A stretch of 64,000 nt of DNA from Candidatus Kapaibacterium sp. (GTDB lineage Bacteria; Bacteroidota; Ignavibacteria; Palsa-1295), in NCBI GenBank assembly GCA_017882165.1, contig JADGPZ010000001.1, positions 43,529 through 107,528 of the forward strand, in the 5' to 3' direction. The notes under the pieces are model-generated. The model worked only from the letters and a program-made list of their open reading frames with translations. It searched no databases and had not been told where the DNA came from. Below are positions 1-64,000 of this stretch, piece after piece. Numbering within the stretch: position 1 is the first letter of the stretch; the number at the start of each line of letters is the position of its first letter. Both the position numbers and the translations under genes were made by a program.

Positions 1-390
1 CACAAGACCCAGCCGGGTTTTCAGCAGGGTTATCTTATCGTCGCGATTAATCATACGATCGTAACGGAGGAGTGCGTCCTGGAAGTCCAGAGACTTCCTA
101 ATTCGAGCGTGCCGAAATCTCTTTCGACTACACAGACCTTTTGGCTCTACCCCAACCCATCTCACGGTCCGATCACAATCCATTCGGATGGCGTCGTGAA
201 TCCCCATGTGAAGGTGACCGATGTCCTGGGGCGCACCGTGCGCGAGGAGAGGTTCACGCGGGATTGGACATGGGGCGGTGCGTCAGATTACGGCGAGCAG
301 AATGAGCCGGGTACATACTTCATCGAGCTTTCGGGAATCACCGAACAAGGAAGGCTAGTCCACGAAGTGCGGCGCGTGATAATAGAATAA
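1..390 (+). CDS. 3-prime end of a secreted protein carrying a T9SS C-terminal sorting domain (partial, continues upstream of window)
   Basis: Open frame from position 1; C-terminal ~80 aa has the T9SS CTD pattern (LYPNPSHGPITIH...VKVTDVLGRTV...GTYFIEL). Confidence 0.5.
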   Translation, partial: HKTQPGFQQGYLIVAINHTIVTEECVLEVQRLPNSSVPKSLSTTQTFWLYPNPSHGPITIHSDGVVNPHVKVTDVLGRTVREERFTRDWTWGGASDYGEQNEPGTYFIELSGITEQGRLVHEVRRVIIE

Positions 391-419
391 ATCCTTTGAA
401 TCGTCCGCGTAATCCCGGT

Positions 420-1748
420 TCAGGATTTGTATTTCCCCGGCCACAACGATTTCAGCCGTTCGAGGATCGTCTTCTCCCGCCCTTGCTCGGTCGGCTGGTA
501 ATAGACTTTGTCCTCGTAGCCCTCGGGCAAGTACGTCATGCCTCGCGCGAAGTGGCCTTCTTCCGAATGCGCGTAGCGGTAGCCTTGGTGGTAGCCGAGT
601 TCTTTCATCAGCTTTGTCGGGGCATTGCGAAGGTGCAGAGGCACCGGCTGATCGGGATTATTCTTCGCATCTTCCAGTGCGGCGGAAATGCCCATATATG
701 TCGCATTGGACTTAACCGCAGACGCGAGATATGCAACGACATGTCCAAAGATGATTGTCGCCTCGGGAAAGCCGACAGCACGGACGGCATCCCAGCAGGC
801 GACGGCAAGCAGCAGCGCGTTCGGATCGGCATTGCCGATGTCTTCACTGGCAAAGATGATCATGCGGCGCGCAATAAACTCCGGGTCTTCGCCGCTTTCA
901 ATCATGCGGGCAAGCCAGTAGAGTGCGGCGTTCGGGTCGCTTCCGCGCATCGACTTGATGAAGGCGCTGATGATGTTGTAGTGCTCCTCGCCAGCTTTGT
1001 CGTAGCGCGATGCCTTGCGACCGAAGGCGGCTTCGATCGTTTCAGGTGTGATAACCATCCCCCGGCCCCCTCCTTCTTTAGGAGGGGAAGTAAGCTGCAC
1101 CGCCAGCTCAAGCGCATTCAGCGTCTTCCGTGCATCGCCGCCGGAGAGCGCCATGAGCGTGCGGCGGACATCTTCTCCGAGTTCGAGATGCAAATCGCGA
1201 AGTTCTTCGTCTTCGCGCAAAGCACGGTCGAGCAGCGTTTCCAAATCTTGCCGGGAAAGACTTTCGAGTACAAACACCCGCGCCCGGCTGAGCAGAGGCG
1301 AGATCACTTCGAACGACGGATTCTCCGTCGTTGCACCGATGAGTGTGATAACGCCGTGCTCGACAGCGCCCAAAAGCGCGTCCTGCTGTGATTTCGAGAA
1401 GCGGTGGACTTCGTCGATGAAGAGCACGCTTCGTTCTTGTGCCGTTGGGTTCGCCTCGCGTGCCGATTCGATTGCTTCGCGCAAGTCTTTCACGCCAGAG
1501 CTGATTGCGGAAAGAGAAAAGAACGGTGCATTCACCGCGCGAGCAAGAATGTTGGCGATGGTCGTTTTGCCGGAGCCTGGCGGACCCCAGAGGATCATCG
1601 AGTGCAGCTTGCCCCGCTCGGCCATCGCACGCAGCGGTTTGCCGGGACCGAGTAGCGATTGCTGCCCCACCACTTCATCGAGCGTGCGGGGACGCAGCCG
1701 CTCCGCTAACGGCGCGAATCCATCGTGCACACGTGGCTTAGAAGGCAT
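420..1748 (-). CDS. rarA: replication-associated recombination protein A (AAA+ ATPase RarA/MgsA)
   Basis: Walker A GPPGSGKTT, conserved RarA C-terminal region; start chosen at internal ATG (MPSKPRVHDGF) that abuts upstream gene stop. Confidence 0.9.
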   Translation of the reverse strand: MPSKPRVHDGFAPLAERLRPRTLDEVVGQQSLLGPGKPLRAMAERGKLHSMILWGPPGSGKTTIANILARAVNAPFFSLSAISSGVKDLREAIESAREANPTAQERSVLFIDEVHRFSKSQQDALLGAVEHGVITLIGATTENPSFEVISPLLSRARVFVLESLSRQDLETLLDRALREDEELRDLHLELGEDVRRTLMALSGGDARKTLNALELAVQLTSPPKEGGGRGMVITPETIEAAFGRKASRYDKAGEEHYNIISAFIKSMRGSDPNAALYWLARMIESGEDPEFIARRMIIFASEDIGNADPNALLLAVACWDAVRAVGFPEATIIFGHVVAYLASAVKSNATYMGISAALEDAKNNPDQPVPLHLRNAPTKLMKELGYHQGYRYAHSEEGHFARGMTYLPEGYEDKVYYQPTEQGREKTILERLKSLWPGKYKS

Positions 1749-3663
1749 CGCCGCGTAATTTGCGGGCACGCTCGCGGGCGCTCGCAGTAAACGTTGAAGA
1801 CGAGTACCGTGCAAGAAAATCTTCGTAGCGCTTCTGCGCGTGCGCCTTGTCGTGCAAATCATGCTCGGTGATTTCCGCCGCGCGGAATGCTGCCACATCG
1901 AGTAACGGACTCGTCAGCATTGCCTCTTGCATCGTGTCGAGCACGCTGACGGCTTCCTGCGCCCGTCCCAACTTCACGAGCATTTCCGCCGAGCGGATCG
2001 TCGCATCATCAGCGAGCGGTGCGTGCGAGAATACGCGTGCGACTTCCGCGTAACCGGTTTGCGCTGTATCGTAATGCCGGCTGACTTCAGCAAGTGCAGC
2101 CTTCGCAAAGCGCTCGAGCGACGGCCGGTTTGCCAGCGTGAGGTTTTCCTGAATCAATCCCGAAAGCTGGATTGCATCGTTCGCGTAGTCGCTCGATGCA
2201 TCGTTCGCGACGGCTTGTAACTGGACGAGCGCAGTGTCGAAGTTACCCTGATAGTAGTCCGCAAGGGCGCGCTCGTAGAGAATGTGATTGCGTACTTCTT
2301 GCCCTGAAGGTGTTGCGCGTTGGGCAACGGCATACTCGATCGTCTCGATGCGCCGCTCGGCAAGTGGGAAATCCTGACGCGCGAAAGCCACTTCGACAAG
2401 GCCAAACGCCGCGCGTTGCATCGGTTCGCTGACACCGTGGGAGAGCTTGAGCGCCGATTCGTAGTCATTCGTCGCGCGGTCCAGCGCAAAAAGGCTATTG
2501 AATGCAAGTTGCCCCGCGTGCGTCAGTGCGTCGAGCGCCAGCTCACCCATCGGTTGCTTCGCCGCGTAGTCTTCGTACCGTTTGATGAGGGCCGCGACCG
2601 AATCCTTAGCAGCAGCAATCGTCGAGTAGTATGCTTCCGCGGTCTTCAATGCGCCAAGCTCGGCCTGCTGGATGAAATAGTTGTTGCGAGCGCTCGCGCT
2701 GGATTGCAGCCGCTTGAGTGCAGCGTCATACGCGTGAACAGCAACGTCCAACGCCCCCTCATTGCGCGCGCGGTCAGCGAACTGTAACAGTTCGAACCCC
2801 TGCATCGTGTGATCGGTCTGATCGTTCGAAGCAAGATCATCGAGTTGCACGATGGTCTGTAGCGCCCTGGCATAGTCCTTCTTTTCCTGATACAACCATG
2901 CGAGTAACCGCAAATTGGCAACCGATGGCGGCGCGGCATGGATCGCGTGCTCGAGCGATCCCAACACGGCCGAGCGTGACATCGAGTCCGTGATATACTG
3001 CGCGAGCCGTTGCTCGACCATGCCAACGTTTGCTTCGCCGGCTTTCAGAATACCGACAAATTCCGTGGCTGCGCGATCGAAATCACCCAGACGAAGATAG
3101 AGTCCCGCGATCTGGCTCGAACAGACATCGGCGTCGTTCGTCGAGAGTTTGCGCATTCGGTCGAGCACCTCCATCGCTTCCTGATTGTAGGAAACATCCA
3201 TCATCGCATAGACGATGGGAAAGAGCTGGCTGCAGTCGGTGACCTGCATGGCCTGCTCGGCCTTGTGAAATGCATCGAGCGATTCCGGCCGCTTATTCAG
3301 GCGCGCTTCCAAACGGGCCCAGAGCAGCAGCATGTCGGGCGAGTCATCCTTGGCAAGCCGGTACGACACGAGCTTCTCGGCCTCGTCATACCGCTTGAGG
3401 TAGACGAGGCAGCGCGTCAGTCCATCGAATACGATGGGATCTGATGGACTGGTGTGATAAAGCTGCTCGTAGATGCGTGCAGCATTTTGCACATCGTGTG
3501 TCTCTTCGTAGACCTCCGCCAAACGAAGCTTCTGCGAGTATTCTTGCGGACTGAGCGGCGGAGCCTGCTGATCCAAATCCACGCCCTGTGCCCGCAGCGA
3601 GGATGCCGCGAACAGCATTGCCAGGCTACAAAGACAAACGATGATCCGCGACCGAAGTGGCAT
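1738..3663 (-). CDS. TPR-repeat protein with N-terminal signal peptide
   Basis: Multiple 34-aa TPR-like A/Y/L-rich repeats; start set at MPLRSRIIVCLCSLAMLFAASSLRAQ signal peptide rather than longest ORF. Confidence 0.75.
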   Translation of the reverse strand: MPLRSRIIVCLCSLAMLFAASSLRAQGVDLDQQAPPLSPQEYSQKLRLAEVYEETHDVQNAARIYEQLYHTSPSDPIVFDGLTRCLVYLKRYDEAEKLVSYRLAKDDSPDMLLLWARLEARLNKRPESLDAFHKAEQAMQVTDCSQLFPIVYAMMDVSYNQEAMEVLDRMRKLSTNDADVCSSQIAGLYLRLGDFDRAATEFVGILKAGEANVGMVEQRLAQYITDSMSRSAVLGSLEHAIHAAPPSVANLRLLAWLYQEKKDYARALQTIVQLDDLASNDQTDHTMQGFELLQFADRARNEGALDVAVHAYDAALKRLQSSASARNNYFIQQAELGALKTAEAYYSTIAAAKDSVAALIKRYEDYAAKQPMGELALDALTHAGQLAFNSLFALDRATNDYESALKLSHGVSEPMQRAAFGLVEVAFARQDFPLAERRIETIEYAVAQRATPSGQEVRNHILYERALADYYQGNFDTALVQLQAVANDASSDYANDAIQLSGLIQENLTLANRPSLERFAKAALAEVSRHYDTAQTGYAEVARVFSHAPLADDATIRSAEMLVKLGRAQEAVSVLDTMQEAMLTSPLLDVAAFRAAEITEHDLHDKAHAQKRYEDFLARYSSSTFTASARERARKLRGDAF

Positions 3664-3763
3664 GAGTAACAGTAAATGCAAATGATCCGAACGACGAGAG
3701 AGAGTCATCACATTCACCAACTCCGCGCCGGTGTTATCGGTTTCGGATCCGGGTACGAGCCGC

Positions 3764-4882
3764 TCAAGGCAAGACGACCACTTTTCGCACCGACCGATAC
3801 GCACCTGCCTCATAGACACAGGAATAAACCCCTGCCGCAAGCCCGCCGCGTTGCATCGTAACGCTGTGTGTGCCGGCCACCGCATCCTCATCGACCAAAC
3901 GGGCTGCCCGTTGGCCACGCGCATCATAAAGCTGGAGCCGCACGTGTACGGCCTCGCCAGTTGCGCTCGGGCCAACTTGATACGTGAAGACCGTTTCCGA
4001 CTGGAAAGGGTTGGGCATGTTCGGCTCGATCATTGTGCCGAGGGTAACAAGAGTCGTCGCCACCGGCGTGCAGGAGTCAATCACCGTTACCTTTCCGGGA
4101 AGGCTCGACATCAATGGCTCGAAGCCTGTGCCGAAGAGGAAGTTGTCCTGCACGATCGAACTCGATTGAAATACTTGAGCGTAAGGTACAAGCCTGAATA
4201 CGAGAAAGAGGAACGGCCCGGGGCCGGTCATTGCACGGTACGTCGCGGTGCCAAAGATCTGGGGATGACCGAGGACAAGCTCCAATGGTGGCGACGGAAC
4301 ATTCCAACCCTGGAGGCATGGCCCAGGTAAGATGCTCTGCAGCGTCATGATTTGCGGATCATATGTTAGGAACTCGGAAAAGCGTCTGATCGAGTCCAGC
4401 GCCCCGGTGAGAGGGCCATTGAGCCGCTGGGCAATCGTGATGAGCTGCCCGGCATATCCCAGGAATGTGTCGTCGATAGAAACAGAGTCAAGAACTGGGA
4501 CATGATCGAGGCCGATCAATTGCACAACGACGTCCGGGATGCCAGTGAATTTGAAATGAATTGAATCGAGGTGGATGTGCGTGGCCGTGATGCTCTGTGG
4601 CGAGAACGTCACGGTGAACCCGAGCGAACTATCTGGATCCAGCACCGAATTCCCACCCGCGTTCGCGAGTTTATAGTCCGCACTGAACGGTCCTGTCTTT
4701 CCGGTGTAAGTGATCGGAGCATTCCCCGTGTTTGTGATCGAAAGAAAAAGCGACTTCGAATCGCGAAGTACGGCCGTGCCGAAGGAGAGAGGGCTCGGGC
4801 TTGCAACCGGATTCGCTTGCGCGTAGACCTGGCCGATTCCGGCGATGGACAATACGATCAGGAAGACGGAAGTTCGACGCAT
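3764..4882 (-). CDS. secreted hypothetical protein with T9SS C-terminal sorting domain
   Basis: Signal peptide MRRTSVFLIVLSIAGIGQVYAQ; C-terminal NPF...VRLQLYDARGQ...GVYSCVYEAG CTD-like tail. Confidence 0.7.
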   Translation of the reverse strand: MRRTSVFLIVLSIAGIGQVYAQANPVASPSPLSFGTAVLRDSKSLFLSITNTGNAPITYTGKTGPFSADYKLANAGGNSVLDPDSSLGFTVTFSPQSITATHIHLDSIHFKFTGIPDVVVQLIGLDHVPVLDSVSIDDTFLGYAGQLITIAQRLNGPLTGALDSIRRFSEFLTYDPQIMTLQSILPGPCLQGWNVPSPPLELVLGHPQIFGTATYRAMTGPGPFLFLVFRLVPYAQVFQSSSIVQDNFLFGTGFEPLMSSLPGKVTVIDSCTPVATTLVTLGTMIEPNMPNPFQSETVFTYQVGPSATGEAVHVRLQLYDARGQRAARLVDEDAVAGTHSVTMQRGGLAAGVYSCVYEAGAYRSVRKVVVLP

Positions 4883-4984
4883 CGGACCCCTAACAGCGCC
4901 GGAGGGCCTTAGGGTTTAAGGTTCTAACAGTAATCCTGGCCCATACCCTAAACCCTATACCCTATACCCTCTGTTACTACGAGC

Positions 4985-5560
4985 ATGAATATCATTCTCT
5001 TCGGTCCACCCGGCGCCGGCAAAGGCACCCAGGCATCGCGTCTTGCAGCCAGCCACAATCTTGTACACATTTCCACCGGCGATATTCTCCGCAGCGCCAT
5101 CGCCGAAGGCACGCCCCTCGGGCGAACGGCCAAAAGCTACGTCGAGCAAGGCGCCCTTGTGCCGGATGACATCATTATCGGCCTCGTCCGCGAAGTGCTG
5201 GAAGCCACAGGCGACGCCAAAGGCTTTCTGCTCGATGGATTCCCGCGCACAGTCGAGCAGGCCCGCGCGCTCGATGCGCTCTTCACCGAGCTTGGAATTG
5301 CCGATGTCCGCATCGTCATTCTCACCGCGCCGGATCAAGAACTCATCAACCGTATGGTCAACCGCGGACTCGAACAAGGCCGCAAGGACGATGCCCCCCA
5401 GACCATCCGTCACCGCCTCGAAGTCTACAACACCCAGACCGAGCCGGTCAAGGCCTACTATCACGGCAAATCGGGCGCCCACGCTCGCCGCGTCCTTCCG
5501 GTCGATGGTTTGGGATCGGTCGAGGATGTGACGGCGAGAATCGAGAAGGCACTCGGGTAA
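4985..5560 (+). CDS. adk: adenylate kinase (short form, no zinc LID)
   Basis: MNIILFGPPGAGKGTQA P-loop and AK family conservation throughout. Confidence 0.93.
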   Translation: MNIILFGPPGAGKGTQASRLAASHNLVHISTGDILRSAIAEGTPLGRTAKSYVEQGALVPDDIIIGLVREVLEATGDAKGFLLDGFPRTVEQARALDALFTELGIADVRIVILTAPDQELINRMVNRGLEQGRKDDAPQTIRHRLEVYNTQTEPVKAYYHGKSGAHARRVLPVDGLGSVEDVTARIEKALG

Positions 5561-5668
5561 CGTGAGCTTCCCACGAATTGTCGGACGGCAATACGAAATA
5601 GGGTTATCGCAGTCTGCTAAATCGGGGGAAGCTCAGAACTCTCTTCGCTCAGGGCGGCGTTAGTCAGT

Positions 5669-5755
5669 GCCCCTGTTTCGGGGCGGACCCTACGGGTCAA
5701 CCACCCCCGTGGATGATCGGTCATCCACTTAACCCCCTCCTCCTTTAGGAGGGGG
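5669..5755. repeat. cluster of four tandem GC-rich stem-loops in adk-ABC intergenic (includes palindrome GTGGATGATCGGTCATCCAC at 5709..5728 and hairpin CCCCCTCCTCC-TTT-AGGAGGGGG at 5733..5755 overlapping the RBS-like AGGAGG)
   Basis: Inverted repeats read directly: GCCCCtgtttcGGGGC, GACCCtaCGGGTC, GTGGATGAtcggTCATCCAC, CCCCCTCCtcctttaGGAGGGGG. Confidence 0.7.
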
Positions 5756-5768
5756 AATCATCGAAAGC

Positions 5769-6815
5769 ATGAGCGAATATCTATTAGAGGTTAAAGGCTT
5801 ACGGAAGTACTTCCCGATCAAGCGGGGTATTTTTTCGAAGACGGTCGGCCACGTGAAGGCCGTCGATGACGTGTCGTTCTCGATCAAGCCCGGCGAGACG
5901 CTGGGGTTGGTCGGCGAGTCGGGCTGCGGCAAAACGACGACGGGCCGCGCGATCCTGCGGCTCATCGAACCGACGGCCGGCTCGGTCAAGTTCGAAGGCG
6001 AGGAAGTGACGACGATGTCCACTCACCGGCTGCGCGAGATGCGCCGCCAGATGCAGATCATTTTCCAGGACCCGTACAGCTCGCTCAATCCGCGCATCAC
6101 GGTCGGCGGAATGCTCACCGAAATTCTGAAGGTTCACAAGCTGCGCAAGACGGAAGCGGAAATGAAGGACCGCGTCAACGAGTTGCTCGAAACCGTTGGA
6201 CTGAGTCCGCTCCATGCCAGACGATATCCGCACGAGTTTTCGGGCGGTCAGCGGCAGCGCATCGGTATCGCCCGCGCGCTATCGGTCGAGCCGAAGTTTA
6301 TCGTTTGCGACGAGCCCGTCTCGGCGCTCGATGTTTCGATTCAGTCGCAGGTGTTGAATCTTCTCGGTGATCTTCAGCAAAAGCTTGGGCTGACCTATCT
6401 CTTCATCGCGCACGATCTTTCGGTTGTCAAACATATTTCCGATCGCGTCGCGGTGATGTACTTAGGTGAGATCGTTGAGACTGCGCCCTACCGAGAGTTG
6501 TATGTTAGTCCGCGTGCGCCGTACACACAAGCCTTGCTATCGGCGGTGCCGATTGCAAACCCACGGGCCAAGAAAGGCCGCATCGTGCTGACGGGCGATG
6601 TGCCATCACCGGCAAACGTACCGAGTGGCTGCTACTTCCATCCGCGCTGCCCGAAGGTGATGCCGGAGTGCTCAGCGACCCATCCGGAGCTTGCCGAGGA
6701 CTCGGCGGAGCATGCGGTGCGCTGCCTGATCTATCCAGTCTCCTGGCCAGACAAGTCGGAGATTCCGGCCCGTATCGCCAGCGGCAAGCAACGCGAAGTG
6801 ATGGCGGTGGCGTAA
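5769..6815 (+). CDS. ABC transporter ATP-binding protein, oligopeptide/dipeptide (OppF/DppF) type with C-terminal extension
   Basis: Walker [10 protein letters not shown], signature LSGGQRQR, Walker B IVCDEP, C-terminal oligopeptide-transporter-type tail. Confidence 0.85.
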
Positions 6816-6823
6816 ACGAATTT

Positions 6824-7438
6824 ATGACGCGCGATCTAAATCGAACGATGTCCCCCATTGTCCCGGCTGCCGGACCAGTATCGGAGCCGGATCCGATTAA
6901 GAAGTTTCGCGCCAAGGATCTGGTGTTCACGCCATCGAACATCATCAGCGCGATGCGGGCGTTCATGGCGTTTCCGGCCATCTTCGCAATAATGGCGGAG
7001 CTGAATATACTCGCCGCTGCGATCTGTTTCGTCGCCTTCCTTTCGGATATCCTCGATGGCTGGCTCGCGCGGAAGTACGACACGGTCAGCGAGCTTGGCA
7101 AGGTGATCGACCCATTGGCGGACAAGATTTATATTGGCATCGTCGTGATCGCGATGGCGTTCTATGGACTGATCCCCATCTGGTTTCTCTCGGTTATTAT
7201 TGGACGCGATCTCGTCATCTTAGCTGGAGGCATCTGGGCGAAAGGGAAGCTCGGGGTTGTTCTGCCCTCGAATTATCCAGGCAAGGCCGCCGCGCTGACG
7301 ACGGCGATCACAATTTTTCTGATTCTTGGCGGAGTGACTGGGATGGTTATCGTCGGCTTCGTCTATCTGAGCGTCGGGCTGATGGCAGTGTCGGTGTGGG
7401 TTTATGGGAGCAGACTCTGGAGTTTGATCCGCGTATAA
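6824..7438 (+). CDS. CDP-alcohol phosphatidyltransferase family protein
   Basis: DILDGWLAR...G...D...AD motif (D-x2-DG-x2-AR...G-x3-D-x3-D), multi-TM; start moved to ATG after ABC stop. Confidence 0.8.
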   Translation: MTRDLNRTMSPIVPAAGPVSEPDPIKKFRAKDLVFTPSNIISAMRAFMAFPAIFAIMAELNILAAAICFVAFLSDILDGWLARKYDTVSELGKVIDPLADKIYIGIVVIAMAFYGLIPIWFLSVIIGRDLVILAGGIWAKGKLGVVLPSNYPGKAAALTTAITIFLILGGVTGMVIVGFVYLSVGLMAVSVWVYGSRLWSLIRV

Positions 7439-7443
7439 CAGCG

Positions 7444-8244
7444 TTAGTTCACTCCGCTCCGCCGTGGTTTCGAAAGGAGAAAGACAGTCATCCATGCATG
7501 ACGTCGTAGATATGGAACTGTGCGAAAGATGAAGTCATCGACCCGTTCGAGTCCTCTGAGGATTTTCTCAAAGTTCGAAAACGATCGAAACGGGACTGCG
7601 GCGATCGAAATCAAGTTGTGGTAGGTAATATCGTTTGTTTCGAAGTAGCGTTCAACGGCGCGCAACTGATGCAGACGCAATGGGTGGCAGTTCGCAGATC
7701 GCATGTTCGGTGTCATTCGACGGTAAAGATTGATCAACGGATTGTGTGCCAATGGCTCGGTGAAGATAGCAACGCCGGTAGGTTTGAGTACGCGAACAAT
7801 CTCACGACATGAGCGATCGATATTGAGATGATGTAAGACTCCTGCGCCATAGACAACATCGAATGTAGCATCAGGATATGCCAGCGCCTCGGCATCCATG
7901 ACCTGGAACTCCATGTTGTGCATGCCCAGCTCTTCCGCTTTACGCCGCGCCGATTCCACGCCGACATCGGAAACGTCGATGCCGCAAACCCGAGCCGAGG
8001 TCCTTGCAAAGTCAAACATATAGCCGCCATCGCCGCATCCGATCTCAAGAATGCTCTTTCCTGCGCCATGCGCTGCAATCAGATCTCGAAAATACTCCCG
8101 GTTGTGCTTGACGGCCGAATAATACTTGAGTGTCGCACTCCTCGGGCCTTCTTCCCAACTCGCCTGGGAATACAATTCATTGTGAAAGGCGCGCTCTCGC
8201 TCGCCCAGGGCGTCGGTGGTTTGCGGTATTGGATCGTGAGACAT
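7444..8244 (-). CDS. class I SAM-dependent methyltransferase
   Basis: Motif I ILEIGCGDGG, motif post-I VCGIDVS, LKPTGVAIF. Confidence 0.85.
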   Translation of the reverse strand: MSHDPIPQTTDALGERERAFHNELYSQASWEEGPRSATLKYYSAVKHNREYFRDLIAAHGAGKSILEIGCGDGGYMFDFARTSARVCGIDVSDVGVESARRKAEELGMHNMEFQVMDAEALAYPDATFDVVYGAGVLHHLNIDRSCREIVRVLKPTGVAIFTEPLAHNPLINLYRRMTPNMRSANCHPLRLHQLRAVERYFETNDITYHNLISIAAVPFRSFSNFEKILRGLERVDDFIFRTVPYLRRHAWMTVFLLSKPRRSGVN

Positions 8245-8431
8245 TCTTCAAAAGTGTTATTCCATGTTGACACCGGAGCGGGTAAAAGAGTGCCTGTTTG
8301 GATGGATTGGTACTGTGATGACGAGGCACGCTACTTACAGTAAGGCATGGATTCTTGGCAATGTCCGCTCCCGCACTTGCGCGCTTCCTCAACCGGGTGG
8401 GTGTATGGAAATCGGCTAAGCAAACTATCGG

Positions 8432-8740
8432 CTACGGAGTCGGAAAGCCAATGGCAATAATGAGCGAGCCCGCAAGGGATGCCAGTAGGCTTCGAAGAAA
8501 TACCTGTTTCAAAGAGAGTTTGTCGACGTTCAGTGCCATAAACCCAATGCCTATCATCATCGGAGGCATCAGCACCATTGCCTGGATTCTAAAGACTTCG
8601 GCATGGTTCGCAATCTCGGGGTGAATGTAGGGCGCGAGCGACTTGAGGACCACAACCATCGTCAGATAGAACGTGAAGACGCTTGTAAGAACTTTGATTT
8701 GGGGCGGAGGAGGAAGCCAGCGCTCTTTTCGGATAGTCAT
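8432..8740 (-). CDS. hypothetical small membrane protein (possibly a remnant of a permease C-terminus)
   Basis: Only ORF of length in 8245..8834 gap; hydrophobic segments; weak. Confidence 0.25.
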   Translation of the reverse strand: MTIRKERWLPPPPQIKVLTSVFTFYLTMVVVLKSLAPYIHPEIANHAEVFRIQAMVLMPPMMIGIGFMALNVDKLSLKQVFLRSLLASLAGSLIIAIGFPTP

Positions 8741-8834
8741 TCAAGCTCAACCTACGATTCGCGGTATTAAGTCCATCCGTATTCGGCCGATTCTGTCGAA
8801 GCTTTCCCTCGTCTTCTGGTGTTGACCCGATCCC

Positions 8835-9818
8835 ATGGGATTCTTCGATAAATTCAAGCTTACCAAGCTCCGCGAAGGGCTGCAAAAGACGCACGATGAG
8901 TTCGTGCGGAAGATCAACCGCGTCTTTTATCAATCGCGGAAGATCGATGACGAATTGATGCAGCAGATCGAGGAGGCGCTGCTCGCTTCCGATGCCGGCG
9001 TGGCGACGACCGATCGCATCATCGCGCACTTAGTCCACGAGATCCAGTTCAAGAAGTGGTCGGAAGCCTCACAACTTCGGGATGAGCTTCGCGCACAGAT
9101 TTCGAACGCGCTGACGCGCAACGGCGAGCTTCGTCTCGCGGAAGATCCCTTTGCGATCCCATCTGACAAGCGACCCTACGTGCAGCTTATCGTTGGCGTC
9201 AACGGCGTCGGCAAAACGACCACCATTGGGAAGCTCGCCTACAACTATCGCAATGCTGGCAAGCATGTCATCATCGGAGCGGCCGATACATTCCGCGCGG
9301 CGGCCAACCAGCAGCTTGAAATATGGGCGCAGCGCGCCGGTGTTGACATTATTCAGCAGCATGCCGGAGCCGATCCATCGGCGGTGGCATTCGATACGAT
9401 CCAATCCGCGATCAGCAAGGACGCCGATGTCGTGCTGATCGACACCGCCGGACGCCTGCACAACAAGCAACACCTGATGAAGGAGTTGGAGAAAATGACG
9501 CGCGTCATGCGAAAACTCTTGCCGGAGGCGCCGCACGAAGTGTTGCTCGTGCTCGATGCGACGACCGGACAGAACGCCTTGCAGCAAGCGCGCGAGTTCA
9601 CGAAAGTTGCGCCGATCACGGGACTCGTGCTCACAAAACTCGATGGCACCGCAAAAGGCGGAATTGTTATCGCACTCACGAACGAGCTTCGGGTGCCCGT
9701 GCGTTACATCGGAGTCGGCGAGACAATCGAAGATCTTCAGCCATTCGATCCCGCAGAATTTGCGAAAGCGATGTTTGGAGACAGCGCATTCCAGACCGAG
9801 ACCGTCGTCAATGGGTAA
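8835..9818 (+). CDS. ftsY: signal recognition particle receptor FtsY
   Basis: GVNGVGKTTTIGKLA, DTAGRLH, TKLDGTAKGG SRP-GTPase motifs. Confidence 0.92.
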   Translation: MGFFDKFKLTKLREGLQKTHDEFVRKINRVFYQSRKIDDELMQQIEEALLASDAGVATTDRIIAHLVHEIQFKKWSEASQLRDELRAQISNALTRNGELRLAEDPFAIPSDKRPYVQLIVGVNGVGKTTTIGKLAYNYRNAGKHVIIGAADTFRAAANQQLEIWAQRAGVDIIQQHAGADPSAVAFDTIQSAISKDADVVLIDTAGRLHNKQHLMKELEKMTRVMRKLLPEAPHEVLLVLDATTGQNALQQAREFTKVAPITGLVLTKLDGTAKGGIVIALTNELRVPVRYIGVGETIEDLQPFDPAEFAKAMFGDSAFQTETVVNG

Positions 9819-9847
9819 CCCAGCGTTACTCGTTACTGCTTAGCCCC

Positions 9848-11791
9848 ATGCCTATCGTCAAACGGTTACCGGAGTTAATTGCCCAGAAGATCGCGGCCGG
9901 CGAGGTCGTGACCCGGCCGGAATCCGTCGTGAAAGAACTTCTTGAAAATGCGCTCGATGCCAAAGCGCAGAACATCACCATCGTCCTGAAGGACGCGGGC
10001 CGGACGCTGATCCAGGTCATTGATGACGGCAGCGGTATGACGCGCGAAGACGCGCGCACTTCGATCGAACGCCACGCGACAAGCAAGCTCTGGGCGATCG
10101 AGGATTTGGAGCGGCTCTCGACATTCGGTTTTCGTGGCGAGGCGCTGGCGGCGCTGGCGGCGGTCTCGCAATTCGAGATGCGCACCCGACCCGCGAACGA
10201 AGAGCTTGGCACGCTCGTCGAAGTCGAAGGGAGCATTCTTCGCAAGTGCGAGTCCATTGCGTGCGACGAAGGCACTTCCATCTCGGTGCGCAATTTGTTT
10301 TTTAATATCCCGGCTCGGCGCAAGTTTATGAAGTCTGAGGCGACGGAGTTCAAGCATGTCGTCGACACCGTCACGAAAGCCGCGCTCTCAGCGACGCACG
10401 TTCACTTCATCTTCGTTTCGGATGGCGATCTGATATTCGATCTGCCGGCCTTCCGTCCGCTGCCGGAGCGGATCGAACAGATCTTTGGCCCACGTTTGCG
10501 TGGTGCCCTGCTACCAGTCGAAAGTGTTTCACCATCGCTGCATGTCGTCGGTTTTACAAGCGCACCTGGTTTCGTGAAGCGCGTCCGTAGCGAGCAGTTC
10601 TTCTTCATCAACAACCGGCCTGTCACATCGCGGAGTCTTTCGTATGCTGTGGCAAGTGCCTACGAGCACTTGATCGAGAAGGGGGCATTTCCATCGACGT
10701 TTCTTTCAATCGAAATCGATCCATCGCGCATTGATGTCAACGTGCATCCGCAAAAGCTCGAAGTGAAATTCGAGGACGAGCGCGCGGTCACTGATGAAGT
10801 TCGCCGCGCCTTGCAGGAGACTCTCATGCGTGCCAGCACGCAATCGGCATCGGAGGGAGCGATGGCACCGGAGATGACGATGCCAGGAGCGATCAATGCT
10901 GGCGAGGCGAATGCGCGGATGCGATTCCCGGAGTATTCCACAAATCCAGTGAGGAATGAGCCCGCCGCGGCGGAAGGAATGAGGAATGGGGAAACGGGAA
11001 GCAAAGACATTCCTAATTCGGACACCGCCAACGGTCTCGGCACACTCGAACGCCTCTTCGGCGCCAAGCCGGGCGATCTCTTCCGTGGCAAATCGGTCGA
11101 GACAATGGCAACCTTTGGCTCTGCCTCCGCTGCAACTCCACGCCCGGCGATCGAAAGGACGGGCCTTGCCTCGGAAGTATTGCGCGAAAAGCCTGTCCTC
11201 TGGCAGCTTCACAACAAGTACATCTTCTCGCAGATCAAGTCGGGCATGATGATCGTCGATCAGCATGTGGCCCACGAGCGGATTTTGTATGAGCGCGCCT
11301 TGCGCTCGCTCGAAGACAATCATCCAAACTCGCAGCAGCTTCTGTTTCCGCAGCACTTAGACTTGCTTCCGCGCGAGATTGCATTGGTCCGTGATCTGCA
11401 ACCCGAGCTGGAAAAGATCGGCTTCCAAATTCGATTCTTCGGCGGCACGAGCATCATCATCGATGGGATTCCGGCGGATGTCCACGCGGGCCGCGAGGAG
11501 AGCATCCTGCGAGAAGTCCTGGATGGTTACGATGACAACGGCGACACGCGCTCGCAACCGACGCGTGACAAGCTCGCCGCAACGTTCGCCTGCAAGGCCG
11601 CGATCAAAGCCGGCGACAAACTATCGCAAGAGGAGATGCACGTCCTGATCGAGCAACTCTTCGAGACTCAGATGCCGTACGTATGTCCTCATGGCCGGCC
11701 CATCGTTATCAAGCTCGCGATCGATGAGCTCGATCGCCGCTTCGGCCGGTCGCCAGTCGAGAGTTTGGCGAAGACCGAAGCGACCACCTAA
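9848..11791 (+). CDS. mutL: DNA mismatch repair protein MutL
   Basis: N-terminal GHKL ATPase motifs (ELLENALDA, DDGSGM, GFRGEAL) and C-terminal dimerisation region. Confidence 0.93.
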   Translation: MPIVKRLPELIAQKIAAGEVVTRPESVVKELLENALDAKAQNITIVLKDAGRTLIQVIDDGSGMTREDARTSIERHATSKLWAIEDLERLSTFGFRGEALAALAAVSQFEMRTRPANEELGTLVEVEGSILRKCESIACDEGTSISVRNLFFNIPARRKFMKSEATEFKHVVDTVTKAALSATHVHFIFVSDGDLIFDLPAFRPLPERIEQIFGPRLRGALLPVESVSPSLHVVGFTSAPGFVKRVRSEQFFFINNRPVTSRSLSYAVASAYEHLIEKGAFPSTFLSIEIDPSRIDVNVHPQKLEVKFEDERAVTDEVRRALQETLMRASTQSASEGAMAPEMTMPGAINAGEANARMRFPEYSTNPVRNEPAAAEGMRNGETGSKDIPNSDTANGLGTLERLFGAKPGDLFRGKSVETMATFGSASAATPRPAIERTGLASEVLREKPVLWQLHNKYIFSQIKSGMMIVDQHVAHERILYERALRSLEDNHPNSQQLLFPQHLDLLPREIALVRDLQPELEKIGFQIRFFGGTSIIIDGIPADVHAGREESILREVLDGYDDNGDTRSQPTRDKLAATFACKAAIKAGDKLSQEEMHVLIEQLFETQMPYVCPHGRPIVIKLAIDELDRRFGRSPVESLAKTEATT

Positions 11792-11797
11792 GTAAAC

Positions 11798-12577
11798 TTA
11801 TGGGTGACTGACCATCATGGTCTCACTGCCCGAGAGCTGCTGATTAATGTTCAGGTATGGAGGAATACTGATCACCAACGGCATGCTATGCACGACGTTG
11901 CGAATCATCCCAAAGTCCGGGGAGACGTACGTATCGATCGTTCCACTGACTGCTTGACCAACGCCAGGTGCTGACACGATCACGGCATGTGTGACATGTT
12001 TGACTCCGGTGATGGTTGTACCGTTCACCACGATAGATGTATCTGCCTGTTCCGTGGCATTGATCAAGACATCGGCATTGATACCATATCTGGTCGCGAC
12101 GGACATGTTATGGACGGCAACCCACGTATCGCCCTGCTTGGCCCCAAGCTTCGCCTGAAGCACCCAGCCGACTGGCGCAGAGAGTACGCTCGATAGCCCC
12201 TCGAGGCCATAATTAAAGTGCCAGTAGTTTCCATTTTCCTGCGCAATGTAGGTCGAATCCATTAGTGACCCGGTCATGCTTGCCGTATGCATATTTTGGA
12301 TGAACGCCACATCGCTCGTGTCGAGCATGTACGTCATGTTGGTCCCGAAGACCGTGGAGGTAATATTGTCGGTTTTCGTCGGAACGGTCTTATCCATGCC
12401 ATACGTCCCACCGGCAGTATCTCGCCGATTCTGGGTATAGGTATAGTTCGCGTTGGTCAGATAGTTGACATGGGTCGTATTCGGCGGCGTCGGCGGCGGA
12501 GTCGTGCTCGACGCGCATCCCGAGTATACAAAGCCTGCGAAAGAGAACAGAAAAACGATTTTGCTGATGTGCTTCAT
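11798..12577 (-). CDS. hypothetical lipoprotein
   Basis: Signal peptide plus lipobox FVYSGC, Thr/Pro-rich linker. Confidence 0.65.
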   Translation of the reverse strand: MKHISKIVFLFSFAGFVYSGCASSTTPPPTPPNTTHVNYLTNANYTYTQNRRDTAGGTYGMDKTVPTKTDNITSTVFGTNMTYMLDTSDVAFIQNMHTASMTGSLMDSTYIAQENGNYWHFNYGLEGLSSVLSAPVGWVLQAKLGAKQGDTWVAVHNMSVATRYGINADVLINATEQADTSIVVNGTTITGVKHVTHAVIVSAPGVGQAVSGTIDTYVSPDFGMIRNVVHSMPLVISIPPYLNINQQLSGSETMMVSHP

Positions 12578-12738
12578 AAATGATTAGGGTTAAGGCCCGC
12601 CGCAGCGGACTAATTGTACAACCCCGCCCGAAGCCAAAAGTTACAGAATCATTGCGAAAACGGATTCATTTTGCCCACGGAACCCCATGAAACTGTCTTC
12701 ACGCTTCGCCGTAGCTATCAGAAACTTACGCATAACAC

Positions 12739-13461
12739 ATGAACCAACTTCGCTTCGGAGCATTACTTTTTGCACTTATCATAACTGGTTGTTCCCGAGC
12801 CTCAACGGTCTTCGAGACCTACACCGGCGACGGCACGACCACCACCGATGAGCGCCACTTAGACAAATTCCAGTCCATCGATCTCGAAGGGGCGTACGAT
12901 GTTATCCTCTCACAAGGCGATCCCTCCGAAGTCCGCATTGAGACCGACAAGAACCTGCTCGATCACATTACGACCAAAGTCAAAGATGGCAAGCTGACCG
13001 TCAGCTCCGAAGGAAACCTCCGGCCAACGAAGACGATCAAACTCTACATCTCCACGCCGACCTATAGCGCCATCGATCTCGAAGGATCAGGAAGTATCTA
13101 CGCAAAAGCGCCCATCACGTCCGATAAGCTAAGCCTCGGACTTGCCGGCTCGGGCAATTACGATCTTCAGATCAACGCCAAAGATCTGACCTCGAACATT
13201 TCCGGTTCGGGTTCGATCAAACTCGCCGGCTCAGCCGATAACCACATTGCCGAGATCGCCGGCTCCGGCGATCTGCTGGCCGATAGCCTCTACTCCGGCA
13301 CAACCAAAGTGGACGTCATGGGATCCGGCAACGCCAATGTGAACGTGTCACGCCGACTCGATGCATCCATTGCCGGATCCGGGAACGTCCGTTATAGCGG
13401 CGGCGTCAACGAGGTGCATACCAGTATTGCCGGCAGCGGCACCGTCGAGCACACCAAGTAA
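12739..13461 (+). CDS. DUF2807-like (putative adhesin head GIN-domain) lipoprotein
   Basis: Lipobox IITGCS; repeated GSG-containing beta-strand motif (LEGSGSI, LAGSGNY, ISGSGSI, IAGSGD, IAGSGNV, IAGSGTV). Confidence 0.65.
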   Translation: MNQLRFGALLFALIITGCSRASTVFETYTGDGTTTTDERHLDKFQSIDLEGAYDVILSQGDPSEVRIETDKNLLDHITTKVKDGKLTVSSEGNLRPTKTIKLYISTPTYSAIDLEGSGSIYAKAPITSDKLSLGLAGSGNYDLQINAKDLTSNISGSGSIKLAGSADNHIAEIAGSGDLLADSLYSGTTKVDVMGSGNANVNVSRRLDASIAGSGNVRYSGGVNEVHTSIAGSGTVEHTK

Positions 13462-13477
13462 CCTTCGGAAATAACCC

Positions 13478-13582
13478 GTCATTGCGAGGAGCGACGGAGG
13501 AGCGACGAAGCAATCTCCTGAGGAAAGCCTGGACTTCGTGCCAGGGATTGCTTCGTCGTGCTTCGCACTCCTCGCAATGACG
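13478..13582. repeat. MITE/REP-like long-hairpin repeat, copy 1 (~36 bp stem)
   Basis: GTCATTGCGAGGAGCGACG...loop...GATTGCTTCGTCGTGCTTCGCACTCCTCGCAATGAC; near-identical arms to copy at 16631..16736. Confidence 0.85.
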
Positions 13583-13587
13583 ATTGT

Positions 13588-14607
<1,020 letters not shown>

Positions 14608-15339
14608 TTATACTACAAAAATACGAACATGTTGCCCCATTCGCCCAGACATTCACCGATTCGGCTCACTTATGCCATTCCATTTTAGCATTTGAGTTTG
14701 AAATTCATAATTCTCATTCACATAGACAGACCAACCTTCCACACAGACAGAACTTCATTCCGCCGGTCACAAGTTGTGCAGCTACTCGCGCTCTCGCGTC
14801 AATAGACCTGCAGCCCAGTCCACCGAATCGGAATTGAAAAGAACCCCTATATTAGTATAACATCGAAACGATGGCATTCTGTTGCAGACTTACTGGAACA
14901 CTATACCACACAACGACTTACGCGGATTATGCATTAGTCCCCATAGTGCCGACCAAGCACGTCGATCCGGTAATTCCAGCGAAGTGACCCCCTTCCACCT
15001 AATATAACGAGGTTCGACCCCCTCGGTATCGCAAGTTTTCGATGAATTCTGAAAAATTCATTCTCTGACCAGCTTTCCCAGCCACAGCGGGGCGGCGGCT
15101 TCTCAGTCCCGTTAGGGACGAAATATGTGCCTGCCCGCCCTGGCGGGTAGCCCAGTGTGGAGTCCGCCGCGGCGGGCGGAGAAGTTCGTTTATGTCTTCA
15201 TGGAACGGGCAACCGCTTTCCGAAAGCCCGGTGAAACTTTTCACCCCCCTCACGCCACGTTATGCTTGTATGGCGCGCCGACGCGACATGCAACAATTGA
15301 AATCAGTCCACGTCGTTCACACTTTTACGTTATTCGGTT

Positions 15340-16602
15340 ATGAAACGAATCAGTACCATCCTTTCGCTTTTCAGTGCAATTGCACTGCTTGCAATGCCGG
15401 GCGCCACCCGCGCGCAAACGATAACACTCAATTCGGTTTCGGCGACGCATTTCTGCGCAGGCGATCCCCTTTCCGTCACATTCACCGCGACCGGGACGTG
15501 GGGACATAATAATGCATTCACGCTCGAGCTTTCGGACACCAGCGGAAGCTTCTCGATCTCATTTTCCAATATCGGCTCTGTTGCCGACACGGCGCCCGGC
15601 ACCTTTACAAGTGCTTCCACGATTCCATCCTCGGCGTCGGCTTCGACCCATTATCGCATTCGTGTGATTGGAGCTTACCCATATATTGCGAGTAACGACA
15701 ACGGCAGTGATCTCACAATCAACGCATTACCGCCTACTTTAGGGATAAATTTCCCATTTGCGATGTCTGGAACTCCGCTAGAAATCAAATTAGCAACCGG
15801 GTTCCTCGATTCCATCGAAATGGCCGACAGTGTGTTTTGGAATTTCGGGATTGATGCAGCTCCAGCAACAGTAGCCGGTACATTGGGAACCGCATCGAAT
15901 GAGACAATTATCTACGCAACGGGAGGTATGAAGACCATCGAGGTTCGGATACAAAACTCGGCCGGATGTTTTGTAACATCAACGAAATCAGCCAACGTTC
16001 TGGACTGCGATCCGACGATTCCGAAGGATGCTATAGTGATTGCTTCCAGCCAGGAGATCGGCTTTGGATCATCTACGATATGGGTTAATCCGGGAGTGAC
16101 AGTAACACTGGGAGGTGGCAGCAACACCATATTCGCTGAGACTGGAGCTACAGTCGTGAATGGCGGAGGAGGAAGCGAGTTGATTTATCTGAAGCCGGGC
16201 GCTGCATACATGGGAGGCGGTGGTGGTGGCAACACAATCATCTATGCGGCCGGGGCGAGTGTTCAGGGTGGTGGTGGAATTGAATGCCCATCCCTCCAAT
16301 TCGATTATACTGATGCACCGCCGAATGCTGTCATGGCCGCGTTCGAAGGTGTTGCACCAGCCGCTTCTTTGGAAATAATTGAGTTATATCCAAATCCAAC
16401 AAATGGCATCGTCACGCTGCAAAACCTTCCGATGGGTGCGAATGTAATGGTGATGAATGTGCTTGGCGAGACGGTGCAAACCGAAACCGAGCGTGGCGAT
16501 GCGAACCTTACGCTCGATCTTTCGGGAGTTGCAGCCGGAACCTATTACATCCGAATCGCCTCGAACAATGGCGTGATGACGAAGAAGATTGTAAAAGAAT
16601 GA
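15340..16602 (+). CDS. secreted protein with Gly-rich repeats and T9SS C-terminal sorting domain
   Basis: Signal peptide MKRISTILSLFSAIALLAMPGATRAQ; C-terminal ELYPNPTNGIVTLQNLP...GTYYIRIASNNG CTD. Confidence 0.8.
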   Translation: MKRISTILSLFSAIALLAMPGATRAQTITLNSVSATHFCAGDPLSVTFTATGTWGHNNAFTLELSDTSGSFSISFSNIGSVADTAPGTFTSASTIPSSASASTHYRIRVIGAYPYIASNDNGSDLTINALPPTLGINFPFAMSGTPLEIKLATGFLDSIEMADSVFWNFGIDAAPATVAGTLGTASNETIIYATGGMKTIEVRIQNSAGCFVTSTKSANVLDCDPTIPKDAIVIASSQEIGFGSSTIWVNPGVTVTLGGGSNTIFAETGATVVNGGGGSELIYLKPGAAYMGGGGGGNTIIYAAGASVQGGGGIECPSLQFDYTDAPPNAVMAAFEGVAPAASLEIIELYPNPTNGIVTLQNLPMGANVMVMNVLGETVQTETERGDANLTLDLSGVAAGTYYIRIASNNGVMTKKIVKE

Positions 16603-16630
16603 ATGGAGTGGTGATCTGTTTTTCAAGAAC

Positions 16631-16736
16631 GTCATTGCGAGGAGCGACGAAGGAGCGACGAAGCAATCCTTTGCGGGAAGTGCTCGGACTTCGTGGTGGG
16701 GATTGCTTCGTCGTGCTTCGCACTCCTCGCAATGAC
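16631..16736. repeat. MITE/REP-like long-hairpin repeat, copy 2
   Basis: Arms identical (1 mismatch) to 13478..13582; loop diverged. Confidence 0.85.
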
Positions 16737-16767
16737 ACTTAATCAAAGATTCAATTCGGCAAAAGGC

Positions 16768-17694
16768 ATGAAAGGGGTTCGCTACGGCGGACTCCTCTTC
16801 GTGTTCTTTGCCGTGTTTATAGCAAGTTGCACGAACTCTGTCGATCCGCCTGCCCCGACAACCACCGGCGAAAAGCTGACGGGCACCGTCGCGGCGTTTG
16901 GCGCGACATCTCCGACCGCACTTTCTCCCGTTGGCATTCAAGTCACGATACAGGGCACGACGTATCAAGCGACAGCCGATACCGGCGGTCATTTCGAGAT
17001 CGACAACATCCCAGCCGGAGTCTATAACATTATCTTCTCGAAGCCGGGGTTCGATTCGATGGTCTATCCTGTGCATCACTTGATCGGCGTGGGGATCGAT
17101 ATCATCAACGATGCTTATCTCATTCAGGAGTCGAACGACTCGCTCGCGCTCGTCGGCATCTCTTCTGTCTTCACAGTCAGTGTTTCCAAGATCATTCATG
17201 TGATCGACACGATCTTCAAGGACAGTGCCGGTGTGATAGACACAATCGTCCTCGCAAAGGACTCGCTCTCGATCACGTATGACACGGTGACGAATGCAAA
17301 CGCGCTGATCGTGAGCGGAACGCTGCTCGGCAGTCTCGCGCCGGGGAATATTTATGTCTACAGCTCGCTCGACAGCACACTGTTTCCATCGTCCGTTAGC
17401 CCGCAGTCACCGGTGAGCACCGAGGACGCATGGCTCGCTCTTCATTTGACGGACCCCGCTTATCATTTCGCGTTTCAATCACCACGGATTGCGAACGGCG
17501 TGTTCACCGACACGCTTTCGCGTGATGCGGCAAATCTATCGCCCTACTCGTTGCCGGGTGGCCAAGTTGTTTATATTTATGCAGTCGGGCATTCGAACCT
17601 GACGGGTCTCCCGCAAACGGGCGGAGAGTATCAGCATTTCAGCACCACGCCGTTCGGGCCGAAGGCGGTGCGATTCAAGTTTGTCGTTCCGTAG
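16768..17694 (+). CDS. lipoprotein with carboxypeptidase-regulatory-like (CarbopepD_reg) domain
   Basis: Signal plus lipobox FIASCT; GTVAAFGATSPTALSPVGIQVTIQGTTYQATADTGGHFEIDNIPAGVYNIIFSKPGF matches CarbopepD_reg pattern; start set at MKGVRYGG. Confidence 0.6.
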   Translation: MKGVRYGGLLFVFFAVFIASCTNSVDPPAPTTTGEKLTGTVAAFGATSPTALSPVGIQVTIQGTTYQATADTGGHFEIDNIPAGVYNIIFSKPGFDSMVYPVHHLIGVGIDIINDAYLIQESNDSLALVGISSVFTVSVSKIIHVIDTIFKDSAGVIDTIVLAKDSLSITYDTVTNANALIVSGTLLGSLAPGNIYVYSSLDSTLFPSSVSPQSPVSTEDAWLALHLTDPAYHFAFQSPRIANGVFTDTLSRDAANLSPYSLPGGQVVYIYAVGHSNLTGLPQTGGEYQHFSTTPFGPKAVRFKFVVP

Positions 17695-17695
17695 A

Positions 17696-18268
17696 ATGGA
17701 CATCGAGCGCAAGCAACGATTTCTCAAACTGCTCGAGCCGGTCTATCCGAGGCTCTCGCGATACGCGCTCGCCATGACCCGAAATCGTGAGGAAGCAAAA
17801 GATCTCGTCGGCGAGGCCGTGCTCGTTGCGCTCGAACGGTTCGAGTCGATTCGAAGCGAAGAGGGCTTTGCCGGATTTCTCTTTCGGATCGTTTCACGCA
17901 CACACAAGCGGTGGCACTATCGCGAGCGGCTCCGCATCCCCATCAACGCCCACGCTGCCGAATCGATCGAAGACGCCGGAGCACCATCGGATCGAACCGC
18001 GGAAGTGGCCATCGTCATGGCGACGCTCGACCGGCTGCCGCCGAAGACCAAGGAGACGCTGCTGCTCTTCGACATTGCGGACCTCTCGCTTGAAGAGGTT
18101 CGAAGAATCCAGGGCGGGTCGCTCAGCGGTGTGAAGAGCCGTCTCACGCGCGGCCATGATGCGGTCCGGGCCATGCTTGGGATTGTGCCCGCTGCGATCG
18201 AGCAGCCTCCGGAGAGCGCGAACTACACAACAATGTTTTTGGAAAGGGTGGAAACGTATGCGGTTTGA
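17696..18268 (+). CDS. RNA polymerase ECF-type sigma factor (sigma-70 regions 2 and 4)
   Basis: Region 2-like RLSRYALAMTRNREEAKDLVGEAVL and region 4 HTH LLLFDIADLSLEEVRRI. Confidence 0.88.
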   Translation: MDIERKQRFLKLLEPVYPRLSRYALAMTRNREEAKDLVGEAVLVALERFESIRSEEGFAGFLFRIVSRTHKRWHYRERLRIPINAHAAESIEDAGAPSDRTAEVAIVMATLDRLPPKTKETLLLFDIADLSLEEVRRIQGGSLSGVKSRLTRGHDAVRAMLGIVPAAIEQPPESANYTTMFLERVETYAV

Positions 18269-19283
18269 ACGGCCATCATTTATGGAATCGCTTCGGCACG
18301 CCGAAGTGTATCCCTCATTCGCCGTGGTGCGTGAGGGCGTCATGGCACACGACGGAAGGCGGACGAAGTTCTTCGCTCTGCCAGGGAGCGCGAAGCTGGA
18401 AGTCGCCATACTGCTTGCCTTGATGCTCTGCGGGGCATGGCCGGCGGCTCGCACACCGGAATTGCATGAGAGCCGAATGAGCCCGCTTGCCACGACGAGC
18501 ATCGTTTCCATTGGCAGCCCGCCGCAGTGGGCCCAAACCAAAGACGTTGAGCAGGCTGGCCAGCCGCTCGCGGTGAGGGCGAAGCGATCCTCCGCAGTTA
18601 CTCCGGTGGCATGGGACGGTCATGACGAGCGTCGTGCGCCCGAGAGTCCGGCGCCGCCAAGCATTCGGTTTGCCGCCGAACTTGCCACCGAGATTCCTGC
18701 TGCGCCGGCCCGGCCTGCCACCCCAGTTCCGTCGATCACGTCATTAGTCTCGAATGATTGTGCGCCCGCGCAATGGTTGGCATTTGCTTCGGGCGGATAT
18801 AGTATCCCGCCATCGAGTGCATTGCAGAATGCAGCCACTCTCGCCGGTTCCGTTGGGCTTCGGTATCGACTGAGCGGCGGATCGTTTCTTGTTGTGGCTG
18901 CCCGGCAGAGCCCATTCGTCGTCCAGCGATCCGGGCAGGGCATGGCATACCGTGATAGTGCTGCCTCTTTGGACGGCCACACGTACCAAGTGACATTCGG
19001 TGCGATCACGACGAACGCGACGGCTACCGAAAATTCAGTCTCATCACTGAACGCCGGCTACCGATTCGAGACCAGCCCGGACGAACGCTTCTCTCCGTTC
19101 GCGGAGGTATTATTTGGCGGGAGCGCACGGGGAATGCTCGCTTCGGAATCGGCAGGAGTAGGATACCGGCTCTTTGGCCCGCTCCTTTTCGATGTTTCCG
19201 TTCGAGCCGATCAACTCATCGCGCCAAAATCCGCGCCGCAGAAAGCTCTTGGATTCGAGATGGGGTTGGGATACGAGTGGTAA
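18258..19283 (+). CDS. putative anti-sigma factor: short cytoplasmic N-term, one TM helix, Pro-rich linker, C-terminal OMP beta-barrel-like domain
   Basis: 11-nt overlap with sigma gene; TM LEVAILLALMLCGAWPAA; C-terminal alternating-hydrophobic strands ending GYRF...GYRLF...GLGYEW. Confidence 0.5.
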   Translation: MRFERPSFMESLRHAEVYPSFAVVREGVMAHDGRRTKFFALPGSAKLEVAILLALMLCGAWPAARTPELHESRMSPLATTSIVSIGSPPQWAQTKDVEQAGQPLAVRAKRSSAVTPVAWDGHDERRAPESPAPPSIRFAAELATEIPAAPARPATPVPSITSLVSNDCAPAQWLAFASGGYSIPPSSALQNAATLAGSVGLRYRLSGGSFLVVAARQSPFVVQRSGQGMAYRDSAASLDGHTYQVTFGAITTNATATENSVSSLNAGYRFETSPDERFSPFAEVLFGGSARGMLASESAGVGYRLFGPLLFDVSVRADQLIAPKSAPQKALGFEMGLGYEW

Positions 19284-19289
19284 GTTGCC

Positions 19290-20930
19290 CTATCCCCCCA
19301 TCATCTCGGCGATGATCTTGATCGGGACGGAGCCGTAGCTGAGGAATTCGTTGTGGAAATCGAAGAGGGAGAATCCGGGCTGCTTTTCGAGCTTCTCGCG
19401 GAGCTCGCGAATCTGGAATTTGCCGAGCGTGTAGAATAAATAGCCGGGATCGAACACGCCGCGTTCGGCTTCGCGCCGTGCGGCCATCGGACGCATGAGC
19501 GCTTTGTCCTCGAAGAGTTGCTGCGCTTCCGAGAGCGTCATCGTGCCGCGGTGCAGTTCGATCGCCGTGACATACCGCGCCAACCGGATGAGCGCTTCGT
19601 GCAGATAGGCCATGCGAATGCGCGGATCGCCTCCGCCCCAGCCCGCCGCGAGCATCATCTCTTCCGTATAGTGCGCCCAGCCTTCGATGAACGCATAAGA
19701 TTGGAATATCTTGCCGACTTTGCTCTGGATGTTTTGCAGGTGCAGGAAGTGCGTGTAGTGTCCCGGATACGCCTCGTGTATCGAGATCACTTCGAGCACG
19801 GAGCGGTTCAGCGTGTGGAGGAATTCCTTGCGCTTCTCGGCGTCCCACTCGGCCTCCGGCAGTGTGACGTAGTAGAATGCTTCACTCGCGACGCGCTCGA
19901 ACGCGCCGGGAGAGTTCATCGCCGCGAATGCCCAGCGCATGTGCGCCGGAGTCTCTTCGACGCGACAGCGGATTTCGGATGGCATCGCCAGCAAATTGTT
20001 CGCGATCACGAAGCTGCGGATGCGTTCGAGCATCTGCTCGACTTCCTTGAGCAGCGTCTGCTCGTTAAAGTGCTCGGTCTCGACGAATGTGTGGAACACC
20101 TCTCGCGGATTCGCGCTCGGATCAAGTTCGGCGCTCGCTTTGTAAAGCTCGACGGTGAGGCGGTCGATCTCGCGGCGGCCTTTTTCGAGCAGCGTGTCGA
20201 GCGAGTCATCGATGAGTTCGCTCGATTTGATGAAGCGCGACATTAATTTCTCACCCAACCGGAATGAGTCGTACATCGCGTGCGGCAGCACGACGGTGCG
20301 AATGGCCTGAGCGAAACTCGAGATCGCAAGTTTTGCAGTCTGGATGGCCTGCGTGAGATCTTGCACCAGTTCGGCGTCCTGAATTTCGCCAAAAGTGAGG
20401 TCCGGCAGCCGTTCGAGATACCCGAGGCGTCCTTCGAGCGCCATCAGTCCGGTTTCGACGATGGTGCGGTCCATGTATGCACTGAGATTCTGCCGCGCAA
20501 TGGCAAGTACACGCGGATAGGCGCGCAGCCGCGCCAGCACGGCGCGCATCCGTTCGGTGATCGGCGCAAAATTGCGGTCGATCAGGTGCATAATCTCGAG
20601 TTGGTCGCTATAGACCATCGGATTCCACTCGAAATCTTTTAGCTCGGTCAGGCGGAAGATCTCGTCGTTGATCTTCCATTCGAGCGCGCGGCACTCGAAG
20701 TGATTGGTCTTGTCAGCCTTGTCGGAGAAGTGTTTGGTGAGGAGCGTCTCTTTGGCATCGCGGAGCGTCTCGAGATACTCTTCGCGGCGGAGCGGGCTGA
20801 AGTCCTCGACGAGCCGGTCGTATTGGTGCAACCCGAGCCAGGATGCGACCGTCGGATAATAAGAGAGATACGCCGAAAGAACGTGATCGCGGAATTCGGC
20901 AAAATCGTGGAAGTGTCGCGTCTTGTGCAT
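19290..20930 (-). CDS. DUF885 family protein (putative metallopeptidase-like)
   Basis: HEAYPGH zinc-motif-like segment and overall DUF885 length/pattern. Confidence 0.7.
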   Translation of the reverse strand: MHKTRHFHDFAEFRDHVLSAYLSYYPTVASWLGLHQYDRLVEDFSPLRREEYLETLRDAKETLLTKHFSDKADKTNHFECRALEWKINDEIFRLTELKDFEWNPMVYSDQLEIMHLIDRNFAPITERMRAVLARLRAYPRVLAIARQNLSAYMDRTIVETGLMALEGRLGYLERLPDLTFGEIQDAELVQDLTQAIQTAKLAISSFAQAIRTVVLPHAMYDSFRLGEKLMSRFIKSSELIDDSLDTLLEKGRREIDRLTVELYKASAELDPSANPREVFHTFVETEHFNEQTLLKEVEQMLERIRSFVIANNLLAMPSEIRCRVEETPAHMRWAFAAMNSPGAFERVASEAFYYVTLPEAEWDAEKRKEFLHTLNRSVLEVISIHEAYPGHYTHFLHLQNIQSKVGKIFQSYAFIEGWAHYTEEMMLAAGWGGGDPRIRMAYLHEALIRLARYVTAIELHRGTMTLSEAQQLFEDKALMRPMAARREAERGVFDPGYLFYTLGKFQIRELREKLEKQPGFSLFDFHNEFLSYGSVPIKIIAEMMGG

Positions 20931-20947
20931 GTTCAGGTAGCAACAGC

Positions 20948-21949
20948 TTACGGAAGTTCGATCACGGAAGAATCGCCAATATTAATGTGTGATGCAGCTC
21001 GCGTCACAGAGGCATGATCGCCGATCAAGCTCTGCTCGATGAGAACACCATCGACGCACGCACCCTCCCCGACAATGGAATCGCGCACGATGGCATTCAG
21101 AATACGCGCGCCCGATCCGATCGTCGCGAATGGACCGATCACGGAGTCTTCGATCTCGGCATCCTTCCAGATAAACACTGGCTCGATGATGACGGCTCGG
21201 GGATAGCTGCCCACCGCACCCGAGTTTGGGTTCTGTGCCTGCTGCCGCAACAAATGGCGGTTTGTGTCGAGCAGTGTCTCCGGCTTGCCACAATCGTACC
21301 AACCCTGAAGGTCGAACGTGGCAAACTTTTCACCGTGATCGACCATCAGTTGCAGCGCATCCGTAAGCTGATATTCGTTGCGGGTGCGGATGTTTTTAGC
21401 GACAAGTTCTTCCAGACACGCGCGGAGCAGCGGTGGGTTGCGGAAAAAGTAAAGCCCCGCGAGCATAAGATTTGTTGTCGGATTCTCGGGCTTCTCGATC
21501 AACTTTGTGGCAAACCCATCTTTCAACTCGACGATGCCAAATCGCCGTGGGTCGTCCACATAAAACACGCCGAGTGCGCTCGTCTTCATCTGAAACGCGG
21601 CCTTCAGATCGGCATCGAAGATTGTATCGCCAAGCACGATGAAGAGCGGTGAGCCGTCTGACGGGATGTGATCCCGTGCCATCCAAATTGCGTGACCGAG
21701 TCCGTGCAATTCTGTTTGTTCGACAAAGTCGGCTTTGAGATTCGGGTACGCCGTGCGCACGAACGCTTCGATCGCATTGCCCATGTAGCCAACGATGATG
21801 GTGACGCTGGTGACGCCGCTGGCAACGAGGCGGTCCAGGATATGCGCGAGTATCGGCCGTCCGGCGACCTGAAGCAGAACCTTCGGCTGGCTGTATGTGT
21901 GCGGCCTCAGCCGCGTGCCGAACCCGGCAACGGGAATGATCGCGTGCAT
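20948..21949 (-). CDS. sugar-phosphate nucleotidyltransferase with C-terminal left-handed beta-helix (hexapeptide) domain
   Basis: N-terminal IIPVAGFGTRLRP...KVLL nucleotidyltransferase motif; C-terminal hexapeptide repeats (IGDHASV, IGDSSVI). Confidence 0.85.
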   Translation of the reverse strand: MHAIIPVAGFGTRLRPHTYSQPKVLLQVAGRPILAHILDRLVASGVTSVTIIVGYMGNAIEAFVRTAYPNLKADFVEQTELHGLGHAIWMARDHIPSDGSPLFIVLGDTIFDADLKAAFQMKTSALGVFYVDDPRRFGIVELKDGFATKLIEKPENPTTNLMLAGLYFFRNPPLLRACLEELVAKNIRTRNEYQLTDALQLMVDHGEKFATFDLQGWYDCGKPETLLDTNRHLLRQQAQNPNSGAVGSYPRAVIIEPVFIWKDAEIEDSVIGPFATIGSGARILNAIVRDSIVGEGACVDGVLIEQSLIGDHASVTRAASHINIGDSSVIELP

Positions 21950-22086
21950 GACTCTCTGAACCCGGATTTCATCAGATTCATTAGATTGTTTAGATGTTTT
22001 TCACGAAGACTATCGTCAAAATCCCTTAAATCTCCTAAAATCATGGTTCTGACAATTATTTTCGATTCGAGCGGTGTTGCACTGTC

Positions 22087-23121
22087 ATGAAGCGGCCACT
22101 ATTCTATTTCTCGCTGGCATTCAGCGTGGCCGTTGGCCTCGCCGGGTGCGATTCCACGCTCAGTGTTACGACCATGCAGGTCGTAAACGAAGTTGCCTGG
22201 CTGCCGGACGAATCGGGCATGGTTGCCATTGTCCAGCAGCAGACACAAGATGCCACCACGGGCGCGACCACCCTCACAGGAGGACTTTATCGCATCGGCG
22301 CCGATGGATCAATTGGCACGCAGATCAACACGCAGGATAAGCAGATCATAGCAAATCGCTATCCGCCGATCATCTGTGTGTCGAAGGATGGCCGGACGGC
22401 GATCGCACAGGTCGGCATCAACATCTACCGCGTCGATCTCACGACAAATACCGCGACGATTATCGTCGCCAATCAGAATCTGCTCGGCGTTTCGCCGGGG
22501 ATGAAATATCTGATTTCCACGGAAACCCCACCGAATGGATTCGGCACTTCCCAGGGAGGGCCGCGCCTTTGCTTTGTGTATAATCTTTCCGTCAACCCTC
22601 CGCGCGAGGTCTCAGAACCGACGCTCAACGGCGTCTTCGACTCGCGCGCGCTGTGGCTCGATGATGCTACCTTCGCATTCTCGGGCGTGGACTCGCTCCG
22701 GCACTGGCAAGTTCGAATTTACGATACGACCGGCACGGTAAGGCAAATTATCCCGGAGGCGCTCATGGCCTATCATCAGAGCGCGTATGCCCGTCAGGCC
22801 AATGCGCTCTTCGTCTATAACGATTCCTTCGGCATCGACCGGGTCGATCTTACGACCGGCGTCCGGACCACCGCGATCGTGCATGATTCGGTCCAGAGTA
22901 TGGACGTAAGCGCCTCGGGCAATCTTATCGCCTATTGCTCCGGCGGAACAGTCGGGCCATATACACTCTACGCGCTCAATCCCCTGACTGGAAAGACCAA
23001 TGCAATCGCGACCGATGCAATGGTCGTTGTCATGTCCCCCAACGGCGACCGCGTTGCCTATTTACGCAACTCGGGCGGCTACCCGGTGGATATTCACGTC
23101 CTGCCGATTTCGCTGCCATAG
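22087..23121 (+). CDS. lipoprotein with TolB-like/PD40 beta-propeller repeats
   Basis: Lipobox VGLAGCDS; repeated SxDGxxIAY-type blades (SKDGRTAIAQ, SASGNLIAYCS, SPNGDRVAYLRN). Confidence 0.6.
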   Translation: MKRPLFYFSLAFSVAVGLAGCDSTLSVTTMQVVNEVAWLPDESGMVAIVQQQTQDATTGATTLTGGLYRIGADGSIGTQINTQDKQIIANRYPPIICVSKDGRTAIAQVGINIYRVDLTTNTATIIVANQNLLGVSPGMKYLISTETPPNGFGTSQGGPRLCFVYNLSVNPPREVSEPTLNGVFDSRALWLDDATFAFSGVDSLRHWQVRIYDTTGTVRQIIPEALMAYHQSAYARQANALFVYNDSFGIDRVDLTTGVRTTAIVHDSVQSMDVSASGNLIAYCSGGTVGPYTLYALNPLTGKTNAIATDAMVVVMSPNGDRVAYLRNSGGYPVDIHVLPISLP

Positions 23122-23128
23122 CAAAAAA

Positions 23129-23150
23129 GGCCGAACATCGCTGCCCGGCC
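23129..23150. terminator. bidirectional hairpin terminator between convergent genes
   Basis: A6-GGCCGaacatcgctgccCGGCC-ttcatcAAAA; T-run on minus strand side. Confidence 0.45.
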
Positions 23151-23179
23151 TTCATCAAAACCACCAAGAAAACAATCCT

Positions 23180-23713
23180 TTAATTCAGCAACGCCTGGAG
23201 GCGGTAGAACGCGTCCTTGGCGAGCGTATAGCTCGGTTCGAGATCGAGCGAGCTTTTGTACTCGTGCAGCGCTTCGAACCAAAGTCCACGGCGCTCCAGA
23301 ATGCGGCCGTAATTATAGTGCGGAAAGTGCGGCGTCGCGTAGCGGCTCGCTTTCATCGCAAGTTCGAGATACGGAATCGCCTCGTCCAGCTCGCCCTGCT
23401 GGATCATGTATGCGCCAATGTCATTGTATGGATTGCCGAAATCCGGATCGAGCTCGATCGCGTTTTCGCACTCGGCAATCGCCGAATCATAATCGCCTAA
23501 GAAGCTATATGCCCATCCCAAGAACGTGTGCGCCTCGGCGGTCGGCATGACCTCGATCGACTTTTTGTAGCTCTCGATCGCCTCGTTCAGATGCCCCGAC
23601 ATTTGAAGCCGGTAGGCCCGCTGCAAGAATTCCTGCGCGCGCTCCTTCAGTCCTGCATCCCCCGAATCCTCGGGTGTGCGGTCGTCCGGACCAAGTATGT
23701 TTGTCTGTCTCAT
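23180..23713 (-). CDS. TPR-repeat protein
   Basis: Three to four TPR units (AYRLQMSGHLNEAIESYKKSIEV..., FLGWAYSFLGDYDSAIAECENAIELDP...). Confidence 0.7.
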   Translation of the reverse strand: MRQTNILGPDDRTPEDSGDAGLKERAQEFLQRAYRLQMSGHLNEAIESYKKSIEVMPTAEAHTFLGWAYSFLGDYDSAIAECENAIELDPDFGNPYNDIGAYMIQQGELDEAIPYLELAMKASRYATPHFPHYNYGRILERRGLWFEALHEYKSSLDLEPSYTLAKDAFYRLQALLN

Positions 23714-24116
23714 AAGATTGCCTCTTAGTACTCTTCGGTATTCCGGCTTCAATGTTTCGTTTTCCTTCCGGCTGTCAGGATTGTCTCTTCTACTCGTCCA
23801 GACTGCCTTGCGATCCGTACATCCAACGAAAACAATGCCAATCGCTCAAAGTGCTATATTCCGTTCATTCTGGCCGCTTTTGTCCGATTTCTACTTCTGC
23901 CGATGTGTCACAGAGCCTGACGTGATGGATCGCATGCCCGCCACTCCGTGCTCGGCACATGCCTATGGCACATGCCTGTGTTAATAGGACACGCGAAACG
24001 GCGAAAGGTAACAATGAATAATTGATTAGAATAGAGATGATGGTGGGCGCATTCGGGCGCGCAATGGTGTTTAGCAATTCTCATCACGCTTTTTTTCACT
24101 CGTTACTATTGAAATC

Positions 24117-24539
24117 ATGGCAAATCTTAAAGGCAGCAAGACATTCGAAAATTTGAAGGAAGGCTTCGCCGGCGAGTCGCAGGCGAACCGCCGCTATCTC
24201 TATTTCGCGCGGACGGCGGACATCGAAGGACATCCCGATGTCGCCGGTGTATTCCGCGACACCGCCGAAGGCGAGACCGGACATGCATTCGGACACATGG
24301 AATACATCGCCGAAGTCGGTGATCCGGCTACGGGACTTCCGGTTGGTGACACCAAGACGAACCTCATGGCCGCCGTCGCCGGTGAGACCTACGAGTACAC
24401 CGAGATGTATCCCGGCTTCGCCCGCACCGCGCGCGAGGAAGGCTTCGACGAGATCGCTGAGTGGTTCGAGACTCTGGCCCGCGCGGAGAAATCACATGCG
24501 GGGCGGTTCCAGAAGGCGCATGACTCGGTCGGTGCATGA
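24117..24539 (+). CDS. rubrerythrin-family diiron protein (ferritin-like domain only, no rubredoxin domain)
   Basis: Diiron ligands E-x2-H pairs (GESQANRRY..., EGETGHAFGHMEY, AGETYEYTEMYP, EKSHAGRF). Confidence 0.88.
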   Translation: MANLKGSKTFENLKEGFAGESQANRRYLYFARTADIEGHPDVAGVFRDTAEGETGHAFGHMEYIAEVGDPATGLPVGDTKTNLMAAVAGETYEYTEMYPGFARTAREEGFDEIAEWFETLARAEKSHAGRFQKAHDSVGA

Positions 24540-25903
24540 CCTTTGACGTTCAGGATCCACTTTACTGGGACGCCGCAGATCTCCAGCGCGATTTCACTCG
24601 CGTCCTGGAGATCTGCAATGGCTGTCGCTTGTGCGACAACCTCTGTCCCCCCTTCTCGGACATCTTCGACCGCATCGAAGCTGAAGATGACAAGCTCACT
24701 GCGGCGGGTACTGCTTCTGAGAACCCTGTTCTTCACCTCACACAGGCCGACTACGATCACACGGTCGATACTTGCTATCAGTGCAAACTCTGTTATCCGA
24801 AATGCCCCTACACTCCGCCGCACGAGTACCAACTCGATTTTCCGCGCCTGCTCTTGCGAGCTGACGCGATCAAGACGAAGGAGCACGGCAAGTCCTTTAA
24901 GAATAATCTACGCGACTTCGTAACCGGTGATACCGATCGTGCCGGTGCTGTCGGCACGGCTATTCCCAGCGTAATGAATTGGGCCGCGAAGAATTCTCTC
25001 ACGCGCACTGCGATGGAAGTGACGATCGGCATCGACCGGCGCAAGAAACTGCCGGAGTATACGCACGAGACGTTCCGGTCTTGGTGGCACAAACGACAAC
25101 CATCCTCCCGAATCGTGGGCGATGCGCCCCGCCTTGAAAAGGCGGGGGAGCAAGTCGAGAAGGTCGCGCTGTTTTACACCTGCATGCTCGATCAGAACAA
25201 GCCCTGGATCGGCAAGGACTATGTCGAGATACTCGAGAAGTTTGGGATCGAGATCGCGGTGCCGGAGCAAGAGTGTTGCGGTATGCCAGAACTTGGAACG
25301 GGGAATATCCCCAAGGTGACTGAAACGGTTGACCGCAACATCGCGCGGTTGCTGCCGTGGGTGGAGAAAGGTTACAAGATCATTGCGATGAGTCCGAGTT
25401 GCTCGATGATGCTCCGGCTCGAACAGGAGAATTACGCAACCGACAAGGCCGCAGCACGCCGTGTCATGTCCGCGATCCTCGATCCGTGCGAGTACTTGAT
25501 GAAACTGCACCGCGAGAAAAAGATTGTGCTTGAATTCCCGGCAAGCGCCGCGCTGAGCGTTGGGACAAACGTGACGTATCATCTGCCATGTCACCTTCGC
25601 GTGCAGAATATCGGCTATAACTCGCGCGACCTGATGAAGCTGATTCCGGGCGTCACAGTCACGATGGTCCAGCAGTGCTCGGGACACGATGGCTCGTGGT
25701 CGGCCAAGAAAGAGTATTACGAGATTTCACTCGATGTTGGCAAGAAGCTGTTCAAGGCGATCGACAAAGACAAACCGGCGACGGTCGCGAGTGATTGTTC
25801 GCTCGCCCACCTCCACATTGAGGAAGGCACGGGCGAGCACGCCCAGCATCCGATTGAGATCGTCTATCGGGCGATGGGGCTGACAGAACCTGGATTACGC
25901 TGA
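24536..25903 (+). CDS. (Fe-S)-binding protein: two 4Fe-4S ferredoxin motifs plus two CCG cysteine-rich domains (GlpC/HdrD/LutA-like)
   Basis: CNGCRLCDNLCP and CYQCKLCYPKCP motifs; two CCG-type Cys clusters (FYTCM, QECCGMPE; YHLPCH, QQCSGHD); ATGA overlap with rubrerythrin. Confidence 0.85.
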   Translation: MTFDVQDPLYWDAADLQRDFTRVLEICNGCRLCDNLCPPFSDIFDRIEAEDDKLTAAGTASENPVLHLTQADYDHTVDTCYQCKLCYPKCPYTPPHEYQLDFPRLLLRADAIKTKEHGKSFKNNLRDFVTGDTDRAGAVGTAIPSVMNWAAKNSLTRTAMEVTIGIDRRKKLPEYTHETFRSWWHKRQPSSRIVGDAPRLEKAGEQVEKVALFYTCMLDQNKPWIGKDYVEILEKFGIEIAVPEQECCGMPELGTGNIPKVTETVDRNIARLLPWVEKGYKIIAMSPSCSMMLRLEQENYATDKAAARRVMSAILDPCEYLMKLHREKKIVLEFPASAALSVGTNVTYHLPCHLRVQNIGYNSRDLMKLIPGVTVTMVQQCSGHDGSWSAKKEYYEISLDVGKKLFKAIDKDKPATVASDCSLAHLHIEEGTGEHAQHPIEIVYRAMGLTEPGLR

Positions 25904-25945
25904 TTAAGGGGGATTACGCGGATTGATTTTACGGATTGATTCTCA

Positions 25946-27178
25946 TTGAAGCTTTTTCATAATATCCGCAAGCTCTACACCCCGCTCGGCTCCATAGTCC
26001 TGAGCGGCGTGGCGATGGATGGTATGCATGAGATTGAGGATGCCGCAATCCTCGTGCGTGACGACGGTACGATCGAGGAAGTTGGTCCCGCTTCATCCTT
26101 CATCCCTCATCCTTCATCCTTCTCGATAGATTGTCGCGGTCTCGTGGCCCTGCCAGGATTCGTCGATTCGCATACGCATTGTGTGTTCGCCGGAGAGCGC
26201 AGTCAGGAAGCCGCCATGCGCGCCGAAGGGCGCTCGTATCAGGAGATCGCGGCAATGGGCGGAGGGATTCGATCTTCCGTCGAGCAGGTTCGCAGTGCAA
26301 GCGTGGAAGAGATCGTCGCCTATTCCAAACCGTTCGTCAAACGAGCGCTTGACCTTGGGACGACGACGATGGAGGTCAAGTCTGGCTATGGACTTTCAAC
26401 GAGCGACGAGCGGAAACTGCTCGGAGCCGCTGCTCGATTGGGAATCGAGACCGCGATGGAAGTCGTCATCACCTATCTCGGTGCGCACGCGGTCCCAAGG
26501 GGCAAATCACAATCGGAGTATGTGGATGAGATCGTGAACGAGCAGCTTCCGGCATTGCATGGCCTGGCCGAATTCTGCGATGTCTTCATGGACGAAGGTT
26601 ACTTCACCCGCGAAGAAACAATCCGCATTTGCACTCGCGCCAAAGAGCTTGGCATGAAGATCAAGCTTCACGCCGACGAACTGGCCGAGACCGATGGCGC
26701 CCACACCGCCGTCCAACTTGGCACCTACAGCGCGGATCATTTGCTGAAGATAAGCGAGGAAGGTATACGGGCGCTGGCTGCGAGCGAGCGGACTGTGGCG
26801 ACATTGCTGCCGATAACCGCTCTCAGTCTCCGCGCGCCGTATGCTCCGGCCCGCAAACTGATCGATGCCGGATGCGCGGTCGCGATCGCCACCGACTGCA
26901 ATCCCGGCAGTGCAATGAGCGAGAACATGCAGCTTGCCATGTCGCTTGCCGTCTTTGGAATGCAGATGACGCCTGCCGAGGCGCTGACCGCTGCGACGCT
27001 GAATGGCGCCGCTGCGCTGGACCGTGCGAAAACACACGGCTCACTTGAGCGGAATAAACTCGCAGACTTCGTGTTGTATGATATTCCTCGACTGGACTAT
27101 CTTCCGTATCACGTGGGTGTAAGCGACATCGTGAGTGTTGTCAAACGCGGAAAGATCGTATCGGGTGAAAAGCTTTAG
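25946..27178 (+). CDS. hutI: imidazolonepropionase
   Basis: Amidohydrolase metal site FVDSHTHCVF, GGGI...TTTMEVKSGYGL, HADE, ATDCNPGS closely matching HutI. Confidence 0.85.
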   Translation: MKLFHNIRKLYTPLGSIVLSGVAMDGMHEIEDAAILVRDDGTIEEVGPASSFIPHPSSFSIDCRGLVALPGFVDSHTHCVFAGERSQEAAMRAEGRSYQEIAAMGGGIRSSVEQVRSASVEEIVAYSKPFVKRALDLGTTTMEVKSGYGLSTSDERKLLGAAARLGIETAMEVVITYLGAHAVPRGKSQSEYVDEIVNEQLPALHGLAEFCDVFMDEGYFTREETIRICTRAKELGMKIKLHADELAETDGAHTAVQLGTYSADHLLKISEEGIRALAASERTVATLLPITALSLRAPYAPARKLIDAGCAVAIATDCNPGSAMSENMQLAMSLAVFGMQMTPAEALTAATLNGAAALDRAKTHGSLERNKLADFVLYDIPRLDYLPYHVGVSDIVSVVKRGKIVSGEKL

Positions 27179-27184
27179 CAGCGA

Positions 27185-27652
27185 ATGAAGCAAGTCATTT
27201 TCCTTATCGTTATCATTTTGTGGAGCGTCCTGCAGGCGCGGCGCAAGGCGTTGCGCGAGGCGAAACGGCGGCAGCTTGCGAATCTCCCACTTCCAGGCTC
27301 CGATAATTCTTACCGGAGCACTCCACCGGTTGCCGATGAGCCGTATGTGGATTCGGACGAACCGGAACTCCCGCCAGAAATCCAACGGATGCTCCAGTAT
27401 TCGCGCCAGCGGACGCCGGCGCCAATCGAGCGGCAAGCGGAAGAAGTGCAACCGGAAGTGGTCGAGACAATCGTGCCGACGCTCGCGCCGGAATCTCCTC
27501 TCATGGCAGATGCATACGCCATCGCTGGTCCAACGCGCCGTCGCTTCGTGTTCGATCGCGAAGCAGTTCGGACGTTTGTTGTGACGCGGGAGGTGCTTGG
27601 TCCGCCGCGCTCGCGCAAGCCGTTCCGTATTCGTCCGAAAGCTCAGGAGTAA
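27185..27652 (+). CDS. hypothetical membrane-anchored Pro/Glu-rich protein
   Basis: N-terminal TM MKQVIFLIVIILWSVL; no recognised domain. Confidence 0.45.
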   Translation: MKQVIFLIVIILWSVLQARRKALREAKRRQLANLPLPGSDNSYRSTPPVADEPYVDSDEPELPPEIQRMLQYSRQRTPAPIERQAEEVQPEVVETIVPTLAPESPLMADAYAIAGPTRRRFVFDREAVRTFVVTREVLGPPRSRKPFRIRPKAQE

Positions 27653-27655
27653 TTC

Positions 27656-28906
27656 ATGCCCGTCCCGCGCAAGCAACTCGAGCTTCCCGATATGCTCGAT
27701 CGGAAGAACTTCGACATCACGACGTTTTTTTCCGTTCTCCTTCTCGTCACCGCCGGCTTCCTCGCGATCTACAGCGCGACCTACGCGGCCAACATGAACA
27801 ACCGTTTCGGCTCACAGTTGTTGTTCGCCGGGATCGGCATCGCTGGCATGATCGTCATGGCGATGCTGCCGGTTCGCTGGTTTCAGGCCATCGCGTATCC
27901 ACTCTATGGAATCAGCATCGCGCTTCTGATTTTTGTTGCCTTCCAGGGTAAGCTCGTCTATGGTCACCGCAGTTGGATTGCAATCGGCAGCTTCCAGTTT
28001 CAGCCGTCCGAAATCGCAAAGCTCGCGACCATCTTCACTATCGGCGCATTCCTGAACAAAGGCCGCGATTTGAGAGACATCAAGAACATCCTGATCGTCT
28101 GCGGACTGGTCCTGCTCCCCATCGCGCTCATCCTTAAAGAGCCCGATCCTGGCACGGCCGTTATCTTTGCGGGCGTGATGGTTGTGCTTCTGCTCTGGTC
28201 CGGCGTCGATCTCTTTCTCCTCGCGGCGGTCGTCATTCCTGTACTTGTCGCCGTGCTATCACTCTTCGGACAGACGCCGACGATTGTTTCCGTGCTCGCG
28301 GGCGGCATCATCTTCTTCTTTGTCTTCCGGCGCAATCTTGTCCTGACGGTACTCGCCTTCGGAGTTGTGATAGCGATTGCCTTCTCCACGAATTTCATCT
28401 ACGAGCATCTACATCAGTTCCAACGCAATCGCATACAGGTGTTGCTCGATCCAGAACTCGATCCGCTCGGCGCGGGATACAATGTCATTCAGACGCGCAT
28501 GGCGATTGGCTCCGGCGGACTGTTAGGCAAAGGGTATCTGCGCGGCACTCAGACGCAACTCCGCTACGTACCGAAGCAGTGGACCGACTTCATCATCAGC
28601 GTGCCGGCGGAGGAATTCGGATTTGCGGGCGCGGTGGTGATCCTGATGCTCTACCTCTTCGTGATCTTCCGAGGCGTCGCGATTGCATCCAGTGTGCGAA
28701 GTATTTTCTCCAGCGTCGTCGCGATGGGTATCGCCGGCATCTGGTTCTTGCACGTGACCGTCAACATCGGCATGGCGCTCGGACTCATGCCCGTCATCGG
28801 TATCCCGCTGCCGTTCATGTCCTACGGCGGCTCCGCGCTGCTGACCAATCTCCTCATGGCCGGCATCCTGATGAATCTCTACCGCAACCGGAAGGTGCTA
28901 TTTTAA
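27656..28906 (+). CDS. rodA: FtsW/RodA/SpoVE family peptidoglycan glycosyltransferase (likely RodA)
   Basis: 10 TM segments and SEDS family conserved blocks (FQPSEIAKL, PDPGTA, RMAIGSGGLLGKG, DFI). Confidence 0.88.
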   Translation: MPVPRKQLELPDMLDRKNFDITTFFSVLLLVTAGFLAIYSATYAANMNNRFGSQLLFAGIGIAGMIVMAMLPVRWFQAIAYPLYGISIALLIFVAFQGKLVYGHRSWIAIGSFQFQPSEIAKLATIFTIGAFLNKGRDLRDIKNILIVCGLVLLPIALILKEPDPGTAVIFAGVMVVLLLWSGVDLFLLAAVVIPVLVAVLSLFGQTPTIVSVLAGGIIFFFVFRRNLVLTVLAFGVVIAIAFSTNFIYEHLHQFQRNRIQVLLDPELDPLGAGYNVIQTRMAIGSGGLLGKGYLRGTQTQLRYVPKQWTDFIISVPAEEFGFAGAVVILMLYLFVIFRGVAIASSVRSIFSSVVAMGIAGIWFLHVTVNIGMALGLMPVIGIPLPFMSYGGSALLTNLLMAGILMNLYRNRKVLF

Positions 28907-28914
28907 CCGCGAGG

Positions 28915-30963
28915 TTATTCGAACATAGAGACTTTCGCAAATCGCCGTTCTCCGCTCTCGGACTGAAACACGACGAAATACACTCCTGCCGGAAGCGGCC
29001 CCGTGATGTAGTTGGCGATTCCAGCTTGTGCTTGTGAAGAATAGAAGCACCGGCCATCCGAGCGATAGACATAAACGCTTCCCCGCTCCGAAGGCGGAGT
29101 GATGGTGATACGTCCGCGATTGGCATACGCTTTGAGCGGTTCTTCGGAATGCATTGGCCAGGGTTGAACCCCAGCGGAAGCTGCGCTCTTCAAAACAACA
29201 ACGGTTCCATCGTCACATCCTATAGCGACGTTGCCAGTGACGGCATTTAGTGCGGCTGAAGTGATCTTCTCACCTGCATAGTATATCGAGTCTACTATTT
29301 TCCCAGTGTAGCAATCGAAGATTCTTACGATTGAGTCCGTTAGCGGAGGAATTGCCACGTTCCTATCTCCTGGCATGAGTACCATTCCATACAGCCATGG
29401 GTTGCCCGAAACAGTCGCCACTGTCAAGCTGTCATTGTCAAGATTATGAATCTCAAATTGATATGGTGCAGCGCGGCCAAAAACGATTCTCCTGTCATCG
29501 GACGTAAATTCAGCCGACAACAAAAAGCCCGTATAAGGAATGGTCTTCATTCTCTGATGAGTCAACCGATCCCAAATTACAAAATCACTTCCCTCGGGAA
29601 CCCCAATCATTTCACCGGAATGAGAATAACACGCGAAAGTAGCAGCATGGGCGATATCGTAGCGGTGAATGATCTCTAAGCTCTTGGCGCTCCATTCGAA
29701 CATTTCTCCAGATTCCGAAGTCGTTACAAAGGAAGTGTCATCCGGGGAGAATGTTGCAGACCAGATGTTGCCGGTATGACCAAATAACACCTGCGCCGAG
29801 TCTGAGGCTTTCGACCAAAATCTCAAAGTATCGCTGTTTGCGGAGACGATAAAGGAAGCGTCGCGGGAAACCGAGAGGCACGATTGAACGCTATCGCAGG
29901 TGAGCAGCCTCTTTCTGATCCCAGATTGCGCTTCCCACACCATGATGGATTGATCGCGAGAAGAGCTTACGAGCCAATTCCCATCAGGAGAAAATGCAAT
30001 ATTGCGTATAGTCCAATTGTGTGAATTCAGTGACCCAAGGTAAGTCCGCTGCAAGATCGAGTAAAGCGAAACGTCGCTTCCACCCGTGACAACGATTGTG
30101 TCAATGCCAATAAACGAAAGGAGCGTTGCGCCCATCGGAGTTTGAATCAGTGCCACAGAGGAATCCGACGGCTTCATTAATTGGATTCCGCCAATGATGG
30201 CTGCTGCTATAATCTGTCTGCCGGGACTATAGGCAATAGCATTATTATCAGCCTCGGTAGAGAGAGGCCACTGACACGCCACAGTACCCGATGTATCCAG
30301 TACGAACAGGCCATGATCTTCAACGTAAATCTGATCTGATCTCAATGGAGAAAATCCGAGAGCTGACGGAGGATTTAAGAATTGCGCATACCGATGAATG
30401 ATGTGATGAGATGCAACGTCAATGAGTTCAACGCTTCGATTTATCCCGGTGAGAAGAGATCGGCCGTCAGGGCTGAAGCGAACTGGACCCTGCACATTCG
30501 ACCATGTGCCAACCTCTGCGGCATTTCCTCTGTCAAAAAGGTGCAAGATCCAATCATCCGTGATGTAAGCGATGAGGTTGCCGTTAGGAGTTGCATCCAG
30601 AGACAGCACTGTGTTGTTGGCCCAATTGACCACTTGGGCATAGGTGTTCTTGAACGGGTTCCAAGAAACGATCCCTTGACCTCCTGCAAGCAGTTCCGAG
30701 TCGCTTTCGAGAAAAGCCGAACACTTCCCAAGCCCGACAAGCCCATAACGATTTCGCTGCGCCCGCTCACCAGATTTGAGGGACCAATAGCCTCCTTCGC
30801 CATTCAAACTTGCAGTGAAGACACTCTGATCGCGTTCCGATGCGGAAATGCACGTAACAATATCACTCGGCCCAGAGACGCGAGACCACAGAACGTCCCA
30901 GCCGCTCTGAGCGGAGGCGACATCCGCCAAGAATAGTGAAATTATGGCAAGCAGTATCTTCAA
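28915..30963 (-). CDS. WD40/beta-propeller repeat protein with T9SS C-terminal sorting domain
   Basis: Signal peptide; many SxDG/SPDG blade repeats; C-terminal VYVYRSDGRCFYS...GVYFVVFQSESGERRFAKV CTD; visibly lower GC than flanks. Confidence 0.72.
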   Translation of the reverse strand: MKILLAIISLFLADVASAQSGWDVLWSRVSGPSDIVTCISASERDQSVFTASLNGEGGYWSLKSGERAQRNRYGLVGLGKCSAFLESDSELLAGGQGIVSWNPFKNTYAQVVNWANNTVLSLDATPNGNLIAYITDDWILHLFDRGNAAEVGTWSNVQGPVRFSPDGRSLLTGINRSVELIDVASHHIIHRYAQFLNPPSALGFSPLRSDQIYVEDHGLFVLDTSGTVACQWPLSTEADNNAIAYSPGRQIIAAAIIGGIQLMKPSDSSVALIQTPMGATLLSFIGIDTIVVTGGSDVSLYSILQRTYLGSLNSHNWTIRNIAFSPDGNWLVSSSRDQSIMVWEAQSGIRKRLLTCDSVQSCLSVSRDASFIVSANSDTLRFWSKASDSAQVLFGHTGNIWSATFSPDDTSFVTTSESGEMFEWSAKSLEIIHRYDIAHAATFACYSHSGEMIGVPEGSDFVIWDRLTHQRMKTIPYTGFLLSAEFTSDDRRIVFGRAAPYQFEIHNLDNDSLTVATVSGNPWLYGMVLMPGDRNVAIPPLTDSIVRIFDCYTGKIVDSIYYAGEKITSAALNAVTGNVAIGCDDGTVVVLKSAASAGVQPWPMHSEEPLKAYANRGRITITPPSERGSVYVYRSDGRCFYSSQAQAGIANYITGPLPAGVYFVVFQSESGERRFAKVSMFE

Positions 30964-31033
30964 TTCAGTGCTTGATGCAAGCGATTAAGCAATACCGCCC
31001 TACTCGTGTAGAGAGATGCGTTTGAAATTCAAT

Positions 31034-31477
31034 CTACTTCCCCGGCTTCGTGCTCTCGAAGAAGCGGATGTTCGCGTCGATGCGATCATCATTTCCATAT
31101 AACCTCAACCAAACCCGAATCAATAATCTCCTCGTCGGGGTCAGGATTGGGATACCAAGCACGCGCGCGGTCGAGACGATCAGCCGGTCACGGAGCTCGA
31201 GTCCGAGAACATTCTGAGCTTCCAAGATAACCGGGAGATCGATATCTACTAAGCGATAGTTGGTCAGTGCCGAGAGCTTCTCGGTAAATTGGGCAAGGTT
31301 TAGAGGAATCCTACCTTTCTCCGATAGATACAGGATTTCCGCAACGGTCATGATCGATACCGCAATTCTGTTCTTCCCGCGATCCGCCGATTGAAGTAAT
31401 AACTTCGCTCTCTCGGGAATCGACCCTGTTCGAGAGAAGTGGCGAACGATCGTAACAGTATCGGCTAAGAACTCCAC
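31034..31477 (-). CDS. PIN-domain toxin (VapC-like); C-terminal ~25 aa are a diverged duplicate of the MlaD-like C-terminus
   Basis: MEFLADTVTIV (N-terminal Asp), ...VAEIL, LRDRLIVSTARVLGIPILT PIN motifs. Confidence 0.6.
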   Translation of the reverse strand: MEFLADTVTIVRHFSRTGSIPERAKLLLQSADRGKNRIAVSIMTVAEILYLSEKGRIPLNLAQFTEKLSALTNYRLVDIDLPVILEAQNVLGLELRDRLIVSTARVLGIPILTPTRRLLIRVWLRLYGNDDRIDANIRFFESTKPGK

Positions 31478-31725
31478 CGATCACATTTATTAAGAAGGTG
31501 CTCGGATGATTCCTTCCTCAGCTTGCGGACTTCCCCTTCCAGATCGCCAAATTGCTCCCAGCCGAGGCCTTCCCAAATCCCTTCCAACGATTCGACGTTA
31601 CTCGGAGCGGGACGAATGTTCCTAAGGAGCGTTCTGATGAACTCCCGCACTTCCGCAAGCTTGTCGGCCGGGAGGTTCGCGAGATCGCGCTTAATCTCGG
31701 TGAGTTCAATAGCTCTCGGAGTCAT
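31465..31725 (-). CDS. type II antitoxin (DUF2281-like, VapB-type partner)
   Basis: 13-nt overlap with PIN gene; LPADKLAEVREFIRTLL and C-terminal GIWEGLGWEQFGD typical of DUF2281-like antitoxins. Confidence 0.5.
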   Translation of the reverse strand: MTPRAIELTEIKRDLANLPADKLAEVREFIRTLLRNIRPAPSNVESLEGIWEGLGWEQFGDLEGEVRKLRKESSEHLLNKCDRWSS

Positions 31726-31815
31726 ACAATCTAAACGAGCCCTTTGCGGGGAAGTTCGGATACGCGTTTGGACACGAACCGACGAAAGGCGTTAACATAG
31801 GCAGATAAAACGCCG

Positions 31816-32754
31816 CTACTTCACTGGTTTCGAGCTATTGAACAGCCGAACGTTCGCGTCGAGGCCCTGGAGGCGGAGTTGCTCCATGAGTTTGAGGAGG
31901 GAGGCGACGGTGCTGTCCAAACGGTTGGCGAATTGCTCGTCCTTCGTCAGACGGTAGAGCAATGTGTTGGGCTTGTCGGCGCTTGCAAGAAGACTGTCGA
32001 GGCGCACGGCTAACCGGTTCGCACGAATGAGCGCCGTGCGTGCCTCGCCCACGGCCATCGATCCGGTGTCGATCAAAGTCTTGAGACCCGCTCTGTTCTC
32101 CGCAAGCATGTGTGTGAGATCGCGCGTCGCAGTGTCGGCCTGCGCAAATGTGTGCCGGATCGCTGTGCCGTTCTCGTCAAGCAGTGCGGATGCGCGCTTC
32201 GCGATCTGATTGACACTCACCAGCGTGGCGCTCAGTTCGTTCTTGATGGTATCGCCCCTGAACATACTGTTGAGCGCCGTGAACAGCGTGTCCCCTTTGA
32301 CGACGAGCGATTCAAGTGTTGCCGAAAGCGAGTTGACCATCGCGACGAGTGTACTGACATCGCCGGCATAGATCCCGTGCATGATCTTATTGGGCGGCCA
32401 CTTCCCGGTATCCACGCCGGATTTGATCTCGACCTTCTTTCCGCTCATGAGTTCGAGCATGGAAATCTGTATGGATGCATCCTTGCGCAAATCGACCGAC
32501 GAGTCAAAGTCCATCGAGACCATGACGTCCGTATCGCGCGGTGTCACCGCGTGGACGAGGCCACGCTTAATGCCGTTCACCATGACCGGATCGCCGGCCG
32601 CGAGGCCGCCGGCGGTCGGGAAGACCGCCCGGACGACAACCTCATTCGGGCCAAAATGCCAGCTTTTCCCCCACAGAATGCCAAAAAGCATCAGCGCGAC
32701 TGCCACAAGCACCGTCGCGCCTACCTTAATGTCCGTTCGCTCTTCTTTAGTCAC
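31816..32754 (-). CDS. MCE-family protein (MlaD-like outer-membrane lipid asymmetry component)
   Basis: N-terminal TM then MCE domain (VRAVFPTAGGLAAGDPVMVNGIKRGLV...), long helical C-terminus. Confidence 0.82.
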   Translation of the reverse strand: MTKEERTDIKVGATVLVAVALMLFGILWGKSWHFGPNEVVVRAVFPTAGGLAAGDPVMVNGIKRGLVHAVTPRDTDVMVSMDFDSSVDLRKDASIQISMLELMSGKKVEIKSGVDTGKWPPNKIMHGIYAGDVSTLVAMVNSLSATLESLVVKGDTLFTALNSMFRGDTIKNELSATLVSVNQIAKRASALLDENGTAIRHTFAQADTATRDLTHMLAENRAGLKTLIDTGSMAVGEARTALIRANRLAVRLDSLLASADKPNTLLYRLTKDEQFANRLDSTVASLLKLMEQLRLQGLDANVRLFNSSKPVK

Positions 32755-33124
32755 GATACAACTAACGAGATTATCTGAACAATCACTTCACCGGCAATTC
32801 CGCCGAGGCGATCCCGCCGGGCCGAGCAACTCGGTTAGCTGCTCCGCCTGCGCGCGGTTCTTGGAGGAATAGGAGATGAAGATGTCAGACATAGTGCCAG
32901 TGAACCAGCACAAAGTTACGGCAGTCGAATTCTTCCCGCGCAAAAAGCATTTTACCGGGTTCGGGATTACCACCTCACACTTTTCCACCTTTTTCCGCTT
33001 GGCTAAGACCGTTCGTAAGTCGAGATCGAAAGCTGTGGCTCCGCCACCGAATGGAGACGCGGCCAGGACCATCGCCCACGATGGGGCCGCGCCACGCGAT
33101 TCAGGGGTGCCACGCGATCTTGCC

Positions 33125-35956
33125 ATGCCGCGCGTGCTGCCCTCTGCAAAGCGGCCCATCTCCGTCAAGGGCGCACGGCTGCACAACCTGAAGAATCTCT
33201 CGCTCGATTTGGAGCGGAACAAGATGCACGTCTTCACCGGCGTGAGCGGCTCGGGGAAGTCGTCGCTGGCGTTCGATACGCTGTATGCCGAGGGCCAGCG
33301 CCGGTACGTCGAGAGCCTTTCGGTCTATGCGCGGCAGTTCCTGGAGCGGATGCAGAAACCGGAGGTCGATTCGATCACCGGCATCAGTCCGGCGGTGGCA
33401 ATCGAGCAGAAGACGACGACGCGCAATCCGCGCTCGACCGTGGCGACGCAGACCGAGATCTACGATTACCTCCGGCTGCTCTTCGCCCGTGTTGGACACA
33501 CCTATTGCATTCGCTGCGGGCGATTAGTGCGGAAGGACACGCCGCAGTCGGTGATCGAATCGATCCGACAGCGCGCGCGCGAGGGCCAGAAGTTCTATGT
33601 GCTCTTCCCGATGCACCGTCACGAGCAGCATACCCTGGGCGAGGAGTGGGACAATCTCCGGCAGCAAGGATACTTCCGCATCGTGCTGCAAGGCGAAGAG
33701 CGCATACTCGATCTCTCCGAAGAGAATCCAAAGCAGATCGAACCGGGGACCGTGCGCATTCTCATCGACCGGCTCGTCTGGCGTGCCGATGACGAGGGTC
33801 TCGCCTCACGCATTGCGGACTCGATCGAGACTGCCTTCCGTGAGAGTGGCGGCCGCACGATCATCGCGTATCTGGATGGTGATGGCTCGACGCACGAGGA
33901 GTTGTTCTCGGAATTGTTCGAGTGCGCGAACGATGGACTTGCGTACGAAGAGCCGGAGCCACGACTGTTTTCCTTCAACAATCCGTATGGCGCGTGCCCC
34001 GAGTGTCAGGGGTTTGGCCGCGCCATCGGCATCGATCCCGATCTTGTCGTGCCGGATCAAGGCCGTACGATCCGCGGTGGCGCGATCGTCTGCTGGGCTG
34101 GCTCAAAATTTTCCGAATACAATCGCGAACTGATCGCCATTGCGAAGGAGGCGGGTGTGAGAGTCGATGTTCCATTCAGTTCGCTGACGGAGCACGAGCG
34201 CGGAATCGTTTGGGGTGGCTATGGCCGCTACGTCGGCATTACTGGATTCTTCACCGAGCTCGAACAGCAAACGTACAAACTGCACTACCGCGTGATGCTC
34301 TCACGGTTTCGCGGCTATACCACCTGTCCCAAATGCCACGGCTCGCGCCTGCGGCCTGCCTCGATGAATGTGCGCATCGGCAGCACCGATGGGCCATCGG
34401 ACAAAACGATCCACGACATCGTCCGTATGACGACGCGCGAGGCGCGGCGCTTCTTCGAAGAGCTTACACTCCCGGAATACGAGCAGACCATCGCGGCGCG
34501 CATTCTGGACGAACTGCGCAAACGCACGCGATACTTAGATGAAGTGGGCCTCAGCTATCTGACGCTGGAGCGGCTATCGAGCACGCTCTCGGGTGGCGAA
34601 TCGCAACGCATTAATCTTGCCACATCGCTTGGCGGCGCGCTCGTCGGCGCACTCTATGTGCTCGATGAGCCAACAATCGGTCTGCACCAGCGCGACACGG
34701 CCAAGCTGCTTGCAATTCTGCACCGCGTCCGCGATCTCGGCAACACAGTAATCGTTGTCGAGCACGATGAAGAGGTGATTCGCGCTGCCGATCAAGTTGT
34801 CGATTTCGGACCGCTGGCTGGCGAGCTTGGTGGCGAGATTCTATTTCAAGGGCCGGTGGCCAGTCTGCTCGCCGATAAGAAGAGCAGGTCGCTCACGGGA
34901 AAATATCTCCGCCGCGAGCGTGAGATCGCCGTGCCGATTAAGCGGCGGCGCATCGACCCGAGATATGCCATCATTGTACACGACACGAGCGAACATAACC
35001 TGAAGGATCTGACTGTTTCATTTCCATTAGAGTCGTTCGTCGTAGTAACCGGAGTGTCCGGTTCTGGTAAGTCGACACTCGTTCACTCAGTGCTCTATTC
35101 CGGACTGAAGAAGCTGAAGGGCGAAAGCGTCGGACCGGTCGGCTCGCACCGCGAGATTGAAGGCGCCGATTTCGTGAAGCATGTCGAGTTGGTAGATCAA
35201 ACACCAATTGGCCGCACGCCTCGCTCGAATCCGGCAACCTACGTGAAGGTCTTCGATCTGATTCGCGAAGCGTTCAGTCGGACGGTGTATGCGAAGCAGC
35301 GCAACTGGGCGCCGGGATATTTTTCGTTCAACATTCCGGGCGGCCGCTGCGAGGCGTGCCAAGGCGAGGGATTCGTCAAAGTCGAGATGCAATTCCTGGC
35401 AGACATGTATCTGCTTTGCGACTCCTGCGGTGGCAAGCGATACAAACAGGAAGTTCTGGACGCGACGCTGGACGGCAAGAACATAGTTGATGTGCTCGGC
35501 ATGACCATGACCGACGCAATCGTGTTTTTCGAGGAACACGACCGCATCCGCCGACGCCTGCAAGTCCTCGATGATGTTGGACTCGGTTACATGCGCCTCG
35601 GCCAGCCGGCCACGACGCTCTCCGGCGGCGAGGCGCAGCGCGTGAAGCTCGCCGCGCATCTTGTGGACGAAGCCGAGGAGCACACGCTCTTTATCTTCGA
35701 TGAACCAACGACCGGACTCCACTTCGATGACATTGCGAAGCTACTCGCCGCGCTGAATGCCTTGATCGAGCGCGGCCACTCCGTGATCGCCATCGAGCAC
35801 AATCTCGATGTCGTGAAGACCGCCGACTGGGTGATCGATCTCGGTCCCGATGCGGGCGCGGATGGTGGCGAGATCGTCGCGGTAGGAACGCCGGAGACGA
35901 TTGCGAAAGCGGAACGGTCGTATACGGGGAAGTACCTTGCACCCTTGCTTGCATAA
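33125..35956 (+). CDS. uvrA: excinuclease ABC subunit A
   Basis: Two ABC ATPase modules ([28 protein letters not shown]; [11 protein letters not shown]), zinc-finger Cys pairs; start set at [24 protein letters not shown] rather than longest ORF. Confidence 0.95.
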
Positions 35957-35971
35957 TAAATCACCGCAATC

Positions 35972-36310
35972 ATGAAATTCATGTTGTTCATTTTCGTCGG
36001 ATTGATTATCTTATCGATCGTCAATCTGATGTTCCTTCTTAATAACGGTCCAAGTCTCGCTTATTTGCTGGTTTTTTACAATGACATCATTCTGATCGGC
36101 GCGTTTCTCATATTCGCGTTTGTCAAGTCGATGCGTACTTTGCGAAAATACAATTACGGGATTCTGTTGCTCCTGTGCGCTGCAGTTTATTTCCTCGACA
36201 AAGGTTCGAACGACACGATTCAGAAAGCAGCGATTGCATTCTCATTGGCGATCATTGCTCTTCAAATCATAGAAGCCATAGTGTTTCGTAAAGCGAAGAT
36301 TCATATCTAA
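35972..36310 (+). CDS. hypothetical small integral membrane protein (low-GC gene)
   Basis: Three to four hydrophobic helices; ~42% GC versus ~60% flanks; stop overlaps relic lpxB ATG (TAATG). Confidence 0.45.
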   Translation: MKFMLFIFVGLIILSIVNLMFLLNNGPSLAYLLVFYNDIILIGAFLIFAFVKSMRTLRKYNYGILLLLCAAVYFLDKGSNDTIQKAAIAFSLAIIALQIIEAIVFRKAKIHI

Positions 36311-36357
36311 TGACTCGTTCGATCATGCTCATTGCCGGCGAGGCCTCCGGCGACCGG
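36310..36357 (+). pseudogene. relic duplicate of the lpxB 5-prime end (first 16 codons, MTRSIMLIAGEASGDR) followed by frame loss
   Basis: ~85% nt identity to 36922..36969 (true lpxB start MTRNIMLIAGEASGDR). Confidence 0.6.
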
Positions 36358-36395
36358 AATAAGAACGAGATCTGGCCCTTGGATGTTGCCCAGTC

Positions 36396-36614
36396 ATGCT
36401 CCCCTCTATCGAAGCCATCGTCGAAAAAGACGGACGAATTCGTCCCCTCGAACGCGTGAATGTGCGTGAGGGTACGCATGCAATTGTGACGTTCCTATCG
36501 GAGCCGAATGAATTGGTTCGCAACGACACGGCTCTGCTGAGCGAAGCGGCGCTCTCCGATTGGAACAGACCGGAAGAAGACGAAGCATGGGCCTATTTGC
36601 AAAAGGGTCGATAG
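36396..36614 (+). CDS. type II antitoxin, DUF104-like N-terminus
   Basis: IEAIVEKDGRIRPLERVNVREGTHAIV matches DUF104 antitoxin pattern; overlaps downstream toxin gene. Confidence 0.5.
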   Translation: MLPSIEAIVEKDGRIRPLERVNVREGTHAIVTFLSEPNELVRNDTALLSEAALSDWNRPEEDEAWAYLQKGR

Positions 36615-36925
36615 TTCTCGTCCCTTATCCTTTTAGCGATCTTTCTGGAACAAAGCTGAGGCCCGCGCTGGTCTTGGCTGAAGTGTCGTTCAATGATTAT
36701 GTGTTTTGCCAAATAACCACAAAACCGTATGGAGCGAAGCATGTTGTCCCGATTAAACCTGAGCTAAACCCACAATCGGGGCTTCACGCGTTAAGCTACC
36801 TGAGGCCGGAAAAAGTCTTTACTGGCAACGAAAATCTCATTCTCGAACAGATTGGAGTTTTGGAAGAACGTACTGTTGAAGAAGTTGTGGACTCCATTAC
36901 TGCAATTCTTCGCTCTGGGCGATGA
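36587..36925 (+). CDS. MazF/PemK-family endoribonuclease toxin
   Basis: GSIVLVPYPFSDLSGTKLRPALVL hallmark N-terminus; stop overlaps lpxB ATG (ATGA). Confidence 0.72.
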   Translation: MGLFAKGSIVLVPYPFSDLSGTKLRPALVLAEVSFNDYVFCQITTKPYGAKHVVPIKPELNPQSGLHALSYLRPEKVFTGNENLILEQIGVLEERTVEEVVDSITAILRSGR

Positions 36926-38088
36926 CCCGCAACATCATGCTCATTGCCGGGGAAGCATCCGGCGACCGGATTGCGGCGCGGGCCATACGCGCGGTGAATG
37001 CGCTTGCGCGTGAGCGGGGCATTCTGGCGAGCGTATATGGTATTGCGGGGGATGAGTGCGCGGCGGAAGGTGTCGAGTATTTACACACGGCGCGTGAGAT
37101 GTCGGTCGTTGGCTTCGTCGAGGTTGCGCGGCGGTTTCGGTTCTTCCGTAACGTGCTGCGGGAGATGACGGAGTTGCTCGACACTCGGCGGCCCGATGTG
37201 CTCTTGCTCGTCGATTATCCGGGCTTTAACATCCGACTCGCGCGGGAGGCGAAGAAGCGTGGCATCCGGGTCGTCTATTATGTGAGTCCGCAAGTTTGGG
37301 CATGGCATGCCTCGCGCATTGACGTGCTGAGGGAAGTTGTGAATGAGATGCTCGTCGTGTTTCCGTTCGAGGAGTCGTTATACCACGAACATGGACTGAC
37401 AAACGCGCACTTTGTCGGTCATCCGCTCGTCGAGCGCATCGAAGAAGAGCGTTCAGCATTCCGCTCGCGCGAATTATTTGCGAGCGCCTACGGGCTTGAC
37501 GCATCTCGCGAGTGGCTGCTTGTATTTTCCGGCAGCCGGAGAGAGGAAGTGCGAAGATTGCTGCCGGTGATGGCAAACGCGGCTGGTCTCTTTGCGGCAA
37601 AACACTATCTTCAGCCAATCCTGGTAGAATCCGAAGCAATCGAGGAGAATCGATATGACCTATCGGTCGGATCCGACCAATCAGACCGATCCACGGAGAT
37701 TGTACGTTTCCGCGACGCGAAAGCGACCCACGAGCTAATGTCTCACGCCGCACTGGGTCTGCTCAAGAGCGGTACGACTACGCTGGAGGCAGCGCTGCTG
37801 GGGCTGCCCGGCATCATTGTCTACAAAACCCATCCTGTTTCCTTCGCGATTGGCAAGCGGGTTGTGAAATTGCAGTATATTGGGCTGGCTAATATCGTGC
37901 TGGGACAGAAGCTGTATCCTGAGTTATTGCAACATGATGTAACAGTGAACAAGATAGTGGACGAGTTGGACGAAGTATGGAGACGCGCTGACAGCTTTCG
38001 AGAATCGCTTCATGGCCTGGCCGATAGTTTGCGTGGCCCTGCACCCGGACCGTCGCGCCGTGTGGCGGAAACATTACTGGCCGGATGA
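36922..38088 (+). CDS. lpxB: lipid-A-disaccharide synthase
   Basis: N-terminal IMLIAGEASGD and family-wide conservation (LLLVDYPGFN, YYVSPQVWAW). Confidence 0.92.
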   Translation: MTRNIMLIAGEASGDRIAARAIRAVNALARERGILASVYGIAGDECAAEGVEYLHTAREMSVVGFVEVARRFRFFRNVLREMTELLDTRRPDVLLLVDYPGFNIRLAREAKKRGIRVVYYVSPQVWAWHASRIDVLREVVNEMLVVFPFEESLYHEHGLTNAHFVGHPLVERIEEERSAFRSRELFASAYGLDASREWLLVFSGSRREEVRRLLPVMANAAGLFAAKHYLQPILVESEAIEENRYDLSVGSDQSDRSTEIVRFRDAKATHELMSHAALGLLKSGTTTLEAALLGLPGIIVYKTHPVSFAIGKRVVKLQYIGLANIVLGQKLYPELLQHDVTVNKIVDELDEVWRRADSFRESLHGLADSLRGPAPGPSRRVAETLLAG

Positions 38089-38651
38089 TCGAGCGATTGC
38101 TTCCACTCTTCGCAACACTGCTTGCGCGGACACTGCGGATTCGCTGGAGTGGCGAGCGGCTCCCGGCGCGCGCAATCGTTATGTTCTGGCATGGCAAGAT
38201 GTTCGCCGGATGGTATGCTGTTCGCGGGCGATGTCCCGTCGCGCTGGTGAGCCGGAGCAAGGATGGCACGTACTTATCGAGCGTTCTTCAACAGTGGGGA
38301 TACAAACTCTCGCGTGGATCGAGCGGCAAGCGAGGGATGGAAGCACTCGATGAAGCAATCCGAATGCTGAGCGAGAGCGAGGCCGATACCCTTGCGATTA
38401 CGCCTGATGGCCCGCGTGGTCCAAGGCACATCTTCAAGCGAGGCGCATTCATCGCCGCGCGTGAGACGGGACTGCCGCTTTACATGCTCAACGTTCAGTA
38501 TCATCGCAAAGTAGTGTTGAAGAAGAGTTGGGATATGTTTGAAGTGCCGTTGCCATTCTCGAAAGTGGATGTTAGAGTGGACAAAGTGGACTTGATGGAC
38601 CAATTGGACGATCAGACGCTCGAAAGAATTTCTCGTCCCTTTGCCGTATGA
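38085..38651 (+). CDS. DUF374-domain (lysophospholipid acyltransferase-like) protein
   Basis: Pattern typical of DUF374 proteins found beside Kdo transferase/lpx genes; overlaps lpxB and lpxK by 4 nt. Confidence 0.65.
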   Translation: MIERLLPLFATLLARTLRIRWSGERLPARAIVMFWHGKMFAGWYAVRGRCPVALVSRSKDGTYLSSVLQQWGYKLSRGSSGKRGMEALDEAIRMLSESEADTLAITPDGPRGPRHIFKRGAFIAARETGLPLYMLNVQYHRKVVLKKSWDMFEVPLPFSKVDVRVDKVDLMDQLDDQTLERISRPFAV

Positions 38652-39691
38652 CTGCCATCTTCGATTACCTCAATCCTTATGCGTATGCCATGCGTCTGCG
38701 GCGCAAGCTGTATGAGCGCGGCACACTTCGCTCTTCGCATCCCGGCGTTCCGGTGATCAGCATTGGCAATCTCTCGCTCGGCGGGACGGGCAAATCGCCG
38801 ATGGTGCTGTTGGTCGCACGCTACCTTATGAGCCAGCGCGGCAAACGTGTCGCCATCGTCTCGCGCGGATACAAACGACGCTCCAAAGGCTTTGTGCTCG
38901 TCAGCGATGCGCGTCGCGTGTTGGCAACAGTCGATAACTCTGGCGACGAAGCGCAGATGTTCGCACAGAGTCTGCCCGGCGCAATTGTGATCGTCAGCGA
39001 AGACCGGACGCGTGGCGCAAAGGAAGCGAAGCGGCTTGGCGCGGAGGTGATCCTGCTCGACGATGGTTTCCAACATCAACACCTGCAGCGCGATTTGAAT
39101 ATCGTGCTGATCGATGCCGAGCGTCCTCTTTCAGCCGTCATTCCCTTTGGCCGGTTTCGCGAGCCATTCAGCGCAGTGCGCGCGGCGGATGCGATTGTAT
39201 TCACCAATGCCGGCGACAAGTTCGTCATGAGAAATCACTGGGACCGCCTGAAACCGTACCTGCGACCCAACGTGATCGCGGCAGCGGTCTGGTCGACTCC
39301 TCAGTCGCTTCATCACATTGCGAGCGGTGTGCCATTCCCGCTGGATGATTTGAGGGCGAAGCGTGTCATCGCATTTTCGAGTATTGCTTCGCCCGCAAGA
39401 TTCCATCGAATGCTCGAACGCTTGGGCGCGGAAGTCATCGCCCGCGAACTGGGCGATCACGCCGAGTATACACAAGCATTTGCGACGACGCTCATGCGCG
39501 ACGCCGAACGCTCTGGTGCTCAAATCCTTGTGACGACCATGAAGGACGCCGTCAAGTGCCGCGGCCTTTTTGAACGCGTGGGGGGCGCCGTCCCCGGCGC
39601 CCCTCCACTTCCGGTCTTCGTTCTCAAGCAAGAACTCGAATTCTTGAGCGGCGAGCAAAGTTTACATGATGCCATTGATTCCACTCTATGA
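38648..39691 (+). CDS. lpxK: tetraacyldisaccharide 4-prime-kinase
   Basis: P-loop GNLSLGGTGKSP and LpxK family conservation. Confidence 0.9.
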   Translation: MTAIFDYLNPYAYAMRLRRKLYERGTLRSSHPGVPVISIGNLSLGGTGKSPMVLLVARYLMSQRGKRVAIVSRGYKRRSKGFVLVSDARRVLATVDNSGDEAQMFAQSLPGAIVIVSEDRTRGAKEAKRLGAEVILLDDGFQHQHLQRDLNIVLIDAERPLSAVIPFGRFREPFSAVRAADAIVFTNAGDKFVMRNHWDRLKPYLRPNVIAAAVWSTPQSLHHIASGVPFPLDDLRAKRVIAFSSIASPARFHRMLERLGAEVIARELGDHAEYTQAFATTLMRDAERSGAQILVTTMKDAVKCRGLFERVGGAVPGAPPLPVFVLKQELEFLSGEQSLHDAIDSTL

Positions 39692-40410
39692 AGCTTACCA
39701 TCGGCCTTTCGTACGCGCCAGAAGAGAACGAAAAGTATGACCGTTACCGCGAAGCGGTACAACATGCGGCACGGATCTTAGACGAAGAGGTTACGCTCGT
39801 CAATCTTTCGGCCCATCCCAATCAGCTCACCGAGTGCGATGGTGTGATTTTCACCGGCGGCAATGACATCGAGCCATCGCGCTACGGCAAGCAAACAGAA
39901 GAGCGGCTCTGCACGGATATTGATGAGGCACGCGACCAGGTGGAGTTTGAGTTAGCTGCGAAGGCTGACGAGAACCGGATGCCCACGCTCGGTATTTGCC
40001 GCGGTTTGCAGCTATTGAATGTCCATCGCGGCGGCACGCTCGTGACCGACATCCAAACATTTGGTGGCAGAGATCACACGAAGATCGATGGTCACGACCG
40101 GCGGCATCGCGTGAAGATCGAGACGGGATCGTATCTCCGAGGCGTATTCCGGGCGAGTGAAGGCGAGATTAATAGCTCACACCATCAGGCCGCCGAGCGA
40201 CCCGGCGAGGGCCTTATCGTTGTCGCTCGCGCCGAAGAGGACGGCACGATCGAGGCACTCGAATGGGCCGACCCAACCGGCAAACCATTCTTCCTTGCGG
40301 TGCAGTGGCACCCGGAGCGGATGGAATTTGATGAGCCGTTCGCCGGAAGAATTTTCGAATCCTTCTTGTGGGAAGTAGCAGCACATAAGACATTGCGATC
40401 TCGTCTCTAA
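39688..40410 (+). CDS. gamma-glutamyl-gamma-aminobutyrate hydrolase family (class I glutamine amidotransferase-like, peptidase C26)
   Basis: LGICRGLQLLNV nucleophile elbow, HH...AVQWHPE. Confidence 0.82.
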   Translation: MKLTIGLSYAPEENEKYDRYREAVQHAARILDEEVTLVNLSAHPNQLTECDGVIFTGGNDIEPSRYGKQTEERLCTDIDEARDQVEFELAAKADENRMPTLGICRGLQLLNVHRGGTLVTDIQTFGGRDHTKIDGHDRRHRVKIETGSYLRGVFRASEGEINSSHHQAAERPGEGLIVVARAEEDGTIEALEWADPTGKPFFLAVQWHPERMEFDEPFAGRIFESFLWEVAAHKTLRSRL

Positions 40411-40418
40411 CGGAAATC

Positions 40419-41387
40419 ATGACTCGCGATCTCGATAACGCATTTGGCGTGCGGCCGCTCGTGCTCGATGGCGCATTAGGCACGGTGATGGAAGGCCGCG
40501 GCGTGAACACCAGCGGCAAAAGCTGGACCGCGCGCGGACTCGTCTCGCATCCCGATCTCATCTATCGCGTCCACAAGGATTACCTATGGGAGGGCGCGGA
40601 CATTCTCACAGCGAACACATTCCGCACCAATCCACGCGCACTCAAAGATACTGGACTGGACGCTGAAGCGCTGACCAAGAAGGCTGTTCGTATCGCGCGC
40701 AAAGCACGGCGTGAGAAGAATCCGCTCATCCGCGTGGCTGGCTCAATCGCGCCGGTCGAGGATTGCTTCTCACCCGAGTTGGTGCCGGCGAGCGATGCCG
40801 CACTTGTTGAAGAGCACCGCGTCATGGCACGCTGGCTCGATGAGGCCAGAGTCGATATTATTCTGATCGAGACGATGAACACGCTGCGCGAAGCACTCTG
40901 CGCGCTTGCTGCCGCGAAGGCGGAATCGGAAAAATATGTTTGGGTTTCGCTCGTGCCGAAGGACGGCGAGACGATGCTGGACGGCACTCCGCTCGATTAT
41001 GCGGTCAAACGTTTGGCTGAGGGCGGAGCACATTTGGTTGCGCTGAACTGCGCGCCACTCACGACAATCATGGATGCGATGCCGGTATTTTCGAAAGCCG
41101 CGAGACGCGCGATGGTCTGGTTCGGGTGTTATCCGAACGCATCCGAAAAGCTACCGGATGGAACGTGGGACCTCTATGCTTCCAGCAACAAGCAGATCAT
41201 GGAAGGTTGCCTCGCATGGATGCAGGAAGGCGCAGTGATGGTCGGAAGTTGCTGCGGCACGACACCGAGCACGACCGGGCGCATTCGCACGAAGCGCGAT
41301 CTCTTCTACCTCAACATGGAGCACATCGACCTGGGGGGCGACGAGGATGATCGAGCATCCATGGAAGACTCCGAATTGCCGTTTTGA
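40419..41387 (+). CDS. homocysteine S-methyltransferase family protein
   Basis: LDGALGT, ANTF, zinc-binding Cys residues (ALNC..., GSCCGTTP). Confidence 0.82.
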   Translation: MTRDLDNAFGVRPLVLDGALGTVMEGRGVNTSGKSWTARGLVSHPDLIYRVHKDYLWEGADILTANTFRTNPRALKDTGLDAEALTKKAVRIARKARREKNPLIRVAGSIAPVEDCFSPELVPASDAALVEEHRVMARWLDEARVDIILIETMNTLREALCALAAAKAESEKYVWVSLVPKDGETMLDGTPLDYAVKRLAEGGAHLVALNCAPLTTIMDAMPVFSKAARRAMVWFGCYPNASEKLPDGTWDLYASSNKQIMEGCLAWMQEGAVMVGSCCGTTPSTTGRIRTKRDLFYLNMEHIDLGGDEDDRASMEDSELPF

Positions 41388-41492
41388 AGTGCTATGGTGC
41401 TGAAGTGCTTCTTACACTTTGCGTGAGATCTGCTTTAGACCCTTAACGCCTTAGCTAAGCACTTTAGCACTTTTAGCACTTCATTACTTCTC

Positions 41493-41681
41493 TCAGGCCG
41501 CAGGCTCTTCCTTCGTCTTCATCTCCTGGACTTCCTTGCGGATTTCCTGCGCTTTTCGCTTGATTTCATTCATCGCCTTGCGAATGCGCGTGCCAGCGGA
41601 CTTATTGCTCTTATCGTAAAACTTCTCGAAATCCTTCTCGAAGCTGACGAGCAGGTCCTGTAATTCCTTAAAACGGTTCAT
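41493..41681 (-). CDS. histone H1-like small DNA-binding protein (Bacteroidota type)
   Basis: 62 aa, Lys/Glu-rich helical; FEKDFEKFYDKSNKSAGTRIRKAMNEIKRKAQEIR matches the Bacteroidota histone-H1-like family. Confidence 0.6.
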   Translation of the reverse strand: MNRFKELQDLLVSFEKDFEKFYDKSNKSAGTRIRKAMNEIKRKAQEIRKEVQEMKTKEEPAA

Positions 41682-41879
41682 CTTATTGCCTCCTATTTGT
41701 CGTATTTATGCACAAAACTATCTGATGGAAACCCTGCCGGGGCCGGCCGAATTCCCAGTGGATGAGCGATCATCCACCTCAGAACTGTATTCTAATCGCT
41801 AAAATACGAGATTCTTAGAGCAAAAGCAAGTGCCCGGGCCGAAAAATCGCGAATTTCGTGGGATTGATTGCAATCGGAA

Positions 41880-41917
41880 GGGCCGAGCGCGGATGATCGA
41901 TCACCCACGCTCGGCCC
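41880..41917. repeat. compound hairpin: 10-bp perfect stem (GGGCCGAGCG/CGCTCGGCCC) enclosing a GGATGATCGATCACCCAC palindrome
   Basis: Read directly; related palindrome GTGGATGAGCGATCATCCAC at 41758..41777. Confidence 0.75.
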
Positions 41918-41970
41918 TGATTTTGAACTCTCGCTCGTGCGTAGTTCGCGCTACGCAGCTCGCGCGATGA

Positions 41971-44154
41971 TTAGTACTTCCCTACTAATACTTCGATCAC
42001 GCCAGTGCCGGATCCAGAGAAATTCCCGAGTGACTTGCCGAGTGCCTGGCCGATCTGGAGTTTGCTCAGGTCAGCCTTCATCGCATGACCCGGTGTCGAA
42101 GAAGTCACCAGCAGATCGCCGGCGAAAATCGGGCCGTTCTCGGAAGTCACCTTCGTCGGAATGACACCGATGATGCCGAGCGGCACCTTTGCGGAGTGGT
42201 CTCCATCCATCATCACGTTTGTGAGGATCACTCCGGGTTTCGTCGCATAGACACCGGCAACGAGTCGCGAGTATGGCTCGGAGGACTTCTCGACAAGGCG
42301 ATCGCCAGCGCGCGAAATCACGAGCACATCACCTGCCGCGTAACTCGCTCGGTCGCCCGGCACATCGAATTCTTCCGCCACGTCGGCACCGCCGGTCTGC
42401 GTGCCGCCGTTGAAGAAGCCTTTGCCGGTCCGGTCGATCCGCGCGACGTGCGCGCCCGCCGACTCGAAGATCGCGCAGTTGTTACCATTAACGGTCGAGA
42501 TCGTCGAGCCGAGCATGTTTACGATCAATGCGTTGCACGTAGTGCCAACGGATGCTGCTTCAGCCAGAACGCCAGTACCACCCTGCCAGCCGAGACCATG
42601 CACACCATTGCCGGTGCCATCGGCCTCACCGTAGATCGCGTCTCCGTTTCCATTGGTGACACCCTCGATCGCAATCCCGCCCGTCTCCGTTCGGCCATAG
42701 ACGCCGATGCCGTTGCCCATACTGTGTCCATAAACGCCGACGCCATTTCCGTTGGCACCGTGGTTGATGCCACACACACCAGCGGCCAAGAGGGATGGAG
42801 TGGCAGAGGTCACTTCACCCTGGACTCCAACCGCATTGGCAGTAGAGCTGGTCTGCCCAAGAATCGCTGGGTTCGTGCTCGTCGTCGAGCTTGCAACCGC
42901 TTTGATGGCATTGCCCAACCCGGGATTATTGACTTCGACCGCGTTCGCGGTCGAGGCGGAGTTGGTGACCTCGAACAGGCCGGCACGAGCTGTTAGGGCA
43001 CCGGCACCAGTAGTGCCATAAATTCCCACACCACTATTAGACACAGCCCCCTCGACTCCATAACCGGAATTGGTCAATCCCGCGACCCCACGGGCCGTGG
43101 AAGAGCCTCCAAAGACGCCAGAGTTCGTCAGGACTCCGACGCCACTTCCATCGGATGTAAGGCCAAGCACACCGATGCCGGTCGCGCTCGTTGTGCTCCC
43201 GTTCACCCCCGCCATCGCCGCCGCGCTTGCCCCGCCGCTGATGGCCGCGCCAGCCCCAGAATTTGTGATGTCAAATAGTGTTGAACTCGATGACATCGTG
43301 TTCGAGTATGGCAACGAAAAGACGCTCGGCGTGACCCACGTCGCGCCACCCGACCCATTGGCCGCAAGCACCTGACCAATGGTCGCGGAACCCGATCCCA
43401 CCACGGCATTTGTCACAGCGCCGGCTGCGATCTTGGCCGTCGTGACAGCGCCAGCCGCGAGCTTCGCGTTCGTGACAGCATTATCCGCCAAACTAATCGT
43501 CGCCGTCGGTCCCGTCGGTCCGACAATGCTGATCGTCCCATCGATATTCTGGACGCCGAGGATTCCCGTTCCACTGCCGCCGGTGGAGCTGATGGTGACC
43601 GTGTATCCGTTGCTGGAAATTGTGGTCCCGCCAGAGCCGGCAAGAGTCAGGCTACCCGAGAGACCATTAATCGACCGCACGACGCCGGTTGCAAGTGGGG
43701 CAAGGGCGAGTGCGGTCCCAGCCAGGCGCGAGGAGTCCGCAACACGGCTGGTCCACGCTGTCGCGGCGGCGCCGAGTTTAGAACGTGGCGTCAACTCCGC
43801 GCCGCCTTCGATCGCGACGCCGAGGAAATAATCCGCTGCGGGACGCACGACACCGCCGACATCGCCGGCGTCAAACATCGGCAGCGGATTCGCATGGTCC
43901 GCGCCGAGTGTCGCGTTGAATATTCCATTAGTGAAGGTAACGGACTGCGTCTCCGTGTGGAGTGCGGTGCCGCCGGTTGCGGCAGCATAGATCGCAAGCG
44001 TCACGCTGTGCGGTCCCGAGACCGCAGTGCCGCTGCTCGTCACCGATCCCTGATAAGAGATGACTTGCTGTGCGTTAGATGATGATGATTGAAGTGCCTG
44101 GAGTACGAAGGCTCCAAGAACGAACACGAATGCGCGTAGCTGATGTGTTTTCAT
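41971..44154 (-). CDS. large secreted glycine-rich repeat protein (beta-helix/tail-fibre-like repeats, distinct C-terminal domain, no T9SS CTD)
   Basis: Signal peptide; dozens of G-x-G-V/I-x-G repeats (GVGVYGHSMGNGIGVYG...), conserved C-terminal ~150 aa. Confidence 0.65.
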   Translation of the reverse strand: MKTHQLRAFVFVLGAFVLQALQSSSSNAQQVISYQGSVTSSGTAVSGPHSVTLAIYAAATGGTALHTETQSVTFTNGIFNATLGADHANPLPMFDAGDVGGVVRPAADYFLGVAIEGGAELTPRSKLGAAATAWTSRVADSSRLAGTALALAPLATGVVRSINGLSGSLTLAGSGGTTISSNGYTVTISSTGGSGTGILGVQNIDGTISIVGPTGPTATISLADNAVTNAKLAAGAVTTAKIAAGAVTNAVVGSGSATIGQVLAANGSGGATWVTPSVFSLPYSNTMSSSSTLFDITNSGAGAAISGGASAAAMAGVNGSTTSATGIGVLGLTSDGSGVGVLTNSGVFGGSSTARGVAGLTNSGYGVEGAVSNSGVGIYGTTGAGALTARAGLFEVTNSASTANAVEVNNPGLGNAIKAVASSTTSTNPAILGQTSSTANAVGVQGEVTSATPSLLAAGVCGINHGANGNGVGVYGHSMGNGIGVYGRTETGGIAIEGVTNGNGDAIYGEADGTGNGVHGLGWQGGTGVLAEAASVGTTCNALIVNMLGSTISTVNGNNCAIFESAGAHVARIDRTGKGFFNGGTQTGGADVAEEFDVPGDRASYAAGDVLVISRAGDRLVEKSSEPYSRLVAGVYATKPGVILTNVMMDGDHSAKVPLGIIGVIPTKVTSENGPIFAGDLLVTSSTPGHAMKADLSKLQIGQALGKSLGNFSGSGTGVIEVLVGKY

Positions 44155-44571
44155 GGCAAACCGATTAAGTTGTTACCAAATGGTGGAGTACAAATATAGT
44201 CAATCCCGACGCGTTATGCAAGTCCCGCCTCGCGCGGCGGAGATTCCTGGGATGGCGAGGCGCTTACTCTGCGGCTGCTGTTGGAACGGCAGATCATCGA
44301 CACCTCGTTCTGGGATGACGATGAAGACGATTGCACTACTGCGGAGAGGCAAAAAAGTGCCGAAAACCGTGGATGATCGTGAGATCACCCATGATCTCAC
44401 ATCACCCACGAAAGCCCCCAAGCGCCGGAAGGCGAAGGCGGGTATACACAGTCCCGAGCTGACGGCCAAGCTGCGGAAGGCGCTGGAAGATATCGAGCAG
44501 GATCGCGTCCATACCGTCGATCCGAACAATCACCGCGACGGGTTCAAGGAGTTGCTCAAAAAGAAGAAGCC

Positions 44572-45054
44572 CTAAGATCTCGTGTGCGATCCCCGGTGTA
44601 GTTGGGGATTATCGACGTTCGCCCCCGGCACTTCGCTCGCGCGCTTCCGCTTTATCACGTCAATAATTTGACAGCACAGTTTATCCTGCTCGGGTGATAA
44701 GTCCGCCTGGTCGGCTTTGGAGAATCCCATCAGGAAGTAAATCTCGCCGTGGATGTGAGGATAGTAAACGATCCGGTATCCATCGCGCGCGCCCACATTC
44801 TGTCGTGGCAAGTCGATTTTGTGCGCGCCGCACGCATTTCGAAGATTCGCGCCACGTCTCGGCACGGAGATGAATTGCAATCGCTTTTCGAGATCGAGAA
44901 ATCGCTCGATGAGTCGCGTGTCCTCTGCTTCGTATTCTAAGAATGTTTCGAGAAACGACTCGATGTAATAGGGCCGATACGCCAGCGCATAATCGCCGGC
45001 CCGCCGCGCCTTGAACGCCGCGACCGCTTCTTCGAACCGTGCCAGGAAACCCAT
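44572..45054 (-). CDS. HigB-2/Gp49-like toxin-domain protein (RelE/ParE superfamily), apparently orphan
   Basis: Core GARDGYRIVYYPHIHGEIYFLMGFSKADQADLSPEQ resembles HigB-2 (GGSRIIYYF...FYLLTIYGKNEMSDL). Confidence 0.4.
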   Translation of the reverse strand: MGFLARFEEAVAAFKARRAGDYALAYRPYYIESFLETFLEYEAEDTRLIERFLDLEKRLQFISVPRRGANLRNACGAHKIDLPRQNVGARDGYRIVYYPHIHGEIYFLMGFSKADQADLSPEQDKLCCQIIDVIKRKRASEVPGANVDNPQLHRGSHTRS

Positions 45055-45071
45055 AGGCTACAAAGATACGG

Positions 45072-45123
45072 CGTTCTCGCTCTTGCCTGCGCGAGCGCTC
45101 CGGATATTCTTAGGATGGCGAGG
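45072..45123. repeat. ~52-bp direct repeat R1 flanking the rhuM fragment
   Basis: CGTTCTCGCTCTTGCCTGCGCGAGCGCTCCGGATATTCTTAGGATGGCGAGG versus R2 at 45576..45631. Confidence 0.7.
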
Positions 45124-45215
45124 GGCTTGCGCTGCGTCTGATGTTTACTCCGTCGTGCGTTTCCGAGCGATTGCCCGCAAATGTCGTATATTTACATCGA
45201 TAGTAATAGGCACCC

Positions 45216-45575
45216 ATGACACAGAACGAAACCCCCGCAGACGGCCAGCCTTCAGGGCAGCTACTTATTTACGAAGACGGCGGACTGAACATCCAGGTGC
45301 GCCTCGATGGCGACACCGTGTGGCTGACGCAGCGGCTCATCGCGGAGCTGTATCAGGTATCGCTTCCGACCATCAGCGAGCACTTGACGAATATTTATGC
45401 GGAAGGCGAGCTTTTTCCAGAGCCAACTATTCGGAATTTCCGAATAGTTCAAATCGAAGGTGGCCGCAAGGTGGCCCGTGCCCTCGATCACTATAGTCTC
45501 GATGCCGTTCTCGCCGTTGGCTACCGAGTTCGCTCCGAGCATGGGACGAAGTTTCGCCAATGGGCGACCGCACGA
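45216..45575 (+). pseudogene. truncated rhuM-like (virulence RhuM/Fic-associated family) gene, N-terminal ~120 codons only
   Basis: LLIYEDGGLNIQVRLDGDTVWLTQRLIAELYQVSLPTISEHLTNIYAEGEL matches RhuM N-terminal domain; reading frame degenerates inside repeat R2. Confidence 0.55.
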
Positions 45576-45631
45576 CGCTCTCGCTCGTTCTTGTCTGCGC
45601 GAGCGAACCGGATATTCTTGGGATGGGGAGG
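45576..45631. repeat. ~56-bp direct repeat R2
   Basis: CGCTCTCGCTCGTTCTTGTCTGCGCGAGCGAACCGGATATTCTTGGGATGGGGAGG. Confidence 0.7.
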
Positions 45632-45647
45632 TATCTCAAGAGTCAGA

Positions 45648-46397
45648 TCAGTCAGATCCTGGCTTTTGTAGAATCAATCCTGAAAGTATTGACCCGTAAA
45701 GTCCATATTCTGCAAGCATTCTCACATGCTTGCCGCCAAGATCGGAATCGATTGCGCGCGATGCTTTCCGGACCAGTTTCTCAAGCTTCATCGCTTCGCA
45801 CGCTTTGATCGACACGTCCAGAACATGCATCATCGTCACCAATGAATGAATTGGATTCGGATCTGAACCGAGTTCCTCTGAGACGTTCCTCACTAAAATT
45901 GAAAACAGAGAATTCCCTTTGAACGTGATGTCCTCTGCCGACAACAATTCCGTGCATGCTCCATATTCGTGCTCGGCGGAATTAATGTTATTGACGAATT
46001 CAAATCGAACCCCCTCCTTACGCTCTTCGAGCCAATTACCACATGCACTCTCTACGCTTGTGAAGATGATTTCTGGCATGAGAAAATCTTGAAGGCGCTG
46101 TCTGCTCATATCGCCTAACAATCCGAAGCACCTCCTCATAGTAAGGTGCATGAAAAAATAGATGTACTCATACATCAGTTCGAGTTCTCGAAGTTGTCTG
46201 GCTTTGTCGTCCGTTTCGACGATCAAGGATCTTAGCTCCCGTTGGCAAGCTTGTGCGGCTACAAAAATCGCGAGCTCAATATTTTGAAGTGGCCGCAGCT
46301 TTCGACTTTCATGTCGTCCCTTTTGACGCGCCTCATGGAACGTCCTTTTGGTCTCCCGATCTTTCGGGCTTCCGTACAATCTCGATAGTATTCCCAT
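45648..46397 (-). CDS. hypothetical all-alpha protein, co-transcribed partner of the cyclase-like gene (low GC)
   Basis: 249-aa ORF 11 bp downstream of 46408..47178 on the same strand; no TM, no recognisable domain. Confidence 0.5.
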   Translation of the reverse strand: MGILSRLYGSPKDRETKRTFHEARQKGRHESRKLRPLQNIELAIFVAAQACQRELRSLIVETDDKARQLRELELMYEYIYFFMHLTMRRCFGLLGDMSRQRLQDFLMPEIIFTSVESACGNWLEERKEGVRFEFVNNINSAEHEYGACTELLSAEDITFKGNSLFSILVRNVSEELGSDPNPIHSLVTMMHVLDVSIKACEAMKLEKLVRKASRAIDSDLGGKHVRMLAEYGLYGSILSGLILQKPGSD

Positions 46398-46407
46398 CAG
46401 TCTCCCC

Positions 46408-47178
46408 TTAGGCTTTGCCAGTAATAGTGTCTGCGACCCTCATCTGCTGACTCATTTTAGACTGCATCCACATATACTTCGCCATGATTCCTGGGTCGCG
46501 AGATTCGAGGCCTTCCCTAACGACTTCCTGAAGCGCCACTTGGTATTCACCCCATTCTCCACCCTCGAAGACGTTAGGTAGCAACTTGAAATAATTGATG
46601 TAGTGAAGGCCATCCTCATCCACAGCAAGTACGTCTTCTAACCTAAGGCCCTCCATGAGTAAAATGCGTTCTCTTGCATCCTCTAGGAGGGAATGCACAC
46701 TCGGATGAATGACAATTCGTGGATAATTTGCAGCCTTCGATTCAAGTTGATATGCCTGGATTACCGCAGGGCCAAAAAGTACCGACTCCGTGTGGCGTGC
46801 TAAGCCAAATCCAATGCCTCCACGGCACGAAAGCCCAGCAAGCCTCATTAGCTGCACCGGAATCCAATAGATCGATTGAATACTCGCAAAAACCTCTGCG
46901 GGATCATCTGCGCGAATAGAAGCGACGATACTGTCCGAAAACTGAGTTACCACGAGGCTGGGTTCACCCCTGTATCCCTTTATTCTTCTAAACAATTTTT
47001 GACTTGGCTCTAAAAGCTTCGACACCTCAATTAGCGCATCTTCTATTGCGTCAATGCGTCCCTCGTTTTGCACACCATCGTCTCCAATCGTTGCATCGAT
47101 TGCGTGCTCAAACCCAAGTATGTCGATGAAGGCTACAACGCGATTTTCGAATGTCATGATTCTGGTATAACGCATCAT
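46408..47178 (-). CDS. minimal class III nucleotidyl cyclase-like protein (adenylyl/guanylyl-cyclase fold candidate)
   Basis: Motif order VVAFIDILGFEHA (metal Asp), FSDSIVAS (second Asp), RGGIGFGLARHTESVLFGPAVIQAYQLESKA, PRIVIHPSV; start ambiguous (47178 or 47157). Confidence 0.4.
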   Translation of the reverse strand: MMRYTRIMTFENRVVAFIDILGFEHAIDATIGDDGVQNEGRIDAIEDALIEVSKLLEPSQKLFRRIKGYRGEPSLVVTQFSDSIVASIRADDPAEVFASIQSIYWIPVQLMRLAGLSCRGGIGFGLARHTESVLFGPAVIQAYQLESKAANYPRIVIHPSVHSLLEDARERILLMEGLRLEDVLAVDEDGLHYINYFKLLPNVFEGGEWGEYQVALQEVVREGLESRDPGIMAKYMWMQSKMSQQMRVADTITGKA

Positions 47179-47339
47179 TCCATAAAATGATACCCTGCTG
47201 CACCGGCAACGAAGCCACACCTCACACGCCATGCAGGCTCTTCTCGTCATTGAGTTGCGGCGTGGGTTGCTGGTGGTGTGGGGTTCGGTTGGAACCGCTC
47301 TTGCGCAATCTTAATTATCGTGTATGGAGGCACCGAGTC

Positions 47340-47555
47340 ATGCACTTAACATTTTCCGATATAGTCGAAGGCATCCGCGAACTACCGCTTGGTGACAAGA
47401 CCGAGTTGCGGGAGTTGCTGGACCACGAACTGATCGCGGCACGCCGCACGGAGATCGACGCGAGCCACGCCGAGACGATGGCGGAGTGGGAGCGCGGCGA
47501 GCTAACGCCAACGTCCGATGTCAATGAGATCATGCGCCGGTTGAATGCGGCATGA
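47340..47555 (+). CDS. type II antitoxin (addiction-module component, helical)
   Basis: 72 aa, GGAGG 10 bp upstream, 4-nt ATGA overlap with RelE-like gene. Confidence 0.5.
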   Translation: MHLTFSDIVEGIRELPLGDKTELRELLDHELIAARRTEIDASHAETMAEWERGELTPTSDVNEIMRRLNAA

Positions 47556-47821
47556 TTCAGGTCGCTGAGGGTTCGTCGTTTCGAAGAGCGTACAAACGCT
47601 TCATCAAGTCTCATCCTGATCTTGAGGAGAAGCTCCGCGAGCAGTTAGGCCGCTTCATCCAACACCCACACGATCCTCGGCTCCAGACTCATTCCCTCTC
47701 TGGCAAGCTCGATGGCCGGTGGGCCTTCAGCATCACGAAGAAGTATCGAGTCGTGTTCTATTTCGAGCGAGACGATCTGGCCTTCCTCGAAGACATTGGT
47801 ACCCACGACGACGTTTACTAA
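47552..47821 (+). CDS. RelE/StbE/YafQ-family mRNA interferase toxin
   Basis: HSLSGKLDGRWAFSITKKYRVVFYFERDDLAFLEDIGTHDDVY typical RelE C-terminal core. Confidence 0.72.
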   Translation: MIQVAEGSSFRRAYKRFIKSHPDLEEKLREQLGRFIQHPHDPRLQTHSLSGKLDGRWAFSITKKYRVVFYFERDDLAFLEDIGTHDDVY

Positions 47822-48095
47822 TCTTACCTCCCGCAAAGACATCCTTCGGCACGGGCAGGGAGTCCCGGATGTTCTCGGGACGAATTCCTGAGATTTTTGA
47901 AATTTTCGGGAACGCGGGTTTTGGGGGTGTTCATGAACTCCAAACAAAAAAGAGAGATCGAATTATTTTGACTTTTCTTTCCCGCGGAATGAGTTTGATG
48001 AATTTCAAACTCAATTAGTGAAATTCTTGGCTACCTGAAAGCGATCCTTCGTCCGCCGCAGCGGACTCAGGATGACAGTTTGTTTATAGAAAGTT

Positions 48096-49295
48096 ATGAC
48101 AGAAGCTTATATTCTCTCCGCTTGCCGGACACCGTTTGGGAAATATGGTGGCGCACTGAAAGATGTCCGTCCGGACGACATGGCTGCCTTAGTGATGAAG
48201 GAGGCCGTTCGACGCGCCGGAATCGATGCGGCTGAAATCGACGACGTGATGTTCGGCTGCGCCAATCAGGCCGGGGAGGACAACCGCAACGTGGCGCGGA
48301 TGGGTGCTCTGCTGGCGGGTTTCCCGGAGCGCGTGCCGGCCGTGACGCTGAACCGGCTGTGCGGCTCGTCGATGGACGCGGTGATTCAGGCGGCGCGGGC
48401 GATCCGCGCGGGCGAGGCGGAGATCGTCGTGGCCGGTGGGGTCGAGAGCATGACGCGCGCGCCCTACTCGCTGCCGAAGAATGTGTCGGGTGCGGCGCTT
48501 TTCGGGAATATCCAGGCGTATGATACGGCGCTCGGCTGGCGCTATCCGAATCCGAAGATGGAGGCGATGTTCCCGCTGGAATCGATGGGCGAGACCGCCG
48601 AGAATGTCGCCGAGCAGTGGAAGGTCTCGCGTGAGGATCAGGATGCGTTTGCCTACGAGTCGCACCAGCGCGCGATCGCGGCACAGAAGCGCGGCGACTA
48701 TGCGGAGGAGATCGTGCCGGTCGAGATCGCGTCGAAGAAGGGGACGACCGTCGTCGCGCAGGACGAGCAGCCGCGCGCCGATACAACCATTGAGAAGCTG
48801 GCGACGCTGAAGGCCGCCTTCCGCAAAGGCGGGTCGGTGACGGCGGGGAATTCGAGCAGCTTGAACGATGGCGCGAGCGCGGTCGTCGTCGTGAGTGGAT
48901 CAGTTCTGAAACGACTCGGCGTCGAACCGCTCGGACGGTATGTATCGAGTGGTGTCGAAGGACTTTCGCCGCGCTGCATGGGCGTGGGACCCATATACGC
49001 GACACGGAGGGCCTTGGCACTGGCGAAGTTGGATGTGAAGGACATCGATCTTTGGGAGTTGAACGAGGCATTCGCGGCTCAGAGCTTGCCGGTGATCCGT
49101 GAGTTGGGAATCGATCCGGCGCGAGTGAATCCGAACGGTGGCGCGATTGCGATCGGGCATCCGCTTGGCGCAAGCGGTGGTCGGTTGGTCGGCGCGTTGC
49201 TTTATGAGATGCGTCGTAAGAAGCTGAAGCGCGGCGTGGCGACGATGTGCATCGGTGTGGGACAAGGAATCGCGGCCATTTTCGAGCGAGATTAG
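48096..49295 (+). CDS. acetyl-CoA C-acyltransferase (thiolase)
   Basis: Active-site Cys LNRLCGSSM, C-terminal NPNGGAIAIGHPLGASG and CIGVGQG thiolase signatures. Confidence 0.92.
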   Translation: MTEAYILSACRTPFGKYGGALKDVRPDDMAALVMKEAVRRAGIDAAEIDDVMFGCANQAGEDNRNVARMGALLAGFPERVPAVTLNRLCGSSMDAVIQAARAIRAGEAEIVVAGGVESMTRAPYSLPKNVSGAALFGNIQAYDTALGWRYPNPKMEAMFPLESMGETAENVAEQWKVSREDQDAFAYESHQRAIAAQKRGDYAEEIVPVEIASKKGTTVVAQDEQPRADTTIEKLATLKAAFRKGGSVTAGNSSSLNDGASAVVVVSGSVLKRLGVEPLGRYVSSGVEGLSPRCMGVGPIYATRRALALAKLDVKDIDLWELNEAFAAQSLPVIRELGIDPARVNPNGGAIAIGHPLGASGGRLVGALLYEMRRKKLKRGVATMCIGVGQGIAAIFERD

Positions 49296-49298
49296 ATT

Positions 49299-49652
49299 AT
49301 GTGGATCCGGCTGAAGAACATTCAGGTCTATGCGTATCACGGCGCGCACGCGCACGAGCGCGAGCATGGCGGGCGATTCGAGATCGACGTTGAACTGCGA
49401 GCCGATCTGGAGCGCGCGGCGAAGAGCGATGATCTTGTCGACACGATCGACTACGTGAAGCTGCAGCGATTGGTGCTCGAAGTCAGCTCGACGAAACGCC
49501 GATTGTTGGAATCACTGGCCGATGCGATTGCAGCGAAACTGCTGGCGGAGTTTCCTGCGGAGGAAGTGATCATCAGGGTTCGCAAGCCCGGCGCGGCGAT
49601 TGGTGGTGTGCTCGATAGCGTGGAAGTAGAATGCCGGAAGAGCCGATCGTAG
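49299..49652 (+). CDS. folB: dihydroneopterin aldolase
   Basis: Length ~117 aa, YAYHGAHAHEREHGGRFEIDVEL pattern. Confidence 0.82.
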   Translation: MWIRLKNIQVYAYHGAHAHEREHGGRFEIDVELRADLERAAKSDDLVDTIDYVKLQRLVLEVSSTKRRLLESLADAIAAKLLAEFPAEEVIIRVRKPGAAIGGVLDSVEVECRKSRS

Positions 49653-50143
49653 AGTTAGCGAGAGTGTTCATCGGTCTTGGTTCGAATATCGAGCCGATTG
49701 AGCAGCACATGAGAGATGCTGTGAAGTTGCTGCGGAGTGTTGGTGAGGTGGTGAGGGTTAGTCCGGTGTATGAGACGGAGCCGGTCGGCGAGCATCCGCA
49801 GCCAATGTATCTAAATGCTGTCGTCGAATTGCTGACGCAGGAAGGCCCGCTCGATCTGCTTCAGAAGCTGCAAGGATTCGAGCATGGAATGGGCCGGAAG
49901 TCGAGGCCGAGATGGCACGAGCGGGAAATTGATTTTGATATTCTGTTCTATGAGGATCTGATTTTGGAGAGTCCGGAACTCGTGATTCCGCATCCGGAAA
50001 TTTCGCGGCGTGCATTCGTTCTCGCGCCGCTCGCCGATTTAGATGCTAATTTTGTGCATTCGGTTTTGCACAAGGCGGTTTGGGAGTTACTGAAAGAGGT
50101 TGACACGAGTGGTGTTCGAAGAACGGAACTTGAACTCAGCTAA
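49631..50143 (+). CDS. folK: 2-amino-4-hydroxy-6-hydroxymethyldihydropteridine pyrophosphokinase
   Basis: VFIGLGSN, SPVYETEPVG, REIDFDIL, PHPE motifs. Confidence 0.85.
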   Translation: MPEEPIVELARVFIGLGSNIEPIEQHMRDAVKLLRSVGEVVRVSPVYETEPVGEHPQPMYLNAVVELLTQEGPLDLLQKLQGFEHGMGRKSRPRWHEREIDFDILFYEDLILESPELVIPHPEISRRAFVLAPLADLDANFVHSVLHKAVWELLKEVDTSGVRRTELELS

Positions 50144-50146
50144 CGA

Positions 50147-50812
50147 ATGACGGAAGACAACACGCCGCGCTACATTGCGGTCGAAGGAGCGATCGGCGCC
50201 GGCAAGACGACGTTGGCCGTAGAAATCGCCACGCGCATCGGCGCGCAGGCGGTGCTCGAAGAGTTTGAAGAAAATCCGTTCCTCGCTCATTTCTATCAGG
50301 ACCAGAAGCAACTCGCGTTTCAGACGCAAATCTTTTTCCTGCTATCCCGCTATCGGCAACAGCGAGAGATCTTGCAGCCCGACCTCTTTTACGAGCGCTG
50401 GACGAGTGACTACATCTTTGCCCGGGACCGCATCTTTGCTTCGATCAATCTGTCGGAGGCGGAGATGAAACTTTACGACGAGATCGAGCAAACGCTGAAC
50501 CGCGAGATCCCGCTGCCGGATGTCGTAATATATTTGCAGGCTGGTGTTCCGGCGCTGCTCGAAAATATCCAGAAGCGCGGCCGCCCGTTCGAGAAGCAAA
50601 TCTCACGCGAGTATCTGCATGACGTGGTTGAGGCTTACAACCATTACTTCTATCATTACCGTGCGACGCGGCTGATCGTCGTGGACGCCAACCGCATCGA
50701 CTTCGTCGAGCATCCCGAGTATGTCGATCTCGTACTTGCGGCGATCTACCGCGAGCCGCATCCGCCGGTGGAATATATTTCCGTTGTTCCGCCGCCGTTC
50801 TTTTCTGTTTAG
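50147..50812 (+). CDS. deoxynucleoside kinase
   Basis: P-loop VEGAIGAGKTT, dNK family blocks (ERW, DRIFA, LQA). Confidence 0.82.
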   Translation: MTEDNTPRYIAVEGAIGAGKTTLAVEIATRIGAQAVLEEFEENPFLAHFYQDQKQLAFQTQIFFLLSRYRQQREILQPDLFYERWTSDYIFARDRIFASINLSEAEMKLYDEIEQTLNREIPLPDVVIYLQAGVPALLENIQKRGRPFEKQISREYLHDVVEAYNHYFYHYRATRLIVVDANRIDFVEHPEYVDLVLAAIYREPHPPVEYISVVPPPFFSV

Positions 50813-50851
50813 CACGCAGACAAATTCGCCGCTTGCGGTGTTGAACTCCTA

Positions 50852-51049
50852 ATGGCACGGCTCATCGAGTTACTCTTCTTCGCATTCGTCTTCTACATGT
50901 TGATCCGGCGGATCGCCGCGCCCTTCCGGAAAGGCTATGCGGAACGCGAGCGGGAGCGTGCCCAGGATCGGGCGATTCGCCAGCAAAAGAAGGACGCGCC
51001 CAAAATCGACCGCTCGGGTGTGAAGGACGCGGAATTTAAGGATCTATAG
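50852..51049 (+). CDS. small membrane protein (DUF4834-like: one TM then charged tail)
   Basis: LIELLFFAFVFYMLI TM followed by Arg/Glu-rich tail. Confidence 0.35.
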   Translation: MARLIELLFFAFVFYMLIRRIAAPFRKGYAERERERAQDRAIRQQKKDAPKIDRSGVKDAEFKDL

Positions 51050-51073
51050 GGACACGCCGCTGGCGTGTCCTTA

Positions 51074-51316
51074 CTAAAACGGACATGCTTCCAGCGGCGA
51101 GGACTGATTCCACATCGAGTCTGGCGCGGAGTTGACTTTGCCTCCGGCCAGCGGGCGGCCCATGCCGTCCGTGTTTGCGGGCGTCGTGTCTTTTATATAG
51201 GTAACACCCTGGCGGCCACCGACCATTGCGCTATGGCGGTCGGTCATTTTGTCGGCACAGGATGCGAGTGCTGTCAGAACTAAAGCGAGAAGAATAAGGC
51301 GGCTTGTGTTTCTCAT
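51074..51316 (-). CDS. small hypothetical lipoprotein
   Basis: Signal peptide plus lipobox LTALASCAD. Confidence 0.35.
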   Translation of the reverse strand: MRNTSRLILLALVLTALASCADKMTDRHSAMVGGRQGVTYIKDTTPANTDGMGRPLAGGKVNSAPDSMWNQSSPLEACPF

Positions 51317-51484
51317 GGTGCAAATTTAGTGATGAAATCGTGAGACGGCACGATCGTGTCTCACGGCAACCCATCAATTGGCCAGTCCTAACTTTTTTGA
51401 GATTTCGGGATACTTTTTTGCCAAAAAGGTGTATAATACCTCGAACTCTCTCTCGACGAAAACAATCGAAGGGATCAAACTAAC

Positions 51485-52030
51485 ATGAACATTCGCGCAT
51501 TAGTCATCGCAGGGTTGGTTTTTCTGGGTACGAGCTTGATCGGCAACGATCCGGCAAGCGCTCAGAATTACACAATCGTGAGAAGCGTAATCGCGGCGGG
51601 AGCGACCCCGATGTCGAATGGTACGTATACCGTAGATGGTACAATCGGCCAGGCAGTTATCGGGATCGCGTCAAACGGGGTCTTCACGAACGAACAGGGG
51701 TTCTGGTACACACTGGCACCTTTCAGACAGGGCGTGACGAACATTAACGTTGGCAACGCCGAGGGATTCGCGCTCGATCAGAACTATCCGAATCCATTCA
51801 ATCCATCAACGACGATCAAGTTCTCCGTTCCGGAGCGCACGAAGGTAACAATTCGTGTCATGAACCTCCTGGGCGAAGAAGTACACGCGCCGTTAGTGGA
51901 TGAAGTGAAGGAGCCGGGGACGTGGCAGATCGATTTCCAGGACGCGGATAATCTACCCTCAGGGACATACATTTATCGCATGGATGCTGGTAGCTTTACC
52001 GCCTCCAAGCGGATGGTGCTCCTGAAGTGA
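51485..52030 (+). CDS. small secreted protein with T9SS C-terminal sorting domain
   Basis: Signal peptide; LDQNYPNPFNPSTTIKFSV...GTYIYRMDAGSFTASKRMVLLK. Confidence 0.75.
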   Translation: MNIRALVIAGLVFLGTSLIGNDPASAQNYTIVRSVIAAGATPMSNGTYTVDGTIGQAVIGIASNGVFTNEQGFWYTLAPFRQGVTNINVGNAEGFALDQNYPNPFNPSTTIKFSVPERTKVTIRVMNLLGEEVHAPLVDEVKEPGTWQIDFQDADNLPSGTYIYRMDAGSFTASKRMVLLK

Positions 52031-52078
52031 TTACCGAGAATAATTCGTAGAGAGAAGGATGAATTCATCCTTATAAGG

Positions 52079-52102
52079 CCCCTCAATTCGAGGGGTTTTT
52101 TA
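52079..52102 (+). terminator. rho-independent terminator (CCCCTC-aattc-GAGGGG plus T7), preceded by perfect 18-bp palindrome AAGGATGAATTCATCCTT at 52056..52073
   Basis: GC stem plus T-run read directly downstream of T9SS cargo gene. Confidence 0.6.
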
Positions 52103-52622
52103 TTTGACCGAGCCATTCTCTCGCCTCGCGCGGATGCTGAAATCGCAGGTGTGGAGTCTCGCAGTAGCCAAGCATGACCGGCATCTCGCGACGGCGTTTC
52201 CAATACGTTTGAAAGACCCATACCACGATGCTCTCTCGCGAGAATGTTTTTCTGAGCGTCTCGCGGTTGCCGTTCCACAATTCTTCATGGATGAACACAC
52301 GCCTCAGCGTTCGACGCAACACACGAAAGAGGACAATTCGGAACGGGTAGTCGAGCCAGACAATGAGATCGGCCTTCTCGAACTGGCGAGCGCGGTTGGC
52401 GTAATATCCATCGCAGACCCAGCGCTCGCCGGCAAGCTTCGCCTCGGCGCGATTGCAGAACTCGTTCCAGGAGACGGCAGTCCAGTTTGGATCGTGGTAG
52501 AGCGCGTCGAGCTCAATGTGCTCGCAGCGTATCCGCTCTGCCAACGAGCGGGCAAAGCGTGTTTTGCCAGAGGCAGTGGTGCCGATTACGCAAACACGAT
52601 TATATCGAATCTCGTGAGACAT
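52083..52622 (-). CDS. P-loop NTPase, adenylate-kinase-like (topology-modulation FlaR-like family)
   Basis: RVCVIGTTASGKTRFARSLAERI P-loop, small size, WLDYP. Confidence 0.7.
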   Translation of the reverse strand: MSHEIRYNRVCVIGTTASGKTRFARSLAERIRCEHIELDALYHDPNWTAVSWNEFCNRAEAKLAGERWVCDGYYANRARQFEKADLIVWLDYPFRIVLFRVLRRTLRRVFIHEELWNGNRETLRKTFSRESIVVWVFQTYWKRRREMPVMLGYCETPHLRFQHPREAREWLGQIKNPSN

Positions 52623-52654
52623 TCCGCAAAGTTACGTAAATTTCGGCCAGTACA

Positions 52655-54034
52655 ATGACCACACTGGCCGAAGTCTTCCTCGTTCTCATCCTCGTTTTGC
52701 TGAACGGCTTCTTCGTCACGGCGGAGTATGCCGCCGTCAAGCTGCGGGTGTCTCAGCTCGACGATCTGCTCGCGCTGGGCGATAAGCGCGCGCTGGCCGC
52801 CAAGCACGTCCGCGATCACATCGACACGTTCCTCTCGGCGACACAGGTCGGCATCACGCTTGCCAGCCTCGCGCTGGGCTGGATCGGCGAGCCGCTGATG
52901 TCCAGCCTGCTCGAACCAGTGTTCGGCCTTTTCAACATTTCCGCCGGGGTAGTACATGCGATCAGCTTTGGCATCGGCTTTCTGATCCTGACCTCCATCC
53001 ACATCGTCTTTGGCGAGCAAATCGCGAAAGTGTTGGCGATCAACTTCGAAGTTGAAGTGTCACTTGCGGCGGCGCGGCCACTGATGCTTTACTACCGGAT
53101 CTTCCGGCCGCTCATTTGGTCGCTGAACAAGTTGGTCAATCTCGCGCTTCGCATCTTCGGATTGCCGAAAGCATCCGAAGAAGGCGGACACACCCGCGAA
53201 GAATTGCGGAACGTGATCCTCGAATCGGCACGGCGTGGTGTCGTCGAGCGGCAGGAATCGACGATCATCGAATCGCTCTTTGAGTTCGGCGAGATGACCG
53301 TGCGGGAGATCATGGTCCATCGCTCGGAGGCCGTCGCGATCGATCTCGATATGGAACCGCGAGAGATACTGCAGATCGTCGAAGACGAAGGCTATTCGCG
53401 CTTGCCGGTTTTTCGCGGTTCGTTCGACAGCATCGTGGGAGTGCTTCATGTGAAGGATCTCTTCCCCGTCATCGGCCAACTTGAGCGGCTGAGCGTGCCA
53501 AGCCATGCGACAGACAAAGACTTCCAGGCTCTACTGGAACGCTCGATTCGTCCGGCCTTCTTTGTGAGCGAGACGCAGCCGATCTCGCAGCTTTTACGCG
53601 AATTCCAAAAGCGACGCGTCCACATGGGTATCGTCGTGAGCGAGCACGGCGGCGTCGAGGGCATCGTCACGCTCGAAGATATTTTGGAGGAGTTGGTCGG
53701 TGAGATTCGCGATGAGTCCGACACTGCGGAAACGCCGGATGTGATTGAGAAGGACGGCGCGATCTATGTCGATCCGACGATGACCGTCGCCGACTTCAAT
53801 CAACAATTTGAAGACCGTTTGCCGAAGCTTGAAGAGAGCGGCGACTACCAGACGCTCTCCGGCTACGTGCAGAAGCACGCGGGTCGCATCCCTTCGATCG
53901 GTGACGCGATCGCCGTGAATGGCCTCCGCTTCACAGTTACTCGCAAAATCCGGCACAAACTGGAGCAGATCAAGATCGAGCGGATGGAAGCAGCGGACAC
54001 CGCTCATGATGATAAGACAACACCAGCAGCCTGA
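52655..54034 (+). CDS. CNNM/HlyC/CorC-family transporter-associated protein (DUF21 TM domain, CBS pair, CorC_HlyC)
   Basis: N-terminal DUF21 TM block, two CBS domains, C-terminal transporter-associated domain. Confidence 0.88.
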   Translation: MTTLAEVFLVLILVLLNGFFVTAEYAAVKLRVSQLDDLLALGDKRALAAKHVRDHIDTFLSATQVGITLASLALGWIGEPLMSSLLEPVFGLFNISAGVVHAISFGIGFLILTSIHIVFGEQIAKVLAINFEVEVSLAAARPLMLYYRIFRPLIWSLNKLVNLALRIFGLPKASEEGGHTREELRNVILESARRGVVERQESTIIESLFEFGEMTVREIMVHRSEAVAIDLDMEPREILQIVEDEGYSRLPVFRGSFDSIVGVLHVKDLFPVIGQLERLSVPSHATDKDFQALLERSIRPAFFVSETQPISQLLREFQKRRVHMGIVVSEHGGVEGIVTLEDILEELVGEIRDESDTAETPDVIEKDGAIYVDPTMTVADFNQQFEDRLPKLEESGDYQTLSGYVQKHAGRIPSIGDAIAVNGLRFTVTRKIRHKLEQIKIERMEAADTAHDDKTTPAA

Positions 54035-54072
54035 AGTCGGAATTACTTTCTGCGAGTTTCCATTTTGAATCT

Positions 54073-54762
54073 ATGAATCTCAGCCGACTGATTAAACACG
54101 AATGGCTTCAGATTATCATTCTGGTTGCACCGTTCGTTATCATCCCGTTCATTTGGGATCAACTGCCAGACAACGTCCCGACGCACTGGGGTTGGCACGG
54201 CAAAGCCAATGGCTGGATGCCGAGAGGCATTGGGACGTTTCTCATTCCCGTCCTCAACATCGCAATTGCGCTTCTGCTTGGCTTAATTTCGAAAGTTGAT
54301 CCCAAAGTTGCCAAGGCCAACGTTTCAGCGACCGCAATCTACAAGCTGCGACTTATCATCACGAGTTTTCTGCTACTGTTCTTCTTCATCAATATGAAGA
54401 TCGCGCTCGGTATGGAGACACCGTCCGGCACTCCACTCGATACGGAGCACATTCCCATCTATGCCATCGCGGTCTTTCTCCTTCTCGTCGGACATAACCT
54501 GCCCGGCATTCAGCCGAATTACTTCATTGGTGTCCGCACACCGTGGACGCTGGAAGACCCCGAGAACTGGCGGCTGACACACAAGATGACTGGACATCTC
54601 TGGGTGATCGCGTCGATTGCATTCTTGCCAATTTATCTTGTGCTACCCCCGGATGAAGCGCATGATGCTTTCATTATCTATCTCGTAACCGTTATCGTCC
54701 CACCGATTGCTTACTCGTTTTGGCTTTTTCAGCGTACGAAGAAGGCAATGTCCCAAAGCTAA
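54073..54762 (+). CDS. DUF1648/SdpI-YhfL family membrane protein
   Basis: WGWHGKANGWMPRGIGTFLIP DUF1648 plus SdpI-like C-terminal TM helices. Confidence 0.65.
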   Translation: MNLSRLIKHEWLQIIILVAPFVIIPFIWDQLPDNVPTHWGWHGKANGWMPRGIGTFLIPVLNIAIALLLGLISKVDPKVAKANVSATAIYKLRLIITSFLLLFFFINMKIALGMETPSGTPLDTEHIPIYAIAVFLLLVGHNLPGIQPNYFIGVRTPWTLEDPENWRLTHKMTGHLWVIASIAFLPIYLVLPPDEAHDAFIIYLVTVIVPPIAYSFWLFQRTKKAMSQS

Positions 54763-54782
54763 GCGCTATTACTACCCGCAAC

Positions 54783-55220
54783 TCAGTTGCGATCTTTAAG
54801 GCGATAGACGAACTTCAGGCCGCTCCAGGTCTCGTCGATCGCAGCGACCTTGACATCAACCAGACCATTGGCGAGACCAATCTCTCGCACTAAATTCTCA
54901 CTCACATCCGTCTCTACATTCGATGACCTCTTCGGCCAGGAGATCCAGAGCACTCCCGCGGGCTTCAAGCGCTTCGCAAGGACCGGGAATACATGACCGA
55001 GTCCAAGCGCGCTCGAAGTAAAGAAGTGGAGAAAGTCGTAGGAATCGAGATCGAGTTCGGTATCGAAATTCTCGATGCCGACGAGTGATGCATAGTACGG
55101 CGGCCCTTCCAGGATTGCGACCGACGTGCCGTCTTTAATACCAAGCTTATCCTTCAGCGGACGCTTGGAATATCCTGCAGGGTTGGGCTTTGCTTTGAGT
55201 GACTTACGCTTGGATGGCAT
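54783..55220 (-). CDS. DUF3052-family protein
   Basis: AGYSKRPLKDKLGIKDGTSVAILEGP typical DUF3052 N-terminus. Confidence 0.55.
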   Translation of the reverse strand: MPSKRKSLKAKPNPAGYSKRPLKDKLGIKDGTSVAILEGPPYYASLVGIENFDTELDLDSYDFLHFFTSSALGLGHVFPVLAKRLKPAGVLWISWPKRSSNVETDVSENLVREIGLANGLVDVKVAAIDETWSGLKFVYRLKDRN

Positions 55221-55225
55221 AACGT

Positions 55226-55936
55226 TCAGTCCAAAAGCAACAACCGAAGGATAGCATCTGAATCCTCTAACGACTGAATTTCTGGGACACTGTCATCCGG
55301 CCGCGTGCTCGCGTAGCAGTTGTACCACACGCCGCGAATGCCTGCGCCCCGCGCACCGAGAATGTCGTTCTCCCACGCATCGCCCAGCATGATGGCCTCG
55401 TCTGCGGTACATTCGAGGCGATTAAGGGCAGCTTGGAATATTCGCGCATCCGGCTTTGAGTATCCGGCTTCTTCGGAGATCGTCGTGGAGTCGATGAGGT
55501 GCAACAACCCGCAATGTTGAAGTTTGTCCATCTGCTCCTCGACGAGATTGTTCGTAACGATTGCCGTCTTGAGACCCCGGCTTCGAACAGCTCGAAGCAG
55601 AGCATGCGCTCCGGGCGTTGCACGCCTCGATTCTTGATACCGTGCTCGGTACCGATCCGCCACGTCCTGAAGACTCTCTGGAGAAGGCAGCAGACCGTAT
55701 CGACCAAGCATCATTCCAAATCGCTTCACGCGCGCTTCGTCAGCATTGAGTGCTCCCGCAAGAACCTCGATATGGACCTCGTTCAGGATTACAAGATTGA
55801 TCGCCTCAAGTTCGTCAAGCGAAATACTCCCGAGTCCATCTGCATAGTGTTGCTGCAGCACTCGAAGTGCGGCACGCGAGCTATGCCGATGATCGAACAG
55901 CGTATCATCGAGATCGAACAAGATAGCCTTTAACAC
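55226..55936 (-). CDS. HAD-superfamily hydrolase (subfamily IA)
   Basis: ILFDLDDTL motif I, TNN motif II, K...GDAWENDILGARGAG motifs III/IV. Confidence 0.85.
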   Translation of the reverse strand: MLKAILFDLDDTLFDHRHSSRAALRVLQQHYADGLGSISLDELEAINLVILNEVHIEVLAGALNADEARVKRFGMMLGRYGLLPSPESLQDVADRYRARYQESRRATPGAHALLRAVRSRGLKTAIVTNNLVEEQMDKLQHCGLLHLIDSTTISEEAGYSKPDARIFQAALNRLECTADEAIMLGDAWENDILGARGAGIRGVWYNCYASTRPDDSVPEIQSLEDSDAILRLLLLD

Positions 55937-55939
55937 CCG

Positions 55940-56665
55940 TCAAACACTCCCCTTCATGCTGGCCGAAGGACATAACTCATCAACGACACAGTGTGAACAC
56001 TTCGGCTTGCGCGCATCGCAGATGGCACGCCCGTGCAGGATCAGCACGTGCGATGTGAGTGTCCACTGTGCCGGTTTGGCGAGCTTCATCAGGTCTTGCT
56101 CGATCTTTGTGGGATCGGTCTCTTTCGAGAGTCCCAACCGCCCCGAGAGTCGCGTTACATGCGTATCGACCGCAATGCCTTCGGACTTTCCGAAGGCATC
56201 GCCGAGCACCACATTTGCTGTCTTGCGGCCCACGCCACGTAACGTTACTAATTGCTCCATGGTATCAGGCACACTGCCGCCAAACTTCTCGACGATGTCC
56301 GTCGCCATGGATTTCAGCGACTTGGCCTTCTGATGGAAGAAGCCGGTCGATCTGATTACGTCTTCGATGTCGGCAATCTCAGCATTAGCCAGCCTTTTCG
56401 GATTCGGGAATGCCTTGCTAAAATCCGGCATCACCATATTCACGCGTTTATCGGTACACTGTGCTGAGAGAATGGTCGCGGCGAGAAGTTCATACGCATT
56501 CGTAAACTCCAGCGCGCATTTCGCATCGGGATATGCCTTGTGAAGGAGCGCAAAGATTTTTTGGAATCGCGCTTTGCGATCCTCGACAGACTCTCCGCTC
56601 GGCAACCTTCTCGGCTCCAACGCACCGTCCTTCGGAACTGCTATTTCTCGATTTCCACTCATCAC
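55940..56665 (-). CDS. nth: endonuclease III
   Basis: HhH-GPD LVTLRGVGRKTANVVL, catalytic K and D, C-terminal 4Fe-4S Cys cluster CDARKPKCSHCVVDELCP. Confidence 0.92.
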   Translation of the reverse strand: MMSGNREIAVPKDGALEPRRLPSGESVEDRKARFQKIFALLHKAYPDAKCALEFTNAYELLAATILSAQCTDKRVNMVMPDFSKAFPNPKRLANAEIADIEDVIRSTGFFHQKAKSLKSMATDIVEKFGGSVPDTMEQLVTLRGVGRKTANVVLGDAFGKSEGIAVDTHVTRLSGRLGLSKETDPTKIEQDLMKLAKPAQWTLTSHVLILHGRAICDARKPKCSHCVVDELCPSASMKGSV

Positions 56666-57351
56666 TTTATACCTCGGTATGCTTTAATTCCACTCAAGCC
56701 TTCGCGCTCGACGATCGCGCACAGCGAATCCGCTTCCATACGGTTGTACCGATACGTCGGCGATTCCATCTTGTGAATGATCGCACCCGCTGCGCCAGCG
56801 CGCTCGAAGAAGTCGTTATCATCCCCATAGAGAACATCGCGGAAGCCGTGCAAGCGTTCCGCCAGATCGCGGCGAATGACGAACGTCCCACCGACGACGC
56901 ATTCCGAAATTGGGATTTGCCGCGAAGGATCGTGCTTATCGGCAACCGTCGCGGGGCCAATGACTTCCAAACCGCCATGCAACAACGCAACTTCCGGATG
57001 AGCTTGAAGATATTCGGCACGAAGCGCGAGATGCTCTGGCAAGTACTCGTCGTCGGAATCGAGGAAGGTGAAGTATCGTCCTTGCCCGAGTGTCAATCCG
57101 ATATTCCTCGCTAGGGCAAGGCCACGATTCGATGCGTAGTGATATCGGATTCGCTTCTCAAACAGTGGGTCAGGCCGCAGGGCGTCGTAGGTAGAGTCCG
57201 TCGAGCCGTCGTCGATAATTAGCAACTCCCAATCTTGGAATAACTGGTTGCGGACAGTTACGACGGCCCTGCGTGACAAGGCGTCTCGGTTGTATGTCGG
57301 CAGAATGACAGAGAAGAAGGGTGTCGAGCCACCTCCAATATCGAGAATCAT
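56662..57351 (-). CDS. family 2 glycosyltransferase
   Basis: FSVILPTYNR, LIIDDGSTD, FLDSDDE motifs. Confidence 0.85.
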   Translation of the reverse strand: MILDIGGGSTPFFSVILPTYNRDALSRRAVVTVRNQLFQDWELLIIDDGSTDSTYDALRPDPLFEKRIRYHYASNRGLALARNIGLTLGQGRYFTFLDSDDEYLPEHLALRAEYLQAHPEVALLHGGLEVIGPATVADKHDPSRQIPISECVVGGTFVIRRDLAERLHGFRDVLYGDDNDFFERAGAAGAIIHKMESPTYRYNRMEADSLCAIVEREGLSGIKAYRGIK

Positions 57352-58223
57352 TGCTCGCTCAGCAATCCCATGCGAATCAGCTTCTGGCGGAATTCCTCCG
57401 ACTCGCGCTTTGTGAAGCTTGGTCCTGGGGCGGGCTGCGCTTTCGTAAAGTTGTCGGACGAAATCGCAGCGCCAAGCATCTGCCGGAGCAAATCTGCTTC
57501 CCGCTTTGAGAGTGAAACAGCCTCAAGCCAGTAATCATTGAACGCTTCAAACGAGCGTGGGAAATACTGTTTTGCCAATTCGCGAATCGCATTCGCATAC
57601 ATCCGGATTTCGTACTGCGCGTTCTGGTCCATGCGGAGTTGCAGGAAGCGAAACCAGTTGAGCAGATTGCCGGTCGCGACGAACGTCGAGTAATGCGAGA
57701 CCGGCATGTTCAACCGCGCCAGCTCGCGAGCGACGTTATGCGTCTGGATCAGTTCAGTGTAGCCGGCTTCGAACTCCTGCTGCTCCTCGCTCCACTCGCG
57801 AATAAATCGCTCGGCATCGGGATGTTGCTCGCCTGAGCCTTGATGATTGCTCTTCGCTTGATAGGCGACGCGCTCGGGAGTGGGTGTGTAATAGAGTGGA
57901 TCGAGCTGCTTGTAGCGGCCGGACTCCTCGTTGTAGCTGAAGGTCCGGTGCCGATGCCACTCGCGGATGACCATGATGGGCGCGCGAATCTCGAACTTCA
58001 GCACGGAGCCTTCGAAGGGCGTCGTGTGCTTGTGCCTTAGCAGGAAACGGACGAGCGTCGTCTGCGCGTCTTCGCTGCGCGCGGCCACGCCGGTCGAGAT
58101 GCGCGCATCGGAGTCCGGCGAGGAGTCGTCCCCCATCACGTCGAGCAGACGGACATAGCCGTGATCGAGGACGGGCTTTTCAGATTCTAACTTTGGATTA
58201 AGCGGCATGATCTGACTCAACAC
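57348..58223 (-). CDS. thyX: FAD-dependent thymidylate synthase
   Basis: ThyX signature REWHRHRTFSYNEESGRY (RHRxxSxxxxSxR). Confidence 0.9.
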   Translation of the reverse strand: MLSQIMPLNPKLESEKPVLDHGYVRLLDVMGDDSSPDSDARISTGVAARSEDAQTTLVRFLLRHKHTTPFEGSVLKFEIRAPIMVIREWHRHRTFSYNEESGRYKQLDPLYYTPTPERVAYQAKSNHQGSGEQHPDAERFIREWSEEQQEFEAGYTELIQTHNVARELARLNMPVSHYSTFVATGNLLNWFRFLQLRMDQNAQYEIRMYANAIRELAKQYFPRSFEAFNDYWLEAVSLSKREADLLRQMLGAAISSDNFTKAQPAPGPSFTKRESEEFRQKLIRMGLLSEQ

Positions 58224-58322
58224 GTCGGGAAAAAGAATAATTAGTCAGAGTTCTCCGCCAGTCACTATCCTCGTCACGTTGCCGATCACGGTTTCGATTC
58301 GTAACGCGCAAGTTCGTGAGCG

Positions 58323-58772
58323 TCAGATCTTAAACCGCTTCCGAACATCCTCGATTGTATCTTTGGTCAGATCGAGCGGCAGAACCTTCGTTATTTTCGC
58401 GCGAACGCCCTTGCTAAGCTCCTCCGTCACAGCATTGTGGATCGCCTTCGGAAGCGAGAGATAATACTCGTCCGCAGGAGTATGCGCGACGATGCCCTCA
58501 ATATCATGCGCGATGGCGCGGAGCGCCGATTTCAGCAGTTCACTCTTCAGCTGATGTGCCTCTCCGCTCCCGCGCCGCGCGCTCCTCGCATCTCCCGAGC
58601 CTCGGAATGAACCCTTGCCGTCGCTCAACTGGTCGCTCAGCTTGGTGTGGGCCTTCGTATAAGTGATCTTCTTGATGAGGTCGGCTTTTCGGCGATGCTC
58701 TAACGAACGTTCGTGTGTAAAGTAAGCTTTCAATCCGCCGGTATCGGCAACGATGATGAGATAGGATTTCAT
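58323..58772 (-). CDS. host-attachment-protein family (eRF1-like fold) protein
   Basis: MKSYLIIVADTGGLKAYF N-terminus and size typical of PF10116-like proteins. Confidence 0.45.
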   Translation of the reverse strand: MKSYLIIVADTGGLKAYFTHERSLEHRRKADLIKKITYTKAHTKLSDQLSDGKGSFRGSGDARSARRGSGEAHQLKSELLKSALRAIAHDIEGIVAHTPADEYYLSLPKAIHNAVTEELSKGVRAKITKVLPLDLTKDTIEDVRKRFKI

Positions 58773-58821
58773 ACGAGTTAGATTTGGTATTTAAAGATGG
58801 CGTGTAATGCGTATTACTGCA

Positions 58822-59400
58822 TTACGATGCGACGATCATATTGTTCGGCTTTTTCTCGAAATATATGAAGAGCGATGCGATGGCTAATCCGAGGAACGCG
58901 CCCATTAGTGCCCCACCCGCCACATCGCTCGGATAGTGCAGCCCCTCATAGATGCGGCCGAGACTGATGAGTAACGCCGCGACGAATAGCCAATAAGTGC
59001 TCCGCTTCCTGGGCCAGAGCGTTACGAAGAACGCGGCAATCGCGAAATTATTCAGCGCGTGACTCGATGGGAAGCTTTCGTCCCATCGTTCGCCCTCCGG
59101 CAGACGAATCCACGAAACTACGTGCTGGCCATCCAGCGCGGTGGCACAGGGGCGCGGACGATTCACACTGGGCTTGATAATGTAATGTGCCAGTGAATCT
59201 GTAGCAGCAATGAGGAGCAGAGCCGCAATGAGCATTCGCACCCCACGCCATTTATAGCGACAGATGAGAAATATTCCTCCAATTACGTAGACGGGAAACC
59301 AATAGCGAACGGTGGTCAGCACATGCGTCAGTATGTCGAGCGCCGGCGAGGCAAGCGTCTGATTGAAGAAGTGCAGGATGGCGAGGTCGAGCTCGTGCAT
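58822..59400 (-). CDS. PAP2-family phosphatase
   Basis: KPSVNRPRP, PSSH, GRIYEGLHYPSDV PAP2 motifs; multi-TM. Confidence 0.85.
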   Translation of the reverse strand: MHELDLAILHFFNQTLASPALDILTHVLTTVRYWFPVYVIGGIFLICRYKWRGVRMLIAALLLIAATDSLAHYIIKPSVNRPRPCATALDGQHVVSWIRLPEGERWDESFPSSHALNNFAIAAFFVTLWPRKRSTYWLFVAALLISLGRIYEGLHYPSDVAGGALMGAFLGLAIASLFIYFEKKPNNMIVAS

Positions 59401-60147
59401 CTACCGGGCGAGCGTGAGTGGTGAGCGATACCGTTCGAGAAAAAGCGAGATGATCGGATTACGCGACGCATTCAATTCAGCGGGAGGGCCATCGAAATGG
59501 ACTTTACCCTCGTGCAAGAAGACCATCCGCTTTGCAATCCGCTCGACTGTGAACATATCGTGCGTGACGATCACGCTGGTGGCACGGAGCTTCGCCGTAA
59601 GGCCTTCGATCAGGCCATCAATTTGGTCGCTGGTGATCGGGTCGAGTCCGGTGGTCGGCTCGTCGTAGAACATGTACTTCGGATTGGTGGCAAGCGCCCG
59701 CGCAAGCGCGACTCGCTTCTTCATGCCGCCGGAGAGATTCGAAGGCATTCGCTCTTCAATACCATGAAGTCCGACCAGCGCCAACTTCTCCTTGGTGATG
59801 CGTGCAAGTTCTTTCTCATCTCTCAAACCATGTTCGCGAAGCCCGAGCGTAACATTCTCCAGGACGGTCATCGAATCGAACAGCGCCGAACCTTGAAAGA
59901 GAAAGCCGAGCTCTTGCCGGATTTTTTCAATGACCCGTGGCTTGGCCGTGCTCATGTTCACGCCATCCACGATGACCTCGCCCGAATCCGGCTGCATGAG
60001 TCCGATGATATGCTTGAGCAATACGCTCTTGCCGCAACCGCTTTGGCCGATGATCGCGACCGTATCACCATCGTTGATGCGTAAGTCGATGCCGCGCAGG
60101 ACTTCCTGCTCGCCAAACGACTTGTGGAGATTACGAATCTCGATCAT
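59401..60147 (-). CDS. mlaF: ABC transporter ATP-binding protein, MlaF-like
   Basis: GQSGCGKS, LSGGMKKRVALARAL, FYDEPTTGLD; adjacent MlaE permease. Confidence 0.85.
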   Translation of the reverse strand: MIEIRNLHKSFGEQEVLRGIDLRINDGDTVAIIGQSGCGKSVLLKHIIGLMQPDSGEVIVDGVNMSTAKPRVIEKIRQELGFLFQGSALFDSMTVLENVTLGLREHGLRDEKELARITKEKLALVGLHGIEERMPSNLSGGMKKRVALARALATNPKYMFYDEPTTGLDPITSDQIDGLIEGLTAKLRATSVIVTHDMFTVERIAKRMVFLHEGKVHFDGPPAELNASRNPIISLFLERYRSPLTLAR

Positions 60148-60156
60148 GGCACTGTG

Positions 60157-60942
60157 TTAGAAAAAAATCTTCCAGAGCATAACGTCCAGCACGAGGATCA
60201 TCGCGCTCGAGAGCACAAACGAGCGGATCGTCGCATTCCCGACGCCCTCCGCGCCGCCCGAGGCGTTCATCCCGACGTGCACGCCGATGAACGCCGTCGC
60301 ACCGCCAAAGAACAGCGCCTTGACGAGGCCGATCACAATATCCTTGACCTGAAAGAACCGCTGGACCGATTCGAAAAACATTTTCGAAGAAATATCGAGG
60401 AATAGGTTGCTGACGATGTAGGCACCGCCGAGCGCGATCGCGTTCGCGAAGATGACGAGCAGGGGCATCATGATGACCGCCGCGACGATGCGCGGCAGCG
60501 CCAGATAGCGCGCGGGACTGATCGCCAAGCTTTCGAGCGCGTCGATCTGCTCGGTCACGCGCATCGTGCCGATTTCGGCCGCGATCGATGCGCCCACGCG
60601 GCCCGCGATGACGATCGCCGTCAGCACCGGACCAAGCTCGAGGAAGATCGCGCGGCTAACCGCAGCGCCGAGCAAGCTATACGGAATCAGCCCTTTGAAT
60701 TGATACGCGGCTTGCCACGCGCTGACCATCCCCGTGAAAAATCCGATGACGAAGACGAGCGGCAGCGAGTCCGCGCCGATGTGCGCCATCTGATCGAGCA
60801 GCAGGCGCCGGTCGCGCGGAATCCGGCGCGTGTAGCTGGCCGCGCGCCAGAGCAGCATCGCGGCCTGCCCGAACTCCGCCACAAAGCGGCGTATCAAGCC
60901 ACCGAGGCGGCCAACGGTTCGGAGGGTGAAAGAGCGTGACAT
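60157..60942 (-). CDS. mlaE: ABC transporter permease MlaE
   Basis: MlaE family conservation (TEQIDALESLAISP...). Confidence 0.88.
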   Translation of the reverse strand: MSRSFTLRTVGRLGGLIRRFVAEFGQAAMLLWRAASYTRRIPRDRRLLLDQMAHIGADSLPLVFVIGFFTGMVSAWQAAYQFKGLIPYSLLGAAVSRAIFLELGPVLTAIVIAGRVGASIAAEIGTMRVTEQIDALESLAISPARYLALPRIVAAVIMMPLLVIFANAIALGGAYIVSNLFLDISSKMFFESVQRFFQVKDIVIGLVKALFFGGATAFIGVHVGMNASGGAEGVGNATIRSFVLSSAMILVLDVMLWKIFF

Positions 60943-60980
60943 AGCAACCTATCTAACGAACGCCGGGCGAAAGAGGTTGT

Positions 60981-60990
60981 GGGGGGGGGG
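60981..60990. repeat. G10 homopolymeric tract in divergent intergenic region
   Basis: Ten consecutive G read directly. Confidence 0.9.
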
Positions 60991-61059
60991 CGACAGCCCC
61001 AGAGCGGTGAACATCCCCCGAATGAGTGGACGGTTATAACCGCTCGTAGATTTGCAGGG

Positions 61060-61355
61060 AAAATGATTATGACAATGAAGAGATCAGCGATGGATCATTC
61101 GACCGGAGTTGCTTCTGGATGGCTCGGAGAGTTCGTCGTCAGTTCGATGAGCCATTTAAACGGGCGGTGGTCGAGCAGGTGGAATGTCTGGGTCGCAGCC
61201 GGTCATCGGTTGCCCGGAATTTCGAGTTAGACCCGAAGGTGCTTCGCCGATGGCTCCGGGAGTATGCGAATCCGCAGCATATCCACTCGGCGCTGAACTA
61301 TCAAACGCCCATCGAGTGGGAATGGCACCGAACACGAAACAGCAATTCGAAATAG
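61060..61355 (+). mobile_element. degenerate IS3-family remnant (frameshifted OrfA HTH fused to the extreme C-terminus of OrfB)
   Basis: MKRS... then frameshift to RRQFDEPFKRAVVEQVECLGRSRSSVARNFELDPKVLRRWLREY (IS3 OrfA) followed directly by HSALNYQTPIEWEW (IS3 integrase C-terminus). Confidence 0.55.
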
Positions 61356-61530
61356 GGTTACCGCTGCCCGCCAAATCAGGGGAAGGTCCGCGCCGAAGAT
61401 GCCGGAGCAGTGGATGCCCCCTTTCCTCGTGTGGCGAGTCCGGCAGGTTGTTTCCGGGCTGGAGATGGTGGGCACAGAATTTGCATGATGCGAACGCAGT
61501 GTACTTTGTAATTAACTCAAAGGCCAAATT

Positions 61531-61917
61531 ATGGGATCACACGCAAACCTGTTGGTCGGGTGTCTTTGGATTTTGTTATCCTTTGTTTCGGGCTTGTTTT
61601 TGGGCCTGAACTTCCACAAGGAGGATTGGCTCGGGGGCTATGGAAGTTTCCGGCGGCGGCTTTACCGGCTGGCCCACATTTCGTTTTTTGGGCTTGGCAC
61701 CGTTAATTGCCTTTATTACCTCATTGCTGAGCGCATCCCGTTCGGTGTGGTGAGCGCTCAGATCGCAAGCTGGGGCTTCATCGTGGGCGCGGTAACGATG
61801 CCAATTTGCTGTTATGCCATGGCGCATAACCGGAAGCTCACTGGGATTTTCGCAGTGCCAGTGCTCAGTCTCGTCACTGCCGGTATCGTTACACTCGTGG
61901 AGGTAAGCGCATTATGA
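61531..61917 (+). CDS. hypothetical 4-TM membrane protein, translationally coupled to radical SAM gene
   Basis: Four hydrophobic helices; 4-nt overlap with downstream gene. Confidence 0.5.
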   Translation: MGSHANLLVGCLWILLSFVSGLFLGLNFHKEDWLGGYGSFRRRLYRLAHISFFGLGTVNCLYYLIAERIPFGVVSAQIASWGFIVGAVTMPICCYAMAHNRKLTGIFAVPVLSLVTAGIVTLVEVSAL

Positions 61918-63242
61918 AAATTGGAATGATCGCCATGAGCGGCGTCCGCGCTCATAACGAAGAACTGACGAAGCTTGGACTCACGCTTCCGGGATTCGTG
62001 GACCGGAATAAGATCATCGCGTCGATGCCGAGCCTCTCGCTGCTCACGCTGGCAGCCTTGACGCCCAAGCCGCATGTATCCGATTATCAGGAGATTGCAG
62101 ATCTGAAGCTGCTTCCGGAATTGCCGGTGGATTACGATCTTGTCGCGATCACGACATTCTCGGCACAGATCTTCGAAGCGTACGAAGTCGCCGATTATTA
62201 TCGCGCGCGAAATATTCCGGTCGTGATGGGCGGCCTGCATGTGACGTCAGTCCCTGAAGAAGCGAAAGCGCATTGCGACGCTGTGGTGATCGGCGAGGGT
62301 GAATTGGTGTGGCCCATGCTCGTCCGTGATTTCGAGCGAGGACACTTGCAGCCATACTATCGCAGCACTACGGAGTTCGACCTCAAGGATGCACCGGTTC
62401 CGCGATACGAATTATTAGATCCAAGTAAGTACAATCGGCTGACCGTCCAGACGAGTCGTGGTTGTCCGCACAAATGTGAGTTCTGTGCGAGTTCAATTCT
62501 GCTGACGAAGAAGTATAAGGTCAAACCGGTGCAGAACGTGATGGATGAGATTCATGCGATCAAAGCAGTCTGGCCGCGCCCGTTCATTGAATTCGCTGAC
62601 GACAACAGCTTCGTGAAGAAGGATCACTATAAACAGCTCCTCCGAGCGATGGTCCCTGAGAAGCTCCACTGGTTTACCGAAGCAGATGTCAGTGTGGCAG
62701 AGGATGCCGAGTTGCTTGGTCTTCTGCGCGACTCCGGTTGCCAGCAAGTTCTCATCGGACTCGAAAGTCCGCGACAAGCCAGCATCACCGGACTCGAACT
62801 GAACGCCGATTGGAAAGCAAAGCGGCAGGACACGTATCGTGCGGCGATCGAGAAGATCCAGTCATACGGCGTGACCGTCAATGGCTGCTTTATTTTGGGA
62901 CTCGATGGCGATACTCCGGAAGTCTTTGATGAAGTCATACACTTCGTGAAGGACTCTGGCCTCTATGAGGTGCAGATTACCTTTATGACCGCCTTCCCCA
63001 ACACTCCGCTGTACCACCGATTGAAGCAGGAGGGTCGCGTGATCAAAGAGAACGCATGGGACATGTGTACGCTGTTCGATATCAATCTTGTGCCCCAGAA
63101 CATGAGCGTTTCAGAGCTTCAACAAGGCTTCCTCCGGCTCGCGCACGAACTCTACTCCAGTGAGGAGACCACGCGACGCCGGAGCGGCTTCAAGGCGATG
63201 TTGCGCGACTCACCGAATTTTGGATGGCATGCGAATGCCTAA
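61914..63242 (+). CDS. B12-binding-domain radical SAM protein (class B rSAM)
   Basis: N-terminal cobalamin-binding-like domain, rSAM cluster motif CPHKCEFC. Confidence 0.85.
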   Translation: MKIGMIAMSGVRAHNEELTKLGLTLPGFVDRNKIIASMPSLSLLTLAALTPKPHVSDYQEIADLKLLPELPVDYDLVAITTFSAQIFEAYEVADYYRARNIPVVMGGLHVTSVPEEAKAHCDAVVIGEGELVWPMLVRDFERGHLQPYYRSTTEFDLKDAPVPRYELLDPSKYNRLTVQTSRGCPHKCEFCASSILLTKKYKVKPVQNVMDEIHAIKAVWPRPFIEFADDNSFVKKDHYKQLLRAMVPEKLHWFTEADVSVAEDAELLGLLRDSGCQQVLIGLESPRQASITGLELNADWKAKRQDTYRAAIEKIQSYGVTVNGCFILGLDGDTPEVFDEVIHFVKDSGLYEVQITFMTAFPNTPLYHRLKQEGRVIKENAWDMCTLFDINLVPQNMSVSELQQGFLRLAHELYSSEETTRRRSGFKAMLRDSPNFGWHANA

Positions 63243-63910
63243 CTTCCGCTCCCTGCAACGCGCCGCATTTCCCGGATCGTCCCGACCGGATCGTCCGAGC
63301 CGAAGATGCCGGAGCCGGAGACGATGACATCCACCCCGGCGGCGTGGACGCGCGCGATGTTGTCCAGCTTGATGCCGCCATCGGCTTCGATGAGGCACTC
63401 AAGATTATCGCGGCGAATCCAGGAGCGGAGCGTTTCGGCGCGGCGGTAGAGCGTCGGGATAAACGACTGTCCGCCAAAGCCGGGGTTCACGCTCATGAGC
63501 AGGACCATATCGAGTTCCGGCAGAATTTCTTCGATGGCCCCGAGCGTCGTCGCGGGATTCAGCGCAACGCCGGCTTTCACGCCGAGCGACTTGATATGCT
63601 GGATGGTGCGGTTCAGGTGCGGGCACGTCTCGACATGCACCGTGACAACATCCGCGCCGGCGTTCACGAATTGCGGAATGTACTGATCGGGGTTCTCGAT
63701 CATCAGATGACAATCAAGCACGAGCCGTGTGAGCGGACGCAACGCTTCGACGATCAGCGGACCGACTGTGATATTTGGCACGAAGTGGCCGTCCATCACA
63801 TCAACATGCAGCCACTCGGCTCCGCCCTCTTCCGCGATGCGGACGGCCGACTCCAGACGCGCGAAGTCGGCACTGAGCAGCGAGGGGGCGATGATGGCGG
63901 TGCGAGCCAA
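63239..63910 (-). CDS. rpe: ribulose-phosphate 3-epimerase
   Basis: IAPSLLSADF, HVDVMDGHFVPN, MSVNPGFGGQ, GIFGSDDP motifs. Confidence 0.93.
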   Translation of the reverse strand: MARTAIIAPSLLSADFARLESAVRIAEEGGAEWLHVDVMDGHFVPNITVGPLIVEALRPLTRLVLDCHLMIENPDQYIPQFVNAGADVVTVHVETCPHLNRTIQHIKSLGVKAGVALNPATTLGAIEEILPELDMVLLMSVNPGFGGQSFIPTLYRRAETLRSWIRRDNLECLIEADGGIKLDNIARVHAAGVDVIVSGSGIFGSDDPVGTIREMRRVAGSGS

Positions 63911-64000
63911 ATTAGTGCGCTTTTGCCGGAGCGGCCGGTCTAGCCTGCGAGTCGTCCTCTGATAAGTCGATCATCGTGCCATCGAATTTGGCCTTTTGCA

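What the first reader, a model, noticed from the sequence alone, without database searches (positions are those of the whole stretch)
31034..31890. VapBC-like TA cassette at the 3-prime end of mlaD-like gene with a diverged ~80-bp duplicate of the host gene terminus
The last ~25 codons of the PIN-toxin ORF (…LRLYGNDDRIDANIRFFESTKPGK*) are homologous to the last codons of the upstream MCE/MlaD-like gene (…LRLQGLDANVRLFNSSKPVK*). Both end with the same TAG in the context CTACTTC. Nucleotide identity is ~70% over ~80 bp with a 9-bp indel (31034..31117 versus 31816..31890). The vapBC segment between the copies, like the adjacent WD40 cargo gene, has lower GC. This is the same architecture as the lpxB case: a TA cassette bracketed by duplicated host-gene termini.
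Basis: seen in the sequence. Interest (0 to 1): 0.65.

Follow-up and report, generated by a model that had tools for sequence, protein, structure and literature searches.

The report
Toxin-antitoxin cassette with duplicated gene end
A small, decaying toxin-antitoxin cassette was inserted at the end of a lipid-transport gene together with a 50-base copy of that gene's end, an insertion style so far described mainly for restriction-modification genes; the odd "hybrid" toxin tail is only a frameshift reading into the leftover copy.

Summary
The repeat is real but shorter than described. It is 50 nt (31816-31865 vs 31034-31083), 38/50 identical, and covers the last 16 codons plus the TAG of the mlaD-like gene.

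The "PIN ORF with MlaD-like tail" is decay, not a fusion. Relatives of this VapC are 129 aa and end ...GLVEVIWK*. Here a 1-nt deletion (about 31137-31141, at the codon of the fourth acidic residue) shifts the frame. Reading then passes the native TGATGA stop (31086-31091) and enters the stranded mlaD end, which happens to be in frame.

Close relatives (L007, L047) carry an intact vapBC at the same spot. There copy B abuts a rodA 3' remnant, which marks the ancestral mlaD|rodA junction with touching stop codons. Seventeen other orthologous loci have one tail and no cassette.

The same cassette family also sits behind an RRM gene in other Kapabacteria. There it is flanked by 33-42-nt duplications of that gene's terminator, and empty sites exist.

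I found no integrase or transposase among the immediate neighbours checked, and no tRNA or terminal inverted repeats.

This matches "insertion with long target duplication", known for restriction-modification modules and seen here for toxin-antitoxin cassettes. Mosaic identity around copy A points to homology-anchored recombination as the mechanism; that step is inferred.

The parts
31816..32754 (-). mlaD-like gene (312 aa), intact; its working 3' end is copy A
   Evidence: Pfam MlaD, E 4e-12. Orthologues of 312 aa occur across Kapabacteria with a conserved tail, QG[LI]DAN[IV]RF[FW]NSSKPxK.
31816..31865 (-). Copy A of the duplicated terminus (16 codons plus TAG)
   Evidence: 38/50 identical to copy B. 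It belongs to a stretch of about 490 nt (mlaD nt 601 to vapB nt ~90) that is 94-100% identical to L007, while the rest of mlaD is 81-86% identical.
31758..31815 (-). 58-nt leader specific to the mlaD locus, between the mlaD stop and the conserved cassette
   Evidence: Shared only with L005, L007 and L047 (93-100%). It is absent from the same cassette family at other loci.
31726..31757 (-). Conserved upstream region of the cassette (GAACTTCC box to the vapB ATG); a presumed promoter/operator
   Evidence: Homology among cassettes at four different loci begins here. The function is inferred and was not tested.
31465..31725 (-). vapB-like antitoxin gene (86 aa), intact
   Evidence: It is always paired with the PIN gene in L002-L004, L007, L047, L050 and L051. 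It has no Pfam or NCBIfam match. It overlaps the vapC start by 13 nt.
31034..31477 (-). Frameshifted vapC (PIN) ORF of 147 aa; the native CDS would be 31089-31477 (129 aa)
   Evidence: Pfam PIN, E 3e-8. Homologues are 129 aa and match only residues 1 to about 117. The alternative frame gives PDEEIIDSGLVEVIWK**.
31137..31141 (-). Site of the 1-nt deletion (CTGAC-CCCGAC), at the codon of the fourth conserved acidic residue
   Evidence: There is a one-column gap relative to L002, L003, L004, L007 and L047. The deletion is also present in an independent assembly, L005, which is 98.8% identical.
31086..31091 (-). Native vapC double stop (TGATGA), bypassed by the frameshift
   Evidence: Homology among the cassettes ends exactly here.
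31034..31083 (-). Copy B: the stranded original mlaD 3' end, now read as the last 16 codons of the frameshifted ORF
   Evidence: In L007 and L047 the equivalent copy directly abuts a rodA 3'-end remnant. Its identity to the L007 copy is 82%, the background level.
28915..30963 (-). WD40 beta-propeller gene (accessory, GC 0.50), lying between copy B and rodA
   Evidence: Pfam WD40 and beta-propeller families. It is absent from L006, L007 and L047, where other DNA follows.
27656..28906 (+). rodA/ftsW-family gene, the ancestral convergent neighbour of mlaD
   Evidence: Pfam FTSW_RODA_SPOVE in L005 and L006. Its last ~50 nt recur, in reverse complement, right after copy B in L007.
36310..36970 (+). 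Parallel case. It comprises the lpxB 5' remnant (36310-36358), an AF2212-like antitoxin (36396-36614), a MazF/PemK toxin (36560-36925) and the working lpxB start (36922-36970)
   Evidence: About 41/49 identity between the copies (40/48 counted; 92% over 37 nt). Pfam PemK_toxin, E 3.6e-9. uvrA and lpxB are adjacent or overlapping with no cassette in L006, L009, L010, L011 and L015.

Best explanation
Shown:
- A horizontally mobile vapBC toxin-antitoxin cassette of about 0.7 kb sits at what was a spacer-less convergent junction between mlaD and rodA. It consists of a short promoter region, an 86-aa antitoxin gene and a 129-aa PIN toxin gene, with no mobility gene.
- The insertion came with a long duplication of the target, the last 50 nt of mlaD here and 60 to about 80 nt in a relative. 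mlaD therefore keeps a complete end (copy A).
- The original end (copy B) was left stranded behind the cassette.
- In this genome the toxin gene has since lost one base at the codon of its fourth catalytic acidic residue.
- The shifted frame skips the native TGATGA stop and runs into copy B, which by chance (1 in 3) is in the old mlaD frame. This produces the apparent PIN protein with an MlaD tail.

Inferred:
- The toxin is probably dead, so the module is decaying.
- No cassette-encoded enzyme did the insertion. Host recombination integrated incoming DNA in which the cassette already lay directly after an mlaD stop codon.
- A homologous anchor in mlaD served on one side.
- On the other side there was either an illegitimate joint 50-80 nt inside the resident mlaD end, or a single crossover of a circularised fragment.
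- This would explain why one repeat boundary is exactly the stop codon, why repeat length varies, and why copy A travels with the cassette while copy B looks resident.
For: Repeat and annotation:
- The repeat is real and unique in the window.
- Pfam annotates MlaD and PIN.

Frameshift:
- Homologues are 129 aa and end ...DEEITDSGLVEVIWK.
- The alternative frame restores PDEEIIDSGLVEVIWK**.
- The 1-nt gap shows in DNA alignments.
- It is shared by a second assembly that is 98.8% identical.

Same locus in relatives:
- L007 and L047 have an intact vapBC.
- Copy B there is followed immediately by the reverse complement of the rodA C-terminus codons and stop, 95% identical to window 28853-28899, and then by unrelated DNA.

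Empty state:
- L006 (MlaD 79% identical) and 16 more distant orthologous loci have a single tail and no vapBC. Eleven of the 17 have more than 3 kb of downstream sequence.

Mobility of the cassette:
- The same family (76-78% nt identity) occurs in at least three other contexts.
- At the RRM-gene locus it is flanked by 42-nt (39/42) and 33-nt (31/33) direct repeats of that gene's terminator hairpin.
- That hairpin is single-copy in the empty sites L052 and L053.

No mobility machinery:
- No tRNA in the window.
- No Rfam hit between 27 and 39 kb.
- No integrase or transposase among the neighbours checked.
- No terminal inverted repeats.

Mosaic, window versus L007:
- mlaD 1-300: 81%. mlaD 301-600: 86%. 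mlaD 601-891: 96%.
- Copy A: 94%. Leader: 94%. First ~90 nt of vapB: 97-100%.
- Rest of vapBC: 58-63%. Copy B: 82%.

Literature:
- Furuta et al. 2010 (PMC2853133) and Nobusato et al. 2000 describe this insertion style for restriction-modification modules. The flanking repeats there range from 46-47 bp to about 400 bp, often span the start or stop of a flanking gene, and come with no mobility genes.
- Integration of DNA carrying part of a target gene yields duplications of 109-950 bp in E. coli (PMC3240628).
Against: - The mechanism was not observed. The mosaic could equally reflect later homologous exchange between lineages that both already carried the cassette.
- The 48-nt comparison that might tell which copy is foreign is too short to decide: A-B 36/48, A-L006 39/48, B-L006 41/48.
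- L047 combines the L007-type vapBC allele with the window-type short copy-B junction. At least one extra recombination or deletion step must therefore be assumed.
- The cassette at L004, and at the RRM locus in L002 and L003, has no flanking repeat. Duplication is therefore not obligatory, or it gets lost.
- That the frameshifted toxin is inactive is inferred from the lost acidic residue, not tested.
Confidence: 0.7

Rival explanations
1. Site-specific integration. The cassette is a small integrative element whose attachment site mimics the mlaD 3' end, as islands that target tRNA or gene ends do. A tyrosine or serine recombinase encoded elsewhere in the genome inserts it.
For: - The geometry fits: the gene terminus is regenerated and the displaced copy lies at the far end.
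- Both copies end at the same GAAGTAG.
- A second accessory segment starts exactly after the copy B stop, as in tandem island arrays.
Against: - No recombinase gene in or beside the cassette, or among the neighbours checked.
- No tRNA in the window.
- The same cassette family is flanked by duplications of unrelated targets: the mlaD coding end and an RRM-gene terminator hairpin. These differ in length, at 50, 60-80, 33 and 42 nt.
- At some loci there is no repeat at all.
- The left junction is not constant: 58 extra nt at the mlaD locus.
Confidence: 0.1
2. True target-site duplication by a trans-acting transposase. The cassette would be a non-autonomous mobile insertion cassette, and the enzyme would cut the target with a very long stagger, as IS30-type IS1630 does when it duplicates terminator-like inverted repeats.
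For: - Two independent insertion sites of one cassette family both show duplications.
- At the RRM locus the duplicated target is a terminator hairpin, the target type cited for IS1630 in PMC2853133.
Against: - No terminal inverted repeats at the cassette ends.
- The left boundary varies between loci.
- Repeat lengths of 33 to about 80 nt are longer and more variable than those of known transposases.
- No transposase gene was seen among the neighbours checked.
Confidence: 0.08
3. A functional chimera. The PIN protein has acquired an MlaD-derived C-terminal tail that gives it a new property, roughly the first reader's reading.
For: - The 147-aa ORF is uninterrupted.
- It is identical in two strains that are 98.8% identical in DNA.
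Against: - The fusion arises from a 1-nt deletion that removes the fourth conserved acidic residue and the last 15 native residues.
- Intact relatives at the same locus terminate before copy B.
- 17 of the 33 new residues are simply vapC's own 3' end and stop codons read out of frame.
Confidence: 0.03
4. Copy B is a remnant of a second, tandem mlaD paralogue largely deleted or overwritten by the cassette, or else a chance or convergent similarity.
For: The MlaD tail is a strongly conserved peptide motif in this family, so any second mlaD gene would show it.
Against: - None of 17 other orthologous loci has a second tail or a tandem paralogue.
- Copy B abuts the rodA stop, the ancestral neighbour of the single mlaD.
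- The similarity is at nucleotide level and reaches 90% over 60 nt in L007.
- The shuffle z-score is about 12.
Confidence: 0.02

Closest known systems
Insertion with long target duplication of restriction-modification gene complexes (Nobusato et al. 2000, Gene 259:99; Furuta, Abe & Kobayashi 2010, PMC2853133)
   Same: - A small addiction-type module with no mobility gene.
- It is flanked by direct repeats longer than 30 bp that are single-copy at the empty site.
- The repeats often span the start or stop codon of the neighbouring gene, so that gene stays intact.
- The insert often has deviant GC.
- Repeat lengths are variable, from 46-47 bp up to about 400 bp.
   Different: - The cargo here is a type II toxin-antitoxin pair with an RNase-type toxin (PIN; MazF in the lpxB case), not a DNA-cutting system. 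The published idea that the element's own double-strand breakage drives the insertion therefore cannot apply.
- The repeats here are old and diverged (76%).
- One copy has been absorbed into a frameshifted toxin ORF.
Homology-facilitated illegitimate recombination, and single-crossover integration of DNA carrying part of a target gene (de Vries & Wackernagel 2002; Prudhomme et al. 2002; PMC3240628; invoked for T6SS and Rhs 'displaced 3' ends' in PMC5361080)
   Same: - A one-sided homologous anchor in a conserved gene and a non-homologous joint at the other end.
- It leaves displaced or orphan gene ends downstream.
- Duplications of part of the homologous locus were obtained experimentally.
- The mosaic identity around copy A fits an anchor in mlaD.
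   Different: - It is not demonstrated here.
- Competence of these Kapabacteria is unknown.
- The experimental duplications were 109-950 bp.
Integrative islands that insert into the 3' end of tRNA or protein genes and carry a replacement end
   Same: A duplicated gene terminus brackets the insert, the gene remains functional, and further inserts stack at the same point.
   Different: There is no integrase, no tRNA and no common core. The targets are unrelated and the repeat lengths differ for one cassette family.
ParE/ParD-like module behind the orthocaspase gene of Microcystis aeruginosa, 'fenced' by two 152-bp direct repeats (PMC7935541)
   Same: A toxin-antitoxin pair sits directly downstream of a host gene and is flanked by direct repeats.
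   Different: Those repeats are identical and intergenic and contain an inverted repeat. They are not a copy of the host gene's coding end, and no empty-site comparison was reported in the passages read.
VapBC type II toxin-antitoxin systems
   Same: A PIN-domain toxin is preceded by a small overlapping antitoxin gene. The pairing is conserved across loci.
   Different: - The antitoxin matches no Pfam or NCBIfam family.
- This copy of the toxin is frameshifted and lacks the fourth acidic residue.

Membership tests
Insertion with long target duplication (criteria of Furuta et al. 2010) | The insert is flanked by direct repeats longer than 30 bp | tested here: met
   - mlaD locus in this window: 50 nt, 38/50 identical.
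- Same locus in L007: 60 nt, 54/60.
- Same cassette family at the RRM locus: 42 nt (39/42) and 33 nt (31/33).
Insertion with long target duplication (criteria of Furuta et al. 2010) | A related genome has an empty site in which the repeated sequence is single-copy and aligns with both copies | tested here: met
   - mlaD: L006 has a single tail that aligns with both copies (A 39/48, B 41/48); 16 further orthologous loci also have one tail and no cassette. In L006 other accessory genes follow the stop, so the site is cassette-free rather than pristine.
- RRM locus: clean empty sites L052 and L053 with one hairpin.
Insertion with long target duplication (criteria of Furuta et al. 2010) | The insert is under 20 kb and has no integrase, transposase or other mobile-element gene | tested here: met
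   - The insert is about 730 nt and holds only vapB and vapC.
- The neighbours are rodA, a WD40 gene, mlaD, uvrA, lpxB, DUF374, lpxK and others.
- No tRNA.
- The whole window was not scanned for recombinases.
Insertion with long target duplication (criteria of Furuta et al. 2010) | The cargo is a restriction-modification system | tested here: not met
   The cargo is a PIN toxin with its antitoxin. This is the respect in which the case extends the known kind.
VapBC type II toxin-antitoxin | PIN-domain toxin with four conserved acidic residues | tested here: not met
   - The PIN domain is present (E 3e-8).
- The residue aligned with the conserved D of ...T(P/S)D(E/x)... is lost through the frameshift.
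- Intact in L007, L047 and L002-L004.
VapBC type II toxin-antitoxin | A small upstream antitoxin gene, co-oriented and overlapping, conserved as a pair | tested here: met
   - The 86-aa ORF overlaps the vapC start by 13 nt.
- The pair is conserved at all eight other loci.
- The antitoxin fold and family are unassigned.
VapBC type II toxin-antitoxin | Toxicity neutralised by the antitoxin | not testable with these tools
   Needs expression experiments.
Integrase-mediated integrative element with an att site mimicking a gene end | A cognate recombinase and a constant crossover core shared by all insertion sites | tested here: not met
   - No recombinase nearby.
- The targets at the two loci (mlaD coding end and RRM terminator hairpin) are unrelated and the repeat lengths differ.
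Non-autonomous transposon / mobile insertion cassette | Terminal inverted repeats and constant element ends | tested here: not met
   - No terminal inverted repeats at the cassette ends in the window, L050 or L051. The only long inverted matches are the duplicated hairpins themselves.
- The left end is variable.
Integron gene cassette | An attC recombination site at the cassette's 3' end and an intI/attI platform | not tested
   - No integrase was seen among the neighbours.
- Copy B is a copy of the host gene end rather than an attC-like imperfect palindrome on inspection, but attC structure models were not run.

The most novel reading that the evidence does not exclude
- In these Kapabacteria, small toxin-antitoxin cassettes may spread without any recombinase of their own, by capturing the terminus of the host gene they land beside.
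- The unit made of gene end plus cassette would then be integrated by host recombination into naive genomes at the homologous gene end. Integration would use a homologous anchor plus an illegitimate joint, or a single crossover of a looped-out circle. Either route regenerates the gene and leaves a fossil end.
- Four duplicated targets in this clade (mlaD end, rodA end, lpxB start, RRM terminator) would be footprints of one general, host-driven route.
- That route would also explain the long target duplications of restriction-modification modules without invoking their nucleases.
Probability: 0.3. Interest if true: 0.55.

Novelty: new member of a known kind. Interest (0 to 1): 0.35.

Why it matters
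- It resolves an apparent toxin/lipid-transporter hybrid protein as a frameshifted, probably dead toxin gene reading into a leftover gene end. That matters for annotation: the public gene call is a 105-aa protein with this tail.
- It extends "insertion with long target duplication" from restriction-modification systems to toxin-antitoxin cassettes whose toxins cut RNA. This argues that the duplication is made by host recombination or repair, not by the element's own DNA cleavage.
- The fossil junction gives an unusually clear before-and-after picture. It consists of the old mlaD end touching an old rodA end, sandwiched between two later insertions. It shows how accessory genes enter spacer-less junctions between essential genes without breaking them.

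Tried and rejected
- A genome-contig scan with MlaD found only one distant (23%) relative, which was useless for synteny.
- An exact look-up of the MazF protein found nothing on record, so no second genome with the lpxB cassette was available.
- NCBIfam gave no names for VapB, VapC, MazF or its antitoxin.
- Rfam (27-39 kb, E <= 0.1) and ARAGORN (whole window) found nothing. This rules out an RNA gene as the integration target.
- The sigma-70 promoter and terminator scan of 30800-32900 was at background level. These bacteria may use other promoter types, so this says little.
- I tried to decide which copy is foreign from 48-nt distances (A-B 36, A-L006 39, B-L006 41 of 48). The sequence is too short.
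- I tested whether the 58-nt leader at the mlaD locus carries a remnant of the RRM-locus terminator flank, which would show the cassette came from there. There is only a weak match to one of six sequences (p = 0.002-0.005 uncorrected), so it is not claimed.
- The "LRLYG versus LRLQG" extension of the repeat is rejected. Only 6 of 15 nt are identical, and the sequence is vapC's own end.
- Terminal inverted repeats were searched for and not found.
- The overall fold energy of the mlaD-end to vapB region is unremarkable (z -0.2 to -0.3).
Full report

All the genes concerned lie on the - strand.
- The mlaD-like gene is 32754..31816 (312 aa; Pfam MlaD, E 4e-12).
- An 86-aa ORF follows at 31725..31465.
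- A 147-aa PIN-domain ORF follows at 31477..31034 (Pfam PIN, E 3e-8).

A formal local alignment finds one ungapped 50-nt match between the mlaD end (31865..31816) and the end of the PIN ORF (31083..31034).
- It is 38/50 identical, and both copies end GAAGTAG.
- The score is 40, against 14.2 +/- 2.1 (max 24) for shuffles.
- Sliding the mlaD end along the whole window on both strands gives 26 as the next best score.
- In a self-BLAST of the window the pair has E = 0.023.
- A tblastn search with tail peptides finds only these two copies in 64 kb.

The repeat is therefore real and is not a common motif. It is 50 nt (16 codons plus stop), not about 80 nt or 25 codons.

**2. Why the PIN ORF ends like MlaD.**
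- The closest homologues of the PIN protein are 129 aa. They align only with residues 1 to about 117 of the window ORF and all end ...T(P/S)DEEITDSGLVEVIWK.
- Translating the window in the neighbouring frame gives PDEEIIDSGLVEVIWK followed by two stops.
- DNA alignments with six homologous cassettes show a single missing base in the window: CTGAC-CCCGAC, about 31137-31141.
- The deletion falls at the codon of the conserved aspartate that forms the fourth acidic residue of PIN domains. That role is established knowledge about the PIN family, not tested here.
- The shifted frame passes the native TGATGA (31091..31086) and enters copy B two bases later, in the old mlaD frame.
Only 6 of 15 nt match mlaD there, and the same nucleotides occur in vapC at unrelated loci.
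- The deletion is also present in an independent assembly of a strain 98.8% identical in DNA (L005, from SRR30681715). It is therefore unlikely to be an assembly error.
- I infer that this toxin copy is inactive and that the module is decaying.

**3. What relatives show at the mlaD locus.**

The MlaD tail QG[LI]DAN[IV]RF[FW]NSSKPxK is conserved throughout the Kapabacteria orthologues.

A second tail copy exists only in the window's close clade: the window, L005, L047 and L007 (MlaD 85% identical).
- L007 and L047 carry an intact 129-aa vapC at the same position.
- In L007 the two tail copies are 54/60 identical, and homology may reach about 80 nt.

The most informative point is what follows copy B in L007 and L047.
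- The stop codon of copy B (TAA) is followed directly by TCAGAACAGCACCTTCCGGTTCCGGTAGAG...
- This is the reverse complement of the last codons and stop of rodA, 95% identical to window 28853-28899.
- The remnant is about 56 nt in L007 and 28 nt in L047. Unrelated DNA follows.

Three conclusions follow.
- The ancestral state was therefore a convergent mlaD|rodA pair with touching stop codons.
- Copy B is the original mlaD end still sitting in its original context, and copy A is the regenerated working end.
- The rodA end has itself been duplicated by a second insertion.

The interval also varies in other genomes.
- In the window a WD40 gene (GC 0.50) occupies the interval between copy B and rodA.
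- In L006 (MlaD 79%, rodA 91% identical) there is no vapBC and a single tail. A 4.7-kb set lies between the two stops without duplication: a methylase/HinfI restriction system, an HhH-GPD protein and two other toxin-antitoxin pairs.
- Sixteen more distant orthologous loci also have one tail and no cassette.

The interval is thus a hotspot for accessory DNA.

**4. The cassette is mobile, and it made a long duplication at a second, unrelated site.**
- The same vapBC family (76-78% nt identity, 82-84% aa for VapC) occurs behind an RRM-protein gene (L002, L003, L050, L051) and at another locus (L004).
- Homology among all copies starts about 32 nt (a GAACTTCC box) before the vapB ATG and ends at the vapC stop.
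- In L050 and L051 the cassette is bracketed by direct repeats of 42 nt (39/42) and 33 nt (31/33). These repeats are the rho-independent terminator hairpin of the RRM gene (scores 67 and 56, against 16 +/- 2 in shuffles).
- Two genomes with the same neighbours but no cassette (L052, L053) have that hairpin once.
- L002 and L003 lack the distal copy, and L004 has no repeat.
- One cassette family has therefore inserted at two unrelated targets, each time with a duplication of 33 to about 80 nt.
- I found no terminal inverted repeats and no recombinase or transposase among the neighbours checked. There is no tRNA and no Rfam match.

**5. The lpxB case.**
- Five kb away, an AF2212-like/MazF pair (36396..36925) lies between two 49-nt copies of the lpxB start (36310-36358 and 36922-36970). 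They are about 41/49 identical (40/48 counted).
- In L006 the uvrA stop overlaps the lpxB start (ATGA). In L009, L010, L011 and L015, lpxB follows uvrA within about 40 nt and no cassette is present.
- Again a spacer-less junction received a toxin-antitoxin cassette together with a duplicated gene terminus. One repeat boundary again lies exactly at the gene's end.
- A low-GC 112-aa ORF (GC 0.40) separates the fossil copy from uvrA.

**6. How it most likely came about.**

Inferred: the enzymology. Four observations point to host recombination of imported DNA rather than an element-encoded or site-specific enzyme.
- One boundary of the repeat is exactly the gene terminus (mlaD stop, lpxB start). 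The other lies at a variable distance inside the gene.
- Repeat lengths and targets vary for one cassette family.
- Window versus L007 identity is mosaic:
  - mlaD nt 1-300, 81%; nt 301-600, 86%; nt 601-891, 96%
  - copy A, 94%; leader, 94%; first ~90 nt of vapB, 97-100%
  - remainder of vapBC, 58-63%
  - copy B, 82%
- So copy A travels with the cassette's upstream part as a recently exchanged block of about 490 nt, whereas copy B diverges like the genomic background.

Suppose a donor fragment had the cassette directly after an mlaD stop. Two routes then give exactly this anatomy.
- The fragment pairs with the resident mlaD on one side and joins illegitimately 50-80 nt inside the resident tail on the other.
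- Alternatively, a circularised fragment carrying the tail integrates by a single crossover.

Both processes are documented.
- Single crossovers produced duplications of 109-950 bp of the homologous locus in E. coli (PMC3240628).

The mosaic could, however, also result from later homologous exchange between lineages that already had the cassette. L047 mixes the L007-type allele with the window-type copy-B junction, so the history involves more than one event.

**7. Comparison with what is known.**
- The architecture matches "insertion with long target duplication", described by Kobayashi's group for restriction-modification systems.
  - The inserts are small and have no mobility genes.
  - The direct repeats are longer than 30 bp (46-47 bp up to about 400 bp) and single-copy at empty sites.
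[quoted passage not shown] - A 2013 review ascribes this mode to restriction-modification systems only (PMC3874152).
- Here the cargo is a PIN/antitoxin pair, and a MazF pair nearby. Their toxins are RNases (family knowledge), so that explanation cannot hold for these cases.
- A toxin-antitoxin module flanked by direct repeats behind a host gene has been noted in Microcystis (PMC7935541). Those repeats are intergenic and identical.
- My literature searches found no description of toxin-antitoxin cassettes bracketed by duplicated host-gene termini. The library is incomplete, so this is not proof of absence.

**8. Verdict.**
- The repeat is real and the cassette interpretation is right. The hybrid-toxin reading is wrong: it is a frameshift.
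- The phenomenon is a further example of a known insertion style with a new kind of cargo.
- It is worth a note for annotation and for the question of how addiction modules enter gene-dense junctions. It is not a new kind of system.

Noticed in passing
window 44232-44282, 45076-45145, 45584-45631: A ~50-nt element appears in three copies (80-88% identical). Read on the - strand it is CCTCGCCATCC.AAGAATATCCGG..CGCTCGCGCAG.CAAGA.CGAG, and it contains a small hairpin. The copies separate two small modules lying between a 249-aa and a 727-aa gene. One module is a truncated RhuM-like ORF (45216..45671, Pfam E 5.5e-17). The other is a weak RelE-like ORF (44572..45054, E 0.002) convergent with a 140-aa ORF. 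It looks like a small cassette array with a repeated junction element.
   Followed up: partly
window 36310-36970 and 35972-36310: The lpxB 5' end is duplicated (49 nt, about 41/49) around an AF2212-like/MazF cassette. A very low-GC (0.40) 112-aa membrane-like ORF lies between uvrA and the fossil lpxB start. Relatives have uvrA and lpxB overlapping or within about 40 nt.
   Followed up: partly
window 31832-31843 and 31704-31715: A perfect 12-nt inverted repeat (GTTCAATAGCTC / GAGCTATTGAAC) links copy A of the mlaD tail with codons 4-7 of vapB. About 0.02 such matches are expected in this region. The helix appears in the MFE and centroid folds of a read-through transcript in the window, and 11/12 in L007. 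Overall fold z-scores are unremarkable (-0.2, -0.3). vapB genes of the same family at other loci use different synonymous codons there. It could couple vapB translation to mlaD read-through, or it could be chance.
   Followed up: partly
L007 2582-2637; L047 891-918: A rodA 3'-end remnant (56 nt and 28 nt) directly abuts the stop of mlaD copy B. Unrelated DNA follows, including an ORF shared by L007 and L047. This implies a second insertion that duplicated the rodA end.
   Followed up: partly
L006 7940-12596 (GCA_030706745.1): In this syntenic genome the mlaD-rodA interval holds a DNA methylase plus a HinfI-type restriction gene, an HhH-GPD protein, a different PIN pair and a DUF433/DUF5615 pair. 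They are inserted exactly between the two stop codons without duplication, which marks the site as a defence and addiction-module hotspot.
   Followed up: no
window 31465-31725 versus L007 1862-2122: The vapBC alleles are mosaic. The first ~90 nt of vapB (the presumed DNA-binding end) are 97-100% identical between the window and L007. The rest of vapB and vapC are only 58-63% identical, and the switch is sharp. This suggests allelic replacement of the toxin-binding half together with the toxin.
   Followed up: partly
L002 6380-6396 and 6844-6860: A GNAT acetyltransferase gene lies directly after vapC in L002 but is absent from L003 and L051. It is bracketed by a 17-nt direct repeat (TTTGGAAATGATTCGCC / TTTTGAAATGATTCACC), which is the vapC end. 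This may be another small gene inserted with a duplicated terminus, or it may be chance.
   Followed up: no
window 13477-13581 and 16630-16736: Two copies (88% identical) of a ~105-nt element that is itself an imperfect palindrome, 3.15 kb apart, flanking the genes at 13588..16602.
   Followed up: no
window 31758-31815 versus L051 146-174: There is a weak similarity between the mlaD-locus leader and the sequence just after the RRM-gene terminator (TAAC.C.TT--TCGT.G--GTTCGTGT). Uncorrected p is 0.002-0.005, and it appears in only one of six comparisons. It would suggest that the mlaD-locus cassette came from the RRM locus with part of its flank.
   Followed up: yes
window 5585-5634 and 61339-61388: A 50-nt direct match (82% identical) between two places 56 kb apart. 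It was not examined.
   Followed up: no

What the first reader, a model, noticed from the sequence alone, without database searches (positions are those of the whole stretch)
36310..36969. MazF-type TA cassette inserted at the lpxB start, flanked by a diverged 48-bp direct duplication of the lpxB 5-prime end
Positions 36310..36357 encode MTRSIMLIAGEASGDR and 36922..36969 encode MTRNIMLIAGEASGDR, with ~85% nt identity. The second copy is the genuine lpxB start. The first copy is a dead relic that reads into a frame-shifted stretch and then into the DUF104-like antitoxin and MazF toxin. The MazF stop overlaps the real lpxB ATG (ATGA). The relic ATG overlaps the stop of an upstream low-GC membrane-protein gene (TAATG). 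Direct repeats of a host-gene segment flanking a cassette are what Campbell-type single-crossover integration of a circular element carrying ~50 bp of lpxB homology would leave. This suggests TA cassettes here move by short-homology capture rather than by a transposase or integrase.
Basis: seen in the sequence. Interest (0 to 1): 0.7.

Follow-up and report, generated by a model that had tools for sequence, protein, structure and literature searches.

The report
Toxin-antitoxin pair bracketed by duplicated lpxB start
A small toxin-antitoxin gene pair sits just before the essential lipid A gene lpxB, flanked by two diverged copies of that gene's first 49 bases; a second such case lies 5 kb away and more occur in unrelated metagenomes, so this looks like a recurrent way of adding such cassettes without a recombinase and without breaking the neighbouring gene.

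Summary
36310-36358 and 36922-36970 match at 41 of 49 nt (15/16 aa), against at most 28/49 in 300 shuffles. Both stop/start overlaps (TAATG, ATGA) are as described. Kapabacteria relatives have uvrA directly followed by lpxB, so the MazEF-type pair and the low-GC orphan membrane gene are both insertions.

New findings:
- A second case lies 5 kb upstream. A VapBC-like pair downstream of mlaD is followed by a 50-nt relic of the mlaD 3' end.
- Locus L093 carries a homologous MazEF pair at the same uvrA|lpxB site, with no membrane gene and no relic.
- Bracketing direct repeats occur at 16 of 51 related MazF loci, against 6 of 207 control positions. At least five of the 16 are duplicated host-gene termini, two of them arrays; two are integron attC sites.
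- The repeat copies look like different orthologous alleles, not an in-place duplication that drifted.

Most likely this is the scar of recombination between two allelic versions of the junction, homologous on one side and illegitimate on the other. No integrase or transposase lies nearby.

The closest precedent is 'insertion with long target duplication', described for restriction-modification systems. I rate it a new variant of a known kind, of moderate interest.

The parts
32876..35956 (+). uvrA. The ORF is as listed, but homology to relatives starts near residue 57-88, so the true start is probably near 33100. It is the conserved left flank of the variable junction.
   Evidence: tblastn to L001-L009 at 62-77% identity. 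Its last ~190 nt belong to the block that is identical in L082.
35972..36310 (+). Orphan gene for a 112-aa hydrophobic protein, GC 0.40. It is an insertion relative to all relatives. Its stop overlaps the relic ATG (TAATG).
   Evidence: No Pfam, NCBIfam or PADLOC hit. Only itself found among 5.8 billion proteins. In the 1.84 billion representatives the only other hit is a marginal 40-residue match, E 1.4e-05. Absent from L001-L009, L085, L086 and L093.
36310..36358 (+). Relic copy of the first 49 nt of lpxB (MTRSIMLIAGEASGDR). It opens a dead 49-aa ORF, 36310-36459.
   Evidence: 41/49 to the working copy. 44/50 to the lpxB start of L093. Differences are five synonymous third positions plus one variable codon.
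36359..36395 (+). 37-38 nt spacer between the relic and the antitoxin start. The novel junction lies at 36358/36359.
   Evidence: Weak resemblance to the antitoxin-proximal part of the 83-nt uvrA-antitoxin spacer of L093 (AAGAACGAGAT against ACGAACGACAT). No similarity to the region upstream of the L089 antitoxin. No sigma-70-like promoter found here.
36396..36614 (+). Antitoxin, 72 aa. Its end overlaps the toxin start by 28 nt.
   Evidence: Conserved family with the C-terminal motif ALLSExAL..DWNRPEEDEAW.HLQ (alignment A3). 88% identical to the L089 antitoxin and 82% to that of L093. The AF2212-like Pfam hit is below threshold.
36587..36925 (+). MazF/PemK-type toxin, 112 aa. Its stop overlaps the lpxB ATG (ATGA).
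   Evidence: Pfam PF02452 at 2.8e-09. Carries all 30 invariant residues of alignment A2. MazF fold. Closest homologues are 68% identical.
36922..36970 (+). Working copy of the repeat: the first 49 nt of the functional lpxB.
36922..38088 (+). lpxB (lipid-A-disaccharide synthase), followed by the DUF374 gene (38085-38651) and lpxK (38648-39691) with overlapping stops and starts.
   Evidence: Pfam LpxB 4.9e-80 and DUF374 9.3e-21. Synteny with relatives. No mosaic break against L085 along the gene.
35765..38560 (.). Block that is virtually identical (3 mismatches) in a related lineage (L082) whose flanks differ by 8-17%. This is a recent homologous-recombination transfer of the whole insert.
   Evidence: Mismatch map.
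31816..32754 (-). mlaD. Its last 50 nt (31816-31865) are the working copy of a second repeat.
   Evidence: Pfam MlaD 4e-12. Repeat family D5. 38/50 against a maximum of 27 in shuffles.
31465..31725 (-). VapB-like antitoxin, 86 aa, 90 nt downstream of the mlaD stop.
   Evidence: ORF list. Weak DUF2281 hit, E 0.01. Its end overlaps the start of the PIN ORF.
31086..31477 (-). PIN-domain (VapC-like) toxin with an apparent 1-nt deletion in a C run near 31137-31140. The native stop codons TGATGA are at 31086-31091. As it stands, the ORF reads on into the mlaD relic.
   Evidence: Pfam PIN 3e-08 as found and 8.9e-10 after frame correction. Three-frame translation. The same sequence is in L090.
31034..31083 (-). 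Relic of the mlaD 3' end (IDANIRFFESTKPGK plus stop), 2-5 nt after the native vapC stop.
   Evidence: 38/51 to the working copy and 42/51 to the mlaD end of relative L085. Its residues IRFF and KPGK match the orthologues, not the window's own mlaD.

Best explanation
The 49-nt repeat is most likely the scar of a recombination event between two diverged allelic versions of the same chromosomal junction in a Kapabacteria population.

The two versions:
- One had the orphan membrane gene immediately upstream of lpxB.
- The other had a MazEF-type toxin-antitoxin pair immediately upstream of lpxB, as locus L093 still does.

The event: one end of the exchange used ordinary long homology, in uvrA or in lpxB. 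The other end was joined illegitimately, between base 49 of one lpxB allele and a point 38 nt upstream of the antitoxin. This is homology-facilitated illegitimate recombination, or one-ended break repair followed by end joining.

The result: both inserts were kept. The TA pair stays abutted on the working lpxB. The first 49 nt of the other allele's lpxB remain as a dead stub fused to the membrane gene.

The VapBC pair downstream of mlaD carries the mirror-image scar, a 50-nt stub of another mlaD allele after the toxin. After formation, the whole block spreads between lineages by plain homologous recombination in the flanking core genes.

Shown: the insertion status of both genes, the reality of the repeats, the allele-like nature of the stubs, the recurrence elsewhere, and the recent block transfer.

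Inferred:
- The illegitimate nature of the 36358/36359 junction.
- The direction of the event: TA incoming, or TA resident with the membrane gene incoming. This is unresolved.
- The idea that post-segregational killing removes recombinants that cleanly replace the TA pair, so that scars accumulate next to TA pairs.
For: 1. Relatives have uvrA followed directly by lpxB. In L085 the uvrA stop overlaps the lpxB ATG. So the membrane gene and the TA pair are separate additions to a variable junction. L086 has a methyltransferase at the same point.
2. L093 has a homologous antitoxin (82%) and toxin (67%) between uvrA and lpxB, with no membrane gene and no stub. So the TA-lpxB adjacency exists on its own.
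3. The stubs look like real alleles rather than decayed copies:
   - lpxB: five synonymous differences plus one at a variable residue. P = 0.0009 if all five arose at random on a dead copy.
   - The lpxB stub is closer to the L093 lpxB (44/50) than to the window's own copy (41/49).
   - The mlaD stub is closer to the L085 orthologue (42/51) than to the window's own mlaD (38/51), and keeps orthologue residues.
   - In L096 the two uvrA 3' ends share 55 nt at 87% but have unrelated tails of 9 codons each, which in-place drift cannot give.
4. Only one junction per case is novel. The other edge of each repeat coincides with the start or stop codon, where synteny between the two alleles ends anyway.
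5. No recombinase gene and no attC motifs.
6. Blocks 35765-38560 and 26850-31824 are identical between lineages that otherwise differ by 8-17%. Recombination between diverged lineages is therefore frequent here.
7. [quoted passage not shown]
Against: - Neither parental arrangement (uvrA-membrane gene-lpxB, or a close relative with uvrA-TA-lpxB) was found at high identity. The junction cannot be shown to be illegitimate, and no microhomology can be scored.
- The codon test weakens to P = 0.10 if half of the differences arose on the constrained copy.
- Stub lengths of 49 and 50 nt in the two window cases, and 40-59 nt in several others, are more uniform than random illegitimate joins would predict.
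- In the L152 array, two repeat copies share the same left boundary. That fits recombination at the repeat itself better than independent illegitimate joins.
- By my recollection of the published experiments (not checked here), such events usually delete recipient DNA rather than duplicate it. That fits only the variant in which the TA pair is resident.
Confidence: 0.45

Rival explanations
1. A small circular molecule carrying spacer, antitoxin, toxin and about 49 nt of an lpxB start from another lineage integrated by a single crossover within that short homology. This leaves two hybrid copies. The unit can loop out again by recombination between the copies and enter any genome with a similar gene end.
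For: - The architecture is the same everywhere: repeat - spacer - antitoxin - toxin - repeat, with the toxin stop 0-43 nt from the second copy.
- Arrays of repeat-cassette units occur. In L152 the repeat boundaries coincide. In L144 one TA unit is amplified at 96% over 586 nt.
- Bracketing repeats are strongly enriched around this TA family: 16/51 against 6/207.
- The host gene stays intact wherever the crossover falls.
- A 17-nt identical core exists in the lpxB repeat.
Against: - The copies are only 84% and 76% identical, with at most 17 and 11 identical bases in a row. By general knowledge of RecA, that is far below what it needs for efficient exchange.
- It requires a prior step that makes the circle.
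- L093 shows the same TA family at this site with no repeat.
- No empty site or circle junction was seen. All three contigs carrying the membrane gene also carry the TA pair.
Confidence: 0.25
2. True long target duplication made in place. The cassette entered a staggered break about 49 nt wide in lpxB, fill-in gave two identical copies, and they have since diverged. This is the mechanism class proposed for restriction-modification systems.
For: - Insertions of restriction-modification genes with 46-47 bp and longer target duplications and no mobility genes are documented in several phyla (PMC2853133).
- Repeat lengths here (49, 50, 55, 59 nt) are in that range.
- Some other TA loci have near-identical copies: L171 at 98% over 96 nt and L152 at 98%.
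Against: - The divergence is 16-24%, but confined to synonymous or variable positions in the lpxB stub.
- The mlaD stub is closer to an orthologue in another genome than to its supposed twin.
- The two L096 copies have unrelated C-terminal tails.
- So old an insertion should be shared with L085. That relative's LpxB is 84% identical to the window's over the first 249 aa, and it lacks the insertion.
Confidence: 0.1
3. Remnant attachment sites of an integrative element, or an integron-like cassette moved by a recombinase encoded elsewhere. The element would carry a replacement gene end, as phages that integrate into gene termini do.
For: - Some relatives of this TA pair are genuine integron cassettes flanked by attC sites (L104, L136).
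- By general knowledge, elements that integrate into gene ends carry diverged replacement ends.
Against: - No recombinase gene in the insert or among the identified genes between 27.6 and 41.7 kb.
- The lpxB, mlaD, uvrA and other repeats share no motif.
- No RYYYAAC / GTTRRRY pair in the window repeats.
- The interval between the repeats holds nothing but the TA pair.
Confidence: 0.07

Closest known systems
Insertion with long target duplication of restriction-modification gene complexes (Nobusato et al. 2000, Gene 259:99, cited in PMC3874152; Furuta, Abe and Kobayashi 2010, PMC2853133)
   Same: - An addiction-type gene pair is inserted without any mobility gene.
- It is flanked by direct repeats of more than 30 bp that correspond to a single-copy sequence in a related genome.
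- Repeat sizes of 46-47 bp are reported in Haemophilus influenzae and Thermus thermophilus, some overlapping gene 3' ends.
- Amplification through the repeats is documented for that class, and is seen here in L144.
   Different: - The cargo is a type II toxin-antitoxin pair, not a restriction-modification system. The review PMC3874152 ascribes this mode to restriction-modification systems only.
- The repeats here are much more diverged: 76-88%, against 93% or more for the 46-47-bp cases in Table 2 of that paper.
- They behave as different orthologous alleles.
- DNA breakage by the cargo, the property those authors invoke, is not available to RNA-cleaving toxins.
Sequential displacement of effector-immunity modules in T6SS, Rhs and CDI loci, with orphaned gene ends (Kirchberger et al. 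2017, PMC5361080)
   Same: - A conserved gene serves as the homology anchor.
- An incoming module is added rather than exchanged.
- The displaced terminus of the gene survives as a stub, and arrays build up.
- Homology-facilitated illegitimate recombination is the proposed route.
   Different: - There the displaced end belongs to the toxin gene itself and the retained gene is an immunity gene under direct selection.
- Here the duplicated end belongs to an unrelated housekeeping gene (lpxB, mlaD, uvrA), and the cassette is a self-contained TA pair.
Integron gene cassettes carrying toxin-antitoxin pairs
   Same: - Compact TA cassettes are separated by direct repeats, sometimes in arrays.
- Members of this very MazF family occur as attC-flanked cassettes (L104, L136).
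   Different: - The repeats in the window are coding termini of host genes. They lack the attC motifs; whether they form an attC-like palindrome was not assessed.
- No integrase is nearby.
Resistance of chromosomal addiction modules to allelic replacement (Handa et al. 2001, Mol Microbiol 40:932, cited in PMC3203608; content from my own knowledge)
   Same: Attempts to replace a chromosomal restriction-modification complex by homologous DNA yielded survivors that kept it through duplications and rearrangements. This is the selective filter I invoke for stubs next to TA pairs.
   Different: - It was shown experimentally for a restriction-modification system, not for a type II TA pair.
- It is not tested here.

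Membership tests
MazF/PemK toxin (type II TA) | Sequence match to the PemK_toxin family above the curated threshold | tested here: met
   PF02452, E 2.8e-09, 37.6 bits against a cut-off of 23.1, covering 2-108 of 109 profile positions.
MazF/PemK toxin (type II TA) | MazF/CcdB-type fold | tested here: met
   AlphaFold model with pLDDT 87.1 and pTM 0.80. The top Foldseek PDB hits are all MazF (4me7, 1ne8, 5hkc), TM 0.72-0.76, probability 1.00. Sequence-only searches of the PDB found nothing.
MazF/PemK toxin (type II TA) | Small upstream partner gene overlapping the toxin start and conserved with it | tested here: met
   The 72-aa ORF overlaps the toxin by 28 nt. The same partner family precedes the toxin in L088, L089, L093, L096, L104, L117, L119, L147, L152, L155 and L171.
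MazF/PemK toxin (type II TA) | Sequence-specific endoribonuclease activity neutralised by the partner | not testable with these tools
   Needs expression and cleavage assays.
AF2212-like (DUF104) antitoxin | Match to PF01954 above the curated threshold | tested here: inconclusive
   E 0.0069, 17.2 bits against a cut-off of 21.6, residues 5-32 only. 2 of 11 family members hit.
Insertion with long target duplication (criteria of Furuta et al. 2010) | Insert absent from a related genome whose flanks align | tested here: met
   uvrA is followed directly by lpxB in L001-L007, L009 and L085. mlaD in L085 has no VapBC.
Insertion with long target duplication (criteria of Furuta et al. 2010) | Flanking direct repeats longer than 30 bp that match the single-copy target | tested here: met
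   49 nt (lpxB) and 50 nt (mlaD). Both copies match the single L085 sequence: 40 and 41 of 48, and 42 and 41 of 51.
Insertion with long target duplication (criteria of Furuta et al. 2010) | No other mobile-element genes in the insert | tested here: met
   The insert holds only the TA pair.
Insertion with long target duplication (criteria of Furuta et al. 2010) | Cargo includes restriction and modification genes | tested here: not met
   The cargo is MazEF-like or VapBC-like.
Insertion with long target duplication (criteria of Furuta et al. 2010) | The two copies derive from one target (near-identical) | tested here: not met
   84% and 76% identity, with allele-like differences.
Integron cassette | attC site (RYYYAAC ... 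GTTRRRY imperfect palindrome) at the cassette boundary | tested here: not met
   No such motif on either strand of the four repeat copies. It is present in L104.
Integrative element with attachment-site duplication | Integrase or other recombinase gene in or next to the element | tested here: not met
   Genes from 27.6 to 41.7 kb are ftsW, a WD40 gene, vapC, vapB, mlaD, uvrA, the orphan gene, the antitoxin, mazF, lpxB, the DUF374 gene, lpxK, a GATase gene, a methyltransferase gene and Hc1. The next ORF, 41971-44154, was not scanned against any family library.
Homology-facilitated illegitimate recombination product | One homologous crossover plus one junction at a few bases of microhomology, seen by comparison with both parents | not testable with these tools
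   Neither parental sequence is in the collections searched.

The most novel reading that the evidence does not exclude
Type II toxin-antitoxin pairs may form a recombinase-free, integron-like cassette system in which the start or end of a conserved housekeeping gene (lpxB, mlaD, uvrA and others) serves as the attachment site. Each cassette would travel with, or come to be flanked by, a short foreign allele of that gene end. Arrays of repeat-cassette units would build up, as in L152 and L144. The addictive nature of the cargo would kill recombinants that cleanly replace it, so core-gene boundaries would gather TA pairs and stubs of neighbouring genes.
Probability: 0.3. Interest if true: 0.75.

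Novelty: new variant of a known kind. Interest (0 to 1): 0.55.

Why it matters
How chromosomal toxin-antitoxin pairs move without transposases or integrases is poorly explained. They sit in 'regular' chromosomal positions in most free-living bacteria.

A recurrent signature would give a concrete, testable route:
- short duplicated termini of conserved neighbour genes,
- with allele-level divergence,
- in several unrelated genomic contexts.

It would extend to TA pairs a mode so far described for restriction-modification systems. It would also link addiction to the shaping of core-gene boundaries.

Practical consequences:
- Such stubs create spurious short ORFs and misleading start or stop calls next to essential genes. 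Here a 49-aa false lpxB start, and a PIN ORF that reads into an mlaD stub.
- The stubs mark recombination hot spots that are useful for strain-level population genetics.

Tried and rejected
- **Parental arrangement.** I looked for uvrA-membrane gene-lpxB or an empty site at high identity. Exact look-ups of LpxB, the toxin, the membrane protein, VapB and MlaD found only the same arrangement. No LpxB between 81% and 100% identity exists in the protein collection.
- **Homologues of the membrane protein.** None were found by the word-indexed search. The full HMMER scan gave only a marginal 40-residue match in a 2314-aa protein. Its origin cannot be traced.
- **Closely related mobile copies of the TA pair.** I wanted these to define the cassette ends. 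The best toxin homologue is 68% identical. Nucleotide similarity to L089 begins only at the antitoxin ATG.
- **Other TA pairs in the window.** Two Pfam batches over 20 small ORFs gave only a weak RelE hit. The PIN gene was found in a third batch.
- **Flanking repeats at the nearest TA homologues.** L087-L089 have none of significance.
- **Mosaic break in lpxB or uvrA.** I looked for one that would reveal which part is imported. None is visible against L085, L086 or L093.
- **Repeats found in other fetched loci.**
  - L034 is an internal domain duplication of a GTPase.
  - L055 looks like a repeat pair flanking a separate island (nature not checked).
  - L150 is an antitoxin paralogue.
  - L151 is low-complexity sequence.
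  - L166 appears to be two paralogous genes, transposase-like by eye (not checked).
- **PADLOC and NCBIfam.** No hits for the three inserted genes.
- **Literature.** Searches for TA pairs flanked by target duplications found nothing specific.
Full report
**1. The observation**

36310-36357 and 36922-36969 share 40 of 48 bases. They encode MTRSIMLIAGEASGDR and MTRNIMLIAGEASGDR.
- An independent repeat finder reports them as a 49-nt pair, 36310-36358 and 36922-36970, 84% identical.
- In 300 shuffles of the 1.5 kb upstream of lpxB, the best match to the lpxB start never exceeded 28 of 49. The observed value is 41.
- The second copy begins a 388-aa ORF with a full-length LpxB match.
- The first copy opens a 49-aa ORF that runs out of frame into the antitoxin gene.
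- The stop of the low-GC gene 35972-36310 overlaps the first ATG (TAATG). The toxin stop overlaps the lpxB ATG (ATGA).
- The toxin is a MazF/PemK protein by Pfam (2.8e-09, above threshold) and by fold. The model has pLDDT 87 and its top PDB matches are all MazF at TM 0.72-0.76.
- The antitoxin belongs to a well-conserved family. Its 'DUF104/AF2212-like' label rests only on a sub-threshold hit.
- The same arrangement is found in three other assemblies from public sequencing runs. It is not an assembly artefact.

**2. What relatives look like**

- The window comes from a member of the Kapabacteria, judging by the record titles of the closest loci.
- In nine related genomes the order is uvrA, lpxB, a DUF374 gene, lpxK and a glutamine amidotransferase gene, with uvrA and lpxB a few tens of bases apart or less.
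- The closest relative found is L085, whose LpxB is 81% identical over its full length. There the uvrA stop overlaps the lpxB ATG.
- So two things have been added in the window: the TA pair, and the 112-aa hydrophobic protein gene upstream of the relic.
- That gene has GC 0.40 against 0.56 for the window. It matches no family. It has no convincing homologue among 5.8 billion proteins or 1.84 billion cluster representatives.
- The junction is a hot spot. L086 has a methyltransferase gene inserted at exactly the same place, again with overlapping stops and starts but no duplication.

**3. A second case in the same window**

- Repeat family D5 (31034-31083 and 31816-31865, 38 of 50 bases; shuffle maximum 27) turned out to be the same kind of structure on the minus strand.
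- mlaD (31816-32754) ends ...GLDANVRLFNSSKPVK.
- It is followed after 90 nt by an 86-aa VapB-like ORF and a PIN-domain toxin (Pfam 3e-08).
- A few bases after the toxin's native stop comes a stub reading IDANIRFFESTKPGK plus stop.
- The stub is closer to the mlaD end of L085 (42/51) than to the window's own mlaD end (38/51). It keeps the residues IRFF and KPGK found in the orthologues.
- The PIN gene carries an apparent 1-nt deletion in a C run. Correcting it restores a canonical C-terminus and improves the Pfam score to 8.9e-10. The same sequence is present in an independent assembly.

**4. The same TA family at the same site without a duplication**

- The closest toxin homologues are only 68% identical, but one of them is very informative.
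- L093, from another Kapabacteria assembly, reads: uvrA 3' end, an 83-nt spacer, a 72-aa antitoxin (82% identical), the toxin (67%), 6 nt (stop at 669-671, next ATG at 678), then lpxB.
- It has no membrane gene and no stub.
- LpxB of L093 is 69% identical to that of the window, comparable with the divergence of the TA proteins.
- The window's stub matches the lpxB start of L093 at 44 of 50 bases, slightly better than it matches its own working copy.
- The TA-lpxB adjacency therefore exists on its own in this clade. The duplication in the window marks the joining of a 'membrane gene-lpxB' arrangement with a 'TA-lpxB' arrangement.

**5. Are the copies one sequence that drifted, or two alleles?**

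- For lpxB, the eight differences are five synonymous third-position changes plus all three bases of codon 4, a position that varies among orthologues (T, S, N, K, R).
- If five random substitutions hit a dead copy outside codon 4, all five are synonymous with P = 0.0009. If half of them arose on the constrained copy, P is 0.10. This test alone is therefore suggestive, not decisive.
- The mlaD stub's greater similarity to an orthologue points the same way.
- The clearest case is L096, from an unrelated metagenome. There the working uvrA ends ...VKKSFTGQALAAVLKNGTASLDLES, while the stub after the TA pair reads ...VKKSYTGQALAVVLNNDMQPADSAP.
- Those two share 55 nt at 87%, followed by unrelated nine-codon tails, each with its own stop. 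That is what two orthologous alleles look like, not a duplicated target.

**6. How general is it?**

- A scan of metagenome contigs with a profile of the toxin gave 80 further loci, 40-55% identical.
- I screened for direct repeats with one copy upstream of the antitoxin and one downstream of the toxin (E at most 1e-4).
- The screen hit 16 of 51 loci with enough flank, against 6 of 207 shifted control positions in the same loci.
- The hits are heterogeneous:

| Class | Loci | Detail |
|---|---|---|
| Integron cassettes with attC sites | L104, L136 | Known kind |
| Host-gene terminus duplicated | L096 | uvrA 3' end, 55 nt, 87% |
| | L155 | 5' end of the downstream ORF, 59 nt, 88% |
| | L147 | 3' end of a convergent Rsm22-like methyltransferase gene, 40 nt, 82% |
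| | L158 | 5' end and upstream region of an LRR gene, about 130 nt, 91% (too close to the contig end to count among the 51) |
| Arrays | L152 | Gene end, PIN cassette, same gene end, MazEF cassette, same gene end. About 170-nt units, 92-98% identical, with coinciding left boundaries |
| | L144 | Repeat units, with the TA unit itself duplicated at 96% |
| Non-coding, unknown nature | L113, L117, L119, L148, L171/L172 | |
| Spurious | L150, L151, L166 | |

- Caveat: the controls are random positions, not other accessory genes. The excess cannot yet be called specific to TA cargo.

**7. Spread after formation**

- A related lineage (L082 and L090, from run SRR30681715) differs from the window by 8-17% in uvrA, lpxK and beyond.
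- It is virtually identical over 35765-38560. That block runs from the last 190 nt of uvrA, through the membrane gene, stub, TA pair and lpxB, into the DUF374 gene.
- It is also virtually identical over 26850-31824, from ftsW through the WD40 gene, the mlaD stub, vapC and vapB to the last 9 nt of mlaD.
- Once formed, these composite inserts move between lineages by ordinary homologous recombination in the flanking core genes.

**8. Mechanism**

- No integrase or transposase lies in the inserts or among the identified genes between 27.6 and 41.7 kb.
- The repeats at different genes share no motif and lack attC features.
- In each case only one junction is new: 36358/36359 for lpxB, and the few bases after the vapC stop for mlaD. 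The other edge of the similarity is simply the start or stop codon, where the two allelic arrangements cease to be collinear.
- I therefore favour one homologous and one illegitimate join between two allelic arrangements.
- If the TA pair was resident, as in L093:
  - The event is a textbook case. The anchor is in uvrA.
  - About 400 nt of foreign DNA (the membrane gene plus 49 nt of the donor's lpxB) is inserted.
  - About 45 nt of recipient spacer is lost.
  - A longer donor fragment would have recombined in lpxB and deleted the TA pair. Post-segregational killing would remove such recombinants, which would explain why stubs are short and sit next to addiction modules.
- If the TA pair was the newcomer, the join lies inside the region homologous to the anchor. 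That is less usual.
- I could not decide the direction. W's lpxB is L085-like from its first bases, with no visible mosaic break, and no parental allele is in the databases.
It explains the uniform architecture and the arrays with coinciding repeat boundaries.
- Against it, the circle must cross over in 49-50 nt that are only 76-84% identical, with 11-17 identical bases in a row. It also needs a prior circle-forming step.

**9. Comparison with what is known**

- The nearest described phenomenon is 'insertion with long target duplication' of restriction-modification systems.
  - It involves no mobility genes and direct repeats over 30 bp, including 46-47 bp examples overlapping gene ends, in several phyla.
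  - The repeats can drive amplification (PMC2853133).
  - A later review credits this mode to restriction-modification systems only (PMC3874152).
- The displaced-terminus arrays of T6SS, Rhs and CDI loci, for which homology-facilitated illegitimate recombination was proposed, are the nearest mechanistic parallel (PMC5361080).
- The present cases differ in three ways:
  - the cargo is a type II TA pair;
  - the duplicated sequence is the end of an unrelated housekeeping gene;
  - the copies diverge at allele level.
- My literature searches found no description of this for TA pairs. The library searched is incomplete.

**10. Verdict**

- It is unproven on the specific mechanism. It may also have the direction wrong, since the TA pair may be the older resident.
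- This is a new variant of a known kind.
- Interest is moderate (0.55). It would be higher if a systematic survey shows the pattern to be specific to addiction modules.

Noticed in passing
window 44180-45700: Three copies of a 48-70 nt direct repeat (44213-44282, 45076-45145, 45584-45631; 60-88% identical) separate small ORFs. These include a weak RelE-like ORF (44572-45054, minus strand) and a RhuM-family fragment (45216-45671) whose homology stops just where the third repeat copy begins. This may be another array of repeat-separated cassette fragments. The repeat here is not obviously a gene terminus.
   Followed up: partly
window 13477-13598 and 16630-16753: Two ~120-nt repeat blocks (84-88% identical), 3.15 kb apart, contain the palindromic motif CGTCATTGCGAGGAGCGACGAAGCAATC. 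They look like intergenic repeat elements bracketing the genes between them (families D2 and D3).
   Followed up: no
window 31086-31160 (minus strand): The PIN toxin gene has an apparent 1-nt deletion in a C run (about 31137-31140). As a result the ORF reads past its native TGATGA stop into the mlaD stub, in the stub's own frame. The same sequence is in an independent assembly, so the toxin may be inactivated or altered.
   Followed up: partly
window 32788-32905 (minus strand), between mlaD and uvrA: A short ORF ends with [23 protein letters not shown]... followed by a stop. By eye this resembles the start of a TIR-domain protein, so it may be another gene-start stub in the mlaD-uvrA gap. Relative L085 has a phosphoesterase gene at that position. 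The listed uvrA ORF start (32876) also looks too early, since homology begins near residue 57-88.
   Followed up: no
L086 133-948: A 271-aa methyltransferase gene (GC 0.47) is inserted at exactly the uvrA|lpxB junction in another relative. Its ATG reuses the ancestral ATGA overlap with the uvrA stop, and its TGA overlaps a TTG start of lpxB. There is no duplication.
   Followed up: partly
window 26850-31824, 35765-38560, 41400-41800, 42200-43000 compared with L082 and L090: The window and a related lineage form a mosaic of virtually identical blocks alternating with stretches 8-17% diverged. This indicates frequent homologous exchange between diverged lineages of this organism.
   Followed up: partly
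L152 1-1911 and L144 1600-4600: These are arrays in which copies of the terminal ~170 nt (L152) or ~160-370 nt (L144) of one host ORF alternate with TA cassettes. L152 has a PIN pair and then a MazEF pair. L144 has the same MazEF unit twice, at 96% identity.
   Followed up: partly
L087 and L088 3795-4339: The same MazEF family sits immediately upstream of mutS in two related genomes, with different upstream neighbours and no flanking repeats. In L087 mutS appears broken into several ORFs.
   Followed up: no

Follow-up and report, generated by a model that had tools for sequence, protein, structure and literature searches.

Among described systems, the one most relevant to this locus is the pair PanT/PanA (YP_293707.1/YP_863932.1; Kurata et al. 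2022, PMC8832971). PanT, from the Burkholderia prophage phi52237, is toxic in E. coli, inhibits transcription more than translation, triggers RelA-dependent ppGpp accumulation and is neutralized by its partner PanA, with which it co-purifies (PMC8832971). In the prophage, the PanT gene adjoins the DUF4065 (PanA) gene between the integrase and portal genes and lies beside another toxin–antitoxin (TA) system. Cyclase-like folds are also found in class III cyclases (PF00211), in the Pycsar systems, which combine a cyclase (PycC) with a cNMP-activated effector, and in Acinetobacter AdvA, whose cyclase-homology-like domain has no cyclase residues or activity (PMC13060281) and keeps 2 of 8 active-site residues (PMC13060281).

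Here, we describe a PanT homologue (gene A) and its neighbour (gene B) in a small island within a 64,000-nt window, the whole stretch of DNA that was analysed (Table 1). As a whole, the locus is probably best explained as a variable slot that was filled stepwise and that holds the PanT-family gene A with a candidate partner, gene B.

Table 1 Features of the island and its flanks (window coordinates).
Feature	Position	Strand	Basis or remark
Gly-rich protein gene, 727 aa, left flank	41971..44154	-	conserved in L199
Variable slot (island proper)	44230..47843	.	blastn and alignments with L198 and L199
Direct repeat copy 1, degenerate, at left edge of slot	44213..44260; best-conserved part 44239-44290	+	60% identity to reference copy
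86-aa basic ORF, doubtful gene	44315..44575	+	pI 10.3; longer reading from 44153
Hairpin, 18-bp stem, GGATGA...TCAYCC type	44368..44410	.	folding versus shuffles
HigB-2/RelE-like protein, 160 aa, N-terminal extension of ~55 aa	44572..45054	-	weak profile matches
Direct repeat copy 2 (reference copy)	45068..45131	+	between HigB-2-like gene start and rhuM fragment
rhuM fragment (N-terminal third)	45216..45671	+	PDC-S05, E 1.8e-43
Direct repeat copy 3	45572..45631	+	exactly at rhuM truncation point
Gene B, 249 aa, all-helical orphan, second operon gene	45648..46397	-	candidate gene A partner
Gene A, 249 aa, class III cyclase fold	46408..47157	-	AF2, Foldseek, BLASTP, hhalign
Antitoxin-like gene, 71 aa, acidic	47340..47555	+	pI 4.7; overlaps toxin by 4 nt (ATGA)
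RelE/YafQ-family mRNA-interferase toxin, 89 aa	47552..47821	+	TIGR02385, PF15738
AT-rich thiolase-upstream region, conserved, outside island	47844..48095	+	alignment to L198, L199
Thiolase gene, right flank	48096..49295	+	PF00108/PF02803

The limits of the slot (3.6 kb) were set by comparison with the closest relative found (L198, ~97% nucleotide identity) and a more distant syntenic relative (L199, GCA_030706365.1, ~78%), in both of which the two flanks are kept and the DNA between them differs. On the right, homology to both genomes resumes at the same base, window position 47844 (CTTCGGCACGGGCA), and on the left it stops after ATGCAAGYCCC, at ~44229. The slot thus has the conserved Gly-rich gene promoter on one side and, on the other, conserved DNA upstream of the thiolase gene. 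The distant relative retains an orthologue of the Gly-rich protein (80% amino acid identity; 79.7% over 729 aa by blastp), which has no Pfam match, and folB, folK and dNK follow the thiolase gene in the same order in both relatives. The slot of the distant relative contains three unrelated genes. The synteny comparison proposed in the original prediction thus bears out an accessory island, since the gene set is missing at the slot in both genomes, but the predicted limits (44155-48095) were too wide: the right end lies ~250 nt further left, and the intervening AT-rich DNA is 97% identical to the closest relative and ~71% to the distant one, with a conserved terminator-like hairpin at 47873-47893. 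The slot has different cargo in its relatives; as these two are the only informative genomes and neither has an empty site, insertion here is indistinguishable from replacement there.

The region had been described as AT-richer than its ~60% GC flanks. Its mean GC does dip, to 51.8% over 44155..48095 compared to 56.0% in the whole window and 60-64% in the immediate flanks, but not uniformly. Host-like values are found over 44155..45600 (55.8%) and 47330..47830 (56.3%), and low GC is confined to 45600..47330 (48.2%) and the intergenic stretch 47822..48095 (45.3%). The former, a 1.7 kb core, is the sole part of the island with atypical composition (GC3 ~0.49, z ~-3). Across windows of 1730 nt, GC was ≤0.49 at 0.6% of positions, with the minimum (0.481) beginning at 45651, and the only others with GC ≤0.50 lie in the 28.85-29.5 kb stretch. 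Genes A and B have a GC of 0.47-0.48, a GC3 of 0.48-0.50 and codon-usage z-scores of -3.1 to -3.5 (gene A, GC3 0.476; gene B, GC 0.468, GC3 0.50, z ~-3), compared to a GC3 of 0.63-0.74 and z of -0.7 to +1.1 for the HigB-2-like gene (GC3 0.646), the rhuM fragment, the antitoxin-like gene (GC3 0.736) and the RelE gene. The A-B operon alone is compositionally foreign.

Gene order in the island was as originally predicted. The first gene is indeed an orphan, with no antitoxin gene adjacent to it, but its likeness to HigB-2 is weak: PF06296 is matched at E 2.3e-3 and 18.6 bits, under the 27-bit cut-off, and phrog_5869 at E 3e-6, while residues 59-132 match Vibrio cholerae HigB-2 chains (PDB 5ja8, 8a0x; E 5e-3). 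Compared with that toxin, the island protein is extended at its N terminus (Table 1) and has no HigA-2-like antitoxin gene downstream. A Bacteroidota-type -7 box, TATCTTTG, lies by the gene at 45068. At the other end of the island, the toxin of the predicted RelB/RelE-like pair scores above curated cut-offs for TIGR02385 (29.5 bits; cut-off 27.9) and PF15738 (30.3 bits; cut-off 30) and matches phrog_1213, a RelE-like toxin. The layout is that of the type II systems RelBE and DinJ-YafQ, with a small acidic gene upstream that overlaps the toxin; in contrast to those systems, the antitoxin-like protein scores above cut-off in no curated antitoxin family, its VapB15-type match being weak (E 1e-3) and far under threshold.

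The rhuM gene is truncated, because its strong match to the RhuM family and PADLOC candidate PDC-S05 is restricted to residues 12-120. These cover positions 6-116 of the 174 in the PDC-S05 profile, 6-119 of the 346 in a full-length model and 2-51 of the 252 in PF13310, after which the frame enters repeat copy 3 from ~45572; compared with the family, the bulk of PF13310 (positions 52-252) is gone and the repeat stands in its place. Copies 2 and 3 bracket the fragment, in line with the predicted flanking direct repeats, and copy 1 sits at the slot's left edge. Copies 2 and 3 (45076-45123 and 45584-45631) share 88% identity across 48 nt and reach ~60 nt, with a further 22-nt extension of copy 3 at 77%. 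A repeat 22-mer, with 3 mismatches at copy 1 (44239-44260), was matched 3 times compared to 0.00 expected.

These observations are consistent with a slot in a Kapabacteria-like Bacteroidota chromosome that would have been filled in several steps by small selfish or defence-type modules. The RelE/YafQ-type pair, the orphan HigB-2-like gene and what is left of rhuM (its 5' third) would be older, compositionally ameliorated residents, and the low-GC A-B operon the latest arrival. The ~60-nt repeats at the module boundaries may be att-like scars left by recombination in a series of insertions or deletions, which would account for how the modules were acquired although no integrase resides there; because they fold no better than shuffles (copy 2, z -0.3) and a search for the ~60-nt repeat elsewhere found no match, this role is conjectural. 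As predicted, the window contains no tRNA and no island ORF matches an integrase family; nor was a transposase found in the island. A single acquisition of the whole 3.6 kb, as a decayed integrative element or prophage end that lost its integrase, would also fit the att-like repeats, the one pair of sharp junctions common to both relatives and the TA and rhuM genes, which are typical mobile-element cargo. We consider it unlikely, given the bimodal composition of the island (z ~-3 for A and B versus ~0 for the rest), the three repeat copies that divide it into modules and the absence of integrase, transposase and tRNA alike.

Gene A belongs to the PanT toxin family; it has the class III cyclase-homology fold, and the two Asp residues of its metal site are invariant. 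Its ORF reaches 47250, and homologues begin at the Met at 47157. Homology to PanT is full-length (BLASTP 32% identity, E 6e-16; hhalign 99.8%, E 2e-30, 240 columns), with the common motifs FIDILGF, FSD, RGG and FGPA..AY..ES..PR. Gene A also matches phrog_23933 (E 2e-29), and 14 of 14 invariant family residues are present; in the family alignment, D12, D75 and G113 show no variation and R112 almost none. When the AF2 model (pLDDT 94.6) was compared to the PDB using Foldseek, each of the top 50 matches was either a class III cyclase or uridylate cyclase (best E 9e-7), with E-values of 9e-7 to 1e-4 and TM up to 0.70 on target for cyclases such as Spirulina CyaC (1wc3), M. avium Ma1120 (4wp9) and M. 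tuberculosis Rv1900c (1ybt). In a profile alignment to an adenylyl cyclase (FIDILGF/FSDILAF, FSDS/IGDC, FGPA..AY.LES/LGDAVNVAARLEA), gene A keeps the two metal-binding Asp and the Arg-Gly motif, but has other residues in place of the class III transition-state Asn and Arg and of the Lys that specifies adenine. It further differs from them in its ~70 extra C-terminal helical residues and in sub-threshold sequence similarity (profile E 0.13 or worse); PF00211 is matched by 1 of 53 family members (E 0.044).

Like PanT, gene A combines a cyclase-like fold with no Pfam match and lies in a variable region adjoining another RelE-type TA system. Unlike PanT, it lacks the ~45-residue N-terminal extension and is carried on a Bacteroidota chromosome rather than a P2-like prophage; the island has no Panacea (DUF4065) antitoxin, and the linked gene is downstream, not upstream, and encodes an orphan helical protein. 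With only 32% identity and without the extension, toxicity is not guaranteed. From its homology to the tested toxin, we infer that the gene A protein, when free, stops growth mainly by blocking transcription and, after that, translation, and it probably acts via a nucleotide-dependent reaction other than canonical cAMP/cGMP synthesis. The family is very large (16,567 clusters at 50% identity), and Pfam, NCBIfam and PADLOC contain no model for it. Prophages and plasmids carry members of the family, and members also lie next to defence genes; their neighbours include AbiH (3), methyltransferases, AbiLi, AriA, RhuM/PDC-S05 (2), Abi_2, AbiJ and phage genes. No partner is conserved across 90 non-redundant loci, and a tight same-strand neighbour is present at 27 of 75 loci. 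That gene A is instead a non-catalytic structural or regulatory protein, and the A-B operon ordinary cargo with no TA or defence role, has a precedent in AdvA (PMC13060281) and would fit the missing Asn/Arg pair and the 48 of 75 loci without a tightly linked neighbour. We consider this similarly unlikely, as the metal Asp pair and RGG motif are (near-)invariant in the family, unlike in AdvA, one family member is experimentally toxic (PMC8832971) and the genomic settings listed above speak for a toxin.

Gene B had been predicted to form a cyclase-like pair with gene A. The fold holds for gene A, but gene B is not cyclase-like; the protein is all-helical, its AF2 model has low confidence (pLDDT 49), and it has no match in Pfam, NCBIfam, PADLOC, PHROG or PDB. 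Among 5.8 billion proteins it has only 3 homologues, none beside a gene A homologue and all in unrelated contexts; one sits behind a 66-aa gene, an arrangement in which B itself could be the toxin. The spacer between genes A and B is 10 nt and contains GGGGAG, and the two genes are alike in composition. From this arrangement, gene B is a candidate antitoxin or co-effector of gene A, and as a probably translationally coupled gene it may be the cognate neutralizer (toxin-first TA) or another functional partner. The pI of the gene A protein is 4.9 (acidic) and that of the gene B protein is near neutral, a departure from the usual toxin/antitoxin charge pattern that argues against TA pairing. Similarly unlikely is Pycsar- or CBASS-type signalling, in which gene A is a true cyclase whose messenger activates effector B on infection: the cyclase fold with its conserved metal dyad, the structural match to the Pycsar uridylate cyclase 8jsz and the defence-gene neighbourhoods of the family (one with a CAP12/Pycsar TIR domain) favour it, but PADLOC matches neither PycC nor another cyclase system, gene B has no recognizable effector likeness by family or structure, no partner is conserved over the 90 loci, the transition-state and base-specifying residues are replaced and the tested homologue, PanT, is toxic alone and neutralized via direct antitoxin binding (PMC8832971).

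Defence, the other part of the original label, is not demonstrated; the sole PADLOC hit is the truncated candidate of rhuM type, and no known system is present in full. The content of the island is TA-type, and a phage-defence phenotype is known for none of its parts. It is an ordinary TA-type accessory islet carrying one interesting and understudied toxin family, that of gene A, which is worth testing.

At the left end, the 86-aa ORF has no family match; it has coding-like GC1/2/3 values of 0.58/0.38/0.70 and is convergent with the HigB-2-like gene, which it overlaps by 4 nt. A GGATGA-type palindromic element was predicted to be inserted in this small ORF. The hairpin is real (-25.5 kcal/mol, z -7.5 on the plus strand; -32.1 kcal/mol, z -6.2 on the minus strand), but insertion into a gene was not demonstrated. 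A U-rich tract follows it on the minus strand, and it could be the terminator of the HigB-2-like gene. The hairpin belongs to a short GGATGA...TCAYCC motif that is found repeatedly between genes, in this genome as well as in its relatives.

Between the Gly-rich protein gene and the thiolase gene lies a variable slot whose cargo differs in relatives and which here holds one compositionally foreign operon. In the closest relative found (L198), the thiolase is 96% identical and nucleotide identity to the window is ~97% from position 47844 onwards, while the first 242 bases of that locus are unrelated to the window. A second relative, L199 (GCA_030706365.1, ~78% nucleotide identity), has a 90% identical thiolase and keeps both the Gly-rich orthologue (80% amino acid identity) and the order thiolase-folB-folK-dNK. 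Its slot (L199:7336-9728) contains three genes of 238, 210 and 235 aa between the Gly-rich gene and the thiolase, none of which resembles the island content of the window or has a Pfam or PADLOC match. When the window, L198 and L199 were aligned together, similarity resumed at the identical base in all three (CTTCGGCACGGGCA at 47844). On the left, what L199 has in common with the window is the start of the Gly-rich gene, its -7 box and ATGCAAGYCCC to ~44229, with no similarity past that point. These shared junctions place the slot at about 44230..47843. The accessory island of the original prediction therefore stands, but not its borders (44155..48095), as 47844..48095 is conserved DNA upstream of the thiolase and outside the island. 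The prediction had also named the same gene set in relatives as the observation that would speak against an island; the content of 44230..47843 is absent from L198 and L199, in which both flanks or the right flank are shared. The terminator-like hairpin just right of the junction is kept in both relatives, so that the slot lies between a promoter to its left and this hairpin to its right.

L198 and L199 came from a large protein database, whose matches put the source of the window among Kapabacteria-like Bacteroidota; a thiolase query of a species-representative genome collection returned a best match that was 66% identical and non-syntenic, and thus no close relative. Thiolase relatives at 86-88% identity (L200-L203) have another gene order around the thiolase and are uninformative for an indel test. 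The 210-aa protein in the L199 slot has a weak caspase/legumain-like match (Peptidase_C13, E = 0.015) and a His...Cys pattern (SHGD...GTC), and the L199 slot genes may be a different defence-type cargo. In L198, a minus-strand ORF (MDRDFNTVVADAMALDPVSRGALADKIIVSLADQPKYFDEWLDE...) starts within bases 1-242, left of the shared junction. Its start looks like the N-terminus of an addiction-module antitoxin; Pfam gave no match for the 44-residue fragment.

Base composition was uneven across the island. GC content over 44155..48095 is 51.8%, compared with 56.0% for the window and 60-64% for the immediate flanks. The predicted AT-richness held for 45600..47330 (48.2%) and the intergenic tail at 47822..48095 (45.3%) but not for 44155..45600 (55.8%) and 47330..47830 (56.3%), which are host-like. 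Windows of 1730 nt as AT-rich as 45600..47330 account for 0.6% of positions; the lowest GC value anywhere in the window falls in the island. Relative to 48 reference genes of the window (GC3 0.669, s.d. 0.061), gene A, which encodes a cyclase-fold protein, has a GC3 of 0.476 and a codon-usage z of -3.5, and gene B, a helical orphan, has values of 0.500 and -3.1. For the four remaining island genes, z values run from -0.7 to +1.1 for GC3 and codon usage alike. Acquisition of the whole island in a single event is not the reading we favour; atypical composition (z about -3) is confined to 45600..47330, that is, to genes A and B, and the other four genes are host-like. One further compositional outlier, a 682-aa gene, marks the sole other place with 1730-nt windows at a GC of 0.50 or less, and a 121-aa ORF that overlaps a gene of normal composition directly downstream has a lower GC3 (0.434) than any other in the window.

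Coordinates of the features discussed, as window positions
Feature	Position	Strand	Description
~105-nt palindromic repeat	13477-13582, 16629-16736		Hairpins of -69 and -74 kcal/mol (z -9 and -10)
682-aa gene	28915..30963	-	Within outlier region 28850-31000; GC 0.50, GC3 0.51
121-aa ORF	36560..36925	+	GC3 0.434
Hc1-type histone H1-like gene	41493..41681	-	62 aa; PF07432, E = 1e-22
Gly-rich protein gene	41971..44154	-	Left of slot
GGATGA(N)TCAYCC palindromes	5711-5726, 41760-41775, 41891-41906, 44371-44407, 52057-52070		Intergenic
Repeat copy 1	44213-44290		Degenerate
Island hairpin	44368-44410		18 bp; z -7.5
HigB-2-like gene	44572..45054	-	160 aa; residues 59-132 resemble V. cholerae HigB-2 (PDB, E = 5e-3)
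Repeat copy 2	45068-45131		
rhuM fragment	45216..45671	+	RhuM/PDC-S05-like over residues 12-120 only (E = 1.8e-43)
Repeat copy 3	45572-45631		
Gene B	45648..46397	-	249 aa
Gene A	46408..47157	-	249 aa
Antitoxin-like gene	47340..47555	+	4-nt overlap with toxin gene
RelE/YafQ toxin gene	47552..47821	+	
Terminator-like hairpin and T-run	47873-47893	+	
Thiolase gene	48096..49295	+	Right of slot

At the right end of the slot is a bona fide RelE-type pair (47340..47821). Its toxin passes curated cut-offs (TIGR02385, 29.5 versus 27.9; PF15738, 30.3 versus 30), and a small antitoxin gene with a weak family match (VapB15, E = 1e-3, 19 bits versus a cut-off of 80) lies immediately upstream in the same operon. 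The HigB-2-like gene and the rhuM fragment are two decayed or orphan modules. The former is an orphan, as predicted, with no adjoining HigA-type antitoxin, no family-matched ORF downstream on the minus strand and only the convergent 86-aa basic ORF (start 44315) there; its HigB-2 assignment falls below threshold (PF06296, E = 2e-3, 18.6 bits versus a 27-bit cut-off). The latter matches positions 2-51 of 252 in PF13310 and 6-119 of 346 in the PDC-S05 model, and is a fragment because the match spans the first third of the full-length models. We found no integrase or transposase family match on the island ORFs and no tRNA in the window, in agreement with the prediction that neither marks the island. 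PADLOC v2 reported no complete defence system in the island, only a truncated PDC-S05 candidate and sub-threshold matches (PD-Lambda-2_A, E = 7e-3; PDC-S02, E = 0.05). Of the label 'accessory/defence', the first half is thus retained and the second is not.

Gene A encodes a cyclase-fold protein that is homologous to a validated toxin. Homologues align from the Met at 47157 onwards; the protein has no Pfam, NCBIfam or PADLOC match, and its sequence matches are phrog_23933 (E = 2e-29) and 81 hypothetical proteins. The AlphaFold (AF2) model has a pLDDT of 94.6, and every one of its 50 best PDB matches is a class III adenylyl, guanylyl or uridylyl cyclase (E from 9e-7, TM up to 0.70 on the target), identifying a cyclase-homology-domain fold. 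At the sequence level, gene A has no match at the PF00211 gathering threshold, and one of 53 family members matched at E = 0.044. A profile search of the PDB with the family ranked adenylyl cyclases top at sub-significant E-values, and in the same alignment two Asp, RGG and LES fall on the metal-binding and core motifs of the cyclases. Invariant in the 53-member alignment are F10, D12, I13, L14 and G15 (FIDILGF), S74 and D75 (FSDS), G113 (RGG), A135 and E139 (AY.LES), P146, R147, D182 and W230, and the protein in the window keeps all of these invariant residues. D12 and D75 align with the Asp of FSDI and IGD in 5mbg. The transition-state Asn/Arg appear to be lacking, with VNVAAR of 5mbg placed opposite veAYqL in the sub-significant sequence alignment, and the base-specifying Lys, four residues before the second Asp in cyclases, is apparently a Thr (VTQFSD) by the same alignment. 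Gene A might then be a non-catalytic cyclase-fold protein, as in AdvA of Acinetobacter, which has a cyclase-like fold without activity; we do not favour this reading, and both metal-site Asp are invariant across the 53 sequences. AdvA was itself rejected as the identity of gene A and is a separate, membrane-anchored family.

A tblastn search of annotated phages located the gene A family in P2-like Burkholderia prophages. The homologue in phi52237 is gp8 (YP_293707.1). Its gene follows that of a DUF4065 protein (PF13274 confirmed) after 3 nt, in the interval between integrase and portal genes, and another TA pair is adjacent. The DUF4065 protein and gp8 are the PanA-PanT(Bur.phage) pair of Kurata et al. 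2022 (PMC8832971), where a putative nucleotide cyclase identity (HHpred 97%) is given for PanT(Bur.phage), which is toxic in E. coli and which PanA neutralises and co-purifies with. Its inhibitory effect was strongest on transcription, followed by translation, and was accompanied by RelA-dependent ppGpp accumulation without ATP depletion (PMC8832971). Gene A is homologous to YP_293707.1 over its full length, and because of the BLASTP match (E = 6e-16, 32% identity over 205 aa) and the hhalign match of the family profile (99.8%, E = 2e-30, 240 columns), gene A belongs, by sequence, to a toxin family of which one representative is validated. No island ORF matches PF13274, the Panacea domain of PanA, and a jackhmmer search with PanA placed it at Burkholderia prophage loci only.

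The family is very large. A profile search of 1.84 billion representatives returned 16,567 clusters (at 50% identity) at E ≤1e-3 and 4,029 at E ≤1e-30, mostly of 240-290 aa. Family members extend across Bacteroidota, Proteobacteria, Firmicutes, plasmids and phages. Members were found on 76 plasmids, annotated as hypothetical every time, and Pfam, NCBIfam and PADLOC hold no curated model; a BFVD search added only giant-virus cyclase-domain proteins. We gathered 111 loci with family members and called their ORFs. All-against-all BLASTP of the neighbours gave no recurrent family beyond near-duplicate contigs. In 50 of 57 loci the upstream gene shares the strand of the family member, and a same-strand neighbour within 50 nt was present in 27 of 75 (18 upstream, 11 downstream). 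Immediate neighbours include AbiH (3), DNA methyltransferases, AbiLi, AriA, RhuM/PDC-S05 (2), Abi_2, AbiJ, a type I specificity subunit, a CAP12/Pycsar TIR protein (1) and phage structural genes. Such surroundings are characteristic of a mobile toxin or defence effector that pairs promiscuously. Upstream of the closest gene A homologues (54-55% identity; L001:1770-3161 and L002:7294-8711, also L003-L005 and L118), and separated from them by some 22-66 nt, is a conserved gene for a 213-aa protein with no significant family match. This protein is unrelated to gene B and was rejected as its equivalent; it is a second, different candidate partner for the family. Gp49/HigB-like genes also occur near these homologues.

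Gene B starts 10 nt after the gene A stop codon, behind a GGGGAG motif, and has the same composition as gene A; from this spacing and common composition, the two genes were very probably acquired together and are expressed together. Gene B has only three homologues (61, 40 and 42% identity), whose contexts are unrelated: one is inside a polysaccharide cluster behind genes of 134 and 146 aa, and another is behind a 66-aa gene. Neither the 134-aa and 146-aa genes (L006), tried by BLASTP as a split gene A, nor the 274-aa neighbour of a homologue in L008 proved related to gene A. Searches including profiles against the PDB and Pfam gave no family or PDB match for gene B, viral contigs yielded nothing, and its all-helical model is of low confidence (pLDDT 49). 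The predicted cyclase-like pair is thus reduced to gene A. Judged from operon structure alone, gene B is tentatively the protein that neutralises gene A; possibly it is instead a co-effector or an unrelated passenger. A Pycsar-like signalling pair, in which PycC acts with a cNMP-binding effector bearing a TM or TIR, is not favoured; the cyclase fold of gene A is common ground, and PADLOC gave no PycC or effector match for either gene.

In the mechanism we propose, gene A, when un-neutralised, would arrest growth through an Asp-dependent nucleotide reaction, gene B would neutralise it, and any anti-phage benefit would come via abortive infection. It is conceivable, though on balance unlikely, that genes A and B form an undescribed two-gene TA/abortive-infection module, in which an enzyme of cyclase fold, its metal site kept but the canonical transition-state residues lost, makes or consumes an unusual nucleotide and shuts down transcription, a new all-helical family (three other members known) restrains it, and the PanT(Bur.phage)-like family is a major unrecognised class of partner-swapping toxin or defence effector. 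Gene A adds a member to a known, barely studied toxin family, and its putative pairing with gene B is new. Gene A ties a 'putative nucleotide cyclase' toxin, of which one prophage protein had been tested, to a very large family that no curated protein family or defence database covers and whose neighbours vary by locus. The operon with its novel partner is a convenient entry to the reaction of the cyclase-fold toxin, and a test case for neutralisation without a Panacea domain and for possible phage protection. Small chromosomal hot spots gathering TA-type genes are common to many bacteria, and the island is a routine new instance of this familiar thing; it holds no surprise for a specialist, who may find one in the size of the family and its total absence of annotation.

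We infer that the slot is a permissive site between promoter and terminator at which small addictive modules would accumulate and decay, with the ~60-nt direct repeats as probable scars of recombination events. Copies 2 and 3 are 88% identical over a 48-nt core, plus an extension, and a 22-mer from the repeat has three matches in the window compared with zero expected. They flank the truncated rhuM as predicted, copy 3 starting exactly where RhuM similarity ends. Copy 1 is at the left end of the slot; all copies are internal or at this end, and none is at the right junction. In minus-strand terms, copies 1 and 2 each lie just upstream of a TAnnTTTG box before a minus-strand start codon. A structured RNA element was rejected, as the copies fold no better than shuffled sequence (z -0.3 to -0.9) and Rfam gave nothing above chance across 41300..48400; an integron attC was also dropped, with no core sites and no significant hairpin. 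Viral contigs contained no exact match to the repeat.

The GGATGA-type palindrome in the island, predicted to be an inserted element, is a genuine hairpin expanded from a shorter motif. GGATGA...TCAYCC has 8 matches in the window, both strands counted, versus 0.86 expected, and is found at corresponding places in relatives (L198:4455-4468; L199:4924-4939 and 15990-16003). Given this recurrence, the motif is an intergenic one conserved in the lineage, with no clear sign of a mobile insertion, and could be an operator or terminator core. One copy lies ~80 nt upstream of the start of the Hc1-type gene, just left of the Gly-rich gene. Elsewhere in the window, a ~105-nt palindromic repeat (GTCATTGCGAGGAG...CTCCTCGCAATGAC) is present in two copies, with a third at a non-homologous position in L199 (L199:2086-2190), and looks like a MITE- or REP-type element.
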